Shown here: positions 1 to 26,613 of the stretch, in pieces | How positions within the stretch are numbered: the first letter of the stretch is position 1 | Layout: each line of letters begins with the position of its first letter | Source of the DNA: a virus | Virus record (IMG/VR): IMGVR_UViG_3300045988_150395 | Coordinates: 1-26,613 of that record | DNA length: 26,613 nt | Direction: 5' to 3' (one strand) | The notes under the pieces: model-generated | What the model saw: only the letters and a program-made list of their open reading frames with translations | What the model was told of the DNA's origin: nothing | Database searches by the model: none | Made by a program: the position numbers and the translations under genes

Positions 1-45
1 AACTTAAATCAACTACTATTAACGGAAACCTATCCGTTACTGGGA
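1..45 (+). repeat. R element copy 1 (45 bp, aacttaaatcaactactattaacggaaacctatccgttactggga); encodes (Q)LKSTTINGNLSVTG
   Basis: Identical 45-mer occurs five times (1, 383, 823, 1205, 1645). Confidence 0.85.
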
Positions 46-389
46 ATATCTCATGTCCTGGATTAAAAATATCTAATTTCGGGACAATGACTTATAATTA
101 TAGCGGATTAAGTCCACTAGGAGGAAATTATTGTTATTGGAATGATTATTTTTTATATGCACATATAGCATTTCAATTTCCAAGCAATATTCCAAGTGGA
201 ACTTTATTAATGACATTTCCAACTTCAACAACTGCAAAGCTAGATAATGTAGGATTTTGCGGTTTTAATAACTCAACAGGAATACAACACATTGTAGCAT
301 TTAATTTTATTGGAAATAAAATGTCTATGAATACAAATAGACCTCAAGCAGGTAACTTTAGTTTTGATATAATTTTACCTAGAACTTAA
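1..389 (+). CDS. Cassette A1, 5'-truncated by the window edge (codon start at nt 3). Constant leader ..LKSTTINGNLSVTG plus variant-A C-terminal domain (NISCPGLKISNFGTMTYNYSGLSPLGGNYCYWNDY...FSFDIILPRT); hypothetical variable protein
   Basis: In-frame continuation of the same reading frame as the 816..1211 copy. Stop TAA at 387-389 lies inside R copy 2. Confidence 0.6.
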   Translation, partial: LKSTTINGNLSVTGNISCPGLKISNFGTMTYNYSGLSPLGGNYCYWNDYFLYAHIAFQFPSNIPSGTLLMTFPTSTTAKLDNVGFCGFNNSTGIQHIVAFNFIGNKMSMNTNRPQAGNFSFDIILPRT

Positions 390-427
390 ATCAACTACTA
401 TTAACGGAAACCTATCCGTTACTGGGA
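383..427 (+). repeat. R element copy 2; contains the TAA stop of cassette A1 in frame 0 and the LKSTTINGNLSVTG codons in frame +1
   Basis: Exact 45-bp match to copy 1, then diverges (g428 vs a46). Confidence 0.85.
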
Positions 428-774
428 GTTTTACTAAAAACGACACATGGTCGGGTCATATTAATTGTAACTCTGGTTTTACAGTTATAGTTAATTTTTT
501 TAAAATAGGTAATTTAGCTATCGGAACTTTTGATTTTACTACTCAAAGTGGAAAAACTATTCCAGCCTGGACTTGGACTAGACTTTGCCCTGCGGGGACT
601 ATACCAGTTAACTTTAGACCTAAATCAAGTAATAAAGATATGACTATTTCTTTACAAGAAGCAGGAGCAGGTAAAGTTGGGTTTAATATTGATGGAAGTA
701 TTGATATAAACTGCTATAAAGCATTGGGAGCAAAATATGAAGGCGGCATGCAAGTCATTTATATGGTAGAGTGA
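385..774 (+). other. Silent cassette B1. Intact 129-codon ORF in the +1 frame relative to A1, beginning with the R-encoded LKSTTINGNLSVTG then SFTKNDTWSGHINCNSGF...GGMQVIYMVE, stop TGA 772-774. No start codon or RBS of its own
   Basis: Open frame from R copy 2 to the TGA. Clear paralog (shared motifs IPAWTWT, CPAG.IP, FRP, ISLQ, GAG, DGSI, QVIY) of the expressed cassette C. Confidence 0.55.
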
Positions 775-815
775 GATATTCCAATTTTTTAGAGATAAAA
801 AGGAGGAAAATTTAC

Positions 816-1211
816 ATGGCGCAACTTAAATCAACTACTATTAACGGAAACCTATCCGTTACTGGGAATATCTCATGTCCTGGATTAAAAATATCTAATT
901 TCGGGACAATGACTTATAATTATAGCGGATTAAGTCCACTAGGAGGAAATTATTGTTATTGGAATGATTATTTTTTATATGCACATATAGCATTTCAATT
1001 TCCAAGCAATATTCCAAGTGGAACTTTATTAATGACATTTCCAACTTCAACAACTGCAAAGCTAGATAATGTAGGATTTTGCGGTTTTAATAACTCAACA
1101 GGAATACAACACATTGTAGCATTTAATTTTATTGGAAATAAAATGTCTATGAATACAAATAGACCTCAAGCAGGTAACTTTAGTTTTGATATAATTTTAC
1201 CTAGAACTTAA
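816..1211 (+). CDS. Cassette A2, 131 aa: MAQLKSTTINGNLSVTG plus variant-A domain; hypothetical variable small protein
   Basis: RBS aaaggagg 8 nt upstream of ATG 816. Identical to A1. The ORF-track start at 771 is a GTG overlapping the B1 stop, so ATG 816 is preferred. Confidence 0.7.
   Translation: MAQLKSTTINGNLSVTGNISCPGLKISNFGTMTYNYSGLSPLGGNYCYWNDYFLYAHIAFQFPSNIPSGTLLMTFPTSTTAKLDNVGFCGFNNSTGIQHIVAFNFIGNKMSMNTNRPQAGNFSFDIILPRT
823..867 (+). repeat. R element copy 3 (directly after ATG GCG C of cassette A2)
   Basis: Exact 45-bp match. Confidence 0.85.
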
Positions 1212-1249
1212 ATCAACTACTATTAACGGAAACCTATCCGTTACTGGGA
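1205..1249 (+). repeat. R element copy 4 (stop of A2 / head of silent cassette B2)
   Basis: Exact 45-bp match. Confidence 0.85.
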
Positions 1250-1596
1250 GTTTTACTAAAAACGACACATGGTCGGGTCATATTAATTGTAACTCTGGTT
1301 TTACAGTTATAGTTAATTTTTTTAAAATAGGTAATTTAGCTATCGGAACTTTTGATTTTACTACTCAAAGTGGAAAAACTATTCCAGCCTGGACTTGGAC
1401 TAGACTTTGCCCTGCGGGGACTATACCAGTTAACTTTAGACCTAAATCAAGTAATAAAGATATGACTATTTCTTTACAAGAAGCAGGAGCAGGTAAAGTT
1501 GGGTTTAATATTGATGGAAGTATTGATATAAACTGCTATAAAGCATTGGGAGCAAAATATGAAGGCGGCATGCAAGTCATTTATATGGTAGAGTGA
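1207..1596 (+). other. Silent cassette B2 (identical to B1); +1 frame, no start codon, stop TGA 1594-1596
   Basis: Exact copy of B1 within the 822-bp duplication. Confidence 0.55.
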
Positions 1597-1637
1597 GATA
1601 TTCCAATTTTTTAGAGATAAAAAGGAGGAAAATTTAC

Positions 1638-2033
1638 ATGGCGCAACTTAAATCAACTACTATTAACGGAAACCTATCCGTTACTGGGAGTTTTAATAGG
1701 AATTATAGTTGGAGTGGCAATTTTACTTGTAATTCTGGTTATCGTGCATCTGGTTATTTATGGAGAATGGGTAATTTAGTTATTGGTACTTTTACTTTTG
1801 CTACAAATAGTGGGATAAGTATACCAGCTTGGACTTGGACTACAATTTGTCCTGCTGGAGCTATTCCAGCTAGCTTTAGGCCAAATGTGAATAGAGGTCA
1901 ATATATTTCTTTACAAGGTGTTGGAGCTGGACAGATAAATTTTAATGCAGATGGAAGTATTAGTATATGTTGTTATGGAACTTTTGGAGGTCCTTGGGCA
2001 GGAGGATTACAAGTTATTTATTTTGTAGATTAA
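1638..2033 (+). CDS. Cassette C, 131 aa: MAQLKSTTINGNLSVTG plus variant-C domain (SFNRNYSWSGNFTCNSGYRASG...GLQVIYFVD); paralog of the silent B cassettes
   Basis: RBS aaaggagg plus ATG 1638. Roughly 45% identity to the B cassette by eye, with conserved Cys/Trp positions. Confidence 0.7.
   Translation: MAQLKSTTINGNLSVTGSFNRNYSWSGNFTCNSGYRASGYLWRMGNLVIGTFTFATNSGISIPAWTWTTICPAGAIPASFRPNVNRGQYISLQGVGAGQINFNADGSISICCYGTFGGPWAGGLQVIYFVD
1645..1689 (+). repeat. R element copy 5 (head of cassette C)
   Basis: Exact 45-bp match; shares a further 6 nt with the B-type copies before diverging. Confidence 0.85.
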
Positions 2034-2122
2034 AATTAAAAATCTCAATATTTAGAATAAAAAACTAAATGGACTTTTTTCTTATTTTATTGTAATATAT
2101 AAATAAAAAGGAGATACCAAAA

Positions 2123-2401
2123 GTGAGATTACATGCAGGAGATGTAGTTAAACATTTTAAACGAGAAACTCTTTCACAAGAAGAACAGGAAAACACTAAG
2201 AAATATTTATATATAATTTATGATATAGCGGAACACACTGAAACTGGTGAAAAATTAGTAATATATCATAGCTTATATGAACCAATTAAATTATATGCTC
2301 GTCCAATAGATATGTTTATGAGTAGGGTGGATAAAGAAAAATATCCAAACATAAAACAAGAATATAGATTTGAGCTTTTGGAGGATAAGAAAGATGAATA
2401 G
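2123..2401 (+). CDS. DUF1653-like small protein (GTG start)
   Basis: RBS aaaggaga 7 nt upstream of GTG 2123. Sequence pattern HFKRE..YLYIIYDIAEHTETGEKLVIYHSLY..LYARP..MF resembles the DUF1653 family (recalled from memory, not searched). Confidence 0.5.
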   Translation: MRLHAGDVVKHFKRETLSQEEQENTKKYLYIIYDIAEHTETGEKLVIYHSLYEPIKLYARPIDMFMSRVDKEKYPNIKQEYRFELLEDKKDE

Positions 2402-2792
2402 CCTAGATATTTTAAAACAAATTTTTGATGTATGTATTGTACCTTTAATTGCAATTTTAACTTCTTATTTAGTTAGTTACATTCAAGTCCAGAAGGAGCA
2501 ACTAAAGAAAAAGACAGATAATGAGCTATTAAATAAATACATTGATATGGCAGCTAATACTATTGCGGATTGTGTTACTACAACTAATCAGACATATGTA
2601 GAAACTTTGAAAAAGGAAGGTAAATTTGACGAAGAAGCACAGAAAGTTGCTTTCCAGAAAACTTTAAATGCGGTTTTAGCTTTGCTTACTAAAGAAGCTA
2701 AAGATTATTTAACTGAGGCTTATGGAGATTTGAATTTATATTTAACTAATAAAATCGAGTCTACAGTTAATGAGAAGAAAACTTCTAAATAA
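2394..2792 (+). CDS. Hypothetical membrane protein with one N-terminal TM helix followed by a charged coiled-coil region
   Basis: ATG 2394 with GGAGGA 8 nt upstream (track start 2370 is a TTG). Hydrophobic segment ILKQIFDVCIVPLIAILTSYLVSYI. Confidence 0.5.
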   Translation: MNSLDILKQIFDVCIVPLIAILTSYLVSYIQVQKEQLKKKTDNELLNKYIDMAANTIADCVTTTNQTYVETLKKEGKFDEEAQKVAFQKTLNAVLALLTKEAKDYLTEAYGDLNLYLTNKIESTVNEKKTSK

Positions 2793-2803
2793 TATGTTAC
2801 CAA

Positions 2804-2843
2804 AGGGGTAGGTTCTTGAAAAGAGAACCTACCCCTTATTTTG
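2804..2843 (+). terminator. Rho-independent terminator
   Basis: 12-bp perfect stem ggggtaggttct/agaacctacccc with a 7-nt loop, followed by ttatttt. Confidence 0.8.
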
Positions 2844-2937
2844 CGTTATACCAAAATTTTTTTAGAAAAATATTTTGGACTATAGGAGAAAACTGGGCGA
2901 ATGAGATAAAAGATTACCAAAAAATTTTCATATACTT

Positions 2938-3402
2938 ATGAAAGGAAGAGGAGAAAAAGTTAATAGAAAGAAGGTAAGTAAAATGTATCCTAATTACAAT
3001 TATTACCCACCTCGCCAACAGCAACAAATGCAACCGCAACAACCTCAAATTCCTCCTTTTCTTAAAGGTAGACCAGTATCTTCATTAGAAGAGGTTAGGG
3101 CTATTCCAATAGACTTTGATGGTTCTGTTTTTTACTTCCCAGATATAGCCAATAGAAAAATATATACAAAACAAATTAATTTAGATGGGACAGCATTAAT
3201 AAACATGTATGAATTTAAGCCTATTCCAGTAGCACAAGAAACTACTTCTAATGCAAATACAGATACTTTTGTAACTAGAGAGGAATTTGACGAAACAATG
3301 TCAAGAATTAAAGAAATGTTTGCGGCGATGCCGGCTCAAAGTCCGCAACCGGCGCAAAAAGAAGTAACAACTAAGAAACCCGCAGAAATGCCAAAATTTT
3401 AA
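2938..3402 (+). CDS. Hypothetical Q/P-rich protein (YPPRQQQQMQPQQPQIPP low-complexity N-terminus); alternative start ATG 2983
   Basis: Long ORF, first gene after the terminator. Start ambiguous because RBS is weak for both ATGs. Confidence 0.45.
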   Translation: MKGRGEKVNRKKVSKMYPNYNYYPPRQQQQMQPQQPQIPPFLKGRPVSSLEEVRAIPIDFDGSVFYFPDIANRKIYTKQINLDGTALINMYEFKPIPVAQETTSNANTDTFVTREEFDETMSRIKEMFAAMPAQSPQPAQKEVTTKKPAEMPKF

Positions 3403-3414
3403 GGAGGAAACCGC

Positions 3415-3660
3415 ATGAATAACATAAATCCTATGCAATTAATTCAGATGATTAAAGGCGGTCAAAATCCGCAACAACTTATGATGAGTATACTTGAACA
3501 ACAAATGCAAAATACTCCAATGGGAGCTAATCTATTGTCTTTAGCAAAGCAGAATAGAAGTGCAGATATTGAACAAATCGCCCGCAATATATGTAAACAA
3601 AGCGGAAAAGATTTTGATAAGGAATTTAATGCTTTCAAGCAAATGCTTGGGCTTAAATAA
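3415..3660 (+). CDS. Hypothetical small Q/M-rich protein (81 aa)
   Basis: Perfect RBS aaggagg 6 nt upstream of ATG. Confidence 0.55.
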   Translation: MNNINPMQLIQMIKGGQNPQQLMMSILEQQMQNTPMGANLLSLAKQNRSADIEQIARNICKQSGKDFDKEFNAFKQMLGLK

Positions 3661-3684
3661 TAAATTTTAAAGGAGGACATTAAT

Positions 3685-4455
3685 ATGTTCAATAATGCAG
3701 CTAGTGGCTATAGTTTAGCCGATATCGCAGCCGCTACAGGTTCTACCCGCAATGATAATGGTTGGGGCTTTGGTGGCGATGGAGGAGCTTGGTGGATTAT
3801 TATACTTTTCCTTTTCTGTTTCGCAGGATGGGGAGGAAATGGAAATGGTCTCTTTGGAGGCGGTTCCACAGGCTCTGGAATTACTGATGGTTATATTTTA
3901 ACATCAGATTTTGCCAACGTAGAAAGAAAAATTGATGCCGTAAATAATGGTATTTGTGATGGATTTTACGCCATGAATACAGGCATGCTGAATGGATTTG
4001 CTGGTATTAATAATAATATTACACAACAAACTATTGCAGATATGCAGAATACTAATGCTATTAATGCAGGTATTACTAATTTGGGTACTCAGTTACAGCA
4101 ATGTTGCTGCCAGACAAGATACGAAGACGCTCAGAATTTTGCTCAATTAAATTATAATTTAGCAGACCAAGAATGTTCAACTCGTAGAGCTGTTACTGAT
4201 GCGACAAGAGATTTAATGGAAAATCAAAACGCTAATACTAGAAGTGTATTAAGCGCAATTCAAGAAATGCAAACACAGGCACTGCATGATAAGATTACTG
4301 AACTTACAGCTGTTAATTCTGACCTTAAATTCCAAGCTAGTCAAGCAGCTCAGAACAGCTATCTCATCAATGCACTTAATCCTTCACCTGTACCTGCATA
4401 CACAGTTCCTAATCCTTATGCAGGTTATAGAAACTGTGGATGTTCAACTTTATGA
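3685..4455 (+). CDS. Hypothetical protein: Gly/Trp-rich N-terminus with one TM helix (WWIIILFLFCFAGWGG), N/Q-rich coiled-coil-like middle with a QQCCCQ motif, C-terminal CGCSTL
   Basis: Perfect RBS aaaggagga; 256-aa ORF. Confidence 0.6.
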   Translation: MFNNAASGYSLADIAAATGSTRNDNGWGFGGDGGAWWIIILFLFCFAGWGGNGNGLFGGGSTGSGITDGYILTSDFANVERKIDAVNNGICDGFYAMNTGMLNGFAGINNNITQQTIADMQNTNAINAGITNLGTQLQQCCCQTRYEDAQNFAQLNYNLADQECSTRRAVTDATRDLMENQNANTRSVLSAIQEMQTQALHDKITELTAVNSDLKFQASQAAQNSYLINALNPSPVPAYTVPNPYAGYRNCGCSTL

Positions 4456-4524
4456 TTAATTAGTTTGACTACTAGGGAGCCTGCCAGCTCCCTAGATAGT
4501 TAAATTCCTGAAAGGAGACTATTT

Positions 4525-4947
4525 ATGGAACTAACTAGTAATGTAGTACAAACCGTAAACGCAAATGATAATGTTGTATTCATTACAACAAGAATCCCTG
4601 GTAACTGTTCAGTTATTCATACCGAGGGAAGTGGAAATATTAAAATGAGAGGCTTGTCTAATAATCAATGCCGCTCAAGATTCAAAGTAACTTTCACTGG
4701 TAATATTGCAGTTCCAACTGGTGGTACCGCAGGAGCTATCTCATTAACTATTACTATAGATGGTGAGGCAGTTCGTACCGCGCAAATGATTGTAACACCT
4801 GCCGCAGTAGAGCAATATTTTAATGTAGCTTCATGTGTATACATTGACGTACCTACTGGATGCTGCTCAACCGCAGGAGTAACTAATACTTCAACACAAA
4901 CGATTAACGTTCAAAATGCTAATCTTATAGTAGAAAGGGTGGCGTAA
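4525..4947 (+). CDS. Hypothetical small Cys-containing beta-rich protein (140 aa)
   Basis: RBS gaaaggaga; T/V/N-rich composition typical of beta-sandwich proteins. Confidence 0.55.
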   Translation: MELTSNVVQTVNANDNVVFITTRIPGNCSVIHTEGSGNIKMRGLSNNQCRSRFKVTFTGNIAVPTGGTAGAISLTITIDGEAVRTAQMIVTPAAVEQYFNVASCVYIDVPTGCCSTAGVTNTSTQTINVQNANLIVERVA

Positions 4948-4948
4948 T

Positions 4949-5485
4949 ATGCATAGACTTTATGATATGAAAAACTGTTTAATTAGTGCTGCCCAATCTC
5001 AAATGGGAAATCTCCAAGACTGCGATGCTGGAGAGCTTGGCGAAGTAATTGATATGATAAAAGACCTTGAAGAAGCAATTTATTATTGTACAATTACAAA
5101 AGCTATGAATGAAAAAGAAGAAAATAATTCTTCTCAATATCGTATGTATTACAGGGAAAGAGGAGGACAAAATTATGATAATTCCTCTTCATATATTGAC
5201 TATCCTAGAATTGATAAGTATAATGATAAAAGCAATGAACCTTATCATGAAAGAGAATTTCCTTTAGAGATGCGGGATGCGCGTGAGGGCCGTAGTCCAG
5301 TACGTCGCCGCATGTATATGGAATCTAAAGAACTCCACAAGGATAAAGTAACCGCAATGAAAGAACTTGAAGAATATATGCAAGAATTAAGTTCTGACAT
5401 TTGTGAAATGATTGAAGACGCTTCTCCAGAAGAGAAACAATTACTTCAAAAGAAAATTATTGCTTTATCAAATAAAATACAATGA
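4949..5485 (+). CDS. Hypothetical acidic coiled-coil protein (178 aa)
   Basis: Start 2 nt after the previous stop; ATGA overlap with the next gene. Confidence 0.5.
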   Translation: MHRLYDMKNCLISAAQSQMGNLQDCDAGELGEVIDMIKDLEEAIYYCTITKAMNEKEENNSSQYRMYYRERGGQNYDNSSSYIDYPRIDKYNDKSNEPYHEREFPLEMRDAREGRSPVRRRMYMESKELHKDKVTAMKELEEYMQELSSDICEMIEDASPEEKQLLQKKIIALSNKIQ

Positions 5486-5799
5486 TTAAAATAAATGGAG
5501 AAACTTGGAGAATATTCCTAGTTTCTCCTAATCATCCAATTCTATATACTAATGGTTCTTATACACTTGGGGCTTGTGATAATGTTACTCATTCAATTTA
5601 TATTAATGAAAACCTTAATTCTCATAAAATGAAAAAGGTATTATGCCATGAGTTAACACATGCCGCAATGTTTAGTTATGATGTAGAATTAACATTGGAA
5701 CAAGAAGAACTATTAGCAGATTTACTTGCCACTTATGGACAAGAAATTGTTGATATGACAAATGAAATTTTTATTAAATTAAAAAGGAATATTTATTAG
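5482..5799 (+). CDS. Small putative zinc metallopeptidase-like protein (HExxH motif: CHELTHAAMF)
   Basis: ATGA-coupled ORF; single HELTH motif in a 105-aa protein. Confidence 0.5.
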   Translation: MIKINGETWRIFLVSPNHPILYTNGSYTLGACDNVTHSIYINENLNSHKMKKVLCHELTHAAMFSYDVELTLEQEELLADLLATYGQEIVDMTNEIFIKLKRNIY

Positions 5800-5828
5800 C
5801 ATGATTAATAAATATTCCTTTTTTTTAT
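5785..5828. terminator. Bidirectional rho-independent terminator at the convergence point of the plus and minus modules
   Basis: 14-bp stem aggaatatttatta/taataaatattcct, followed by T-runs on both strands (tttttttt on plus; tttttaattt on minus). Overlaps the TAG of 5482..5799 and abuts the TAA of 5829..6257. Confidence 0.7.
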
Positions 5829-6257
5829 TTAATCAGTAATATGTTTTGCTTTTTGTACAACTAAAGCAAATAAACTGTCACCATTATGGTTACCTTTTAA
5901 ACCATTATAAGCATCATGGTCTTCAATACACTGTTGGTATTCTTCTAATGTTATTTCATGGTCTTCAGCTAATAATGCTTGACATTCAGCTATGAATTCT
6001 TTCTTTTGCATTGAAAGAATTCCTTTTCTAAGAGCATCTAATTGTTCTTGTAACTTCTGGTCACCATCTCTTGATTCTTTTTCTATTCCATCATATCGAG
6101 AAAACATATCATTTTTAAGATTTTCATAAAATCTAGCACGTTCAGCATTTTGTTCGTCTTCTTTCATTTTCATATATTTTTTGAAAAAGTATCCACCGCC
6201 TGCAACTATTAAGCCAAAACCAAATTCAACCCAATATTTAATTATAAAGTCTAACAT
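5829..6257 (-). CDS. Hypothetical membrane protein (N-terminal TM, then charged coiled coil), last gene of the minus-strand operon
   Basis: RBS AGGAGG (revcomp of 6262-6270) upstream of ATG 6257. Confidence 0.55.
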   Translation of the reverse strand: MLDFIIKYWVEFGFGLIVAGGGYFFKKYMKMKEDEQNAERARFYENLKNDMFSRYDGIEKESRDGDQKLQEQLDALRKGILSMQKKEFIAECQALLAEDHEITLEEYQQCIEDHDAYNGLKGNHNGDSLFALVVQKAKHITD

Positions 6258-6318
6258 GGTGTTCCTCCTACCTTAATTCTCATATAGAATTAAAAAATAG
6301 GAAAGTCAAATTTATTTA

Positions 6319-6807
6319 TTAAGACCAATCAAACATTTCTGTTTCTTCTTTTACAAAATAATGAGTTCCAATACATATTGCATCAGCTTCATCTTCTGTA
6401 CATTTCAATCCATAAGTAGATTGAACATATGCTTGCGCGTTCTTCTTTTGTTCTGCCCTAACTTTACCCTTAATCTGTAAAGTAGACCGCCATTGTACTG
6501 CTAGAACTGAACTATTAGGCATTTTAGTTTCTGTAAAAAATTCACATAAAACACCAATAACTTCCGCAAGTTTTTTAAATGTTAATACATTATTTCCCGC
6601 ACCATTTTTTAATTGTATATCTTCAAAGATAACTTCATCTACTTCATATTTTTCAATTAATTCCTTAACCTTATTCTTAATATTCATTAATCTTTCACCA
6701 AAATCTTTATCGGTAAAAGTAAAATGTCCATAATCAAGAAGTTTGCCGTCTTCAAAAACGGCAAACCCTGATATTCGACTGCTTTGGTCTAAAGCTAAAA
6801 GTTTCAT
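6319..6807 (-). CDS. ruvC: RuvC-like Holliday junction resolvase (phage type)
   Basis: N-terminal LLALDQSSRISGFAVF (RuvC motif LGIDPGSRxTGYAV), mid-protein acidic EVDEVIFED, C-terminal EADAICIGTHY (RuvC DAxDALAxA..H). Confidence 0.65.
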   Translation of the reverse strand: MKLLALDQSSRISGFAVFEDGKLLDYGHFTFTDKDFGERLMNIKNKVKELIEKYEVDEVIFEDIQLKNGAGNNVLTFKKLAEVIGVLCEFFTETKMPNSSVLAVQWRSTLQIKGKVRAEQKKNAQAYVQSTYGLKCTEDEADAICIGTHYFVKEETEMFDWS

Positions 6808-7379
6808 TAGGTAGCAGAGATAAGAGTTGGAGATACTGCAACATCATCAGTGGAACCGAATCCGCCAGCTCTTGTCTTATTGAACTGAGTATCATCTGAA
6901 GTTTTATAATATTTCTTAATAATACCCTGTCCAATAATGTCTCCTTTTTTAATTTGAATAGGATAAGGACTTAAATTAATTAACTGAAAGAAAATTTCTC
7001 CTTCATTGGCTTCACAATCATAATAATCTGCATCAATAATACCAACGCCATTAGCTAAGACAAGCCAATATTTAAGCGGAGTAGATGAACGAACCGAAAG
7101 TTCAAGGTATTTATCCGTTGGGAGTTTACATTTAACTCCAGTAGATATAAGAACTGGTCTTGCTCCTGGCTTATCAGTCATTTTCTTCATTTCATCTAAT
7201 GTAAAAACTGAATTTTCTGAGATACCATTTTTGCACATTTCTGTTACTGACTGATAATATGGCGGAATTACTACATCTTCTGCGGCAGCCATATCATAAC
7301 CTGCGGCATTTGCTGTTGCGCGTTCTGGCATTTTAATATCTTCGTCTTTAAATTTAGAAACTTTTTTAAACTTAATCAT
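6807..7379 (-). CDS. dut: dUTP diphosphatase (dUTPase)
   Basis: All five dUTPase motifs: AAGYDM, VRSSTP, GIIDADYY..GEI, KKGDIIGQGI, TRAGGFGSTD. Confidence 0.8.
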   Translation of the reverse strand: MIKFKKVSKFKDEDIKMPERATANAAGYDMAAAEDVVIPPYYQSVTEMCKNGISENSVFTLDEMKKMTDKPGARPVLISTGVKCKLPTDKYLELSVRSSTPLKYWLVLANGVGIIDADYYDCEANEGEIFFQLINLSPYPIQIKKGDIIGQGIIKKYYKTSDDTQFNKTRAGGFGSTDDVAVSPTLISAT

Positions 7380-7616
7380 TTATTCTACCTCGTAGCTAAT
7401 TAAAACTGACTGGTCAGGTTCTTTTTCATCTGTAAAAGTTTTTGTTAAAGTTACTCTATACCATTCGTCAATAATTTCACCTTTAGATTTTCTTTCTTTA
7501 TGAACACAGCTATATTTTGATAAATTACCTTCCTGCTTTGCTTCTTCTAATAAAGTATTTGCTTCACTCTCTGAATCTAATCTATAAACCTCTGTTGTTC
7601 CAAGTAAATATTTCAT
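7380..7616 (-). CDS. Hypothetical protein (78 aa)
   Basis: ORF in operon context; TAAATG junction with dut. Confidence 0.4.
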   Translation of the reverse strand: MKYLLGTTEVYRLDSESEANTLLEEAKQEGNLSKYSCVHKERKSKGEIIDEWYRVTLTKTFTDEKEPDQSVLISYEVE

Positions 7617-7628
7617 TTATTTTCTCCT

Positions 7629-7886
7629 TTACTCATTCACTTTTACTTCTACTACATTGTGTCCGTATTCTGACTTACTATATTCCAAAATATTATTTTT
7701 TATTTCATCTAAATAACTCTCATTACCCATTAAATGTGCAGTTCCAATATGACGACTTCTACAAAAGTCAGTAATTGTTTCTACTGCCCTATTTAATGGA
7801 ATTTTTTCATCTATTGTTTTATCTTCTGTTTGAATTTGAACTGTCATATCAAACATAGAGAAAATACAATATAAATCTTTAACCAT
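7629..7886 (-). CDS. Hypothetical protein (85 aa)
   Basis: ORF in operon context; overlaps the upstream gene by 8 nt. Confidence 0.4.
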   Translation of the reverse strand: MVKDLYCIFSMFDMTVQIQTEDKTIDEKIPLNRAVETITDFCRSRHIGTAHLMGNESYLDEIKNNILEYSKSEYGHNVVEVKVNE

Positions 7887-8436
7887 TAAAATTCACCATT
7901 CCTTCATCCCAGCCACCAAGATATAAACAAGTAATTTTATCTTGATATTTAATCCAAAATTCAACAACCTTTTGAGTTTCAAGATAAGAAATATCATATA
8001 TTTCAGAAAATTCAGATAAAAGGTCAACCGCAGTCTCCATTAAATTCTTTTCTGTGCTATCATTAACTCGATTTAAAATTGTAAAATAACCTATCTCTTT
8101 TCCATATAAAAGATATAAATTATCATTTGTATCTTTATTAAGTGATTCTTGACAAGCTTTAATTGCTCCATTAATTTTTCTTTTTGCCATTGGTCCAAGC
8201 TGCTCAACTATTGATTTATTAATATCATATAAATTTAAAGCTAACTGACCAGTTGCTGTTTTCTTAACATCTACTGGTTCCCAATCATTGCCATTAAAAA
8301 GAAAATATTGGTTATTATCTTCAGTACAAGCAATTTGTCCTGTTGTATATTTTTCTTTTGATACTCCTAACTCAAAAATATTTTTAGCATGAATAATACT
8401 TTCTTGAGCAGGAGCTTCAATTATTTCTTCACCCAT
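7879..8436 (-). CDS. Hypothetical protein (185 aa)
   Basis: Long ORF in operon context. Confidence 0.5.
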   Translation of the reverse strand: MGEEIIEAPAQESIIHAKNIFELGVSKEKYTTGQIACTEDNNQYFLFNGNDWEPVDVKKTATGQLALNLYDINKSIVEQLGPMAKRKINGAIKACQESLNKDTNDNLYLLYGKEIGYFTILNRVNDSTEKNLMETAVDLLSEFSEIYDISYLETQKVVEFWIKYQDKITCLYLGGWDEGMVNFNG

Positions 8437-8488
8437 AATATTTGTTTCCTTTTCATTTTATATATATAATTATATAATTTTTTACACA

Positions 8489-8995
8489 TTATGTCAATTT
8501 TACAAAATCTCCAAGTTCATCTTTTTCATAAATATCTTGATTACTTGAACCACGTAAAGGTAAAGTAATATCTCTTTTATTTTGCTCAAAAGGCCCATCT
8601 ATAAGAACATTAGTAAATCCAAGAATTACTTTAATATAACTATCATTCATTTGATCTAATTCTTTTTTAGTATAACCTGTCCATAAGTAAACCTTTAAAT
8701 CTGGAATTTTAATTTTAAGACAAGATAAAATATAACAAATATCTTCTCTATTTTGCGGGGCTAGGGGTTCTCCCCCTAAAATGCTAAAACTTCTTTGGAT
8801 ACCATTGCTTTTAATTGCATTATAAAGTTCTTCAATTAAAAGATCAACATCTTTTTCATACCCGCCATTAAAATCCCAGGCTTCCGAGTTATGGCACCCA
8901 GGGCAATGTCTATCACAACCCTGAGTGAAGAGAGATACAGTAAAACCAGACTTTGTATTTACAACATCATTTTTAATTATTCCAAAATAATGCAT
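8489..8995 (-). CDS. nrdG: Anaerobic ribonucleotide reductase activating protein (radical SAM)
   Basis: CDRHCPGCHN (CxxxCxxC radical-SAM cluster motif); TAATG overlap with nrdD; typical 168-aa size. Confidence 0.85.
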   Translation of the reverse strand: MHYFGIIKNDVVNTKSGFTVSLFTQGCDRHCPGCHNSEAWDFNGGYEKDVDLLIEELYNAIKSNGIQRSFSILGGEPLAPQNREDICYILSCLKIKIPDLKVYLWTGYTKKELDQMNDSYIKVILGFTNVLIDGPFEQNKRDITLPLRGSSNQDIYEKDELGDFVKLT

Positions 8996-11286
8996 TATTG
9001 TTCTAACCTTCCTATATGTTTTATTCTAAGATTAACTTCATTCTGTTTACCAAGATTAAATGCGGTTTTATAATTACCAGTTAAATAACCAGTTACTCTA
9101 CGTAATTGCTGAATATTTTTACTTCCGCATATTGGACAGCAATCATTAAACTCTCCAGTATAACCACAATCTAAACATGTATCATTAGGTACATTAATTG
9201 CAAAGTAAGGAATATCATGGTCCATAGCATATTGAACGATTTCATCCAAAGCATCTAAGTTATTTTTAACCGCACCATCTAATTCAACATAAGTTATACA
9301 TCCCGCAGAGGAATATCCTGTTAATTGACATTCAATGTCAATTTTTTCAAAAGGAGAAACCTCTTTCCAAACTGGAACATGCATTGAATTAGTAAAGAAA
9401 TCTTTATCACTTACATCTTTAATTACACCATATTTAGCTCTAAATTTCTTAAGCGCAGTATAACAGAGATTTTCGGCTGGAGTATAATATACTCCAAAAT
9501 TAAGTTTATATTTTTCTTTAAATTCCGCACATCTATCTTTAAATAACTGTTCAATCTTTTTAGCTAATTTCATTCCTTCTGGAGTAGTATGGTCTGTACC
9601 AATAAGAATTTGAAGAGCCTCAGCTAAACCTAGTTGACCGACAGCTAAAGTGCCATGTTTAAGTGCGCTTCTAATTCCTTCTTCTGGAATATAACCAGCC
9701 ATAGTTCCATTTTCATACATAAATTTTGCAGAATCCGCAGGTTGAGAACAAATCCAATTAAAACGTTCAATTAACATGTCTTTAGCCTCATGAATCTTTG
9801 TATCTAATAAATCCATAAAAGCATTAATATAATGTTCATCTGTTACACTAAATGGATTACATTTTATATCTAATTCATATTCTTTATCAATTTTTTCTTT
9901 AGCTTCCATTGCTAAAGTAGGCAATATGATAGTTACAGGACAAATATTACCTCGTCCATCTTTCTTCTGGCCGAAACCATTAATATCCCACCCATTGGCT
10001 GTGCGGCAGCCCATAGTCGAGAAGTAAGTAGTCGGATCATCTGGGTCATATCCAGCATTACCGCTCCAATCGCAGTTCGCATAATTTGGATAAAGTCTTG
10101 CCGCAGTTGATTTAAGAGCCAGTCTATATAAATCATAATTTGGCTCTCCTGGTTTACGATTAACACCTTTCATACATTGGAAAATACCACATGGAAAAAT
10201 GCTTGTTTTATGAATTTTACCTACTCCCGCCAAAGAACCTTCAAGTAAAGCCTTAATTACCATTCTTCCTTCTGGAAGAGTACATGTTCCATAATTAATA
10301 GAAGTAAAAGGTAATTGATTACCGCTTCGAGATTGTAATGTATTAAGGTTATGATACATACCTTCAACAGCTTGTTTTGTTTCTTTCTCAGTCATATCAT
10401 AAGCATATTCATATGTTTTTGGATAATTCTCTTTAATATAAGAATCTATAATACTAATTTCTTTTCCAGAAGCTAATAAATTTTTAATATATTTATCTCC
10501 ACGTGCAATATATTTAAACCCTTCAATTAAATGCTTTTTAAAAGATTTTCTTACATATGGAACCGCAGACCAATCAAGGTGAGTAGCAGAAACGCCTCCA
10601 AATTGTTGTAAGCTTTGAAGCTGAAAGAGTACTGCTAAAAGTTGAAAGAATGTACTAATACTATTTGCCGGACGCACATCAGTTTGTCTTGTATTAAAGC
10701 CTTTTTCCATCAAAGGATCTATTGGCAAACTCAAACAGTTATGTGAACCAACAGCATATGAGCCTGCATCATGAATATAAATTTCATTATTCATATGATT
10801 CTCTCTGGATTTCTTAGAAATAATATAATCAAATGCATATTCTTTTGTCATAACTTCTGCGGCTTCGCCTAAACGTCCTCCAAAAGAATGCTCATCTACG
10901 TTAGCATTTTGATTTTGAATATTGCGGGCTTCCAATTTTTCTCTAATTGGCGCAATAAAGACTGCTTCATGCTCACGTTGTACTTCTTGTTTATAACGAT
11001 AACGAATATAAGCTCTAGCTACATCTCTACGTTCAGATTGCATAAGCTCATCTTCTACCATATCTTGAATATCCTCAACTGAAACTGCAGTTGCTTTTTC
11101 TTCATCAAGGTCATACATTGCATCTTCAATTTCTTTGGCAATATCTTTTGCAGTATCATCTTCATAAAGTTGACCATCTACTTCAATTAAGGCTTTATTA
11201 ACTGCATTTATAATTTTTTGTCTATCAAAGGGAACTAAAGTTCCGTTACGTTTTTGTATCTGCAACATAATGTTGTATTCCCCCAT
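8995..11286 (-). CDS. nrdD: Anaerobic (class III) ribonucleoside-triphosphate reductase with N-terminal ATP-cone. Start ambiguous (alternative ATG at 11268)
   Basis: ATP-cone start MLQIQKRNGTLVPFDRQKI; C-terminal Zn ribbon CLDCGYTGEFNDCCPICGS; glycyl-radical motif RRVTGYL. Confidence 0.9.
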   Translation of the reverse strand: MGEYNIMLQIQKRNGTLVPFDRQKIINAVNKALIEVDGQLYEDDTAKDIAKEIEDAMYDLDEEKATAVSVEDIQDMVEDELMQSERRDVARAYIRYRYKQEVQREHEAVFIAPIREKLEARNIQNQNANVDEHSFGGRLGEAAEVMTKEYAFDYIISKKSRENHMNNEIYIHDAGSYAVGSHNCLSLPIDPLMEKGFNTRQTDVRPANSISTFFQLLAVLFQLQSLQQFGGVSATHLDWSAVPYVRKSFKKHLIEGFKYIARGDKYIKNLLASGKEISIIDSYIKENYPKTYEYAYDMTEKETKQAVEGMYHNLNTLQSRSGNQLPFTSINYGTCTLPEGRMVIKALLEGSLAGVGKIHKTSIFPCGIFQCMKGVNRKPGEPNYDLYRLALKSTAARLYPNYANCDWSGNAGYDPDDPTTYFSTMGCRTANGWDINGFGQKKDGRGNICPVTIILPTLAMEAKEKIDKEYELDIKCNPFSVTDEHYINAFMDLLDTKIHEAKDMLIERFNWICSQPADSAKFMYENGTMAGYIPEEGIRSALKHGTLAVGQLGLAEALQILIGTDHTTPEGMKLAKKIEQLFKDRCAEFKEKYKLNFGVYYTPAENLCYTALKKFRAKYGVIKDVSDKDFFTNSMHVPVWKEVSPFEKIDIECQLTGYSSAGCITYVELDGAVKNNLDALDEIVQYAMDHDIPYFAINVPNDTCLDCGYTGEFNDCCPICGSKNIQQLRRVTGYLTGNYKTAFNLGKQNEVNLRIKHIGRLEQ

Positions 11287-11338
11287 TCTAAATTTTGTGT
11301 CTCATACTATATTTAGACGAAAGCTATAAACTTTTTAG

Positions 11339-11926
11339 CTATTTCTGCCCTAATTGCATCGCATAGATTTCATTAATTAATAACATAATATGCTTAATAT
11401 TTTCTTCTAACTCTGTTAAATTATCATTATAAAGAGTATCTTCAAAAGAAAATTCTTGTTCTAAACCATCAAAATCTATATCATCAGCTTTAAAACGTCT
11501 AATAATTTCATATACATTAGGATTTTCTTCTCGTTCAAGTTGTCTAATCATTCGTTGTTTATCCGAAGCAACAACATAGAATGGAAATAATATAATATCT
11601 TTATTATGTGAAAGGGCTTCAATTCCCGCAGGATTAAATACCCCAATATTTATCTTACTTTTGGATAAAGAATCATATGAGGTTCCATAAAACCAATTAT
11701 TAAAACAAGTAGCTTCTAGCATTTCACCTTTAAGAACTTTTTCCGCAAACTGCTCGGGATTAAGAAAATAATAATTTATTCCATTCTGTTCTCCGCTTCT
11801 AGGTTCACGAGTAGTACATGAAATTATCTCGTGAATAAAAGGGGCGTCTTTTGTAACGCCCTTTAATATTGTATCTTTTCCACTTCCAGCTTTACCAACC
11901 AATGCTATAATAATATATTTATTCAT
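11339..11926 (-). CDS. Guanylate kinase-like / dNMP kinase
   Basis: P-loop GKAGSGKDT and guanylate-kinase signature SCTTREPRSGEQNGINYYF; ATGA overlap with the polymerase gene. Confidence 0.65.
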   Translation of the reverse strand: MNKYIIIALVGKAGSGKDTILKGVTKDAPFIHEIISCTTREPRSGEQNGINYYFLNPEQFAEKVLKGEMLEATCFNNWFYGTSYDSLSKSKINIGVFNPAGIEALSHNKDIILFPFYVVASDKQRMIRQLEREENPNVYEIIRRFKADDIDFDGLEQEFSFEDTLYNDNLTELEENIKHIMLLINEIYAMQLGQK

Positions 11927-14900
11927 TTTCTTCTAAGCCCTGATACCTTTCTGTTTTTAATAATAAATCTCCATTATCTTCTAATTTATCAATTTTATAT
12001 AACTGATGTCCACCACTAGAAGCATATTTTTTAGTTATAAATTCATCTCCACTTCTTATGCCTTGTACTATAATCATATTTCCACGGTTAAACCAGCTCT
12101 TTTCTACTACATGTTTAGCTCCATCCTCACCACGCTCAGATATCTGCTTATCAAAGAGAGAGAAATATTCTTTTCTAAATTTAACACTAACAACTCCATC
12201 AGTTGTTAATAAAGATACAGTTCCTTTATCTTTATTTTTTGCAATACAAGTTCCGCAGATTTTAAATAACTTAAACATTTTAATTTCTTTGTTGCCTTTA
12301 TAAAATACTTTATCTACTATTGGTTGCTCTGGTAAATCTTTAAAATTACTTAAACCATATTTACCCATATTAACATGCGCTAATTCATGCTCATGATAAT
12401 AAAAACATAATGCTTTCATTTCCCAAGATGAATAATTTCCTTCTGCATAATTTTTCCAGTCTGTATAAAAAATTCTTTCATTTAGGTTTTGTAGAATTTT
12501 TTCTTTATCACTCGCAATCCAATTTCTGAAAACATCCATTTCTTTATGATAAACTCGTTCCCAAGACTTTACATTTAATTTATTTCCATCCTCAATAAGT
12601 TCTTCTTTTTCAGTTTCTGTCAAGAAATCCATTGAACGTTCATCAAGAATAAAATAAGCTGCGGTTTTAGATGGTTTACACATAGCCTTTAAATATCTAT
12701 TAAATTCATAGATTCTTCTAGCTAAAATTTTTTCATCTGTATCTTCTGGTAATAATCCATAATGAATTAATCCTGGAAGATTAGATAAAGTAAGATTTTT
12801 CTTTTTATCACAAGTTTCCCATATAAACCAAGCCATTGCCAATTTTCTTTCCATAAAAATATCAAAAGCTCCGCCTTTTATTAAAGAAATCATAGCCTGT
12901 TTATTTGGCTTAACTTTATAATAATAATCTTTTATTGATATATATGGACGATTTTGAATAGTTCTTTCAATCACATCGTCACCAACATTCAACATAGCTT
13001 TTAACCCAAAAAGAATTTTATTATGTTTAATATCTGGTTTAAATCCAAAATCAGATGTATTAATATCAACTAAAGAAATTTTAGTATCTGTCTGCATAAT
13101 TTTACCAATAGCGTTTGCAATTTTGGTATAATCTGTACTTCCATTAGCCTCAAGTTCTCCACTATCAGTAATAAGACAAGCTGTATTCCATAAAATAGTC
13201 GGATAATGATAAGCCAAATTCATTTCTTGTAAAGCTACTAACGAATAAGCTAAAGTATGAGACTGATTAAATCCATAACCTTTACTCATGGATACTAACA
13301 CTTCCCACACGTATTTTGCAAAATTAGTTTTAATACCTTTTTCTGCGGTTGTCTTATAAAATTCTTCGGTTAATTTATCAAATGCCGCAGGATTCTTTTT
13401 AGCAATGGATTTACGTAATCCATCCGCCCAGGTCAGAGAAAAACCACCAAGTTCTGGAAGTTGTACAAGCTCCATAAATTGTTCCTGTGCAATACATAAA
13501 CCATAAGATGAATCAAGAATTGGCTCAAGGATTTCTTTTTCCTTTTTACCCAAACCCCATTTTGCAAGTTCTTTATCCCAAGCTGTAGGATCGTTCTTAA
13601 ATCTTGCTAATTTGTCTGTTGGCATCTCTGTGCTACCCTCTTGTGCCATAAGTCGAATAGTTGAGTTTAATACTGCTAAATCATCAACTGAAGTTGGTTT
13701 TAAAGTTGTAATACCTTTAATACCACTTTGTTTTTCCATCTGAAACAATGAAAGAATTTTATGTTGCCAAATCATCTTCCACATTTCTTTAGAATCTCTA
13801 TCTATTCTATAAATTCCAAGAACTTTTTCATAAGTTTCTTTTAATGTTGGTTCTGGAGTAACATATCCATCTTTAACTAATAAATCAAGGCAAACATGAA
13901 TTTTATCTTCAGCTTCAACTGAAAGAGCATCATATTTAATTAATGATACATCCTCTGCATCATGCAAATCAAACTGTGTACAAATAGTTCCATCAGGCGC
14001 TCTCATAAGACCAGTAGAGTTTGTAAATGGTTCATCTACAAAAATAACTCCACCTGCATGAATACCAGACCCGCAAATTAATCCCTCAATCTTTTGCGCG
14101 ACCTCCCACAATTCAGGATAATCGTCTCTCATGGCTTTAACAAAAGATGCTATTGGTTTCATATCTTTTTCTTCATCACCATAATAAACCTGCTTTAAAG
14201 TTCTTAATTGTCCTCTATCTGCGGGAATTAAACTTGCTAAATACTGAGCTTCATCAACATCAATTTTTAAACCTCTTGCCGCAGTTAAGATAGCCGCCTT
14301 ACTTTTTTCTGTTCTGAAAGTTGTTACATTGGCTACTCTATCTTCACCATAAAACTCTCTAAATTTATTTAATACTGCTGCTCTTTTGGAACCCTCAATG
14401 TCAAAATCTACATCCAAAACAGATACACGTTCAGGATTAAGAAATCTCCAAGCAAAAGTTCTAGTTTTTTCTCTAAGCGGATTAATCTGTGTAATTCCTA
14501 ATACATAAAGAAGAATAAATCCAACACCAGAACCACGACCTGGTCCAACTAAAGAACCAGCTTCCCAACATAAATCAATAATCTGCTGAAGATTAAGATA
14601 ATATGCTGACCAATGTGCTTTATTTACATTTGAAGAAACCCAAGTCATTTCAAGATTACTATTAATTTCATCATATGATTCTTGATTTTGTAAATCTGAA
14701 TGTTCTACAATACCATCAAGAATAGCTTTAACAAGTTCTCTATCACCTACAAAATCTGATTCATTAAATGTTTTTAACATTGGAATCTTCTCTATCCAAT
14801 CTGTAGTTAATTGAGAATAGTAAGTTTTCCATTTTAAGGAAGGAATCTTTAAAGGTTTTAAAATTGAATAATCTTCACATTTTTCATTTATTTTCAATAT

Positions 14901-15761
14901 ATTCTCATATGCAGTATCTAATTCTTCTCTGGTTAAATCTAAATGCTCTTCAAGGTCATCTGTATCCATAAGATAAGTTGTTGCATAAAAAGCATCTACC
15001 TCACGTTCCTTATCCTGAGAATTAAGATATGCTTTATGAATTTCTCTATCTTCTTTTTTAAGATAATGACTGTCTGTTGTTATAATATATGGAATCTTTG
15101 TATGATTTGATAACTCAATTAACTTGCGGTTAACATAAGTTTGTTCTTTAGATGCAGAAGGTTGTAATTCTAAATAAAAATTACCTCTTCCAAATACAGA
15201 TTCCATAAGATAACACCAATTAATGATTTTTAACCATAAGGCTTCTGAATCTGTTTGCTGATATTTTAAAATTTGAGTTGGCAACATACCGCCAAGACAT
15301 GCAGAAGATCCAATTACATGACCTGGATTTTCTTTAATTATATCTAATAAATCTTGATAATATGTAGGAACTCTTCTTTGTCCACCCGCTATATAACTGC
15401 GATGCCATGCTCTTGTAGAGATTTCACAAATTTGCTGATAGCCAATTAAATCTTTCGCTAAAAGAATAAAGTGATAATATTTATCTTCACCTCTAACAAA
15501 ATTAGTTTCATTTAATCCATCTCTACAAAGATAAATTTCATTACCCATTATTACTTTTAATGGGATATTTTTTTCTTTTATTTTTTTATATATTTTTTCT
15601 ACCCTAACCGCAGATGCAATAGTTTCATGGTCAGTTATTGCAACAACAGAATGACCTAATTCAGCCGCTCGGTAAATTAGGTCTTCTTCATGAATAATAC
15701 AGTCCAGTAAACGAAGATTTGACATCTGGGTATGATTATGTAATGACCCTGGATATAACAT
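11919..15761 (-). CDS. dnaE: DNA polymerase III alpha subunit (DnaE-type, N-terminal PHP domain). Start taken as ATG 15761; the track start at 15767 is a GTG
   Basis: PHP motifs SLHNHTQMS..DHETIA; polymerase-core motif GYGFNQSHTLAYS (DnaE FNKSHAAAY); ~1280 aa. Confidence 0.9.
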   Translation of the reverse strand: MLYPGSLHNHTQMSNLRLLDCIIHEEDLIYRAAELGHSVVAITDHETIASAVRVEKIYKKIKEKNIPLKVIMGNEIYLCRDGLNETNFVRGEDKYYHFILLAKDLIGYQQICEISTRAWHRSYIAGGQRRVPTYYQDLLDIIKENPGHVIGSSACLGGMLPTQILKYQQTDSEALWLKIINWCYLMESVFGRGNFYLELQPSASKEQTYVNRKLIELSNHTKIPYIITTDSHYLKKEDREIHKAYLNSQDKEREVDAFYATTYLMDTDDLEEHLDLTREELDTAYENILKINEKCEDYSILKPLKIPSLKWKTYYSQLTTDWIEKIPMLKTFNESDFVGDRELVKAILDGIVEHSDLQNQESYDEINSNLEMTWVSSNVNKAHWSAYYLNLQQIIDLCWEAGSLVGPGRGSGVGFILLYVLGITQINPLREKTRTFAWRFLNPERVSVLDVDFDIEGSKRAAVLNKFREFYGEDRVANVTTFRTEKSKAAILTAARGLKIDVDEAQYLASLIPADRGQLRTLKQVYYGDEEKDMKPIASFVKAMRDDYPELWEVAQKIEGLICGSGIHAGGVIFVDEPFTNSTGLMRAPDGTICTQFDLHDAEDVSLIKYDALSVEAEDKIHVCLDLLVKDGYVTPEPTLKETYEKVLGIYRIDRDSKEMWKMIWQHKILSLFQMEKQSGIKGITTLKPTSVDDLAVLNSTIRLMAQEGSTEMPTDKLARFKNDPTAWDKELAKWGLGKKEKEILEPILDSSYGLCIAQEQFMELVQLPELGGFSLTWADGLRKSIAKKNPAAFDKLTEEFYKTTAEKGIKTNFAKYVWEVLVSMSKGYGFNQSHTLAYSLVALQEMNLAYHYPTILWNTACLITDSGELEANGSTDYTKIANAIGKIMQTDTKISLVDINTSDFGFKPDIKHNKILFGLKAMLNVGDDVIERTIQNRPYISIKDYYYKVKPNKQAMISLIKGGAFDIFMERKLAMAWFIWETCDKKKNLTLSNLPGLIHYGLLPEDTDEKILARRIYEFNRYLKAMCKPSKTAAYFILDERSMDFLTETEKEELIEDGNKLNVKSWERVYHKEMDVFRNWIASDKEKILQNLNERIFYTDWKNYAEGNYSSWEMKALCFYYHEHELAHVNMGKYGLSNFKDLPEQPIVDKVFYKGNKEIKMFKLFKICGTCIAKNKDKGTVSLLTTDGVVSVKFRKEYFSLFDKQISERGEDGAKHVVEKSWFNRGNMIIVQGIRSGDEFITKKYASSGGHQLYKIDKLEDNGDLLLKTERYQGLEENE

Positions 15762-15831
15762 TCGCACTTTATCCTTTACTTCATAATAATTCTTCTTCTT
15801 TTACTTATATATATTACTAAATTTTTTAATA

Positions 15832-16458
15832 TTAATCAATTAAAGTATATTTGCGGCCGGTTATTTCTTCATAAATACCAACCCATGTATAAAATAAAGG
15901 CTGATACATACGAGGAACCCATTCAAAAGACTGACATATAATTAATATATCAGTATTTTTAGCCAAATCAATTAAAGAGTAACCTTTAAGTAAATGATCT
16001 TCAACATTATAAATTTCAGCGGCTTCATCAGGTAAAACATCTGATAGCGGATTTGATACCCAATCATAGTGATTGATTACTTTAGTATCAAAAAGTTTTT
16101 TTACCCAATTCCCGCACTGCGGTTTTCCTACTATTGGTTTTGTCCAATCTTCAATTTCATAGCCTATATCGTGATGATGGTCAATATTAACAAGGTTTGC
16201 ATCTCTATATTTACTAACTAATGGAACAATTTGCTCATGTGAGCGAATAAATTGAATTTTGTCTTGCGGCAATGCTTTTATAACATCTACAATATATCTC
16301 GTAAGATACTCATAAATATTTAAATCTGCGGGAACATTGCTTAAAAATGGATAGTCTTCAATTATACTATCCACTTTAAAATCTTCATTAACTGCATTGT
16401 TATATACTCCAATGCTTGGTCCCATAATAATATCAAAATCTATTGTAACTATATTCAT
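15832..16458 (-). CDS. Hypothetical protein with DHH-like phosphoesterase motifs (TIDFD..., NIDHHHD)
   Basis: Only short motif resemblance to DHH family motifs I and III; 208 aa. Confidence 0.35.
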   Translation of the reverse strand: MNIVTIDFDIIMGPSIGVYNNAVNEDFKVDSIIEDYPFLSNVPADLNIYEYLTRYIVDVIKALPQDKIQFIRSHEQIVPLVSKYRDANLVNIDHHHDIGYEIEDWTKPIVGKPQCGNWVKKLFDTKVINHYDWVSNPLSDVLPDEAAEIYNVEDHLLKGYSLIDLAKNTDILIICQSFEWVPRMYQPLFYTWVGIYEEITGRKYTLID

Positions 16459-16466
16459 ATTTTCTC

Positions 16467-17663
16467 CTAATCTGCAAGTACTACAAGTTTAATACCAGCT
16501 CTAGTGCAGGCTGTATACATAGCAGAACGATGTTCAGCTTTATCAAACGGAAATCCTTCCTCAAGAGCTAAGACTTTAGGCCACTCACTGCCCTGTGCTT
16601 TCCAAAAAGTTAAAGCATATCCATATGTGAGTTCTTCTGGAACCATATCCTTATATCTTGTTTTATTTATTTTATATTTCATTTTATTATCTAAAATAGG
16701 AATACCAGTAGTAATACATTGCTCATCGCAATGCAGTGCATCAAAAGTATCACCATAATCTGTAATAAAAGTTCCATTTAGATAAGCGACTCTATTTTCT
16801 GGTATACCAAAGGAACTAAAACGTTCTGGTAAATAAAATGCTTCATAATTAAAATCATTTAAAGTTCCAACGCATCCATTAGTTAAATAACCGCCTTTAT
16901 CTGACATAATATCCCAATTATTTCTAAGAACAATAAGTTTTTCACCTTTTTCTATTGGCTTCGTATAACCTCTTAATTGTCTTGCTATTTGGTTAAGTTT
17001 ATTACGAGTTTTATTTGTAGCACATAATGTCTGGTCTGCCCAAGTAATCATTGTTGGGTCAAAATCTTTTTTAGGTAATACTATTGCATCATCTGATTTA
17101 AAACCACTAATAGATTCTCCTTTACGAATTCGCATACTTAAACGAATGATACCACTTTCTTGCGCTTGTCGCATAATCTCATCAAGAAATATATGTGGTG
17201 CATATAAAAGATTATTATTCTGACTTTTCTCGATTGGTGGAAGCTGACCTGGATCGCCGCAAAAAATAACATAAACAGGATAACTTAAAAGTAATTTTGT
17301 CATATCCATTGGGAGCATAGAACATTCGTCTACAACAACTACTTTTGCATCTATTGATTCTACTGGCTCTCTTGTAAATTTTCCATTAGGCAAAGGTTTA
17401 GTTTTGTATAATAATTTATGTGCAGTTTTACAATTAGGATTTCCTTTTTGACGTAAAACCTCTGCAGCTTTACCTGTATAAGCACAATAAGCTACATCTA
17501 ATTCTGGATCAACTCCATAAGAAGAAAGAGCTGAAATAATAAATCTAATAAGAGTTGACTTTCCGGACCCCGCATACCCAGATATTACGGTACATTTCTC
17601 TCCGTCAAGGTATCTTTGAACTGCAATTTTAAGTCCTTGCTCCTGTCGTAATGTAAGTTCCAT
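16467..17663 (-). CDS. SF1B DNA helicase, Dda/RecD-like
   Basis: Walker A GYAGSGKST, motif II VVVVDECSM, motif III GDPGQLPPI, motif V WKAQGSEW, motif VI YTACTRA. Confidence 0.8.
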   Translation of the reverse strand: MELTLRQEQGLKIAVQRYLDGEKCTVISGYAGSGKSTLIRFIISALSSYGVDPELDVAYCAYTGKAAEVLRQKGNPNCKTAHKLLYKTKPLPNGKFTREPVESIDAKVVVVDECSMLPMDMTKLLLSYPVYVIFCGDPGQLPPIEKSQNNNLLYAPHIFLDEIMRQAQESGIIRLSMRIRKGESISGFKSDDAIVLPKKDFDPTMITWADQTLCATNKTRNKLNQIARQLRGYTKPIEKGEKLIVLRNNWDIMSDKGGYLTNGCVGTLNDFNYEAFYLPERFSSFGIPENRVAYLNGTFITDYGDTFDALHCDEQCITTGIPILDNKMKYKINKTRYKDMVPEELTYGYALTFWKAQGSEWPKVLALEEGFPFDKAEHRSAMYTACTRAGIKLVVLAD

Positions 17664-17974
17664 TAGAGAATCTCAACCACCTTTCCGTAGATACTGTGTT
17701 TTGTAATCCAACCATTTATATGCCCATGATTATTTGAGATTTGAAATTGATTATTATTTCTAATAGCTGTTATTTTGTGTAAATAAAAATGTCCATTTAC
17801 TTTACAAAATACAATATCATTTTTCTTTAATTCTACGTTATCTGCGGGAATCACTCTTACAGGTTGACCTGACTTCAGAATTGGAGTCATAGATTGACCA
17901 AACCCTGTAACAATACACTCTTCACCCTTTTGGAGATGAATAGCTGTAATTAAATTTTCTTTTCCTTTGTACAT
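17663..17974 (-). CDS. Standalone S24-family (LexA/UmuD-like) peptidase domain protein (103 aa)
   Basis: Ser-Lys dyad context GQSMTPILKSGQ (GDSMxP) and downstream CKVNGHFYLHKI (Lys). No DNA-binding domain present. Confidence 0.5.
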   Translation of the reverse strand: MYKGKENLITAIHLQKGEECIVTGFGQSMTPILKSGQPVRVIPADNVELKKNDIVFCKVNGHFYLHKITAIRNNNQFQISNNHGHINGWITKHSIYGKVVEIL

Positions 17975-18354
17975 TAGTCGTGTTCTCCCAATAAATCATC
18001 TAAAATTTGGCAAAACCGCATAAAGTCTCTTTCCGCGCGCTTATCCGCTCTTTCTTTTGCCGTATATGGATCTTTACCATTTTTCCTAGCTTCAATCGCT
18101 TCAAGCTCAGCCTGTTTATATCTAGCTTCCTTAAAACGAAAAACTAAACTATCATAACCATAACCTTTTGCTCTTTTTTCATCTTTTATCTCAGTCTTTT
18201 TAACTGCTTCCTCTTTTTCCCTTTTTGCATCTTCTTCCTTAGAAATTCTAATTAACTTTGTAAGACATGCAGCTACAATATTCATTGTCATACTTGTCTT
18301 TGATTTTTCTTCTGCTCTACTTTTATATAGTTCTAATTGTTCTGTTCTAACCAT
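17974..18354 (-). CDS. Hypothetical charged coiled-coil protein (126 aa), first gene after the intergenic region
   Basis: RBS aaagagg upstream of ATG 18354. Confidence 0.45.
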   Translation of the reverse strand: MVRTEQLELYKSRAEEKSKTSMTMNIVAACLTKLIRISKEEDAKREKEEAVKKTEIKDEKRAKGYGYDSLVFRFKEARYKQAELEAIEARKNGKDPYTAKERADKRAERDFMRFCQILDDLLGEHD

Positions 18355-18404
18355 ATTTTTTACCTCTTTTATTTTTTATACATTATTATTATACTATATT
18401 ATTA

Positions 18405-18440
18405 TAATAAAATAAAGACAAGCTATGCTTAACTTGCCTT
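18405..18440 (-). terminator. Probable rho-independent terminator (minus strand) between the RecJ-like gene and the downstream gene block
   Basis: On the minus strand, ggcaag...cuuguc hairpin (includes a G-U pair) followed by uuuauuuuauu. Confidence 0.4.
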
Positions 18441-18554
18441 TACTTTTTTTATGGGAAAGATTAAAAATCCAAAAATTGGATTAAAAAATTCTAAATCACT
18501 TTTTTAATTTGGGTTTGCGGTTAGAGCATCTGCCACCGGCACGAGCCTAGACAA

Positions 18555-20348
18555 TTAAAAATAATATTCAGTGCTTCCAACTATTTGATAGTCTTCAATT
18601 AAAATTTGAGGAGTAATTTCTCCACCCCAAGCATTTTTTGCACATTTACCAACCAAATCAATTTTTACACTTCCGTTTTCAGAACGTAAAGCTTCATACT
18701 CTTCTTCAGAAGCTTTAAATTTCATTATGTCAACTCCGCAAGGCAATTTAATTCTAATCGTTGGATTTTTGTCTTTTGATAAAAGCTGAATGTTATCTTT
18801 AGTAACATTTAATCCTTTAATACCAACATATGCTCTATCAAAATCTTGTCCCCACAAATCATTAAATCCAGAAATATCTAAGATTATTTGTTTATCTCGT
18901 GGAGTTAGGTTCCTCTTAAATAAATAATCAACCTTATAAATTGGGTCACTAGGATATTGAGAAAGTAATTTATCTGATTGTTCAATAAATGTATCTATTT
19001 TATTAGCATCAAGTGAACATCCTGCTGCATTTTGATGACCTTGAACCCAATTAACACCATCACATTGCTCAAGTGCTGTCTTAAAATCCATAAGTCCGTT
19101 TTTAGTATATCCTCTCATAGAACCTTCATAAGTACCATGGTCAGTTCTAGTAAGTACCATACAAGGTCTTTGATATTTAGCCATATGTTTATTTGCTACT
19201 AAACCTCTTATGGTTCCTTCTACTTCTTTACTTTCCAGAAGAAAAGTAAGTATTTTATGGTCAAGAAGGTTCTCTGCCTTAATCTTTTTATCAAGAAATA
19301 ACATCGCATTATCTTCTAGGCGAGTTTGTCTATTTTTAATATTTCCTATTACTCGTACAGCTTGCAAGACTAAATCTTCTTGTTTACCAGTCTCTTTTCC
19401 TCTTTTAATTTCTGGAATTTTTTTATGTGCCTTATATTCAAGCATTGAATCAAATATTAAGTACTTTTCATCTAATTCACCAGTTCTTGTTGTAGCATTT
19501 ACAAAAGGAACAATGAAAAATGCTGCCCCAATATCTGTACAAGCTTGAGTTTCATATGCACTAGCATAATCTGTTTTTCCTAATGGAAAACCATTTTTAT
19601 CTAGCATATATTCAATAAAAGGATTATGGATATTATCTTCATTTAAACCTTTCATAATAATATGCTTAGTTTCAAATGAATGCAAACTCATCATATCACC
19701 AATATTAGCTAAAGCTACAAGGTCAATTAGCTGATTTGCATAATCAGTATTTAAAATAGAATCAATATATCTACAGAATTGCCAAGTAACACCAGCTCCG
19801 CAGAATTCCTTATTTGGATAATCAGAAAGCTGATTATTAATTATAATAGCATCATCACTGATTTTGTCAGCCAAATGATGATCTAAGCAAACAACTTCTA
19901 TACCATTATCCTTTAATATCTTATGATATTCATAATCATTACTTCCTGCATCTGGTAATAATACTAATTTATATTCTGATTTTGCAAATTTATCATAACA
20001 ATCTTCTAGTCCATGCTGTTTGCCCGAATGCATAAAATAATCTAAATTATTTTCAACCCAAGTAGGAAAAAAATAATGAAGATAATTAATAAGAATCGCC
20101 GCACTGCAATATCCATCACAATCACAATCTACTACGATTACAGCTTTTTGCTTATTAGCTACTGTTGTAATTATGTAAGATAAAGCTTGATATAAATTAT
20201 TTTCACCTAAAAGAGTAAAATCATTAATATCATCATCTGTTGTATTAAGATAATGATAAAACTCTTCTGGCGGAATTCCTCGATTTAATAAAATCTGTTC
20301 AATAGTAGAATATTGTTCTTGTACACTATTTAATAATTCTAATCTCAT
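18555..20348 (-). CDS. recJ: RecJ-like ssDNA exonuclease (DHH phosphoesterase superfamily)
   Basis: DHH motifs I VIVVDCDCDGYCSAAIL, II LVLLPDAGSND, III VVCLDHHL; 597 aa. Confidence 0.75.
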   Translation of the reverse strand: MRLELLNSVQEQYSTIEQILLNRGIPPEEFYHYLNTTDDDINDFTLLGENNLYQALSYIITTVANKQKAVIVVDCDCDGYCSAAILINYLHYFFPTWVENNLDYFMHSGKQHGLEDCYDKFAKSEYKLVLLPDAGSNDYEYHKILKDNGIEVVCLDHHLADKISDDAIIINNQLSDYPNKEFCGAGVTWQFCRYIDSILNTDYANQLIDLVALANIGDMMSLHSFETKHIIMKGLNEDNIHNPFIEYMLDKNGFPLGKTDYASAYETQACTDIGAAFFIVPFVNATTRTGELDEKYLIFDSMLEYKAHKKIPEIKRGKETGKQEDLVLQAVRVIGNIKNRQTRLEDNAMLFLDKKIKAENLLDHKILTFLLESKEVEGTIRGLVANKHMAKYQRPCMVLTRTDHGTYEGSMRGYTKNGLMDFKTALEQCDGVNWVQGHQNAAGCSLDANKIDTFIEQSDKLLSQYPSDPIYKVDYLFKRNLTPRDKQIILDISGFNDLWGQDFDRAYVGIKGLNVTKDNIQLLSKDKNPTIRIKLPCGVDIMKFKASEEEYEALRSENGSVKIDLVGKCAKNAWGGEITPQILIEDYQIVGSTEYYF

Positions 20349-20376
20349 AAGTTAAATAACTCCTTTCATTTTTCCA

Positions 20377-20676
20377 TCACTCTCCTTTATTAAAATCAAT
20401 TTTATTTACTGAACTGACTTCTTTTCCATATCCAGCTTTTTCATCAAGGGATTTTTTCATTTGATTTAGCATATCTACAAATTCATTAAACTCCCAATAA
20501 TCTTGAAAAGTAAAACTAATCATATTTGCATCGATTATATCTGGCGCATCTTTATGTTCACGAGAAAATTTACATTTAGCCCCATATCTGTCTCCATGAA
20601 TAGGTACTTCTATATTAAAACCCGCATAATCTCTTAATGGATATTTATTAGGGTTAAAAGGCTCATCTACTATCAT
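20377..20676 (-). CDS. Hypothetical protein (99 aa)
   Basis: ATGA-coupled to the primase gene. Confidence 0.45.
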   Translation of the reverse strand: MIVDEPFNPNKYPLRDYAGFNIEVPIHGDRYGAKCKFSREHKDAPDIIDANMISFTFQDYWEFNEFVDMLNQMKKSLDEKAGYGKEVSSVNKIDFNKGE

Positions 20677-21785
20677 AATAAAATCCTTTCTTTAAATAAT
20701 GTAAGAAACTTTTCTTTTCCTTCATCTATTGGAGCATCTTTATACCTAGTTATCATTTCTTTGTCGAAAATAAAAGAAATATTTACATAATTACTATATT
20801 TTGAATGAAGTTTTAAAAGATTCTTTTTAAGATGTTGAAATTCTGCATCTCCTATCTCTTGGAACTGTCTATCAAAAGCTACTATAATTTCTTCTACACC
20901 TGCGCGCAATAGCATTTCTATTTGATAGTTAGAAATATTAGAACCACAGCAAGCTACTGAAATATCATTATCTATACCAAAATAACTTTTATATTTTAAG
21001 CAAGATTTTTCCGATTCAAACACAATTACTTTCCGAATTTTTGAGATATTTTCTTTAATATAATAGTAATTATACAAATTCATTCCAAGAGGATGATTAT
21101 ACATTATCTGATTAATTCTAAGTGGTCTATATTTTCCATATAATTCTGCCTCTTCCTTAACCATTGTTCTTCCACGAATTCCTATAAGTCTACCAGTTTC
21201 ATCAACATGCGGAATTGTAATTTGTGCGCCTCCTGGATAATAACCAATACGCATAAAATCTAATACTTCTTGACTTATATCTTCATCAATCCAAGGCTTT
21301 AAAATTACATCATAATTAAATCTGTCTAAGATTTGTTTATCATATTCTTTAAGAGTAATTATTCCTTGTTTTTTTGGTTCAATACTTTCTATTCTTTCAT
21401 ATCCAGAAAAGATTTTAAAATCTTCACTATTAATTAATTCTTCTTGTTCTTGAACATATTCTCCAGAAAATCCAAAATAAGAAGCAACCCATCGAACTGC
21501 ATCATTTAAGTCAATATCTATATCTTTTTGGATTTTATTAACTTTTCTACATAATTCAAATACGTCAAAAAAAGATTCCGCACATCCAGTATAACAAATA
21601 AATAAACCACTATTTTCATAAAAATAAAGTTTTCTACTTCCTATACCTGGTGGATTATGACATATTGTAGAAGAAATGATGCCGAAGTTTGTATACTCCG
21701 GCTCACCTCCCCATAATTGAAGTAAAGCAAAAATATGTTCAATTTGTAATTGTTCACGTATTTCTACTTTATCATAATTAATCAT
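20673..21785 (-). CDS. dnaG: DnaG-like DNA primase (Zn-binding domain plus TOPRIM-like region)
   Basis: Zn-binding CHNPPGIGSRKLYFYENSGLFICYTGC (CxH...CxxC as in DnaG); TOPRIM-like VIVFESEKS ... IVAFDRQF. Confidence 0.55.
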   Translation of the reverse strand: MINYDKVEIREQLQIEHIFALLQLWGGEPEYTNFGIISSTICHNPPGIGSRKLYFYENSGLFICYTGCAESFFDVFELCRKVNKIQKDIDIDLNDAVRWVASYFGFSGEYVQEQEELINSEDFKIFSGYERIESIEPKKQGIITLKEYDKQILDRFNYDVILKPWIDEDISQEVLDFMRIGYYPGGAQITIPHVDETGRLIGIRGRTMVKEEAELYGKYRPLRINQIMYNHPLGMNLYNYYYIKENISKIRKVIVFESEKSCLKYKSYFGIDNDISVACCGSNISNYQIEMLLRAGVEEIIVAFDRQFQEIGDAEFQHLKKNLLKLHSKYSNYVNISFIFDKEMITRYKDAPIDEGKEKFLTLFKERILL

Positions 21786-21786
21786 A

Positions 21787-22080
21787 TTAAACTATATGTA
21801 CCTTTACACAAGTACCCATAAGACCATGAAACTCATTTACACAGTAGCAAAGGTACTGATATTTAGACATTTTCTTTTCCTGCGGCGTTCCATGTGCTTT
21901 TCTATCAGCCAGGTAATCATTTGCCATAGCTAGTGGCATATTATATTCAAATGGTCTAATCAGCATACCAGAAATAGTTTCAACTTTTCGTTTTGCATCA
22001 GCTTTAGTATTTACCTTTACTTTATCATTTCCATTGTTAGTTCTCTTTGCTTTTCCTTTAAAATTTCTTTTCTCTGCCAT
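21787..22080 (-). CDS. Hypothetical basic protein (97 aa)
   Basis: RBS aaaggaga upstream of ATG 22080. Confidence 0.45.
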   Translation of the reverse strand: MAEKRNFKGKAKRTNNGNDKVKVNTKADAKRKVETISGMLIRPFEYNMPLAMANDYLADRKAHGTPQEKKMSKYQYLCYCVNEFHGLMGTCVKVHIV

Positions 22081-22097
22081 ATTATATATTCTCCTTT

Positions 22098-24731
22098 TTA
22101 TTCAAATGTCATCATTCTACTATCGTCAGTAACGTTAATAGAGACATTATTTATTTCTTTAATATCATAATTATAAGTTGTACAAAACATAGGTTCAATT
22201 CTACAAGTTCCTAAATCTGCTTTACACCATAAGTAAACTCCTTTATATTGTCCTCGTCTATTCTTATATATTGATAATTTGATTGTTGGTGTATCAAAAG
22301 CATTTGTTGCTAAGATACTTTGTAATGCTTCTAAGTCTTTAGGTGTTACGCTAAGTAAGATACTACCATAATCAATTTTATCTGCGATTGATTTTGCACC
22401 ACGAAGTAAATTCTGATCAGGTGTTTCTGAATCCTTATAAGTCCCATTTAGCTGAGTTGCAGACATAATAAAAATACCATACTGATTACATAAATCTTTT
22501 AAACGATTAGATAACATAAAAAGAATATTATCCTCTCGAAGTTTTACACCGCCGGAACGTTTAGTTATCTCTTCAAGAATTTTCAGACTGGTATGTATGT
22601 AGTCATGAAATACGTATAAAACTCCATGGTCACGAATATTTCTCTTTATCGTGTTCTCTATATCCTGTAAATTAAAGTCCGGCAATTCTTCTACATATAA
22701 AGGAGCTTTGGAAAGAATTTCTGCTGCTTTAAGCACCCTATCCTCTTCATCTCCTTCATATTTACCATTTAAGATATGCTCTTCATTTACATTTGAAAGA
22801 AAAGCTAACATCATTGTTTGAATTTCTTCCAATTCCTGCTCAGTCGTAATAAACAGGGTAGGATTACAAATTCCTGTTCCTATCCATCCAAAAGTCTCAT
22901 CATATATATGACTACAAGCTATATAACAAGCATCAGCAATCATAGAACGAGTGTTGTGAGTTACAATGAAATCATTCATTAAGAATAAATGAGAATCATT
23001 ATCTACTGTAAAACAAGTCATAGGAACTTTTTTATCAGTTTTTTCTATGTTTACAATAGCTATATGGTCTTTAAACTCTTGACGTTTATTAGAATTAGCA
23101 TAAGCTATTGCTCTATCTTTTTTTCTTTGTAAATGAAAACATTTAGGTTTAATTTCTTTTTTACACTGAATTTGTATTTTGTAGCATTCTCCAGTAGTAT
23201 ATTTATCTTCTCTTTTATCTATAAGATAATTAGCAATAAAACCTAAGCTTCTACATAAATAAATAAAATCATCTCTTAACTGCGGGCTGACTGTTGTAAA
23301 ACTCATTCTGCCTTTTGTATCTATACCACCATCTGTATCCATAAGTCCTTGGAGTAATTCAAACCTCTGCTCTATACTTCCATGAAGATAAGTTTTCGGA
23401 ATAAATTTATCTTCAGATTTAGCCATAAGAAGTTCTGGACATTCTTTCAAAAATTCCTCTACCCAAATATTGTGCTTTGGATTATTTATATTTTTAAATA
23501 CCCAATTATAATTCATATGAGTATAGCTATGCGGATAAAATTCATTTCCCAATAGCTTAGAAATATAATTAGGAATTTCTTCATCTTCGGAAGAAAAATT
23601 TAAACTCTTATTAGAAGGAATATATCTAAAACTACCATCTCCTAAAAAAGCTCCCATTATATATGGATGTAAATAATATTCTTTTTCAGGAAATTCAACA
23701 GGTTCATTTAATTTGATATGAAATCTATAACCTTTATTTGAAGAATCCTTTAAACCATTTTTTAACTTTAAGGCTCTATTATAAATAGTTTCAATATCTT
23801 CTACACGATAAGCTTTTCCCCTATGAGATTCATATCTATATTCCCATAAATGTTCTCCACAACATTCTGCGACAATACCGTTTGAAAAAGTAACTTTCCA
23901 AATCTCTTTATCTTCTGGTTGAGGATAAATTCTCAAAACTTTAGTTGGTTTACCATCTTGTCCAAATAAATAATCACCAACTTTAATTTCATCCACTCTC
24001 TTATCACCATTAGGAGTAGGAATAATTGTATAATTAGGAATAGCCTTACCAATACCAGTTGCCGCAGACCGCAAATAAAACTTTTTTAATCTCGCGCCAC
24101 GAGTAACTGTATTAATAAGAGGTCCATATAATGGAACACCCACTTCTGGATATTGTTTAAATTTTTCAATTAAATCAAAAACACCTTCGCCTGCTTGTTC
24201 ACTAGCATTTTGAACATCATCAACATATTGCATTCTGATAAGTTCAATTTTATCATTCACTCTACTGGCTATGTCAGTTAAAGAACAATTATCAAGTAAC
24301 TCTTCTTGTTCTTGCTTCTTTTTCATATCTAATATATTATCTGGGTCATATATATCAGATACATCAATTCCAAAATTATCAAATGCTCTTAATAGAGTCA
24401 TTTTTTTAAGTCGATTATAATAATAATCAAAAGCTAAAGGGGAAGCACCATCTGAGGCTTTAATTAACCACTCTTCACCTTTTTGCTGTTTATATAAAGC
24501 TCCACTGGTTGGATGTGTTTCAAAAAAATCAGATACAGTTTTTAAATTTACCTCTTTTGCGCCTTGCTCATGAATTTTATATAAAGCCCCAAAAACTATT
24601 TTATGAAATTCATTAGAAAAATCTTCTTCATTTATTGTATATCTATCTTTTTCATCCAATAAAGATAAATTTTTAAATACATTTCCTATAACTTGAACTA
24701 TAGCCGAAACATCTACATATTTACTTGCCAT
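22098..24731 (-). CDS. dnaB: DnaB-family replicative helicase precursor containing an intein. Start ATG 24731 preferred; the ATG at 24749 is part of the RBS GAGGAGG
   Basis: DnaB N-terminal domain; split P-loop SAATGIGK / TRSMIADA; C-terminal motifs IFIMSATQLN, RGAKSIADKIDYGSIL, IYKNRRGQYKG. 883-aa ORF is too long for DnaB without an insertion. Confidence 0.85.
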   Translation of the reverse strand: MASKYVDVSAIVQVIGNVFKNLSLLDEKDRYTINEEDFSNEFHKIVFGALYKIHEQGAKEVNLKTVSDFFETHPTSGALYKQQKGEEWLIKASDGASPLAFDYYYNRLKKMTLLRAFDNFGIDVSDIYDPDNILDMKKKQEQEELLDNCSLTDIASRVNDKIELIRMQYVDDVQNASEQAGEGVFDLIEKFKQYPEVGVPLYGPLINTVTRGARLKKFYLRSAATGIGKAIPNYTIIPTPNGDKRVDEIKVGDYLFGQDGKPTKVLRIYPQPEDKEIWKVTFSNGIVAECCGEHLWEYRYESHRGKAYRVEDIETIYNRALKLKNGLKDSSNKGYRFHIKLNEPVEFPEKEYYLHPYIMGAFLGDGSFRYIPSNKSLNFSSEDEEIPNYISKLLGNEFYPHSYTHMNYNWVFKNINNPKHNIWVEEFLKECPELLMAKSEDKFIPKTYLHGSIEQRFELLQGLMDTDGGIDTKGRMSFTTVSPQLRDDFIYLCRSLGFIANYLIDKREDKYTTGECYKIQIQCKKEIKPKCFHLQRKKDRAIAYANSNKRQEFKDHIAIVNIEKTDKKVPMTCFTVDNDSHLFLMNDFIVTHNTRSMIADACYIACSHIYDETFGWIGTGICNPTLFITTEQELEEIQTMMLAFLSNVNEEHILNGKYEGDEEDRVLKAAEILSKAPLYVEELPDFNLQDIENTIKRNIRDHGVLYVFHDYIHTSLKILEEITKRSGGVKLREDNILFMLSNRLKDLCNQYGIFIMSATQLNGTYKDSETPDQNLLRGAKSIADKIDYGSILLSVTPKDLEALQSILATNAFDTPTIKLSIYKNRRGQYKGVYLWCKADLGTCRIEPMFCTTYNYDIKEINNVSINVTDDSRMMTFE
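22953..24044 (-). mobile_element. Intein (364 aa) with LAGLIDADG homing endonuclease, inserted in the DnaB P-loop between GK and T. Begins with Ala, ends THN, +1 residue Thr
   Basis: Block A AIPNYTIIPTPNGDKRVDEIKVGDYL; block B CGEHLW; LAGLIDADG motifs YIMGAFLGDGS and LLQGLMDTDGG; block F VPMTCFTVDND; block G FIVTHN followed by T. Extein junction restores GIGK|TRS. Confidence 0.75.
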
Positions 24732-25245
24732 TAATATCAACCTCCTCATCTAAAAAATTAAATTTCTTTTTTGGTTTTTTAATTTTTCTTTGTGGCTGAG
24801 GGATTGTTATATTAATAGTTTTAGGTATATAATTTTCAATATTTACTTCTGAATTTCTCTTATTAACGCTCCACATCTTATAATAATAATTCTTAGCTTC
24901 TTCATATACATATGGAACTATTCCTATTGAACGACTAGCTTCATCTTCAATAGCATTACCCTGTACTTCATAAAAATATATTAATGCTTTATGAATACCA
25001 GAATATGTAAAACCTAATTCAGTTACATATTTTTTAATAAGCAAATTTGTTCTTGCAAAATCATATTTACCATTATATAAAGTATATAAATATTTGTTTA
25101 AATTTGCTTTATCAACTTCTGTTTGATTTATTGGTCCCTCTGGACATTTTTTATGAGCATATCTTCTTGAACTTACTTGGATAAAAGGAACTTTATCCCT
25201 ATCAAATTGTCGCCCACAATTAACACATTTACAAGGATGTGCCAT
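24721..25245 (-). CDS. Hypothetical Zn-ribbon protein (N-terminal CxCxxC..HxxC), possible replication initiation / helicase-loading accessory. Start ATG 25245 preferred over 25260
   Basis: GAGGAAAA RBS inside the longer ORF favours ATG 25245; overlaps the dnaB start. Confidence 0.45.
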   Translation of the reverse strand: MAHPCKCVNCGRQFDRDKVPFIQVSSRRYAHKKCPEGPINQTEVDKANLNKYLYTLYNGKYDFARTNLLIKKYVTELGFTYSGIHKALIYFYEVQGNAIEDEASRSIGIVPYVYEEAKNYYYKMWSVNKRNSEVNIENYIPKTINITIPQPQRKIKKPKKKFNFLDEEVDINGK

Positions 25246-25339
25246 TTCTTTTTTCCTCATTTCAATTTATATATAAATATTAACATATTTTAATAAAAAA
25301 ATCAAGATAAGATAACTTACCTTGATTTTTTATTTGACT

Positions 25340-26299
25340 TTACAGCAAATCTTCTTTAATTTCAGAAACAATTAAATAAATAATCTCTGCTTGCTCTCTC
25401 GTAGCATCAGATACTTTCTTTCCTTTTCCTAGGTATTTATCTACAATTTCTGTAATTTTTTCGCTGTTTTTTGTATCTCTCTGCATCAGCTCTCCAACTA
25501 CAGTCTGAAATTCTGCCATAAGGGCATCAAAATCATAAGTTGGTGCTTCTGTTTTCTCCATTTTCTCTTCTGTCACAAATTTATTATCATGCTCTGCGGC
25601 TTCTTTATCAATAGCTGCATGAATGGTATCAACAAGAGCATTATAATTCATTTCAATACAATCAGGAATATATTTAAAACGACAACCGCACTCAATAAAT
25701 CCTGTTCTATCCCTTAAAACAAGAATAGAATTTTCACTACCATTCTGTTTTGCATATCCATAAATATCAGCCATACCACCAATAATCTCTCTTGTGGAAT
25801 TGGAAAGTGCCGGACGAATATTTGTTACATTACCATTGTCATCTTTTGCTTCCTTATCATGTCCAAGAAAGAAAACTGCATAGCCAAGCTGTGTAAGTCC
25901 TCTAAATACTTCATTAAATTCATCTTTAAACTTAGACCATCCTTTTCCATAACCAAGATCTCCAAGCTCTTCAATTCCATTTTGCTGACAAATATATTTT
26001 TTACATTTATCTGCGGCAACATCAATAGTATCAACTACAACTGCTTTATAAACCTCTTTTACTTCTGGCTTTTTAAGCTCTCTATAAACCTGTTTCATTT
26101 CACCCCAAGTTGTAATATCCTGAGCCATTACACCAGGAAGAGCATTATATCCTGCTTCAAAAGCTAAAAGTAAAGCACCTTCCATCTGAGTTGCTAAAGT
26201 AGTTTTTCCAGTCTTATATCCGCCATAAAGATAAGTTATATACCCACTGAGGTCTTTACTAACTTTATGTGGTTGAATTCCTAATAAATTAATTCCCAT
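25340..26299 (-). CDS. Sak4-like / AAA_24-family RecA-fold ATPase (candidate recombination protein). Start ATG 26299; the track TTG at 26317 is part of the RBS
   Basis: Walker A GGYKTGKTTLA, Walker B VVVDTIDV, family-typical GYGKGW; RBS GAGGGAG. Confidence 0.6.
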   Translation of the reverse strand: MGINLLGIQPHKVSKDLSGYITYLYGGYKTGKTTLATQMEGALLLAFEAGYNALPGVMAQDITTWGEMKQVYRELKKPEVKEVYKAVVVDTIDVAADKCKKYICQQNGIEELGDLGYGKGWSKFKDEFNEVFRGLTQLGYAVFFLGHDKEAKDDNGNVTNIRPALSNSTREIIGGMADIYGYAKQNGSENSILVLRDRTGFIECGCRFKYIPDCIEMNYNALVDTIHAAIDKEAAEHDNKFVTEEKMEKTEAPTYDFDALMAEFQTVVGELMQRDTKNSEKITEIVDKYLGKGKKVSDATREQAEIIYLIVSEIKEDLL

Positions 26300-26429
26300 T
26301 CTTTTTATCTCCCTCAATTATATATGCTACTTTATCTATTAATTTTTTCAATATCAATAAAATTTTTATCGACATAAAAATCTTTCATTATTTTAATATC
26401 TTTTTCTTTTAAAATACCACAGTCATTAA

Positions 26430-26460
26430 CTACATACATATCTTTTAGATATGTATGTAG
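26430..26460. repeat. Perfect 13-bp inverted repeat (ctacatacatatc ... gatatgtatgtag) with 5-nt loop. Candidate terminator of the upstream minus-strand gene and/or an operator
   Basis: Exact palindrome read directly. Lies between the partial gene ending at 26504 and the start of the replication operon. Confidence 0.7.
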
Positions 26461-26503
26461 AATTTTGATTAAACCTTCAACAGTTAAATAACCATTTTAT
26501 TTA

Positions 26504-26613
26504 TTAGAAATTAAAACCTCCATTTGTAGAAACTGTTGGCTTAGCAGTAGCTGATGCCGCAACAGGTGCCTGACTAGCTTTCTGTTCTTTCCACTCAATT
26601 GCTCTCTGCTTTA
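26504..26613 (-). CDS. 3' end of a minus-strand gene running off the window (..KQRAIEWKEQKASQAPVAASATAKPTVSTNGGFNF*)
   Basis: Open frame to the window edge, stop TAA at 26504-26506; A/T/P-rich linker-like tail. Confidence 0.4.
   Translation of the reverse strand, partial: KQRAIEWKEQKASQAPVAASATAKPTVSTNGGFNF

Follow-up and report, generated by a model that had tools for sequence, protein, structure and literature searches.

Start-less cassettes behind a 45-nt direct repeat at a putative receptor-binding locus of a human-gut phage

Phage host range is known to be switched by site-specific inversion (Mu, P1), diversity-generating retroelements and slipped-strand tracts. The window analysed here (the whole 26,613-nt stretch of IMG/VR record IMGVR_UViG_3300045988_150395, positions 1 to 26,613) begins with an array of five small coding bodies, several of which lack a translation start. 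How could such bodies be expressed, and what would their products do? We consider it likely that start-less receptor-binding heads are archived in the array and rotated to a translation start by homologous duplication and deletion between copies of a short repeat. If true, this would add a further switch route to those listed above, in which start-less heads are activated by repeat-mediated duplication/deletion, and it would apparently be a so far undescribed means of altering phage binding. The locus resembles bacterial antigenic-variation loci, yet it occurs in a virus.

Layout of the array and its repeat

The units of the array are ordered a, b, ATG-A, b, ATG-C, where a and b are silent forms of bodies A and B (Table 1). 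The 45-nt repeat R (AACTTAAATCAACTACTATTAACGGAAACCTATCCGTTACTGGGA) is present in five exact copies in the window, as the initial annotation had reported, and by 100 shuffles no copy is expected by chance. R plus the upstream ATG-GCG-C gives the constant leader MAQLKSTTINGNLSVTG, also in line with that annotation. All five copies are direct, and a scan of the window found no inverted copy on either strand.

Two other claims of the initial annotation need correction. The five bodies are not all different, because bases 1–822 and 823–1644 are an exact tandem duplication of an 822-bp unit (copy number as assembled) that consists of R-A (382 nt) and R-B-intergenic (440 nt); A and B are therefore each present twice. 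Furthermore, an RBS and ATG had been assigned to three bodies (A, A and C) but are present in only two of the five units, i.e. the second A copy and C. Both B copies are intact open frames without a start codon, as had been stated. The window begins exactly at R, and the upstream context of the first A copy was taken from scaffold L028, where a 310-aa gene ends, with its stop codon, directly 5' of this copy (GAATATTAATT followed by R) and a TAA in the leader frame stands immediately before the copy. The stop codon of A (387–389 and 1209–1211) falls within the next R in a different frame owing to a lineage-specific 10-nt deletion; relatives have CCTAGATAAAAAATT followed by R.

Table 1. Coordinates of array units and neighbouring genes in the window
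Feature	Position	Strand	Remark
R copy 1	1..45	+	Encodes LKSTTINGNLSVTG in the leader frame; exact first base of the window
R copy 2	383..427	+	Exact 45-nt repeat
R copy 3	823..867	+	Expression site; ATGGCGC directly 5'
R copy 4	1205..1249	+	Exact 45-nt repeat
R copy 5	1645..1689	+	Expression site; ATGGCGC directly 5'
Tandem unit, first copy	1..822	+	R-A + R-B + intergenic RBS/ATG; identical to 823–1644
Tandem unit, second copy	823..1644	+	Left junction (intergenic-ATG, R, A) recombinant, absent from ground-state relatives
Silent cassette a (R + A body)	3..389	+	No RBS or ATG; in L028 adjoins the stop of the 310-aa gene
Silent cassette b (R + B body)	385..774	+	Open frame without start codon; stop TGA 772–774
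Intergenic expression site	775..822	+	AGGAGG 801–806, ATG 816–818, then GCG C into R
Translatable gene, leader + A body, 131 aa	816..1211	+	Putative alternative receptor-binding protein
Silent cassette b, second copy	1207..1596	+	R + B body, no start codon
Intergenic expression site, second copy	1597..1644	+	AGGAGG 1623–1628, ATG 1638–1640
Translatable gene, leader + C body, 131 aa	1638..2033	+	Predicted receptor-binding head-domain fold
DUF1653 gene	2123..2401	+	Context; same late operon
Holin	2394..2792	+	Context
RuvC-like Holliday junction resolvase	6319..6807	-	Candidate phage recombination function; presumed link to array
RecJ-like exonuclease	18555..20348	-	Candidate phage recombination function; presumed link to array
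Sak4-like single-strand annealing protein	25340..26317	-	Candidate phage recombination function; presumed link to array

Tail-fibre genes and a conserved 250–310-aa partner gene ending ...EFIEY lie 5' of the array and a holin lies 3' of it, so the putative receptor-binding protein (RBP) locus is in the tail/baseplate module, beside fibre genes and ahead of lysis genes. No close relative of window positions 1–6000 was found in the phage GenBank collection. An IMG/VR scan for exact R gave no match, while a degenerate scan matched two viral contigs; the degenerate scan matched no GTDB genome and thus gave no clue to the host.

The first terminator-like hairpin past the array is at 2803–2837, after the holin. 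Terminator-like sites within the array are limited to two weak minus-strand matches (561–582 and 1383–1404), promoter-like sites are not in surplus there, and an Rfam search of 1–3000 matched no family. The cassettes lie in a single predicted transcription unit, as terminator-like sites start only at 2803 apart from those weak matches, and the B frame is +1 relative to A; both points would suit expression of the start-less cassettes without DNA change, if ribosomes coming from the upstream gene frameshifted, read through or reinitiated. However, a leader-frame TAA stands immediately 5' of R at the junction of the 30x-aa gene with a, and at the a-b junction in most relatives. Moreover, no body is preceded by an RBS with an ATG, GTG or TTG in frame, a slippery motif is absent, and the DNA-level states described below already account for expression. 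Because of the in-frame TAA codons we reject recoding, to which we give next to no credence.

Array states in related phages

All array states were read from metagenome assemblies. Related ~100-kb human-gut phage contigs usually have the ground state a, b, ATG-C (L001, L002–5, L009, L011, L013, L014 and L026), and L008 has a, ATG-C. Near-identical strains have one of two other states: duplicated, as in the window, or switched (a, b, ATG-A, c). L028 is 100% identical to window positions 1–2600, and L027 equals the window minus 1205–1644, i.e. one 440-nt R-to-R unit, which leaves C silent behind A. The window's 131-aa leader+A protein is present on two long scaffolds and leader+A proteins occur on further contigs; cluster P0022 contains five leader+A sequences from 9 contigs. 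ATG-R-A is also found on other A alleles (L006, L007 and L029). C-type cassettes move between states as well: L024 differs from L019 by an exact 437-nt duplication, through which a silent C-type cassette becomes active, and L019, L024 and L027 together show one C-type cassette expressed or silent, depending on the genome. The R-to-R rearrangements anticipated by the initial annotation were thus found, as duplication and deletion products across independent assemblies, and so were homologous loci of differing cassette content (a, b, C; a, C; a, c', D; and a, b, A, c).

Could these states be assembly artefacts, in which R collapses in the graph and cassettes are misjoined, so that the duplication and ATG-R-A exist in no real molecule? 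The start of the window exactly at R is what this would predict, as are the ends of related contigs L023, L025 and L020 at or near R, and an exact 822-bp tandem repeat is not reliably countable using short reads. L023, a k127 contig, terminates exactly 127 nt past the start of R, which indicates an assembly-graph branch at R. L020, which starts with AATT followed by R-C, may be an R-to-R deletion product or a graph effect, the latter because B and C have 49–51 nt in common in this region. However, R is just 45 nt long, and k-mers of k=141 (the MEGAHIT contigs L006 and L029) and k=127 (L023) must span R plus unique flanks; these contigs still have ATG-R-A or branch at R. The ATG-R-A junction occurs in at least 6 samples, from different assemblers and on three A alleles, and L027 and L028 cross the entire array inside 180 kb scaffolds. 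A wholesale artefact is thus highly improbable in our judgement. The duplicated state alone could be an assembler's walk through mixed ground and switched genomes. If rotation of heads is real, it would itself account for assembly breaks at this locus in these abundant gut phages. L012 was set aside as a chimeric contig, in which a high-GC RuvB gene is joined to phage sequence.

Within one genome the R copies are identical, though the B and C bodies are only 67.5% identical. The leader peptide is kept in distant phages despite 10–12 nt changes, which indicates that the nucleotide identity of R is not forced by the protein. The recombinant R sequences of L006 and L029 differ at position 20 in the parental variant that they carry, a sign that crossovers may fall at more than one point inside R. 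Such variation in the crossover point, together with the uniformly direct orientation of R, argues against a site-specific mechanism like that of integrons, shufflons or invertases, in which a dedicated recombinase would use R as its crossover site. Junctions at R are as precise as such a process would make them, the cassettes lack their own start like integron cassettes or shufflon segments, and L027 might also have formed when a 382-nt R-A circle was cut out and then inserted at the expressed R. Nevertheless, searches of Pfam and PHROGs found no recombinase, invertase or integrase among the window's ORFs of at least 80 aa. As to integron features, the window has no integrase and R lies inside coding sequence; a repeat scan reported no hairpin-forming inverted repeat in or beside R. 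We regard a dedicated recombinase as quite improbable.

Kinship, fold and selection of the cassette bodies

B and C are paralogs, as the initial annotation had it, with 59% amino acid identity and, in the body, 67.5% nucleotide identity. Its view of A as a more divergent member of the same family does not hold: in a profile-profile comparison (hhalign) of A with B and C the alignment covers just the 20-residue leader, and homology of A to B or C by sequence is rejected. Sequence searches of Pfam, PHROGs and the PDB with A, B and C gave no match.

A receptor-binding role had been raised as one hypothesis, and structure prediction agrees with it for one body. The predicted C body has a beta-sandwich head domain at its C-terminal end, which superposes on RBP heads of known structure (TP901-1 ORF49 / p2 ORF18 type), and leader residues 1–20 have low pLDDT in the monomer model. 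By contrast, the model of A is poor (pLDDT 62) and its fold matches are weak; from these matches and its context, the A body is a putative receptor-binding head. A 355-aa Peptidase_S74 tail fibre also carries this leader, in L019 and L024.

The start-less bodies might alternatively be decaying remnants, i.e. A and B are pseudogenes of an old paralog array, R is shared by descent and the occasional duplications are neutral, without any part in recognising the host. The silent A of L001 has a nonsense mutation (a premature stop), which indicates that silent copies can decay. The ground state is predominant, and a search for leader+B proteins returned 114-aa internal-start calls alone and no ATG-R-B form, so B was never seen expressed. 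On the other hand, the frame of silent A is open in 9 of the 10 loci compared and that of B in 6 of 6, while at most 5e-5 of composition-matched shuffles stay open. The dN/dS of silent A and B (~0.15–0.6) is the same as that of expressed C, and silent and expressed values agree across dS up to ~0.6. These values indicate purifying selection on the silent cassettes. The C-type cassette that is expressed in some genomes and silent elsewhere also argues against decay, as do duplicated copies that are 100% identical and have several independent origins. We hold the remnant explanation to be unlikely. The states could also be rare evolutionary accidents and not a selected switching device.

Proposed route and known systems

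We propose that the locus, in a ~100-kb siphovirus-like phage of the human gut, is the RBP tip module. Each product would consist of a 17-residue constant N-terminal leader, presumed to be a docking peptide, and a ~115-residue head domain. The locus would have very few translation starts, each an intergenic RBS followed by ATG-GCG-C, and further heads would be stored as cassettes that open with R and are transcribed but not translatable. Which head follows a start would change when R copies on sister or concatemeric genomes undergo homologous recombination, probably phage-driven: (i) the expressed R and a silent R upstream of it would cross over unequally and create a tandem duplication, in which a silent head gains a second copy of the start, and the window would be its product; (ii) a subsequent R-to-R deletion would give the switched state; and (iii) one more deletion would restore the ground state. 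Such cassette switching would presumably alter host range.

The earlier idea of an expressed locus with orphan cassettes and a short constant leader is supported by the rearrangements, the varied content and the C head fold; activation via tandem duplication and then deletion goes beyond what it proposed. We give roughly even chances to a stronger reading, that of a true host-recognition expression-site system, in which a 17-residue start-bearing leader could take any archived head (unrelated folds, a 355-aa fibre) by reversible homologous rotation at a 45-nt in-frame repeat, for host-range bet-hedging without an invertase, retroelement or mutator tract. If true, the leader would be a natural minimal adaptor for head swapping, of use in phage engineering.

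We then compared the locus with known systems. Siphophage RBPs of lactococcal and Listeria phages (TP901-1 BppL/ORF49, p2 ORF18, bIL170 and PSA gp15) are one close parallel to the predicted C product, and the TP901-1/p2 type resembles it in head fold and in gene position in the tail module by fibre genes. Sequence similarity to them is absent (Pfam, PHROG, PDB), however, and here the constant part is ~17 residues without shoulder or neck domains and spare heads are kept start-less in the same genome. The literature yielded no report of RBP cassettes that lack a start in any phage, and the Zeta-crAss paper has DGR cassettes only.

Mu (G/Gin), P1 (C/Cin), p15B (Min) and the R64 pilV shufflon (Rci) share with this array a constant 5' coding part that holds the only start, start-less 3' coding segments joined to it by recombination at short in-frame repeats, and a changed receptor specificity as the outcome (presumed here). 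They rely on inverted repeats, an adjacent dedicated site-specific recombinase and DNA inversion, whereas here the repeats are direct, no recombinase was found in the window, and tandem duplications and deletions result.

Neisseria pilE/pilS, Borrelia vlsE, Treponema tprK and Mycoplasma vsa/mgpB also have an archive of promoter-less, start-less cassettes under selection and a single, separate expression site that supplies a constant N-terminus; the donor copy likewise survives activation. These systems use non-reciprocal segmental gene conversion in cellular genomes for immune evasion; by contrast, it is a virus that moves whole heads here, by reciprocal-type duplication/deletion at a single 5' repeat, and altered host recognition is the presumed purpose. 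The two-sided homology of pilE/pilS-type systems is absent, as homology exists only at the 5' R and A and C have no 3' homology.

The 'genomic accordion' of poxvirus K3L is similar in its reversible, recombination-made tandem duplication, its rapid adaptation and its collapse via the long repeats so created. The accordion raises the dosage of one gene, whereas here the duplication copies the translation start ahead of a different head and so changes the coding body that is translated.

Organization of the cassette array

The 45-nt element R (AACTTAAATCAACTACTATTAACGGAAACCTATCCGTTACTGGGA) is present in five exact copies, as the initial annotation had claimed, and none is expected by chance (no copy in 100 dinucleotide-preserving shuffles). 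With A, B and C denoting the alternative bodies that follow R, the unit order is R-A, R-B-intergenic, R-A, R-B-intergenic and R-C. Each R had also been described as preceding a different body, which does not hold because the first two units are repeated exactly. Together, ATG-GCG-C and R translate to MAQLKSTTINGNLSVTG, followed by a body of ~115 residues. Both copies of B are, as annotated, open frames without a start codon, and the stop codon of A falls within the next R in a different frame. G+C content of the window is 31%.

Because the window opens directly on R, it does not itself show what lies upstream of the first A. That part is provided by L028, a 178,502-nt scaffold that is 100% identical to window 1–2600. 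Including its upstream part, the L028 array reads 310-aa gene, a, b, ATG-A, b, ATG-C (lower case denotes silent, start-less cassettes). This makes the window's first A a silent copy: of the three bodies to which an RBS and ATG had been assigned, the second A and C retain them. It follows that what is new in the window genome is the junction intergenic-ATG/R/A.

Features of the window with their positions
Feature	Position	Strand	Remark
R copies	start positions 1, 383, 823, 1205, 1645	+	exact match
Exact duplicate	1–822 and 823–1644		
Intergenic piece	775–822 and 1597–1644		AGGAGG, then ATG-GCG-C continuing into R
Substitution cluster in C	1873–2025		3' third of C
DUF1653 gene	2123–2401		between receptor-binding gene and holin; intact
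Terminator-like hairpin	2803–2837		first one after array
883-aa protein	22098–24749	−	matches terminase-large-subunit-like and DnaB-like helicase PHROGs

Array states and probable exchange between R copies

The array occurs in three states, all of them represented among near-identical strains (L001, the window with L028, and L027): ground (a, b, ATG-C; L001, L002–5, L009, L011, L013, L014 and L026), duplicated (a, b, ATG-A, b, ATG-C; the window and L028) and switched (a, b, ATG-A, c; L027). The ground state is found in related human-gut phage contigs, mostly of 102–108 kb (relatives assemble at either ~102–108 kb or 150–201 kb). In this state, a 303–310-aa gene ending ...TAT TAA TT is followed immediately by R-A, which lacks an RBS and is preceded at once by a TAA in the frame of the leader; start-less R-B and the intergenic RBS-ATG-R-C come next, and C is the only translatable cassette. 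L008 lacks B (a, ATG-C). The array of L027 (181,750 nt; a, b', ATG-A, c) equals that of the window minus 1205–1644, exactly one 440-nt R-to-R unit, and its C comes after A without a start. In L001, which belongs to the same study series, this C allele is found in a ground-state array. The silent B of L027 (9660–9960) differs from window 477–771 at 31 positions, with identical flanking A, R and intergenic sequences, which suggests replacement or conversion of this cassette alone. In L012, positions 1–1870 join a high-GC bacterial ruvB gene to a phage ATG-R-C gene, probably a chimeric assembly.

Other A alleles also occur as leader+A proteins, and five distinct leader+A sequences, from 9 contigs, make up the 90% cluster around P0022. 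Two loop-like contigs, L006 (MEGAHIT k=141, 531 nt) and L007 (523 nt), read A-end, intergenic, ATG-R-A, and L029 (k=141) reads ATG-R-A, intergenic, ATG-R-C, holin. A further lineage has a, c', ATG-R-D as its ground state (L019). Here c' is a silent C-type cassette, and the same leader is joined to D, a tail fibre of 355 aa that carries a Peptidase_S74 chaperone domain; in L024, an exact 437-nt tandem duplication places c' behind a start. An ATG-R-B form was searched for and not found. L023, a k127 contig, stops exactly 127 nt past the first base of R, which is the signature of an assembly-graph branch at R. Assembler choice could have set the copy number of the unit, or have put the duplicated state together as one molecule. 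Misassembly is an unlikely source of the junctions themselves, which recur in at least six samples, two assemblers and three A alleles, and R is shorter than the k of several contigs that carry them. Recoding was ruled out by in-frame stops at the junctions.

R is the only repeat present at every novel junction, and the products match exactly those expected of R x R exchange between direct repeats: the duplicated units (822, 470 or 437 nt) run from silent R to expressed R, and the deletion product has lost one 440-nt unit. We infer that this exchange is homologous rather than site-specific because no recombinase or invertase is found in the window, which encodes Sak4-like, RecJ-like and RuvC-like proteins. 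Furthermore, position 20 of the recombinant R has the expressed-site variant in L006 and the silent-site variant in L029; this suggests different crossover points, again as homologous exchange would give. A possible alternative is a dedicated recombinase encoded elsewhere in the genome. With homologous exchange, a cassette upstream of the start would be activated by duplication, with the donor copy kept and both heads then made, and a cassette downstream of the start would be re-activated by deletion. Duplication would also create long repeats that make reversion easy.

As in Mu G, P1 C, the R64 shufflon and pilE/pilS-type systems, one start and a constant N-terminus are combined with alternative start-less bodies. 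By contrast, tests of the window for the inverted sites and invertase of the first three systems, and of the array products for the two-sided gene conversion of pilE/pilS-type systems, gave negative results. Tandem duplication is shared with poxvirus gene accordions, but here its effect is on the identity of the protein produced and not on the amount. No account of a phage locus of this kind turned up in the literature searched. The cassette-switching hypothesis is directly testable with public reads.

Selection on silent cassettes and homogenization of R

Among the loci compared, the reading frame is intact in 9 of 10 for silent A and in 6 of 6 for silent B; composition-matched shuffles remain open at a frequency of 5e-5 or less. 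Pairwise dN/dS of silent A and B is 0.15–0.6 (dS up to ~0.6), and expressed C is indistinguishable. Both open frames and dN/dS contradict neutral decay of old paralogs, although this may apply to B. In L001, the ground-state relative closest to the window, a single C>A change at the counterpart of window position 1096 gives silent A a premature stop, as would be expected under intermittent selection.

R is identical across copies in the window genome, whereas identity between the bodies of B and C is only 67.5%, a level at which 45 matches have a chance of ~2e-8. The same two synonymous variants occur in all three R copies of both L002 and L014. Distant phages keep the leader peptide despite 10–12 nucleotide differences, so the nucleotide identity of R within a genome reflects homogenization by recombination and not just constraint on the protein. 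L016 is a different phage in which two leader genes, each with a start, lie in tandem (6001–6848); their 45-nt leader DNA is identical although their bodies have diverged, suggesting that leader homogenization extends beyond the cassette-bearing group.

Cassette products and their genomic setting

A, B and C have no sequence-family match in Pfam, PHROG or PDB; B and C are paralogs (59% identical). C has 21 database relatives, of which 15 are full-length and all begin with the same leader; the remainder are internal-start or truncated calls. Other phages have one C homolog or two in tandem, always with separate starts, amid tail-fibre genes (Phage_fiber_rpt, PTR, Gp10_C and DUF4376) and upstream of lysin and holin. 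The preceding gene encodes, in every case, 250–310 aa ending ...EFIEY, and is homologous across phage groups (E 3e-11). From this common leader, setting and neighbour, we read both C and B as a putative receptor-binding head attached to a short docking leader. The predicted fold of the head in C is the same as in lactococcal and Listeria siphophage receptor-binding proteins. The constant leader may dock any head to one site, perhaps on the ...EFIEY protein, and the choice of head would set host specificity. Compared with L001 and L027, ~22 substitutions in C are bunched within 150 nt, with no differences in A, in the first two thirds of C or, for L001, anywhere in B. The cluster resembles a mosaic patch or a set of hypervariable loops at the distal end of the head.

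A DUF1653 gene and then a holin (phrog_13712, E 2e-35) lie 3' of the array, ahead of the first terminator-like hairpin, which places the cassettes at the end of a late operon. The remainder of the window is a minus-strand module for replication and nucleotide metabolism, encoding a PolIII-alpha-type polymerase (nearest match in SPbeta-like Bacillus phages, 37% identity), NrdD/NrdG, primase, Dda-like and DnaB-like helicases, a RecJ-like exonuclease, a Sak4-like annealing protein and a RuvC-like resolvase. The 883-aa protein is probably a fused ATPase/helicase of this module, not a terminase. In several relatives, the DUF1653 gene is cut short by stops (L008 6818–6946, L020 ~430–500 and L029 ~925–965). 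Some relatives also carry homing-endonuclease insertions that are absent from the window: a GIY-YIG gene splits nrdD in L027 (17747–20396), and an HNH_3 gene lies inside the region of a 256-aa gene in L026 (7054–8626).

What the first reader, a model, noticed from the sequence alone, without database searches (positions are those of the whole stretch)
1..1644. Perfect 822-bp tandem duplication: recent unequal crossover at R, copy-number heterogeneity, or assembly artefact
The two units are identical over all 822 positions, including the non-coding spacer, in a region otherwise diverging rapidly (A vs B vs C). A perfect duplicate implies a very recent duplication, ongoing gene conversion, or repeat mis-assembly. 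R-R unequal crossing over would generate exactly this A-B-A-B arrangement. The window starts inside a unit, so further copies may lie upstream.
Basis: seen in the sequence. Interest (0 to 1): 0.6.

Follow-up and report, generated by a model that had tools for sequence, protein, structure and literature searches.

The report
Duplicated phage receptor-binding cassette array
The perfect 822-base repeat is real and sits in a gut phage's host-recognition locus, where a crossover between 45-base repeats has placed a normally start-less receptor-binding gene behind the locus's only translation start, so it looks like a way of switching or widening host range.

Summary
Window 1-822 equals 823-1644 with 0 mismatches, and identity runs 867 nt, which is one unit plus one 45-nt repeat R. 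R occurs five times, always in direct orientation.

The window is 100% identical over its first 12,033 nt (all that could be compared) to a 178.5-kb human-gut phage scaffold. There the array has exactly two units, and an upstream gene X directly precedes the first R.

In at least eight fetched relative contigs the order is X|R-A|R-B|S-R-C. Only the cassette after the 48-nt spacer S (ribosome-binding site plus ATG) has a start codon. Start-less A and B stay intact and show dN/dS of 0.1-0.6, like expressed C.

The duplication is what an R3×R1 unequal crossover would produce, and it gives A a start codon. Relatives show sister events: a perfect 437-nt duplication, and S-R-A|R-C with C left start-less.

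Copy number and within-sample heterogeneity cannot be settled from short-read assemblies. Expression, silence and host-range effects are inferred, not shown.

The parts
1..822 (+). Duplication unit 1, made of R-A, R-B and spacer S.
   Evidence: Identical to 823-1644.
823..1644 (+). Duplication unit 2, made of R-A, R-B and spacer S.
   Evidence: Identical to 1-822. It corresponds to the single unit of relative L001 9186-10007.
1..45 (+). R copy 1. R is a 45-nt repeat encoding (Q)LKSTTINGNLSVTG.
   Evidence: In the source scaffold it is preceded by the stop codon of gene X plus TT, and an in-frame TAA closes the R reading frame directly upstream.
383..427 (+). R copy 2, in front of cassette B copy 1.
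   Evidence: The stop codon of A (TAA, 387-389) lies inside this R in another frame.
823..867 (+). R copy 3, directly behind ATGGCGC. This S|R|A junction is the novel junction created by the duplication.
1205..1249 (+). R copy 4, in front of cassette B copy 2.
1645..1689 (+). R copy 5, behind the second ATGGCGC and in front of C.
3..389 (+). Cassette A copy 1. The reading frame is open for 128 codons, but it has no start codon in the source scaffold.
385..774 (+). Cassette B copy 1. It has 129 codons, no start codon, and a TGA stop at 772-774.
775..822 (+). Spacer S copy 1, with AGGAGG at 801-806 and ATG at 816-818 followed by GCGC.
   Evidence: Read directly from the sequence. The last 20 nt (GAGGAAAATTTACATGGCGC) are identical upstream of every R that has a start codon in the relatives.
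816..1211 (+). Complete gene for A-type protein (131 aa). It has a start codon only because unit 2 follows spacer S.
   Evidence: The same 131-aa protein was gene-called on scaffold_109 and on scaffold_38 of another sample.
1207..1596 (+). Cassette B copy 2, with no start codon.
1597..1644 (+). Spacer S copy 2, with AGGAGG at 1623-1628 and ATG at 1638.
1638..2033 (+). Gene for C-type receptor-binding protein (131 aa).
2123..2401 (+). DUF1653 gene, which follows the cassette array in the window's close relatives (context only).
2370..2792 (+). Holin gene. It marks the start of the lysis module, so the array lies at the distal end of the tail module.
   Evidence: phrog_13712, E 2.4e-35.
2803..2837 (+). 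First terminator-like hairpin downstream of the array.
25340..26317 (-). Sak4-like single-strand-annealing protein. It is a candidate catalyst of R×R recombination.
   Evidence: phrog_124, E 8.9e-50.
18555..20348 (-). RecJ-like single-strand exonuclease.
   Evidence: E 1e-136.
6319..6807 (-). RuvC-like Holliday-junction resolvase.
   Evidence: E 4.5e-21.

Best explanation
**What the locus is.** It is the host-recognition locus of a large, low-GC phage from the human gut. The phage's DNA polymerase is distantly related to those of SPbeta-like Bacillus phages.

The locus holds alternative receptor-binding-protein cassettes. Each cassette starts with the same 45-nt sequence R. R encodes the conserved N-terminal peptide, which I infer is the anchor that docks the protein on the tail. 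A variable domain of about 115 aa follows.

**Ground state.** The usual order is X|R-A|R-B|S-R-C. Only the cassette directly behind the 48-nt spacer S (AGGAGG plus ATGGCGC) has a start codon. A and B are therefore unexpressed archive copies. This is inferred from the sequence.

**The event.** A crossover between R in front of C on one genome copy and R in front of A on another would produce X|R-A|R-B|S-R-A|R-B|S-R-C. Such a crossover could occur within replicating concatemers. This product is exactly the window.

The event adds one perfect 822-bp unit and puts A behind S. The phage should then make both A-type and C-type receptor-binding proteins.

The phage's own Sak4-like, RecJ-like and RuvC-like recombination genes are the likely catalysts. 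This is inferred.

**Expected dynamics (inferred).**
- The duplication is expected to be unstable. It could revert through the 822-bp homology.
- It could also lose B-S-R to give S-R-A|R-C, which is the arrangement seen in relative L004.
- The array would then behave as a reversible, duplication-based switch of host range.
For: **The repeat**
- It is perfect and bounded by R.
- Relative L001, 99.5% identical, has one unit: X|R-A|R-B|S-R-C.
- The source scaffold, 100% identical over the part compared, has two units flanked by X.

**Other R-bounded rearrangements in relatives**
- L004 (about 95% identical, another sample) has X|R-A|R-B|S-R-A|R-C. Its two R-A-R copies are identical and C is start-less.
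- L009 has an independent perfect duplication of period 437. The identity run of 482 nt equals 437+45. It places a cassette behind S.
- An A-type protein with the MAQ start also occurs in a third lineage: P0022, with 10 member sequences.

**The ground state is common**
- The canonical order is seen in L001, L011, L012, L013, L015 and L020-22.
- In the P0011 lineage, 17 further contigs were reported as having similar gene neighbourhoods but were not shown.

**Start-less cassettes are kept functional**
- They are open for 126-129 codons in every lineage except one.
- The chance of an open frame of that length is about 9e-5 per frame. None of 20,000 shuffles of B was open.
- dN/dS is 0.19-0.48 for A and 0.11-0.61 for B, against 0.15-0.74 for C where dS exceeds 0.1.

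**R evolves in concert within a genome**.

**Function of the proteins**
- The model of C has pLDDT 87.9.
- Foldseek's top hits are the TP901-1 and p2 receptor-binding proteins, probability 1.0.
- The array lies between tail-fibre genes and the holin.

**Recombination genes are present in the window**.
Against: - All evidence comes from short-read metagenome assemblies.
  - A perfect repeat longer than a read is what an assembler produces when it goes once round a loop in its graph. The true copy number could be higher, or mixed within the sample.
  - A mixture of L001-type and L004-type genomes could also be mis-threaded into this path.
- B has never been seen behind S in two protein libraries, although it is conserved. 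The switch idea needs B to be expressed at least sometimes.
- No transcript, protein or host-range data exist.
- The head domain of A has no detectable homology to B or C (hhalign E 0.64), and its model is poor (pLDDT 58). Its role as a receptor-binding domain rests only on the shared anchor and its position.
- The canonical order is the consensus in most samples, so rearranged forms are uncommon.
Confidence: 0.6

Rival explanations
1. Assembly artefact. The sample holds genomes with one unit, or a mixture of arrangements. The short-read assembler threaded the R-A/R-B/S loop twice, so no molecule actually carries the 822-bp tandem duplication.
For: - The two copies are perfectly identical, spacer included.
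- The unit (822 nt) is longer than a short read.
- The scaffold names point to a metaSPAdes-type pipeline. This is my reading of the names, not a tool result.
- The other perfect tandem duplication, L009, comes from the same pipeline.
- Many contigs of this phage group break inside the array.
- Some contigs close on themselves.
- The window begins exactly at the branch point where the X|R and S|R contexts diverge.
Against: - Any such loop still needs k-mers or reads that join S through the 45-nt R into A, so the S|R|A junction must exist physically.
- The same junction is found in L004 in a non-tandem arrangement that loop traversal cannot create.
- It is also found in a third lineage assembled by both MEGAHIT and metaSPAdes.
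- The minimal path through the graph that uses the S|R|A edge is the two-unit array.
Confidence: 0.22
2. The duplication is real but functionally neutral. R copies are simply short homologies that occasionally misalign. A and B are decaying remnants of earlier receptor-binding-gene exchanges, and placing A behind S has no adaptive meaning.
For: - L001 carries a nonsense codon in A (TCA to TAA).
- B has never been seen with a start codon.
- The canonical order dominates in sampled genomes.
Against: - Start-less A and B are intact in all other lineages, despite dS of 0.2-0.6 and a chance of about 9e-5 for an open frame.
- Their dN/dS is well below 1 and similar to that of expressed C.
- R is homogenised within genomes.
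- A reached the expression site at least three times independently.
Confidence: 0.1
3. The start-less cassettes are translated where they stand by an unconventional route, such as frameshifting from X or A, re-initiation, or a non-AUG start. On this view they are not silent, and the duplication only changes gene dosage.
For: Purifying selection acts on A and B, although they lack start codons in the stable canonical order.
Against: - An in-frame TAA lies immediately before R at the X|R junction, and at the A|R junction in L009 and L011.
- A 10-nt insertion/deletion changes the reading-frame relation between A and R-B between lineages, +1 in the window and +2 in L011 and L009.
- No AGGAGG-like site or ATG/GTG/TTG precedes or lies within R in frame.
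Confidence: 0.06

Closest known systems
Receptor-binding proteins of lactococcal siphophages: TP901-1 ORF49 (BppL) and p2 ORF18
   Same: - They are small proteins with an N-terminal attachment part and a C-terminal beta-barrel head.
- The gene lies at the distal end of the tail module.
- Natural and engineered exchange of heads at the junction is known. PDB entries 3d8m and 3da0 are TP901-1/p2 chimeras.
   Different: - There is no sequence-level similarity: no Pfam hit and no PDB hit by sequence.
- The attachment part here is only about 17-20 residues.
- Several heads are stored in tandem, most without a start codon.
[quoted passage not shown]
   Same: Two receptor-binding-protein genes lie side by side, and both proteins are present in the virion. 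The window likewise has two complete genes, A and C.
   Different: In Phi4.2 both are ordinary fixed genes. Here the second gene arises from a perfect tandem duplication that gives a start codon to an otherwise start-less cassette, and close relatives lack it.
Silent-cassette antigenic variation: Neisseria pilE/pilS, and trypanosome VSG duplicative activation with upstream repeats (from my own knowledge)
   Same: There is one expression site and several archived variable copies without expression signals. A short conserved sequence at the cassette border serves as the recombination handle. Activation happens by duplicating a silent copy into the expression site.
   Different: - This is a phage locus, and the cassettes are contiguous and in the same orientation.
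- The silent copies keep the conserved 5' coding segment.
- The observed products fit simple unequal crossover or deletion, not only non-reciprocal conversion.
- No dedicated machinery such as a G4 sequence has been identified.
Tandem gene amplification ('gene accordions'): S. aureus (PMC7360770); poxvirus K3L and T4 gene 37 duplications that expand host range (Tétart et al. 1996) from my own knowledge
   Same: Head-to-tail identical units arise at short homologies. They differ in copy number between near-clonal genomes and are expected to be unstable. In T4 the duplications affect the tail-fibre adhesin and widen host range.
   Different: Here the main effect is not dosage or a longer protein. 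A different, previously start-less coding cassette is placed behind the single ribosome-binding site and ATG.
Invertase-driven tail-fibre switches and shufflons: Mu Gin/G segment, P1 Cin, R64 Rci (from my own knowledge)
   Same: A constant N-terminal coding part is joined to alternative C-terminal parts by DNA rearrangement. A neighbouring long anchor-bearing protein in relative L009 even matches Pfam Shufflon_N.
   Different: All repeats here are direct, not inverted. No site-specific recombinase was found in the window or in the 9 kb upstream in relatives. The products are duplications and deletions, not inversions.

Membership tests
Lactococcal-phage-type receptor-binding protein (TP901-1 BppL / p2 ORF18 head fold) | C-terminal head domain with the beta-barrel fold shared by these proteins. 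| tested here: met
Lactococcal-phage-type receptor-binding protein (TP901-1 BppL / p2 ORF18 head fold) | The same fold in cassette A. | tested here: inconclusive
   The model of A has pLDDT 58.3. hhalign of A heads against B/C heads gives E 0.64.
Lactococcal-phage-type receptor-binding protein (TP901-1 BppL / p2 ORF18 head fold) | Sequence membership in a curated family. | tested here: not met
   No Pfam or PHROG family matches A, B or C. A profile of the family finds no PDB sequence below E 0.68.
Lactococcal-phage-type receptor-binding protein (TP901-1 BppL / p2 ORF18 head fold) | Gene located at the distal end of the tail/baseplate module, before the lysis genes. | tested here: met
   Upstream in relatives lie a 1289-1309-aa fibre protein (Phage_fiber_rpt) and X. 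Downstream lie DUF1653 and the holin.
Lactococcal-phage-type receptor-binding protein (TP901-1 BppL / p2 ORF18 head fold) | Trimer docked on the baseplate through its N-terminus; binds a host surface saccharide. | not testable with these tools
   This needs a virion structure and binding assays.
Silent-cassette variation system (pilE/pilS-like logic) | One expression site, plus variable copies that lack expression signals. | tested here: met
   Only the R copies preceded by S (AGGAGG…ATGGCGC) have a start codon. The X|R and A|R junctions have none, and mostly carry an in-frame stop.
Silent-cassette variation system (pilE/pilS-like logic) | Silent copies are kept functional rather than decaying. 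| tested here: met
   Frames are open for 126-129 codons in all lineages but one. dN/dS is 0.11-0.61.
Silent-cassette variation system (pilE/pilS-like logic) | Different cassettes occupy the expression site in closely related genomes. | tested here: met
   C is expressed in L001. A and C are expressed in the window and L005. Only A is expressed in L004. A position-2 cassette is expressed in L009. B has never been found there.
Silent-cassette variation system (pilE/pilS-like logic) | Switching occurs at measurable frequency within a clonal population. | not testable with these tools
   This needs reads or long reads, or a cultured phage.
Tandem gene amplification ('gene accordion') | Identical head-to-tail units joined at a short pre-existing homology. 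| tested here: met
   The 822-nt units are identical, and the junction lies in the 45-nt R.
Tandem gene amplification ('gene accordion') | Copy number differs between near-identical genomes. | tested here: met
   L001 (99.5% identical) has one unit and the window has two.
Invertase switch / shufflon | Inverted repeats flanking the invertible segments. | tested here: not met
   All five R copies are on the + strand, and no copy within 3 mismatches lies on the minus strand.
Invertase switch / shufflon | An adjacent site-specific recombinase gene. | tested here: not met
   No recombinase family was found in the window ORFs scanned or in the precomputed Pfam marks for genes in the 9 kb upstream in relatives. 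The rest of the roughly 178-kb genome was not examined.
Diversity-generating retroelement | Template and variable repeat differ almost only at adenines; a reverse transcriptase lies nearby. | tested here: not met
   Substitutions between B and C occur at all four bases, with A accounting for 49 of 112. No reverse transcriptase was found in the window.

The most novel reading that the evidence does not exclude
A clade of large human-gut phages carries a built-in host-range switch. It is an array of start-less receptor-binding-head cassettes, each prefixed by the same 45-bp anchor-coding handle.

The cassettes are activated, singly or together, by duplicative recombination into the single translation-start site, and silenced again by deletion. 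No invertase or reverse transcriptase is involved.

This would be a phage counterpart of silent-cassette antigenic variation. The 822-bp duplication in the window would be one switch intermediate caught in an assembly.
Probability: 0.45. Interest if true: 0.8.

Novelty: new variant of a known kind. Interest (0 to 1): 0.62.

Why it matters
Phages are known to change host range in a few programmed ways: invertible tail-fibre segments, diversity-generating retroelements, and carrying several fixed receptor-binding proteins.

A conserved archive of start-less receptor-binding cassettes, activated by duplication at a shared 45-bp handle, would be a further route. It would need only general recombination functions.

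This would explain how abundant gut phages keep several host specificities in reserve. It would also explain why assemblies of such phages break or loop at this locus.

It offers a natural design for engineering phages with exchangeable specificity.

It is directly testable. Junction-specific read counts in existing gut metagenomes would give switching frequencies.

Tried and rejected
- **Tandem Repeats Finder** found nothing because the period exceeds 500.
- **No close isolated phage.** A megablast of 1-6000 against 50,697 phage records gave no match.
- **Exact-pattern scans.** A 29-nt piece of R found nothing in IMG/VR. A shorter degenerate pattern found two loci in IMG/VR and three in metagenomes, but none in 185,579 reference genomes. 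There is therefore no host or prophage clue.
- **Programmed frameshift or readthrough** from X or A into the next cassette was rejected. In-frame stops lie before R, and the frame relation varies between lineages.
- **Invertase or shufflon switching** was rejected. All repeats are direct and no recombinase was found.
- **Diversity-generating retroelement** was rejected. Substitutions are not adenine-specific and no reverse transcriptase was found.
- **A as a distant homologue of B and C.** The first MAFFT alignment suggested 35% identity, but most of that comes from the shared anchor. Profile comparison of the heads alone shows no homology.
- **Structure of A** was not usable (pLDDT 58).
- **Gene X** has no Pfam family and no significant PDB sequence match; the best is E 0.02 to an unrelated enterotoxin.
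- **Literature searches** for silent or start-less receptor-binding cassettes in phages found nothing relevant. The library is incomplete, so this is weak evidence of novelty.
Full report
**1. The observation**

Window 1-822 and 823-1644 are identical at every position. Identity at offset 822 continues for 867 nt, which is one unit plus a further copy of a 45-nt repeat.

That repeat, R (AACTTAAATCAACTACTATTAACGGAAACCTATCCGTTACTGGGA), occurs exactly at 1, 383, 823, 1205 and 1645. All copies are on the + strand, with none expected by chance. Tandem Repeats Finder missed the array only because its longest period is 500.

**2. Anatomy, read from the sequence**

Each unit consists of R-A (382 nt), R-B (392 nt, with a TGA stop at 772-774) and a 48-nt spacer S. 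S carries AGGAGG (801-806), and nine bases further on ATGGCGC, which runs straight into the next R.

R is read as (Q)LKSTTINGNLSVTG. The complete genes are therefore:

| Gene | Coordinates | Length | Product begins |
|---|---|---|---|
| A | 816-1211 | 131 aa | MAQLKSTTINGNLSVTG… |
| C | 1638-2033 | 131 aa | MAQLKSTTINGNLSVTG… |

B is open for 129 codons in the R frame but has no start codon. The stop codon of A (TAA) lies inside the following R, in another frame.

After the second unit comes S-R-C. C is about 77% identical in DNA to B. The head of A is unrelated (section 5).

**3. Where the window comes from**

PHROG scans show a phage.
- The minus strand, 5829-26317, is a replication and nucleotide-metabolism module. 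It includes a PolIII-alpha-like polymerase, NrdD/NrdG, RecJ-like and RuvC-like proteins, primase, a DnaB-like helicase and a Sak4-like annealing protein.
- On the plus strand, the array is followed by a DUF1653 gene, a holin and a terminator-like hairpin.
- The polymerase is 37% identical to those of SPbeta-like Bacillus phages.
- No isolated phage is close in DNA.

The window's first 12,033 nt, which is as far as the fetched loci reach, are 100.000% identical to ENA ERZ28572079 scaffold_109 (178,502 nt; loci L005 and L006).

In that scaffold the array is fully embedded. A 310-aa gene (X), its TAA stop and the bases TT directly precede the first R. Upstream of X lie a 1289-aa fibre protein and other large tail proteins. 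The assembly therefore holds exactly two units, with none further upstream.

The first copy of A has no start codon there. An in-frame TAA lies directly before R.

**4. Relatives**

Homologues of C and A exist only in metagenomes. Two of the fetched contigs are labelled human gut metagenome, and no homologue has a Pfam family.

| Locus | Relation and source | Arrangement |
|---|---|---|
| L001 | 99.5% identical | X\|R-A\|R-B\|S-R-C (one unit); A carries a TCA→TAA nonsense change |
| L011, L012, L013, L015, L020-22 | other lineages | Same canonical order |
| L007 | more distant | X\|R-A\|S-R-C |
| L004 | about 95% identical, another sample, 181,750-nt scaffold | X\|R-A\|R-B\|S-R-A\|R-C; the two R-A-R copies are identical; C has no start codon |
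| L009 | another sample | X\|R-A\|R-C''\|S-R-C''\|S-R-D; perfect duplication of period 437, identity run 482 = 437+45 |
| P0022 (L016, L017) | third lineage, 10 member sequences | A-type protein with the MAQ start |

In the P0011 lineage, 17 further contigs were reported as similar but not shown.

D in L009 is a 355-aa protein with the same N-terminal peptide, followed by Shufflon_N and Peptidase_S74 matches.

The two P0022 contigs come from MEGAHIT and metaSPAdes assemblies. Both close on themselves with a period of 468 nt.

Every one of these arrangements can be derived from the canonical order by crossovers between R copies:
- R3×R1 gives the window.
- R3×R2 gives the L009 type.
- Deleting B-S-R from the window type gives L004.

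**5. What the cassettes encode**

The AlphaFold2 model of C is confident (pLDDT 87.9). Residues 1-20 are less well defined, and the rest is all-beta.
- Foldseek against the PDB puts the receptor-binding proteins of lactococcal phages TP901-1 and p2 at the top (E 5e-5, probability 1.0). Adenovirus fibre knobs follow.
- There is no similarity at sequence level.

The head of A shows no homology to the B/C heads (hhalign E 0.64), and its model is poor. A shares only the 17-residue N-terminal peptide.

I infer that the R-encoded peptide is the common docking element and that the heads are alternative specificity domains. This is not shown.

**6. Are the start-less cassettes junk?**

No.
- They are open for 126-129 codons in all lineages except L001's A.
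- In this composition, the chance of 128 stop-free codons is about 9e-5. None of 20,000 shuffles of B was open. The other two frames of each cassette hold 5-21 stops.
- Nei-Gojobori dN/dS is 0.19-0.48 for start-less A and 0.11-0.61 for start-less B. Expressed C gives 0.15-0.74 where dS exceeds 0.1.

They are therefore under purifying selection.

Translation in place looks unlikely.
- The R frame is closed by TAA directly upstream at X|R, and at A|R in L009 and L011.
- A 10-nt insertion/deletion changes the frame relation between A and R-B between lineages.
- No ribosome-binding site or start codon is available.

R copies within one genome share the same variants, which indicates ongoing exchange between them.

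**7. Mechanism proposed**

The array is an archive of receptor-binding cassettes with one translation-start site.

Recombination between direct R copies on sister genomes or concatemers duplicates the segment between them. That puts an archived cassette behind S. Deletions between R copies, or across the long duplicated homology, remove cassettes again.

The window is the R3×R1 product, and it should express both A and C.

The phage's Sak4-like annealing protein, RecJ-like exonuclease and RuvC-like resolvase are plausible catalysts. From general knowledge, 45 bp is within the range such systems use.

*Shown:* the sequence arrangements, their distribution among relatives, the selection on the cassettes, and the fold of C.

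*Inferred:* silence of A and B, the docking role of R, the recombination pathway, and any effect on host range.

**8. Caveats**

All sequences are short-read assemblies.
- A loop in the assembly graph is normally output with the minimal number of passes. Two units may therefore stand for two or more, or for a mixed population.
- A mixture of L001-type and L004-type genomes could also be threaded this way.
- Contigs of this group often break inside the array.

What an artefact cannot easily produce is the S|R|A junction itself. That junction recurs in a non-tandem context (L004) and in another lineage under two assemblers.

Look-ups also hint that the same A and C alleles exist without the extra ATG-A gene. 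The exact silent-A ORF is on four long contigs, while the exact 131-aa A is on only two. The other contigs were not shown, so this is only an indication.

B has never been found behind S. That is a gap in the switch model.

**9. Comparison with known systems**

The proteins work like TP901-1/p2-type receptor-binding proteins, and C shares their fold. They belong to no curated sequence family.

Having two receptor-binding genes recalls the dual systems of some 936-group phages (PMC6315561).

The dynamics resemble tandem 'gene accordions' (PMC7360770). From memory, they also resemble the T4 gene 37 duplications that widen host range.

The logic of one expression site plus start-less archive copies with a conserved handle resembles silent-cassette antigenic variation in bacteria and trypanosomes.

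Invertase switches, shufflons and diversity-generating retroelements were tested and do not fit.

Literature searches found no description of start-less receptor-binding cassettes in phages.

**10. Verdict**

The artefact alternative remains open for copy number only.

The larger point is the cassette array and the start-codon capture. I rate this a new variant of known kinds of system, with interest 0.62.

Noticed in passing
L016 1-531 and L017 1-523: Two short contigs from different samples and different assemblers (MEGAHIT and metaSPAdes) close on themselves with a period of 468 nt. The unit is a complete A-type gene plus an 86-nt spacer containing S. This suggests tandem arrays, or circles, of a whole A gene in another lineage.
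   Followed up: partly
L009 2458-3331: A second, independent perfect tandem duplication, of period 437 (R-C'' plus S). The identity run of 482 nt equals 437+45. It gives a start codon to a copy of the cassette that otherwise stands start-less at position 2.
   Followed up: yes
L009 3325-4392: A 355-aa protein begins with the same MAQLKSTTINGNLSVTG peptide. It then matches Pfam Shufflon_N (32 bits) and the Peptidase_S74 chaperone domain. The R-encoded anchor is therefore also used by a longer, fibre-type protein.
   Followed up: partly
L004 17747-20396, compared with window 8995-11286: In relative L004 the NrdD gene is split in two by an ORF with a GIY-YIG endonuclease domain, which is probably a homing-endonuclease or intron insertion. 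The window has an intact 763-aa NrdD.
   Followed up: no
window 1873-2025: 22 of the 58 differences between the window and the 99.5%-identical L001 fall in the 3' half of C. This points to allelic or mosaic exchange within the receptor-binding head.
   Followed up: partly
window 22098-24749 (minus strand): An 883-aa protein has two ATPase-like parts. The N-terminal part matches PHROGs annotated as terminase large subunit, and the C-terminal part is DnaB-like, although the gene sits inside the replication module.
   Followed up: no
L005 8251-9183 (gene X) with window 1638-2033: X (303-310 aa) followed by a 131-aa receptor-binding protein mirrors the order of BppU (about 299 aa) and BppL (163 aa) in TP901-1. 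That gene order is recalled from memory. X has no Pfam or significant PDB sequence match, and its fold was not tested.
   Followed up: partly
window 1: The window begins exactly at the first base of R, although the identical public scaffold continues upstream. This could be chance, or a property of how the window or another assembly of this phage was cut.
   Followed up: no
L001 9458 (A cassette): The only broken cassette seen has a TCA→TAA nonsense change in start-less A. It occurs in the genome that is otherwise 99.5% identical to the window.
   Followed up: yes

Follow-up and report, generated by a model that had tools for sequence, protein, structure and literature searches.

Start-less receptor-binding protein cassettes between direct repeats in an uncultured gut phage and their probable rearrangement by repeat-guided recombination

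The stretch of DNA analysed here (the window, 26,613 nucleotides) comes from an uncultured gut phage with a genome of roughly 100-180 kb, and carries an array of open reading frames between tail-fibre genes and a holin gene. The array is built around a 45-nt element, R (AACTTAAATCAACTACTATTAACGGAAACCTATCCGTTACTGGGA), of which five exact direct repeats start at positions 1, 383, 823, 1205 and 1645 (5/5 on the plus strand, 0 mismatches), compared with 0 copies expected in shuffled sequence. Copy 1 (1..45) encodes the N-terminal peptide LKSTTINGNLSVTG, and its first base is also the first base of the window. Copy 2 (383..427) contributes the TAA of cassette A in frame 0 and the N-terminal peptide of cassette B in frame +1, copy 3 (823..867) forms the junction of a duplication, and copies 4 (1205..1249) and 5 (1645..1689) are further exact matches. 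No R-like match flanks a cassette on the minus strand. Positions 1-1644 constitute a perfect 2 x 822-bp tandem duplication, in which 1-822 and 823-1644 match at 822/822 positions. Each unit is ordered R-A-R-B-spacer(AGGAGG)-ATG, and R together with a third cassette, C, lies 3´ of the second unit.

Both copies of A are on the plus strand. The first (3..389) comprises 128 codons and a TAA that falls inside R copy 2 (387-389), and it lacks a start codon; scaffold L037, which is 100% identical, shows what lies in front of it, namely a 310-aa gene ending in TAA and then TT. The second (816..1211) is in the expression position, and a ribosome-binding site (RBS) and ATG precede this copy only. It encodes 131 aa beginning MAQLKSTTINGNLSVTG-NISCPG and ends with a TAA at 1209-1211. 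These expression signals are provided by spacer S and its ATG (775..818, plus strand), which consist of 41 nt (775-815, including the stretch AGAGATAAAAAGGAGGAAAATTTAC) with the Shine-Dalgarno sequence AGGAGG at 801-806, and the ATG at 816-818. A second plus-strand copy (1597..1640), again with AGGAGG and with its ATG at 1638-1640, precedes cassette C (1638..2033, plus strand), which encodes 131 aa behind its RBS-ATG and is predicted to be expressed. The two copies of B (385..774 and 1207..1596, both on the plus strand) are identical and have 129 codons without a start codon, ending in the first copy with a TGA at 772-774. The B frame is +1 relative to that of A, so placed that the R bases read LKSTTINGNLSVTG; it is open from position 373 (FYLE LKSTT...) and contains no ATG, GTG or TTG before 640.

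The first-pass annotation had described B as a start-less, 129-codon +1 frame that runs to a TGA and is followed by a 41-nt spacer with AGGAGG and then an ATG, and the coordinates confirm this. The picture drawn there needs one correction, in that the first A copy is itself start-less. It had also held that such an open frame is unlikely to arise by chance. We agree: the probability that a given frame remains open for 133 codons at this composition is ~1.4e-5, and such a frame appears in any of the six frames in 18/2000 shuffles of positions 1-2033. Its proposal that R terminates A is correct for a single lineage (the window, L001, L009, L038 and L046), where R supplies the stop because a 10-nt deletion has removed A's own; in L002, L018, L034 and L036, A still ends at a TAA of its own ahead of R.

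A, B and C are best explained as alternative small receptor-binding proteins (RBPs) of this ~31% GC phage, each of which would combine a constant N-terminal peptide (MAQ-LKSTTINGNLSVTG) with a variable beta-sandwich head of ~114 aa. Specifically, the AlphaFold model of C (pLDDT 88) is of low confidence for residues 1-20 and is a beta-sandwich over the remainder. A Foldseek comparison with the PDB matches this model to the RBP heads of the lactococcal phages TP901-1 and p2 (best E 2.5e-5, probability 1.0), with a TMq of about 0.6, and its top 23 PDB matches are all these lactococcal phage RBPs (E 2.5e-5 to 4e-4). Since B shares 59% protein identity with C, it probably forms a receptor-binding head domain as well. 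The structure model of A is of low confidence (pLDDT 62), and a fold search with it yields no significant match. In a profile comparison, the A family and the B/C family have only their first 21 residues in common, with no detectable similarity between the A-type head and B or C past that point. PHROG and Pfam scans assign A, B and C to no family. The same N-terminal peptide also begins a 355-aa Peptidase_S74 fibre protein in relatives L034 and L036, and we infer that the shared peptide encoded by R acts as a virion anchor.

To the right of the array lies its conserved neighbour, a DUF1653 gene (2123..2401, plus strand), and then a holin gene (phrog_13712; 2394..2792, plus strand) and a strong terminator-like hairpin (2803-2837); the holin and hairpin indicate that the tail-fibre module ends with the array. 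Elsewhere in the window are genes for an AAA_24 protein (25340..26317, minus strand), a candidate phage recombination function that we take to be Sak4-like from its Pfam family, a RuvC-like resolvase (6319-6807) and a RecJ-like DHH nuclease (18555-20348). Searches of 50,697 phage records with blastn and tblastn yield no match to the array or to C, and a helicase search finds only relatives at 39% identity or less. GTDB genomes contain no relative of the cassettes, and thus give no evidence of a prophage state. Stop-codon reassignment was considered and rejected: the window carries no tRNA or suppressor genes, and its long open reading frames are normal in code 11.

The usual array, present in more than five diverged relatives, has the order X-R-a-R-b-RBS-ATG-R-C, in which A and B are both start-less. 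Its common form, X(303-313 aa)-TAATTAA-R-a-R-b-S-ATG-R-C, is found in L001, in L002/L003/L004/L008/L029/L042, in L009/L040 and in L018. L046 preserves a fragment of this array, L043 has only two cassettes, and in L034 the silent member is of the C type; in all of these, the RBS and ATG are present at the last cassette only. A search of IMG/VR with the exact 45-nt R gave 0 hits, and a search with the 19-nt core of R recovered arrays with three copies from four contigs, two of them in IMG/VR and two metagenomic, along with 22 single hits elsewhere.

The silent cassettes are well preserved. Silent A and B are intact in four to seven diverged lineages, with a nonsense codon in the silent A of L001 as the single exception among relatives. 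The values of dN/dS are 0.24-0.50 for A, 0.16-0.60 for B and 0.21-0.73 for the C type. Five diverged copies of B are all 387 nt long and contain neither indels nor stops, although they differ at up to 83 nt (21% nucleotide divergence), whereas only 1.3% of neutral simulations at this divergence remain stop-free. These findings bear out the earlier claim that B is maintained, and by such measures silent A and B evolve under purifying selection like that acting on the presumably expressed C. They also make it unlikely that A and B are decaying leftovers of ancestral tandem paralogues, with neutral duplications and no switching. The possible ancestral state can be seen in the distant relative L007, which carries two paralogues that each have their own RBS and ATG and share an identical 56-nt 5´ end. 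Moreover, the nonsense codon in L001 demonstrates that silent copies can decay, and B was never in the expression position among the sequences searched. Decay is nevertheless difficult to reconcile with a B that accumulates substitutions but no indels, with dN/dS values for A and B that match those of C, and with the observation that A-type and C-type cassettes are silent in some genomes and expressed in others.

Several arrays have been rearranged, and in the window, L036, L038 and L005/L006 every junction lies at R. The window corresponds to L037/L039 and is embedded in a 178.5-kb scaffold. It has the 822-bp unit twice where L001 has a single unit, and the window and L037 carry RBS-ATG-R-A in place of the start-less A of the common arrangement. 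The S-ATG-R-A junction in the window is a recombinant junction. L038 has the order X-a-b-S-ATG-A-R-c, with A in the expression position and a start-less C type, and its two A copies match at 429/429 positions. Compared with an L034-like parent, L036 has a silent C-type cassette in duplicate, with 437-bp units that are bounded by R and identical at 437/437 positions. L005 and L006, from two samples, are loops of 468 bp whose ends overlap by 63 and 55 nt, respectively, in each case more than the length of R, and their parent array is of the L043 type. In addition, copies of R differ by a mean of 0.41 nt within a genome versus 2.13 nt between genomes, as would fit ongoing exchange between copies. 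Although L001 and L038 are labelled as coming from the same subject, they are only 95-98% identical, and a reading of them as one strain switching over time was therefore rejected.

The products observed are duplications and insertions rather than simple replacements. L035 is a candidate product of a simple deletion between direct repeats. Such a deletion would remove S and silence everything, making the arrangement costly as well as useful. The first-pass annotation had suggested that recombination between R copies could place B behind ATG-R. Comparison of the assembled arrays supports recombination at R for the A and C types, whereas recombinant B (MAQLKSTTINGNLSVTGSFTKNDTW...) is absent from all protein and DNA searches. 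Among 1.84 billion cluster representatives, B has 8 hits, and none is a full-length B-type protein with MAQLK; in IMG/VR, which holds only about three contigs of this phage group, the S-ATG-R-B and S-ATG-R-A junctions have 0 hits. We infer that B may nonetheless be expressed at times.

As a whole, the array is probably best explained by R-guided recombination that moves silent RBP cassettes behind S-ATG-R. Under this model, translation would be limited to the cassette directly behind S (AGGAGG-N9-ATG-GCG-C), whereas an R located behind a stop codon or another cassette's end has neither RBS nor start codon, such that its cassette is silent. Direct 45-nt copies of R would recombine during phage replication to form tandem duplications, from which secondary deletions can follow, either by unequal crossing-over between genome copies or by excision and re-insertion of R-bounded segments. 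The outcome would be a silent cassette placed behind S-ATG-R. The window could have arisen from X-R-a-R-b-S-ATG-R-C by a crossover between R3 and R1 to give X-R-a-R-b-S-ATG-R-A-R-b-S-ATG-R-C, in which A and C should now be translated while B remains silent in two copies. An equivalent crossover between a copy of S-ATG-R and the R in front of B would activate B. Because duplications can collapse through their long repeats, the state would be reversible. Recombination is most simply presumed to be homologous, and the Sak4-like, RecJ-like and RuvC-like proteins of the phage could help.

It is possible, though we propose this only tentatively, that the array is a dedicated host-range device, wherein start-less RBP cassettes are copied or moved to a single RBS-ATG-R site at appreciable frequency, either by duplication and collapse guided by R or by a putative recombinase that excises R-bounded circles and re-inserts them. 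The rearrangements may be frequent enough to serve as a host-range switch. Alternatively, the variants could be rare evolutionary events that became fixed in different strains, rather than the output of a working switch.

A more specialized arrangement, in which a dedicated site-specific recombinase encoded elsewhere in the genome excises R-bounded circles and re-inserts them at S-ATG-R in the manner of an integron or shufflon, seems improbable. Certainly all junctions lie within R, whose first 19 nt are invariant across all lineages and whose interior contains a 7-bp inverted repeat with a 6-bp spacer (TAACGGA-AACCTA-TCCGTTA), and the order X-a-b-S-A-R-c in L038 is exactly that expected if an [A-R] circle had been inserted at this expression position. 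However, the inverted repeat is not conserved in L002 and L036, and the corresponding RNA hairpin is not an unusual structure (z = -0.84). Furthermore, Pfam and PHROG scans of the open reading frames in the 26.6-kb window reveal no tyrosine or serine recombinase, and precomputed Pfam hits reveal no recombinase within ~6 kb of the arrays of L001, L002, L034 and L036. Given 45 bp of perfect homology, phage recombination genes suffice for the events observed.

All of these arrays come from short-read metagenome assemblies, and because assembly across repeats of this kind is difficult and the window contig breaks off precisely at an R copy, copy number and linkage could be partly wrong. One might propose that the cassettes are real while the duplicated and rearranged forms, including the second A-B unit of the window, are assembler artefacts caused by looping at the 45-nt repeat or by strain mixing. 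The window contig begins with the very first base of R, the contigs of L005 and L006 are short loops, and L036, L037 and L038 share one assembly project, all of which would be in keeping with such errors. De Bruijn assemblers, however, normally collapse repeats rather than expand them. Moreover, the L006 and L005 loop overlaps exceed R, such that the reads must contain k-mers that bridge S-R-A. Junctions of this class recur in four cassette contexts, in samples from at least two assembly programs, and MAQLK+A proteins are present in two further assemblies. Wholesale artefact is therefore quite unlikely.

Less probable still is translation of the silent cassettes in place by non-canonical initiation, at an ATT in R codon 6 or, in L034, at a TTG five codons upstream, yielding low amounts of A and B beside C. 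Such translation would account for purifying selection on start-less cassettes, and in L034, which has CAA in place of the stop before R, the gene caller extended A to the upstream TTG. Nevertheless, no Shine-Dalgarno sequence is found near any silent R, a TAA immediately precedes the R frame in most lineages, and initiation at ATT would cut away part of the conserved N-terminal peptide.

Finally, the first-pass annotation had offered a programmed +1 ribosomal frameshift at ACU-UAA-A, which would produce an A-B fusion protein, and this option is scarcely credible: although R contains the A stop and the +1 frame of B runs open across that stop in the window, L001, L009, L038 and L046, A in the common array has no start codon to bring a ribosome to the shift site, and A in L002, L018, L034 and L036 ends at its own TAA, 9-10 nt before R, and stands in another frame relation to B. 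In the R frame, a TAA stands directly before CTT in L002, L018 and L036, and the codon at this point in L034 is CAA, four codons downstream of a TAG. The putative shift region of the window (RNA CCU AGA ACU UAA AUC; DNA stretch CCTAGAACTTAAATC) has no GGAGG-like Shine-Dalgarno stimulator within 20 nt upstream of CCU AGA ACU UAA A, tRNA-Thr on ACU would re-pair poorly on CUU, and in an A-B fusion the N-terminal peptide would end up enclosed by two heads. Frameshifting of the prfB type involves a P-site codon that can re-pair in the +1 frame at a stop or hungry codon, an upstream stimulator resembling a Shine-Dalgarno sequence, a frame relation and shift site conserved in homologues and a translated upstream open reading frame, and the arrays compared here do not follow this pattern.

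Phages are known to vary host recognition by DNA inversion (Gin, Cin, Min and Rin), by diversity-generating retroelements and by exchange between phages. We found no description in the literature of start-less RBP cassettes in direct repeat. If R-guided recombination indeed operates at this locus, it would represent another route, and a new way to change hosts, in which untranslated RBP cassettes in direct orientation are switched on by repeat-guided duplication without the need for a dedicated enzyme. This route would account for the way in which an abundant lineage of gut phages hedges against variation in host receptors. It also has a recognizable sequence signature, namely start-less open frames whose first 45 nt equal those of a translated neighbour, and a warning to annotators would be in order, as frames of this kind would not be pseudogenes. 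An anchor peptide joined to an exchangeable head would furthermore offer a natural scaffold for host-range engineering. Should the array prove to be a dedicated device, it would be a direct-repeat viral counterpart of shufflons and integrons, and a minority of particles in each burst would display another receptor specificity.

Among known systems, the proposed one resembles the invertible tail-fibre and RBP switches Gin (Mu), Cin (P1), Min (p15B) and the Rin shufflon of Bifidobacterium prophages (PMC6109161). Like the array, these comprise a constant 5´ segment with the sole start codon and start-less variable 3´ cassettes for receptor binding, with a short repeat before each cassette, and DNA rearrangement picks the one that is translated. 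Their crossover sites are inverted and their cassettes lie on both strands, whereas the repeats of the array are all direct, and their products are inversions rather than tandem duplications or insertions. Their crossover sites span 11-26 bp, while R is 45 nt of coding sequence, and the constant part of the array is only 17 codons. They also have an adjacent invertase gene; none adjoins the array in the window or within ~6 kb in four relatives.

At the protein level, the predicted fold of the C head resembles those of TP901-1 ORF49/BppL and p2 ORF18, small RBPs with exchangeable heads whose N-terminus docks on the baseplate. Heads of the lactococcal type form trimers on the baseplate and bind saccharide receptors. 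Sequence-level scans (PHROG, Pfam) give no family match between these lactococcal RBPs and the array proteins. The former have shoulder and neck domains, whereas an array protein has only ~20 N-terminal residues before its head, and the array is distinguished by several heads that appear to be stored as untranslated cassettes.

Integron gene cassettes lack expression signals of their own and each carry a repeat, and only the copy beside the expression signals is read. The cassettes of the array similarly depend on adjacent expression signals and each carry a repeat. An integron, however, has an integrase and attC-type structures, whereas the array lacks both, has its expression site at the 3´ end and uses coding sequence as its repeat.

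Silent cassettes also underlie antigenic variation at pilE/pilS in Neisseria and at vlsE in Borrelia, which has 17-bp direct repeats. There, too, a single expression site is accompanied by neighbouring start-less donors that are selected to remain open, have short direct repeats and are retained after a switch. Switching at a measurable frequency within a clonal population is a further mark of such systems. Those systems are bacterial and have an immune target, whereas the array would vary a viral host-recognition protein. They also operate by segmental, non-reciprocal conversion with homology on both sides, whereas the array appears to move whole R-bounded cassettes and to keep the old one, and A and C have no common 3´ block.

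Lastly, the gene amplifications of poxvirus K3L, known as genomic accordions, likewise consist of exact tandem duplications formed by recombination in a replicating viral genome, and are reversible and potentially adaptive. The array has the exact units, bounded by a short repeat and varying in copy number (the window compared with L001, L036 with L034, and the 468-bp loops with L043), that are characteristic of an accordion. Whereas the K3L accordion raises gene dosage, duplication in the array would change which coding sequence acquires the start codon, guided by a repeat that is built into the genes themselves.

Five exact copies (0 mismatches) of a 45-nt direct repeat, R (AACTTAAATCAACTACTATTAACGGAAACCTATCCGTTACTGGGA), begin at positions 1, 383, 823, 1205 and 1645 on the + strand of the window, where none would be expected by chance. 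Because nucleotides 1-822 and 823-1644 match at 822 of 822 positions, the 5′ region reads R-A-R-B-S-ATG twice, followed by R-C. Here A, B and C are cassettes that begin with R, and S is a 41-nt spacer (775-815, +) with AGGAGG nine bases ahead of the ATG at 816. The R frame of cassette A closes at a TAA inside the next R (387-389, and 1209-1211 in the second copy, both +). Read +1 relative to A, the same R bases encode LKSTTINGNLSVTG and lead into B, which spans 129 codons, ends with TGA at 772-774, and shares 59% protein identity with C. The B frame has no ATG, GTG or TTG from the upstream stop (370-372) to position 640, and the chance that one given frame is open for 133 codons at this composition is ~1.4e-5. 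The first-pass annotation had described the R copies, the A stop within R, start-less B, S with its AGGAGG, and the B-C homology correctly in every element. Inside each R copy is a 7-bp inverted repeat whose arms match perfectly around a 6-nt spacer (TAACGGA AACCTA TCCGTTA; for example at 404-423).

Of the window's two A copies, the second alone (816-1211) comes with an RBS and ATG. The first is also start-less, because in a 178.5-kb scaffold (L037) that is 100% identical to the window across 5,033 nt, the TAA plus TT of a 310-aa gene, X, directly precede window position 1. Gene X (303-313 aa; L001 4272-5183, L002 4259-5176, L037 429-1361) has conserved termini (N MLWDKK..., C ...NQICKNGDIK.QEFIEY) but its middle is unrelated from one lineage to the next, which suggests a second hypervariable host-recognition component. 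Upstream of X lies a fibre protein of ~1,300 aa with phage-fibre repeats.

In related metagenome contigs the usual array is X-TAATTAA-R-a-R-b-S-ATG-R-C, where lower case marks start-less cassettes; neither A nor B has any start. This form is present in L001, L002 (plus 14 similar places), L003, L004, L008/L042, L009/L040, L018 and L029, and as a fragment in L046. In most lineages an R-frame TAA stands directly ahead of CTT. The provision of A's stop by R, correct for the window, is confined to the window-containing lineage, in which a 10-nt deletion took out A's own TAA. L043 has a two-cassette form, X-R-a-38 nt-S-ATG-R-C. In L034 the silent cassette is C-type and a 355-aa fibre holds the expressed position. 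There, CAA replaces the stop before the first silent R (1067-1082), with an in-frame TTG five codons upstream that overlaps the end of X; the gene caller annotates this A as a 132-aa protein, and it might be weakly translated by coupling. More distant phages carry a single cassette with its own RBS (L041, L044) or two independently translated cassettes (L007).

Several assemblies depart from the usual array, with event boundaries exactly in R. In the window and L037/L039, duplication of R-a-R-b-S-ATG has placed A behind S-ATG. The L038 array, X-a-b-S-ATG-A-R-c, has A in the translated position and a start-less C-type cassette, and its two A copies match at 429 of 429 positions. In L036 (X-a-c'-S-ATG-C'-S-ATG-fibre) the duplicated unit is identical at 437 of 437 positions, and L034 holds the single-copy form. 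Two samples processed with two assemblers (L005 and L006) yield 468-bp loops, S-ATG-R-A-38 nt-S, whose period is what an L043-type array would give and whose closing overlaps (63 and 55 nt, respectively) are longer than R. L035 opens (1-393) with AATTAA-R and a C-type cassette in start-less context; the holin comes next, and DUF1653 is missing. Such a layout could reflect either a deletion caused by R-R recombination or a break in the assembly. A-type proteins starting with MAQLK are present in further assemblies, and gene calls at silent positions also yield C-type bodies in the form of 88-aa fragments. All array data come from metagenome assemblies of a repeat-rich locus; with the window contig ending precisely at an R copy, copy numbers are uncertain.

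On the simplest interpretation, translation is restricted to the cassette behind S-ATG-R and the remaining cassettes form a reserve. We hypothesize that unequal exchange between replicating genomes recombines direct R copies, that the resulting duplications put a start codon in front of a reserve cassette, and that later deletions between R copies or long duplicated units trim or undo this change. The window would have arisen by crossover between the third and first R copies of an ancestral array, and its phage is predicted to produce A and C, with B silent in two copies. The proposal that R recombination places start-less cassettes behind ATG-R is thus supported for A (window, L037/L039, L038) and C' (L036). 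Because no recombinant with B behind S-ATG-R was observed in protein or DNA searches, expression of B is suggested by its conservation alone. The mean R difference is 0.41 nt within a genome versus 2.13 nt between genomes. The phage's AAA_24, RecJ-like and RuvC-like genes could promote R exchanges.

It is possible that the rearrangements are made by a site-specific enzyme whose gene lies beyond the window, but no tyrosine or serine recombinase gene was detected in the window or within ~6 kb of the array in L001, L002, L034 and L036. The R inverted repeat is not conserved, being broken in L002-type and L036-type repeats, and as an RNA fold it is ordinary (z = -0.84). A +1 frameshift yielding an A-B fusion, also proposed initially, fails on comparative grounds: the usual array does not translate A, A in four lineages ends at a stop of its own 9-10 nt upstream of R and has another frame relation to B, three of these four additionally carry a TAA in frame right ahead of R, and the site has neither slippery codon nor stimulator.

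Silent cassettes remain intact across lineages despite their absent starts. Their dN/dS values (0.24-0.50 for A, 0.16-0.60 for B) lie in the same range as those of C types (0.21-0.73). Five B copies all have a length of exactly 387 nt yet differ from one another at as many as 83 positions, a divergence at which only 1.3% of neutral simulations stay stop-free; this supports the original argument that B is maintained. The one exception is the silent A of L001 (5188-5570), where an in-frame TCA-to-TAA nonsense change interrupts an otherwise identical copy. As the sole broken cassette seen, it is evidence that decay of silent copies can pass unnoticed.

The AlphaFold model of cassette C (mean pLDDT 88) has ~20 low-confidence residues followed by an eight-strand beta-sandwich. 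The top 23 PDB hits for it are without exception TP901-1 or p2 lactococcal phage receptor-binding proteins (E 2.5e-5 to 4e-4); adenovirus fibre heads rank next. The 355-aa fibre (L034 1902-2969; L036 3325-4392), the last expressed array position in those phages, begins with the cassettes' N-terminal peptide MAQLKSTTINGNLS[VI]TG, matches Pfam Shufflon_N above threshold at residues 106-155, and has a Peptidase_S74 intramolecular chaperone domain. From the fold matches of C and this shared peptide, we infer that R probably codes for a common anchor peptide and that cassette bodies are alternative receptor-binding heads. Similarity of cassette A to B and C is limited to the first 21 residues, and the model of A (pLDDT 62; no significant fold match) is too poor to classify it.

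Downstream of the array are a DUF1653 gene, a holin, and a strong terminator-like hairpin. After the lysis genes come two conserved proteins of unknown function (3685-4947, +): one of 256 aa (phrog_16490), rich in glycine and carrying Cys-rich motifs and a hydrophobic segment, and one of 140 aa (phrog_20016). The remainder of the window is a replication module encoding an ATP-cone-containing anaerobic ribonucleotide reductase (NrdD) and, after it, the radical-SAM activase of NrdD (8489-11286, -), guanylate kinase (11339-11926), a Pol III alpha-type polymerase (11919-15767), a Dda-like helicase, a RecJ-like nuclease, an AAA_24 protein, RuvC, dUTPase, and an 883-aa DnaB-type replicative helicase (22098-24749, -) whose intein has LAGLIDADG homing-endonuclease and Hint domains. 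Within this module there is also a small Peptidase_S24 (LexA/UmuD-like) protein (17663-17974, -). Searches for a cultured relative found none: blastn and tblastn against 50,697 phage records gave no match to the array or to C, and a helicase search returned relatives of at most 39% identity. GTDB genomes contained no copy of an array cassette, and homologues are confined to gut-metagenome contigs of ~90-200 kb.

Close systems include viral gene accordions and the silent-cassette loci behind antigenic variation in bacteria. In the literature searched, we found no description of start-less receptor-binding protein (RBP) cassettes in direct repeat. The closest published systems are Min and Rin, which are inversion-based RBP shufflons (PMC6109161). 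Whereas Min and Rin switch by inversion, the array described here would let recombination switch a phage's receptor-binding protein by drawing on start-less cassettes through direct repeats and duplication.

Follow-up and report, generated by a model that had tools for sequence, protein, structure and literature searches.

A probable full-length class 3 intein with a nested LAGLIDADG domain in the P-loop of an SPbeta-like gut-phage DnaB helicase

Results

A DnaB-family helicase gene split in Walker A

The window, the whole stretch of 26,613 nucleotides analysed here, covers positions 1 to 26,613 of IMG/VR virus record IMGVR_UViG_3300045988_150395. Its minus strand carries a homologue of SPbeta yorI with a long insert (Table 1). 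A mechanical list of open reading frames gives the gene as 22098..24749 on the minus strand (883 aa); the start codon is the ATG at 24731, where the protein begins MASKY and matches the N-termini of its homologues. Pfam recognizes the DnaB N-terminal domain and DnaB_C, the latter as one contiguous match when the insert is removed. Judged by sequence, the host protein is a DnaB-family helicase, and the 877-aa DnaB reading frame of an earlier note on this DNA is borne out by the start codon and the Pfam domains.

The helicase is 35-40% identical to SPbeta YorI and Enterococcus phage DnaB, and an identical protein is present in public metagenomes, encoded on a 178-kb contig, under the IMG name 'replicative DNA helicase'. 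The relatives among cultured phages are distant (SPbeta, Enterococcus, and Enterocloster phages, <41% protein identity), and none of 50,697 phage records matches 25 kb of the window in a megablast search. No tRNA genes are found in the window.

Table 1 Coordinates of the helicase gene, the insert, and their predicted functional elements
Feature	Position	Strand	Remarks
Ribosome-binding site GAGGAGG	24741..24747	minus	9 nt upstream of ATG 24731; read from sequence
dnaB-family replicative helicase gene, SPbeta yorI homologue	22098..24731	minus	877 aa + TAA stop; intein-containing precursor
N-extein, 229 aa	24045..24731	minus	C-terminal end is Walker A ...RSAATGIGK
Intein, 364 aa, Ala1 to Asn364	22953..24044	minus	Translation; borders from intein-less allele P0110/L003; AlphaFold; Foldseek
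Splicing block A (AIPNYTIIPTPNG)	24006..24044	minus	Position 1 is Ala
Splicing block B (GIVAECCGEHLWEY)	23838..23879	minus	
Cys61-Cys62 (B:6-7)	23859..23864	minus	
His65 (B:10)	23850..23852	minus	
Trp67 (B:12)	23844..23846	minus	
LAGLIDADG homing-endonuclease domain	23070..23744	minus	~residues 101-325
LAGLIDADG motif 1 YIMGAFLGDGSF	23628..23663	minus	Residues 128-139
Asp136	23637..23639	minus	In motif 1
LAGLIDADG motif 2 LLQGLMDTDGGI	23322..23357	minus	Residues 230-241
Asp238	23331..23333	minus	In motif 2
Splicing block F (PMTCFTVDNDSHLFLM)	22977..23024	minus	
Cys344 (F:4)	23013..23015	minus	Predicted branch-point nucleophile
Splicing block G (DFIVTHN) and C-extein Thr+1	22950..22973	minus	
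Thr362 (G:5)	22959..22961	minus	Followed by His363, Asn364
Thr+1 codon	22950..22952	minus	
C-extein, 284 aa + stop	22098..22952	minus	First residue is Walker A Thr; remainder of RecA-like ATPase domain

The insert lies in frame, exactly between the Lys and Thr of Walker A (GIGK/T). It translates to AIPNYTII...NDFIVTHN, with ...SAATGIGK before it and TRSMIA after it; a plus-strand reading of the same coordinates is full of stops. The sequence of P0110, an intein-less allele of 514 aa with 96% identity, runs ...SAATGIGKTRSMIADACYIAC... at this point, which is exactly the predicted ligated product, and shifting the border by one residue in either direction fails to give this sequence. Since its junction is GIGKTRSMIA, the borders of the insert are unambiguous and Ala is the first residue. 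The intein-less site of locus L003 has TCAGCCGCCACAGGAATTGGTAAA and ACAAGGTCAATGATAGCAGATGCT on the two sides of the junction, and most relatives of the helicase are 509-513 aa long, that is, without the insert. The insertion is thus missing in orthologues, its removal restores the host motif, and GIGK/T in a DnaB-family helicase is the DnaB-b (P-loop) insertion allele. The intein-less allele confirms the earlier note both in the 364-aa insertion between GIGK and T and in its beginning with Ala, not Cys or Ser.

The insert has the residues of a class 3 intein

The AlphaFold model of the intein (pLDDT 96.0, pTM 0.93) comprises a HINT domain and a PI-SceI-like LAGLIDADG domain. PI-SceI is the best whole-model match in Foldseek (E = 8e-17, TM 0.68), the mini-inteins rank MchDnaB1, Msm DnaBi1, then gp41-1, and the Hedgehog HINT domain is also matched. 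The Pfam HINT model stays under threshold (19-20 bits, cut-off 32.1). Splicing blocks A, B, F, and G are present, with His at B:10, the penultimate His, the C-terminal Asn, and Thr at +1.

The definition and mechanism of class 3 inteins are given in PMC2807308, PMC5050341, and PMC6195587; the extended definition of Tori & Perler 2011 (PMC3133030) is taken as other papers cite it. Position 1 of the insert is not Cys, Ser, or Thr, Trp is at B:12, Cys replaces the usual Asp at F:4, and Thr is at G:5. With Ala at position 1, block A offers no N-terminal nucleophile. The insert contains the motifs GEHLW, PMTCFTV, and THN/T, and Trp67 follows His65 by two residues. Ala1, His65, Trp67, Cys344, Thr362, His363, Asn364, and Thr+1 align with the catalytic residues of characterised class 3 inteins, the references being MP-Be "DnaB", Msm DnaBi1 (6bs8), and MchDnaB1 (6rix). 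The equivalents of Trp67/Cys344/Thr362 are Trp67/Cys320/Thr339 in MP-Be, Trp67/Cys118/Thr137 in Msm DnaBi1, and Trp67/Cys124/Thr143 in MchDnaB1. The non-contiguous WCT signature of class 3 that had been read from the letters (Trp in GEHLW, Cys in MTCFTV, and a C-terminal Thr-His-Asn followed by Thr) therefore holds at every position of the alignment, and the Trp and Cys do sit at the class 3 positions.

Against solved structures, phmmer ranks class 3 inteins best (6rix, 1.6e-10; 6riy, 4.4e-10; 6bs8, 1.9e-08), ahead of the class 1 intein gp41-1 (2.9e-05). Alignment to the solved class 3 inteins places HLW over HQW, VPMTC over VPVRC, and VTHN over PTHN. The best metagenomic homologue of the insert has E = 5.5e-154 (phmmer), and 12,669 cluster representatives match at E <= 1e-10. 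Across ~220 relatives, the catalytic residues are near-invariant. Cys344, His65, and the pair His363 and Asn364 are each present in 77/77 aligned inteins, Thr362 in 75, Trp67 in 74, and Ala1 in 64; at the flanks, Thr+1 is found in 68/75 relatives and Lys-1 in 70/75. An exhaustive search adds 145 further representatives, with WCT in 134, the F:4 Cys in 144/144, Ala1 in 109/145, and GK at -2/-1 in 118.

The biochemical criterion of the class is a thioester-branched intermediate at block F and loss of splicing on mutation of the F:4 Cys (PMC2807308); the MP-Be residues matching His65, Trp67, the Cys, and Thr-His-Asn were mutagenised in the same study. WCT is necessary but insufficient: grafted onto gp41-1, it leads to cleavage instead of splicing (Beyer et al., PMC7664689). 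Therefore, membership by sequence is no proof of mechanism.

A two-motif LAGLIDADG domain is nested in the intein

Pfam detects LAGLIDADG_3 (6.8e-11) and Hom_end (2.8e-05), and Foldseek matches the endonuclease fold to PI-SceI, I-DmoI, and I-SceI. Two helices end in catalytic acidic residues within an alpha-beta-beta-alpha-beta-beta-alpha fold. These residues, Asp136 and Asp238, align to the catalytic Asp218 and Asp326 of PI-SceI and are kept in 56/77 and 63/77 relatives, respectively. The top PDB match of the endonuclease region alone, 4m0m, is an unrelated protein; a narrower query gives the PI-SceI alignment. The Pfam and Foldseek matches and both catalytic Asp residues agree with the earlier assignment of the two LAGLIDADG motifs to a homing endonuclease. 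We consider it very likely that a full-length class 3 intein, a HINT domain with a two-motif LAGLIDADG domain nested in it, occupies the DnaB-b site in the helicase of an uncultured SPbeta-like gut phage.

Comparison with known inteins

The mycobacterial DnaB-b inteins, Msm DnaBi1 (6bs8) and M. chimaera MchDnaB1 (6rix/6riy), reside, like the window intein, in DnaB proteins, where they too separate the Walker A Lys from the Ser/Thr that follows. The N-extein of MchDnaB1 ends in SVGK (PMC7664689), and this P-loop site is also the one reported for Msm DnaBi1, whose class 3 mechanism was shown experimentally (PMC6195587). Both share with the window intein Ala1, His65, and Trp67 (identical numbering), the block-F Cys, and THN, but the identity over the HINT core is only ~25%. 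Both lie in bacterial chromosomes and, as mini-inteins, lack an endonuclease, whereas the window intein has a complete LAGLIDADG domain and is carried by a phage. In addition, their +1 residue is Ser instead of Thr, and their B:7 residue is Asp instead of Cys62, which has Cys61 beside it.

The MP-Be 'DnaB' intein of mycobacteriophage Bethlehem, the founding class 3 intein (Tori et al., PMC2807308), is full-length, phage-borne, and equipped with a LAGLIDADG endonuclease, as here. It is 28% identical to the window intein over the full length (E = 9e-34), and its His65, Trp67, F:4 Cys, Thr-His-Asn, and Thr+1 are in register. It is shorter (341 versus 364 aa), begins with Pro1 instead of Ala1, and has Ser instead of Cys at B:7. 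In GenBank AY500153, the MP-Be intein lies in the 903-aa gp11, which adjoins the portal gene, after ...SQDQ and outside any P-loop; Kelley et al. 2016 name the site TerL1-c (PMC5050341). The DnaB-like gp62 of Bethlehem (273 aa) is without an intein, and gp52 carries a different, Cys1-type intein. The earlier note's remark that the class was first described for a mycobacteriophage DnaB intein is right about the phage but not about the gene, which is gp11 and not gp62. Therefore, the nearest site-equivalents of the window intein are the mycobacterial DnaB-b inteins.

Relatives at 30-45% identity are inserted at GK/T or GK/S in PhoH, AAA_33 kinases, AAA_24, SecA-DEAD-type and UvrD/AAA_30 helicases, and terminases. 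That class 3 inteins spread from the P-loop of one protein to that of a non-homologous one is known from earlier work (PMC5050341, PMC10710043). These P-loop-hopping inteins (TerL1-a, PhoH, helicases) and Anaeramoeba cluster 1 share the GK/T or GK/S insertion with the window intein; unlike the P-loop-hopping inteins, the window copy resides in an SPbeta-like gut-phage DnaB sub-clade, and its closest relatives (47-67%) are nearly all in DnaB. PI-SceI (yeast VMA1) has the same two-domain architecture of HINT and two-motif LAGLIDADG, but it is a class 1 intein (Cys1, Cys+1) with an extra DNA-recognition region and ~15% identity to the window intein.

Distribution and selection

Sequence comparisons suggest that the intein has been recently mobile. 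Its presence is polymorphic among near-identical phages, and the same helicase clustered at 90% gives 49 intein-containing and 155 intein-less sequences. Between the window and locus L009, the inteins share 91.8% nucleotide identity, versus 64% and 70% for the exteins. In 20-codon windows, the identity to L009 rises from 63% to 90% where the N-extein meets the intein and falls from 95% to 77% where the intein gives way to the C-extein, so the breakpoints match the intein borders within ~20 codons.

In three pairwise comparisons (dS about 0.33-0.50), the HINT part has a dN/dS of 0.05-0.08 and the endonuclease part (225 codons) one of 0.09-0.14. The N-extein has a dN/dS of 0.01 and the C-extein one of 0.076. 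Part of the purifying selection on the endonuclease domain could stem from a need to fold for splicing and not from nuclease activity. The catalytic Asp residues, the purifying selection, and the signature of horizontal transfer lend indirect support to the earlier proposal that the endonuclease may still be active. In the composition profile, the intein (25-30% GC) is indistinct from its host gene, giving no compositional sign of recent import and indicating that the acquisition is not very recent; the dS of ~0.34-0.46 between intein copies points the same way.

Alternative explanations

The same data could come from a splicing element with a dead endonuclease, its patchiness arising from recombination between co-infecting phages and precise loss instead of homing. 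The endonuclease is gone from many P-loop class 3 inteins, Msm DnaBi1 and MchDnaB1 among them (PMC6195587), relatives include shorter variants (206-290 aa) at this insertion site, the dS between copies implies that transfers are not very recent, and the constraint on the endonuclease domain could be structural. However, both catalytic Asp residues are present and widely kept, dN/dS of the 225 codons is low in all three comparisons, and general recombination would be inefficient at the extein identity of 64-70% that flanks the L009 breakpoints. We therefore regard a dead endonuclease as unlikely.

The intein might also splice by a route other than class 3, either by direct attack of Thr+1 on the N junction (class 2, KlbA-like) or with another thiol, such as Cys62 at B:7, as the first nucleophile. 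Class 2 inteins, defined here partly after PMC2807308, use Cys+1 and are not known to carry the WCT triplet. Ala1 is typical of class 2 inteins too, but the insert falls outside the KlbA-type class with its Thr at +1 and its WCT triplet, and the F:4 Cys is invariant in both sets of relatives. Cys62 should sit near the scissile bond, because a model of MP-Be places the B:7 residue beside this bond (PMC2807308), and B:7 is Cys in 34/77 relatives. However, B:7 ranges over C/N/S/A/D, Ala included, and is therefore no obligate nucleophile; in MP-Be, S62A has little effect, whereas C320A abolishes splicing (PMC2807308). Either route is very unlikely. It is harder still to believe that the insert is a degenerate, non-splicing remnant in an inactive helicase gene, with the phage relying on host DnaB. 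Class 3 intein pseudogenes that do not splice are known, for example Arthrobacter Arth_1007 (PMC3196547), and only 26.6 kb of the genome is visible. Yet the catalytic positions are all intact, the exteins are under strong purifying selection, and 49 distinct intein-containing alleles keep the reading frame, on contigs of ~146-182 kb.

Discussion

By homology with characterised class 3 inteins, we infer splicing through a block-F branched intermediate. The endonuclease may be active, and replication may depend on splicing. With its P-loop split, the 877-aa precursor would be unable to bind ATP normally. Because Ala1 is incapable of the usual acyl shift, the thiol of Cys344 would attack the Lys(-1)-Ala1 peptide bond, activated by His65, with Trp67 and Thr362 positioning the residues, and would form a thioester-branched intermediate. 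Transfer of the N-extein to the Thr+1 hydroxyl would then produce the standard branch at block G. Cyclisation of Asn364, aided by His363, would release the intein, and an O-to-N shift would yield a 513-aa helicase with GIGKT restored. The freed intein could, via Asp136 and Asp238, cut the P-loop-coding site in the intein-less dnaB alleles that co-infecting relatives carry, and repair would copy the intein in. The Cys61-Cys62 pair, next to the catalytic Cys344, may be a trap that responds to redox state or zinc and so controls the maturation of the helicase, as in the case of Msm DnaBi1.

The window and locus L004 use the standard code. Many sister phages (L005, L006, L008, L009, L011, and L014) have in-frame TAG, and no other stop, at Gln-rich positions of conserved replication genes, a pattern that fits TAG-to-Gln recoding. 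L009 has 19 in-frame TAG in ~2,300 aligned host-gene codons, five of them within the dnaB exteins, and its intein (92% identical to that of the window) has none in 364 codons, a marginal depletion (0 observed versus ~3 expected, P ~0.05). We tentatively raise the idea, itself doubtful, that the intein lineage moves across a genetic-code boundary. If so, inteins would trace gene flow between phages with different codes, and the transfer would be one-way: TAG-free copies can enter recoded genomes, and TAG-bearing copies cannot return.

Class 3 inteins are already well documented in P-loops, both in DnaB of phages and bacteria and in other ATPases. The window intein is one more member of a large, well-known family, and leaves the understanding of inteins in general unchanged. 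The annotation should read DnaB helicase precursor with class 3 intein; at present, IMG gives 'replicative DNA helicase' only, and the Pfam HINT model misses the splicing domain. The window intein adds a full-length, endonuclease-bearing copy at the P-loop site of the well-studied mycobacterial mini-inteins, and compact class 3 inteins with Thr+1 are also attractive parts for protein engineering. Its source is low-GC gut phages with ~180-kb genomes, in which natural intein-plus and intein-minus alleles exist side by side. Therefore, these phages offer a convenient natural system for homing, and possibly for conditional splicing.

Insertion site and intein borders

On the minus strand of the window, the insert runs through 364 codons without a stop (AIPNYTIIPTPNG...MNDFIVTHN); the plus-strand reading of the same interval contains many stops. 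The host gene dnaB almost certainly starts with the ATG at position 24731, given the GAGGAGG 9 nt upstream and the N-terminus MASKYVD of the product, which matches all homologues; counted from this ATG, the protein has the 877 residues reported in the earlier note. The insert has ...KKFYLRSAATGIGK on its N-terminal side and TRSMIADAC... on its C-terminal side. When it is deleted in silico, the Pfam DnaB_C match is contiguous (profile positions 9-245 of 255, E = 3.7e-15) and adjoins the DnaB N-terminal domain. The spliced form shares 35-40% identity with SPbeta YorI and Enterococcus phage DnaB, from which the insert is absent; the tblastn matches are two-piece and cover 56-61% of the query.

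Searching with the predicted ligated product retrieves P0110, an intein-less helicase allele of 514 aa that is 96% identical, stands for 155 member sequences, and reads ...SAATGIGKTRSMIADACYIAC... across the junction. The DNA of this allele (L003) is colinear with the window flanks, and the same Lys-Thr or Lys-Ser junction occurs in 12 more intein-less loci. GIGKT is regained from one border placement only; therefore, the first intein residue is Ala, the last is Asn, and the Walker A Thr is the C-extein +1 residue. The intein-less alleles thus fix the insertion between GIGK and T, with Ala first, as the earlier note had proposed.

Coordinates of features in the window and in related loci (L004, L009, L016)
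Feature	Position	Strand	Remark
ORF	22098..24749	minus	from the ORF list; holds the 364 insert codons
GAGGAGG	24741..24747		upstream of the dnaB start
Intein	22953..24044	minus	364 codons
Cys61-Cys62	23859..23864	minus	block B
LAGLIDADG motif 1	intein residues 128-139		YIMGAFLGDGSF
LAGLIDADG motif 2	intein residues 230-241		LLQGLMDTDGGI
Crowded synonymous differences	24006..24090, 22905..22952		relative to L003
SF1 helicase	16467..17663	minus	398 aa, AAA_30/UvrD_C_2
Tandem duplication	1..2050	plus	822-bp units
L009 dnaB	about 4216..6837		CAVDWX010000098.1
L009 intein	4909..6000		
L004 SF1 helicase	11220..12637		763 aa with intein
L016 block	6642..7728		~1.08 kb, out of frame

Class 3 signature and known relatives

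Class 3 inteins are defined by a position 1 without a nucleophile, Trp at B:12, Cys at F:4, and Thr at G:5 (PMC5050341, PMC6195587, PMC2807308). In alignment, Ala1, Trp67, Cys344, and Thr362 of the window intein occupy all four positions. The top three phmmer matches among all PDB chains are class 3 inteins, MchDnaB1 (6rix, 1.6e-10; 6riy, 4.4e-10) and Msm DnaBi1 (6bs8, 1.9e-08), and class 1 gp41-1 (6qaz) ranks below them at 2.9e-05. GEHLW pairs with AAHQW, VPMTCFTVDNDSHLFL with VPVRCVEVDNPAHLYL, and VTHN with PTHN. MP-Be, the founding class 3 intein, called 'MP-Be DnaB' in the literature, aligns over its whole length at E = 9e-34 and 28% identity, and the alignment pairs His65, Trp67, the block-F Cys, and Thr-His-Asn with their counterparts. 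The Trp-Cys-Thr triplet (WCT) recognized in the earlier note is thus in register with both the solved class 3 inteins and MP-Be.

Across 77 inteins aligned with MAFFT, Cys344, His65, His363, and Asn364 are invariant; Thr362 (75/77), Trp67 (74/77), and Ala1 (64/77) are less strict, and the flanking residues are Thr+1 in 68/75 and Lys-1 in 70/75. Scanning 1.84 billion cluster representatives with phmmer yields 12,669 proteins at E <= 1e-10; among the best 145 new relatives, 134 carry WCT, 118 have GK directly before the intein, and all 144 that cover the position have the block-F Cys. WCT grafted onto gp41-1 leads to cleavage, not splicing (PMC7664689), indicating that the triplet is required but does not suffice. 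With ECCGEHLW as block B, B:7 is Cys, as in 34/77 relatives; it is Ser in MP-Be and Asp in Msm DnaBi1. A Cys at this position, beside the scissile bond and the catalytic Cys344, could form a disulfide or bind metal, by analogy to the disulfide or metal binding reported for Cys48-Cys118 of Msm DnaBi1.

By insertion site, the nearest counterparts are two mycobacterial DnaB-b inteins, Msm DnaBi1 and MchDnaB1, which have the host family and the Lys-Ser/Thr junction in common with the window intein. However, they are mini-inteins without endonuclease from bacterial chromosomes, whereas the window intein has a LAGLIDADG domain and resides in a phage. MP-Be is the closest full-length, phage-borne, Thr+1 member, but begins with Pro, not Ala, and does not lie in a P-loop. 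We recovered it from AY500153 (L001, L002) as a 341-aa intein in the 903-aa gp11, with Pro1, Trp67, Cys320, and Asn341, the numbering of Tori et al. (PMC2807308). Gp11 is labelled hypothetical protein and adjoins the portal gene; its intein site is TerL1-c in Kelley et al. (PMC5050341). No intein was found in gp62 of this record, which is DnaB-like by annotation. The founding intein does come from a mycobacteriophage, as stated in the earlier note, but in the GenBank record of this phage, Bethlehem, it is hosted by gp11 and not by the gene annotated as DnaB-like. A separate Cys1-type intein is present in gp52, annotated as phosphoesterase.

Relatives occupy GK-T/S sites in PhoH, AAA_33 kinases, AAA_24, SecA-DEAD-type proteins, UvrD/AAA_30 helicases, and terminases. 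Earlier studies already describe such inteins as occupying many different P-loops and propose that they came from phages (PMC5050341, PMC10710043). The class 3 intein is correctly identified, and the kind of element is already known.

Fold and endonuclease domain

The AlphaFold2 model, computed from a 53-sequence alignment, has a pLDDT of 96.0 and a pTM of 0.93. Foldseek ranks PI-SceI, the yeast VMA1 intein endonuclease, top in the PDB (E = 8e-17, TM 0.68) and also matches other intein-endonucleases; the best-ranked mini-inteins are MchDnaB1 and Msm DnaBi1, then gp41-1, and the central domain is matched by I-DmoI and I-SceI. The element therefore consists of a HINT domain, spanning roughly residues 1-100 and 326-364, that encloses a nested LAGLIDADG domain, and both LAGLIDADG motifs of the earlier note were found. 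HMMER aligns Asp136 with Asp218 and Asp238 with Asp326 of PI-SceI, which we take to be its catalytic acids. Comparison of three intein copies (window, L004, and L009; dS 0.33-0.50) shows purifying selection on both domains: dN/dS is only 0.09-0.14 for the endonuclease and 0.05-0.08 for HINT.

Phage context and signs of mobility

An uncultured SPbeta-like phage is the source of the window, which constitutes its replication module and encodes AAA_24 (YorG-like), a YorH-like protein, DnaB (YorI-like), a RecJ-like DHH protein, an SF1 helicase, DnaE-type Pol III alpha, guanylate kinase, and NrdD. An identical 877-aa protein is present in metagenome assemblies of IMG, ENA, and Logan, where its contigs reach 178.5 kb; relatives lie on contigs of up to ~176 kb that binning assigned to diverse Firmicutes MAGs of sheep, deer, rabbit, and human gut origin. 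The window also begins with a perfect 822-bp tandem duplication and a diverged third unit (1-300 = 823-1122; 383-478 = 1205-1300; 494-623 = 1316-1445), encoding paralogous small proteins of ~130-146 aa with the N-terminus MAQLKSTTINGNLSVTGN; either a genuine array of paralogues or an error of assembly would account for it.

At 90% clustering, 49 sequences of the same helicase contain the intein and 155 lack it, and both forms are found on ~146-184-kb contigs. The L009 intein is 91.8% identical to the window intein in nucleotides, and its N- and C-exteins are 64% and 70% identical; in 20-codon windows, the N junction marks a rise in identity from 63% to 90%, and the C junction a drop from 95% to 77%. 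L004, whose flanking genes show 95-98% protein identity to those of the window, carries a class-3-type intein in its SF1 helicase (SGK/AQPIN...CIVTHN/TTLV, slashes marking the borders), 38% identical to the dnaB intein. Its site is exactly the P-loop position that is intact in the window's near-identical orthologue (SGYAGSGK/STLI).

The N-extein is 95% identical overall to L003, yet synonymous differences crowd around the junction, with 8 in the 45 nt that lead up to it and 7 in the 21 nt that follow; they may represent a co-conversion tract or homing-site changes. In L016, a block splits the dnaB C-extein after ...RGAKSIAD, and the helicase frame resumes beyond; a group I intron or other mobile insertion at a second dnaB site is a possible explanation.

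Proposed splicing route and alternatives

By analogy to the biochemistry of MP-Be and Msm DnaBi1 (PMC2807308, PMC6195587), attack of Cys344 on the Lys-Ala1 bond would create the block-F thioester branch, the N-extein would move to Thr+1, Asn364 would cyclize, and an O-to-N shift would restore GIGKT. A class 2-like or Cys62-initiated route is improbable, considering that the +1 residue is Thr, the F:4 Cys is invariant, and B:7 varies among relatives, Ala included. A non-splicing remnant is more improbable still, as the catalytic residues are intact and extein dN/dS is 0.01-0.08. Presence and absence, intein-extein discordance, and the paralogous copy form the pattern that homing predicts, which does not by itself prove present-day endonuclease activity; a dead endonuclease, with spread through recombination, is unlikely but has a better claim than either of the two alternatives above.

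The analysis establishes the insert position, the residues at catalytic positions, homology to characterized class 3 inteins, the fold, selection on each of the two domains, and horizontal intein-extein discordance. The earlier observation is confirmed and its interpretation supported. With the P-loop separated by 364 residues, the precursor would be inactive as ATPase, and phage replication, as viewed from 26.6 kb of the genome, would require splicing.

Possible TAG recoding in sister phages

Conserved replication genes of L009, L005, L006, L008, L011, and L014 contain in-frame TAG, never TAA or TGA, mostly opposite Gln of window proteins (for example, SAT-TAG-LNG versus SATQLNG), with up to 15 in RecJ alone. 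No in-frame TAG was seen in these genes in the window, L004, L015, and L016; TAG terminates 3/27 window ORFs. The pattern fits TAG-to-Gln stop-codon recoding in the sister phages. TAG accounts for 0/9 Gln codons in the L009 intein versus 5/21 in its exteins (~3 expected from locus-wide density, P about 0.05), which suggests that this intein was imported from a standard-code phage. The intein lineage may cross between standard-code and TAG-recoded phages.
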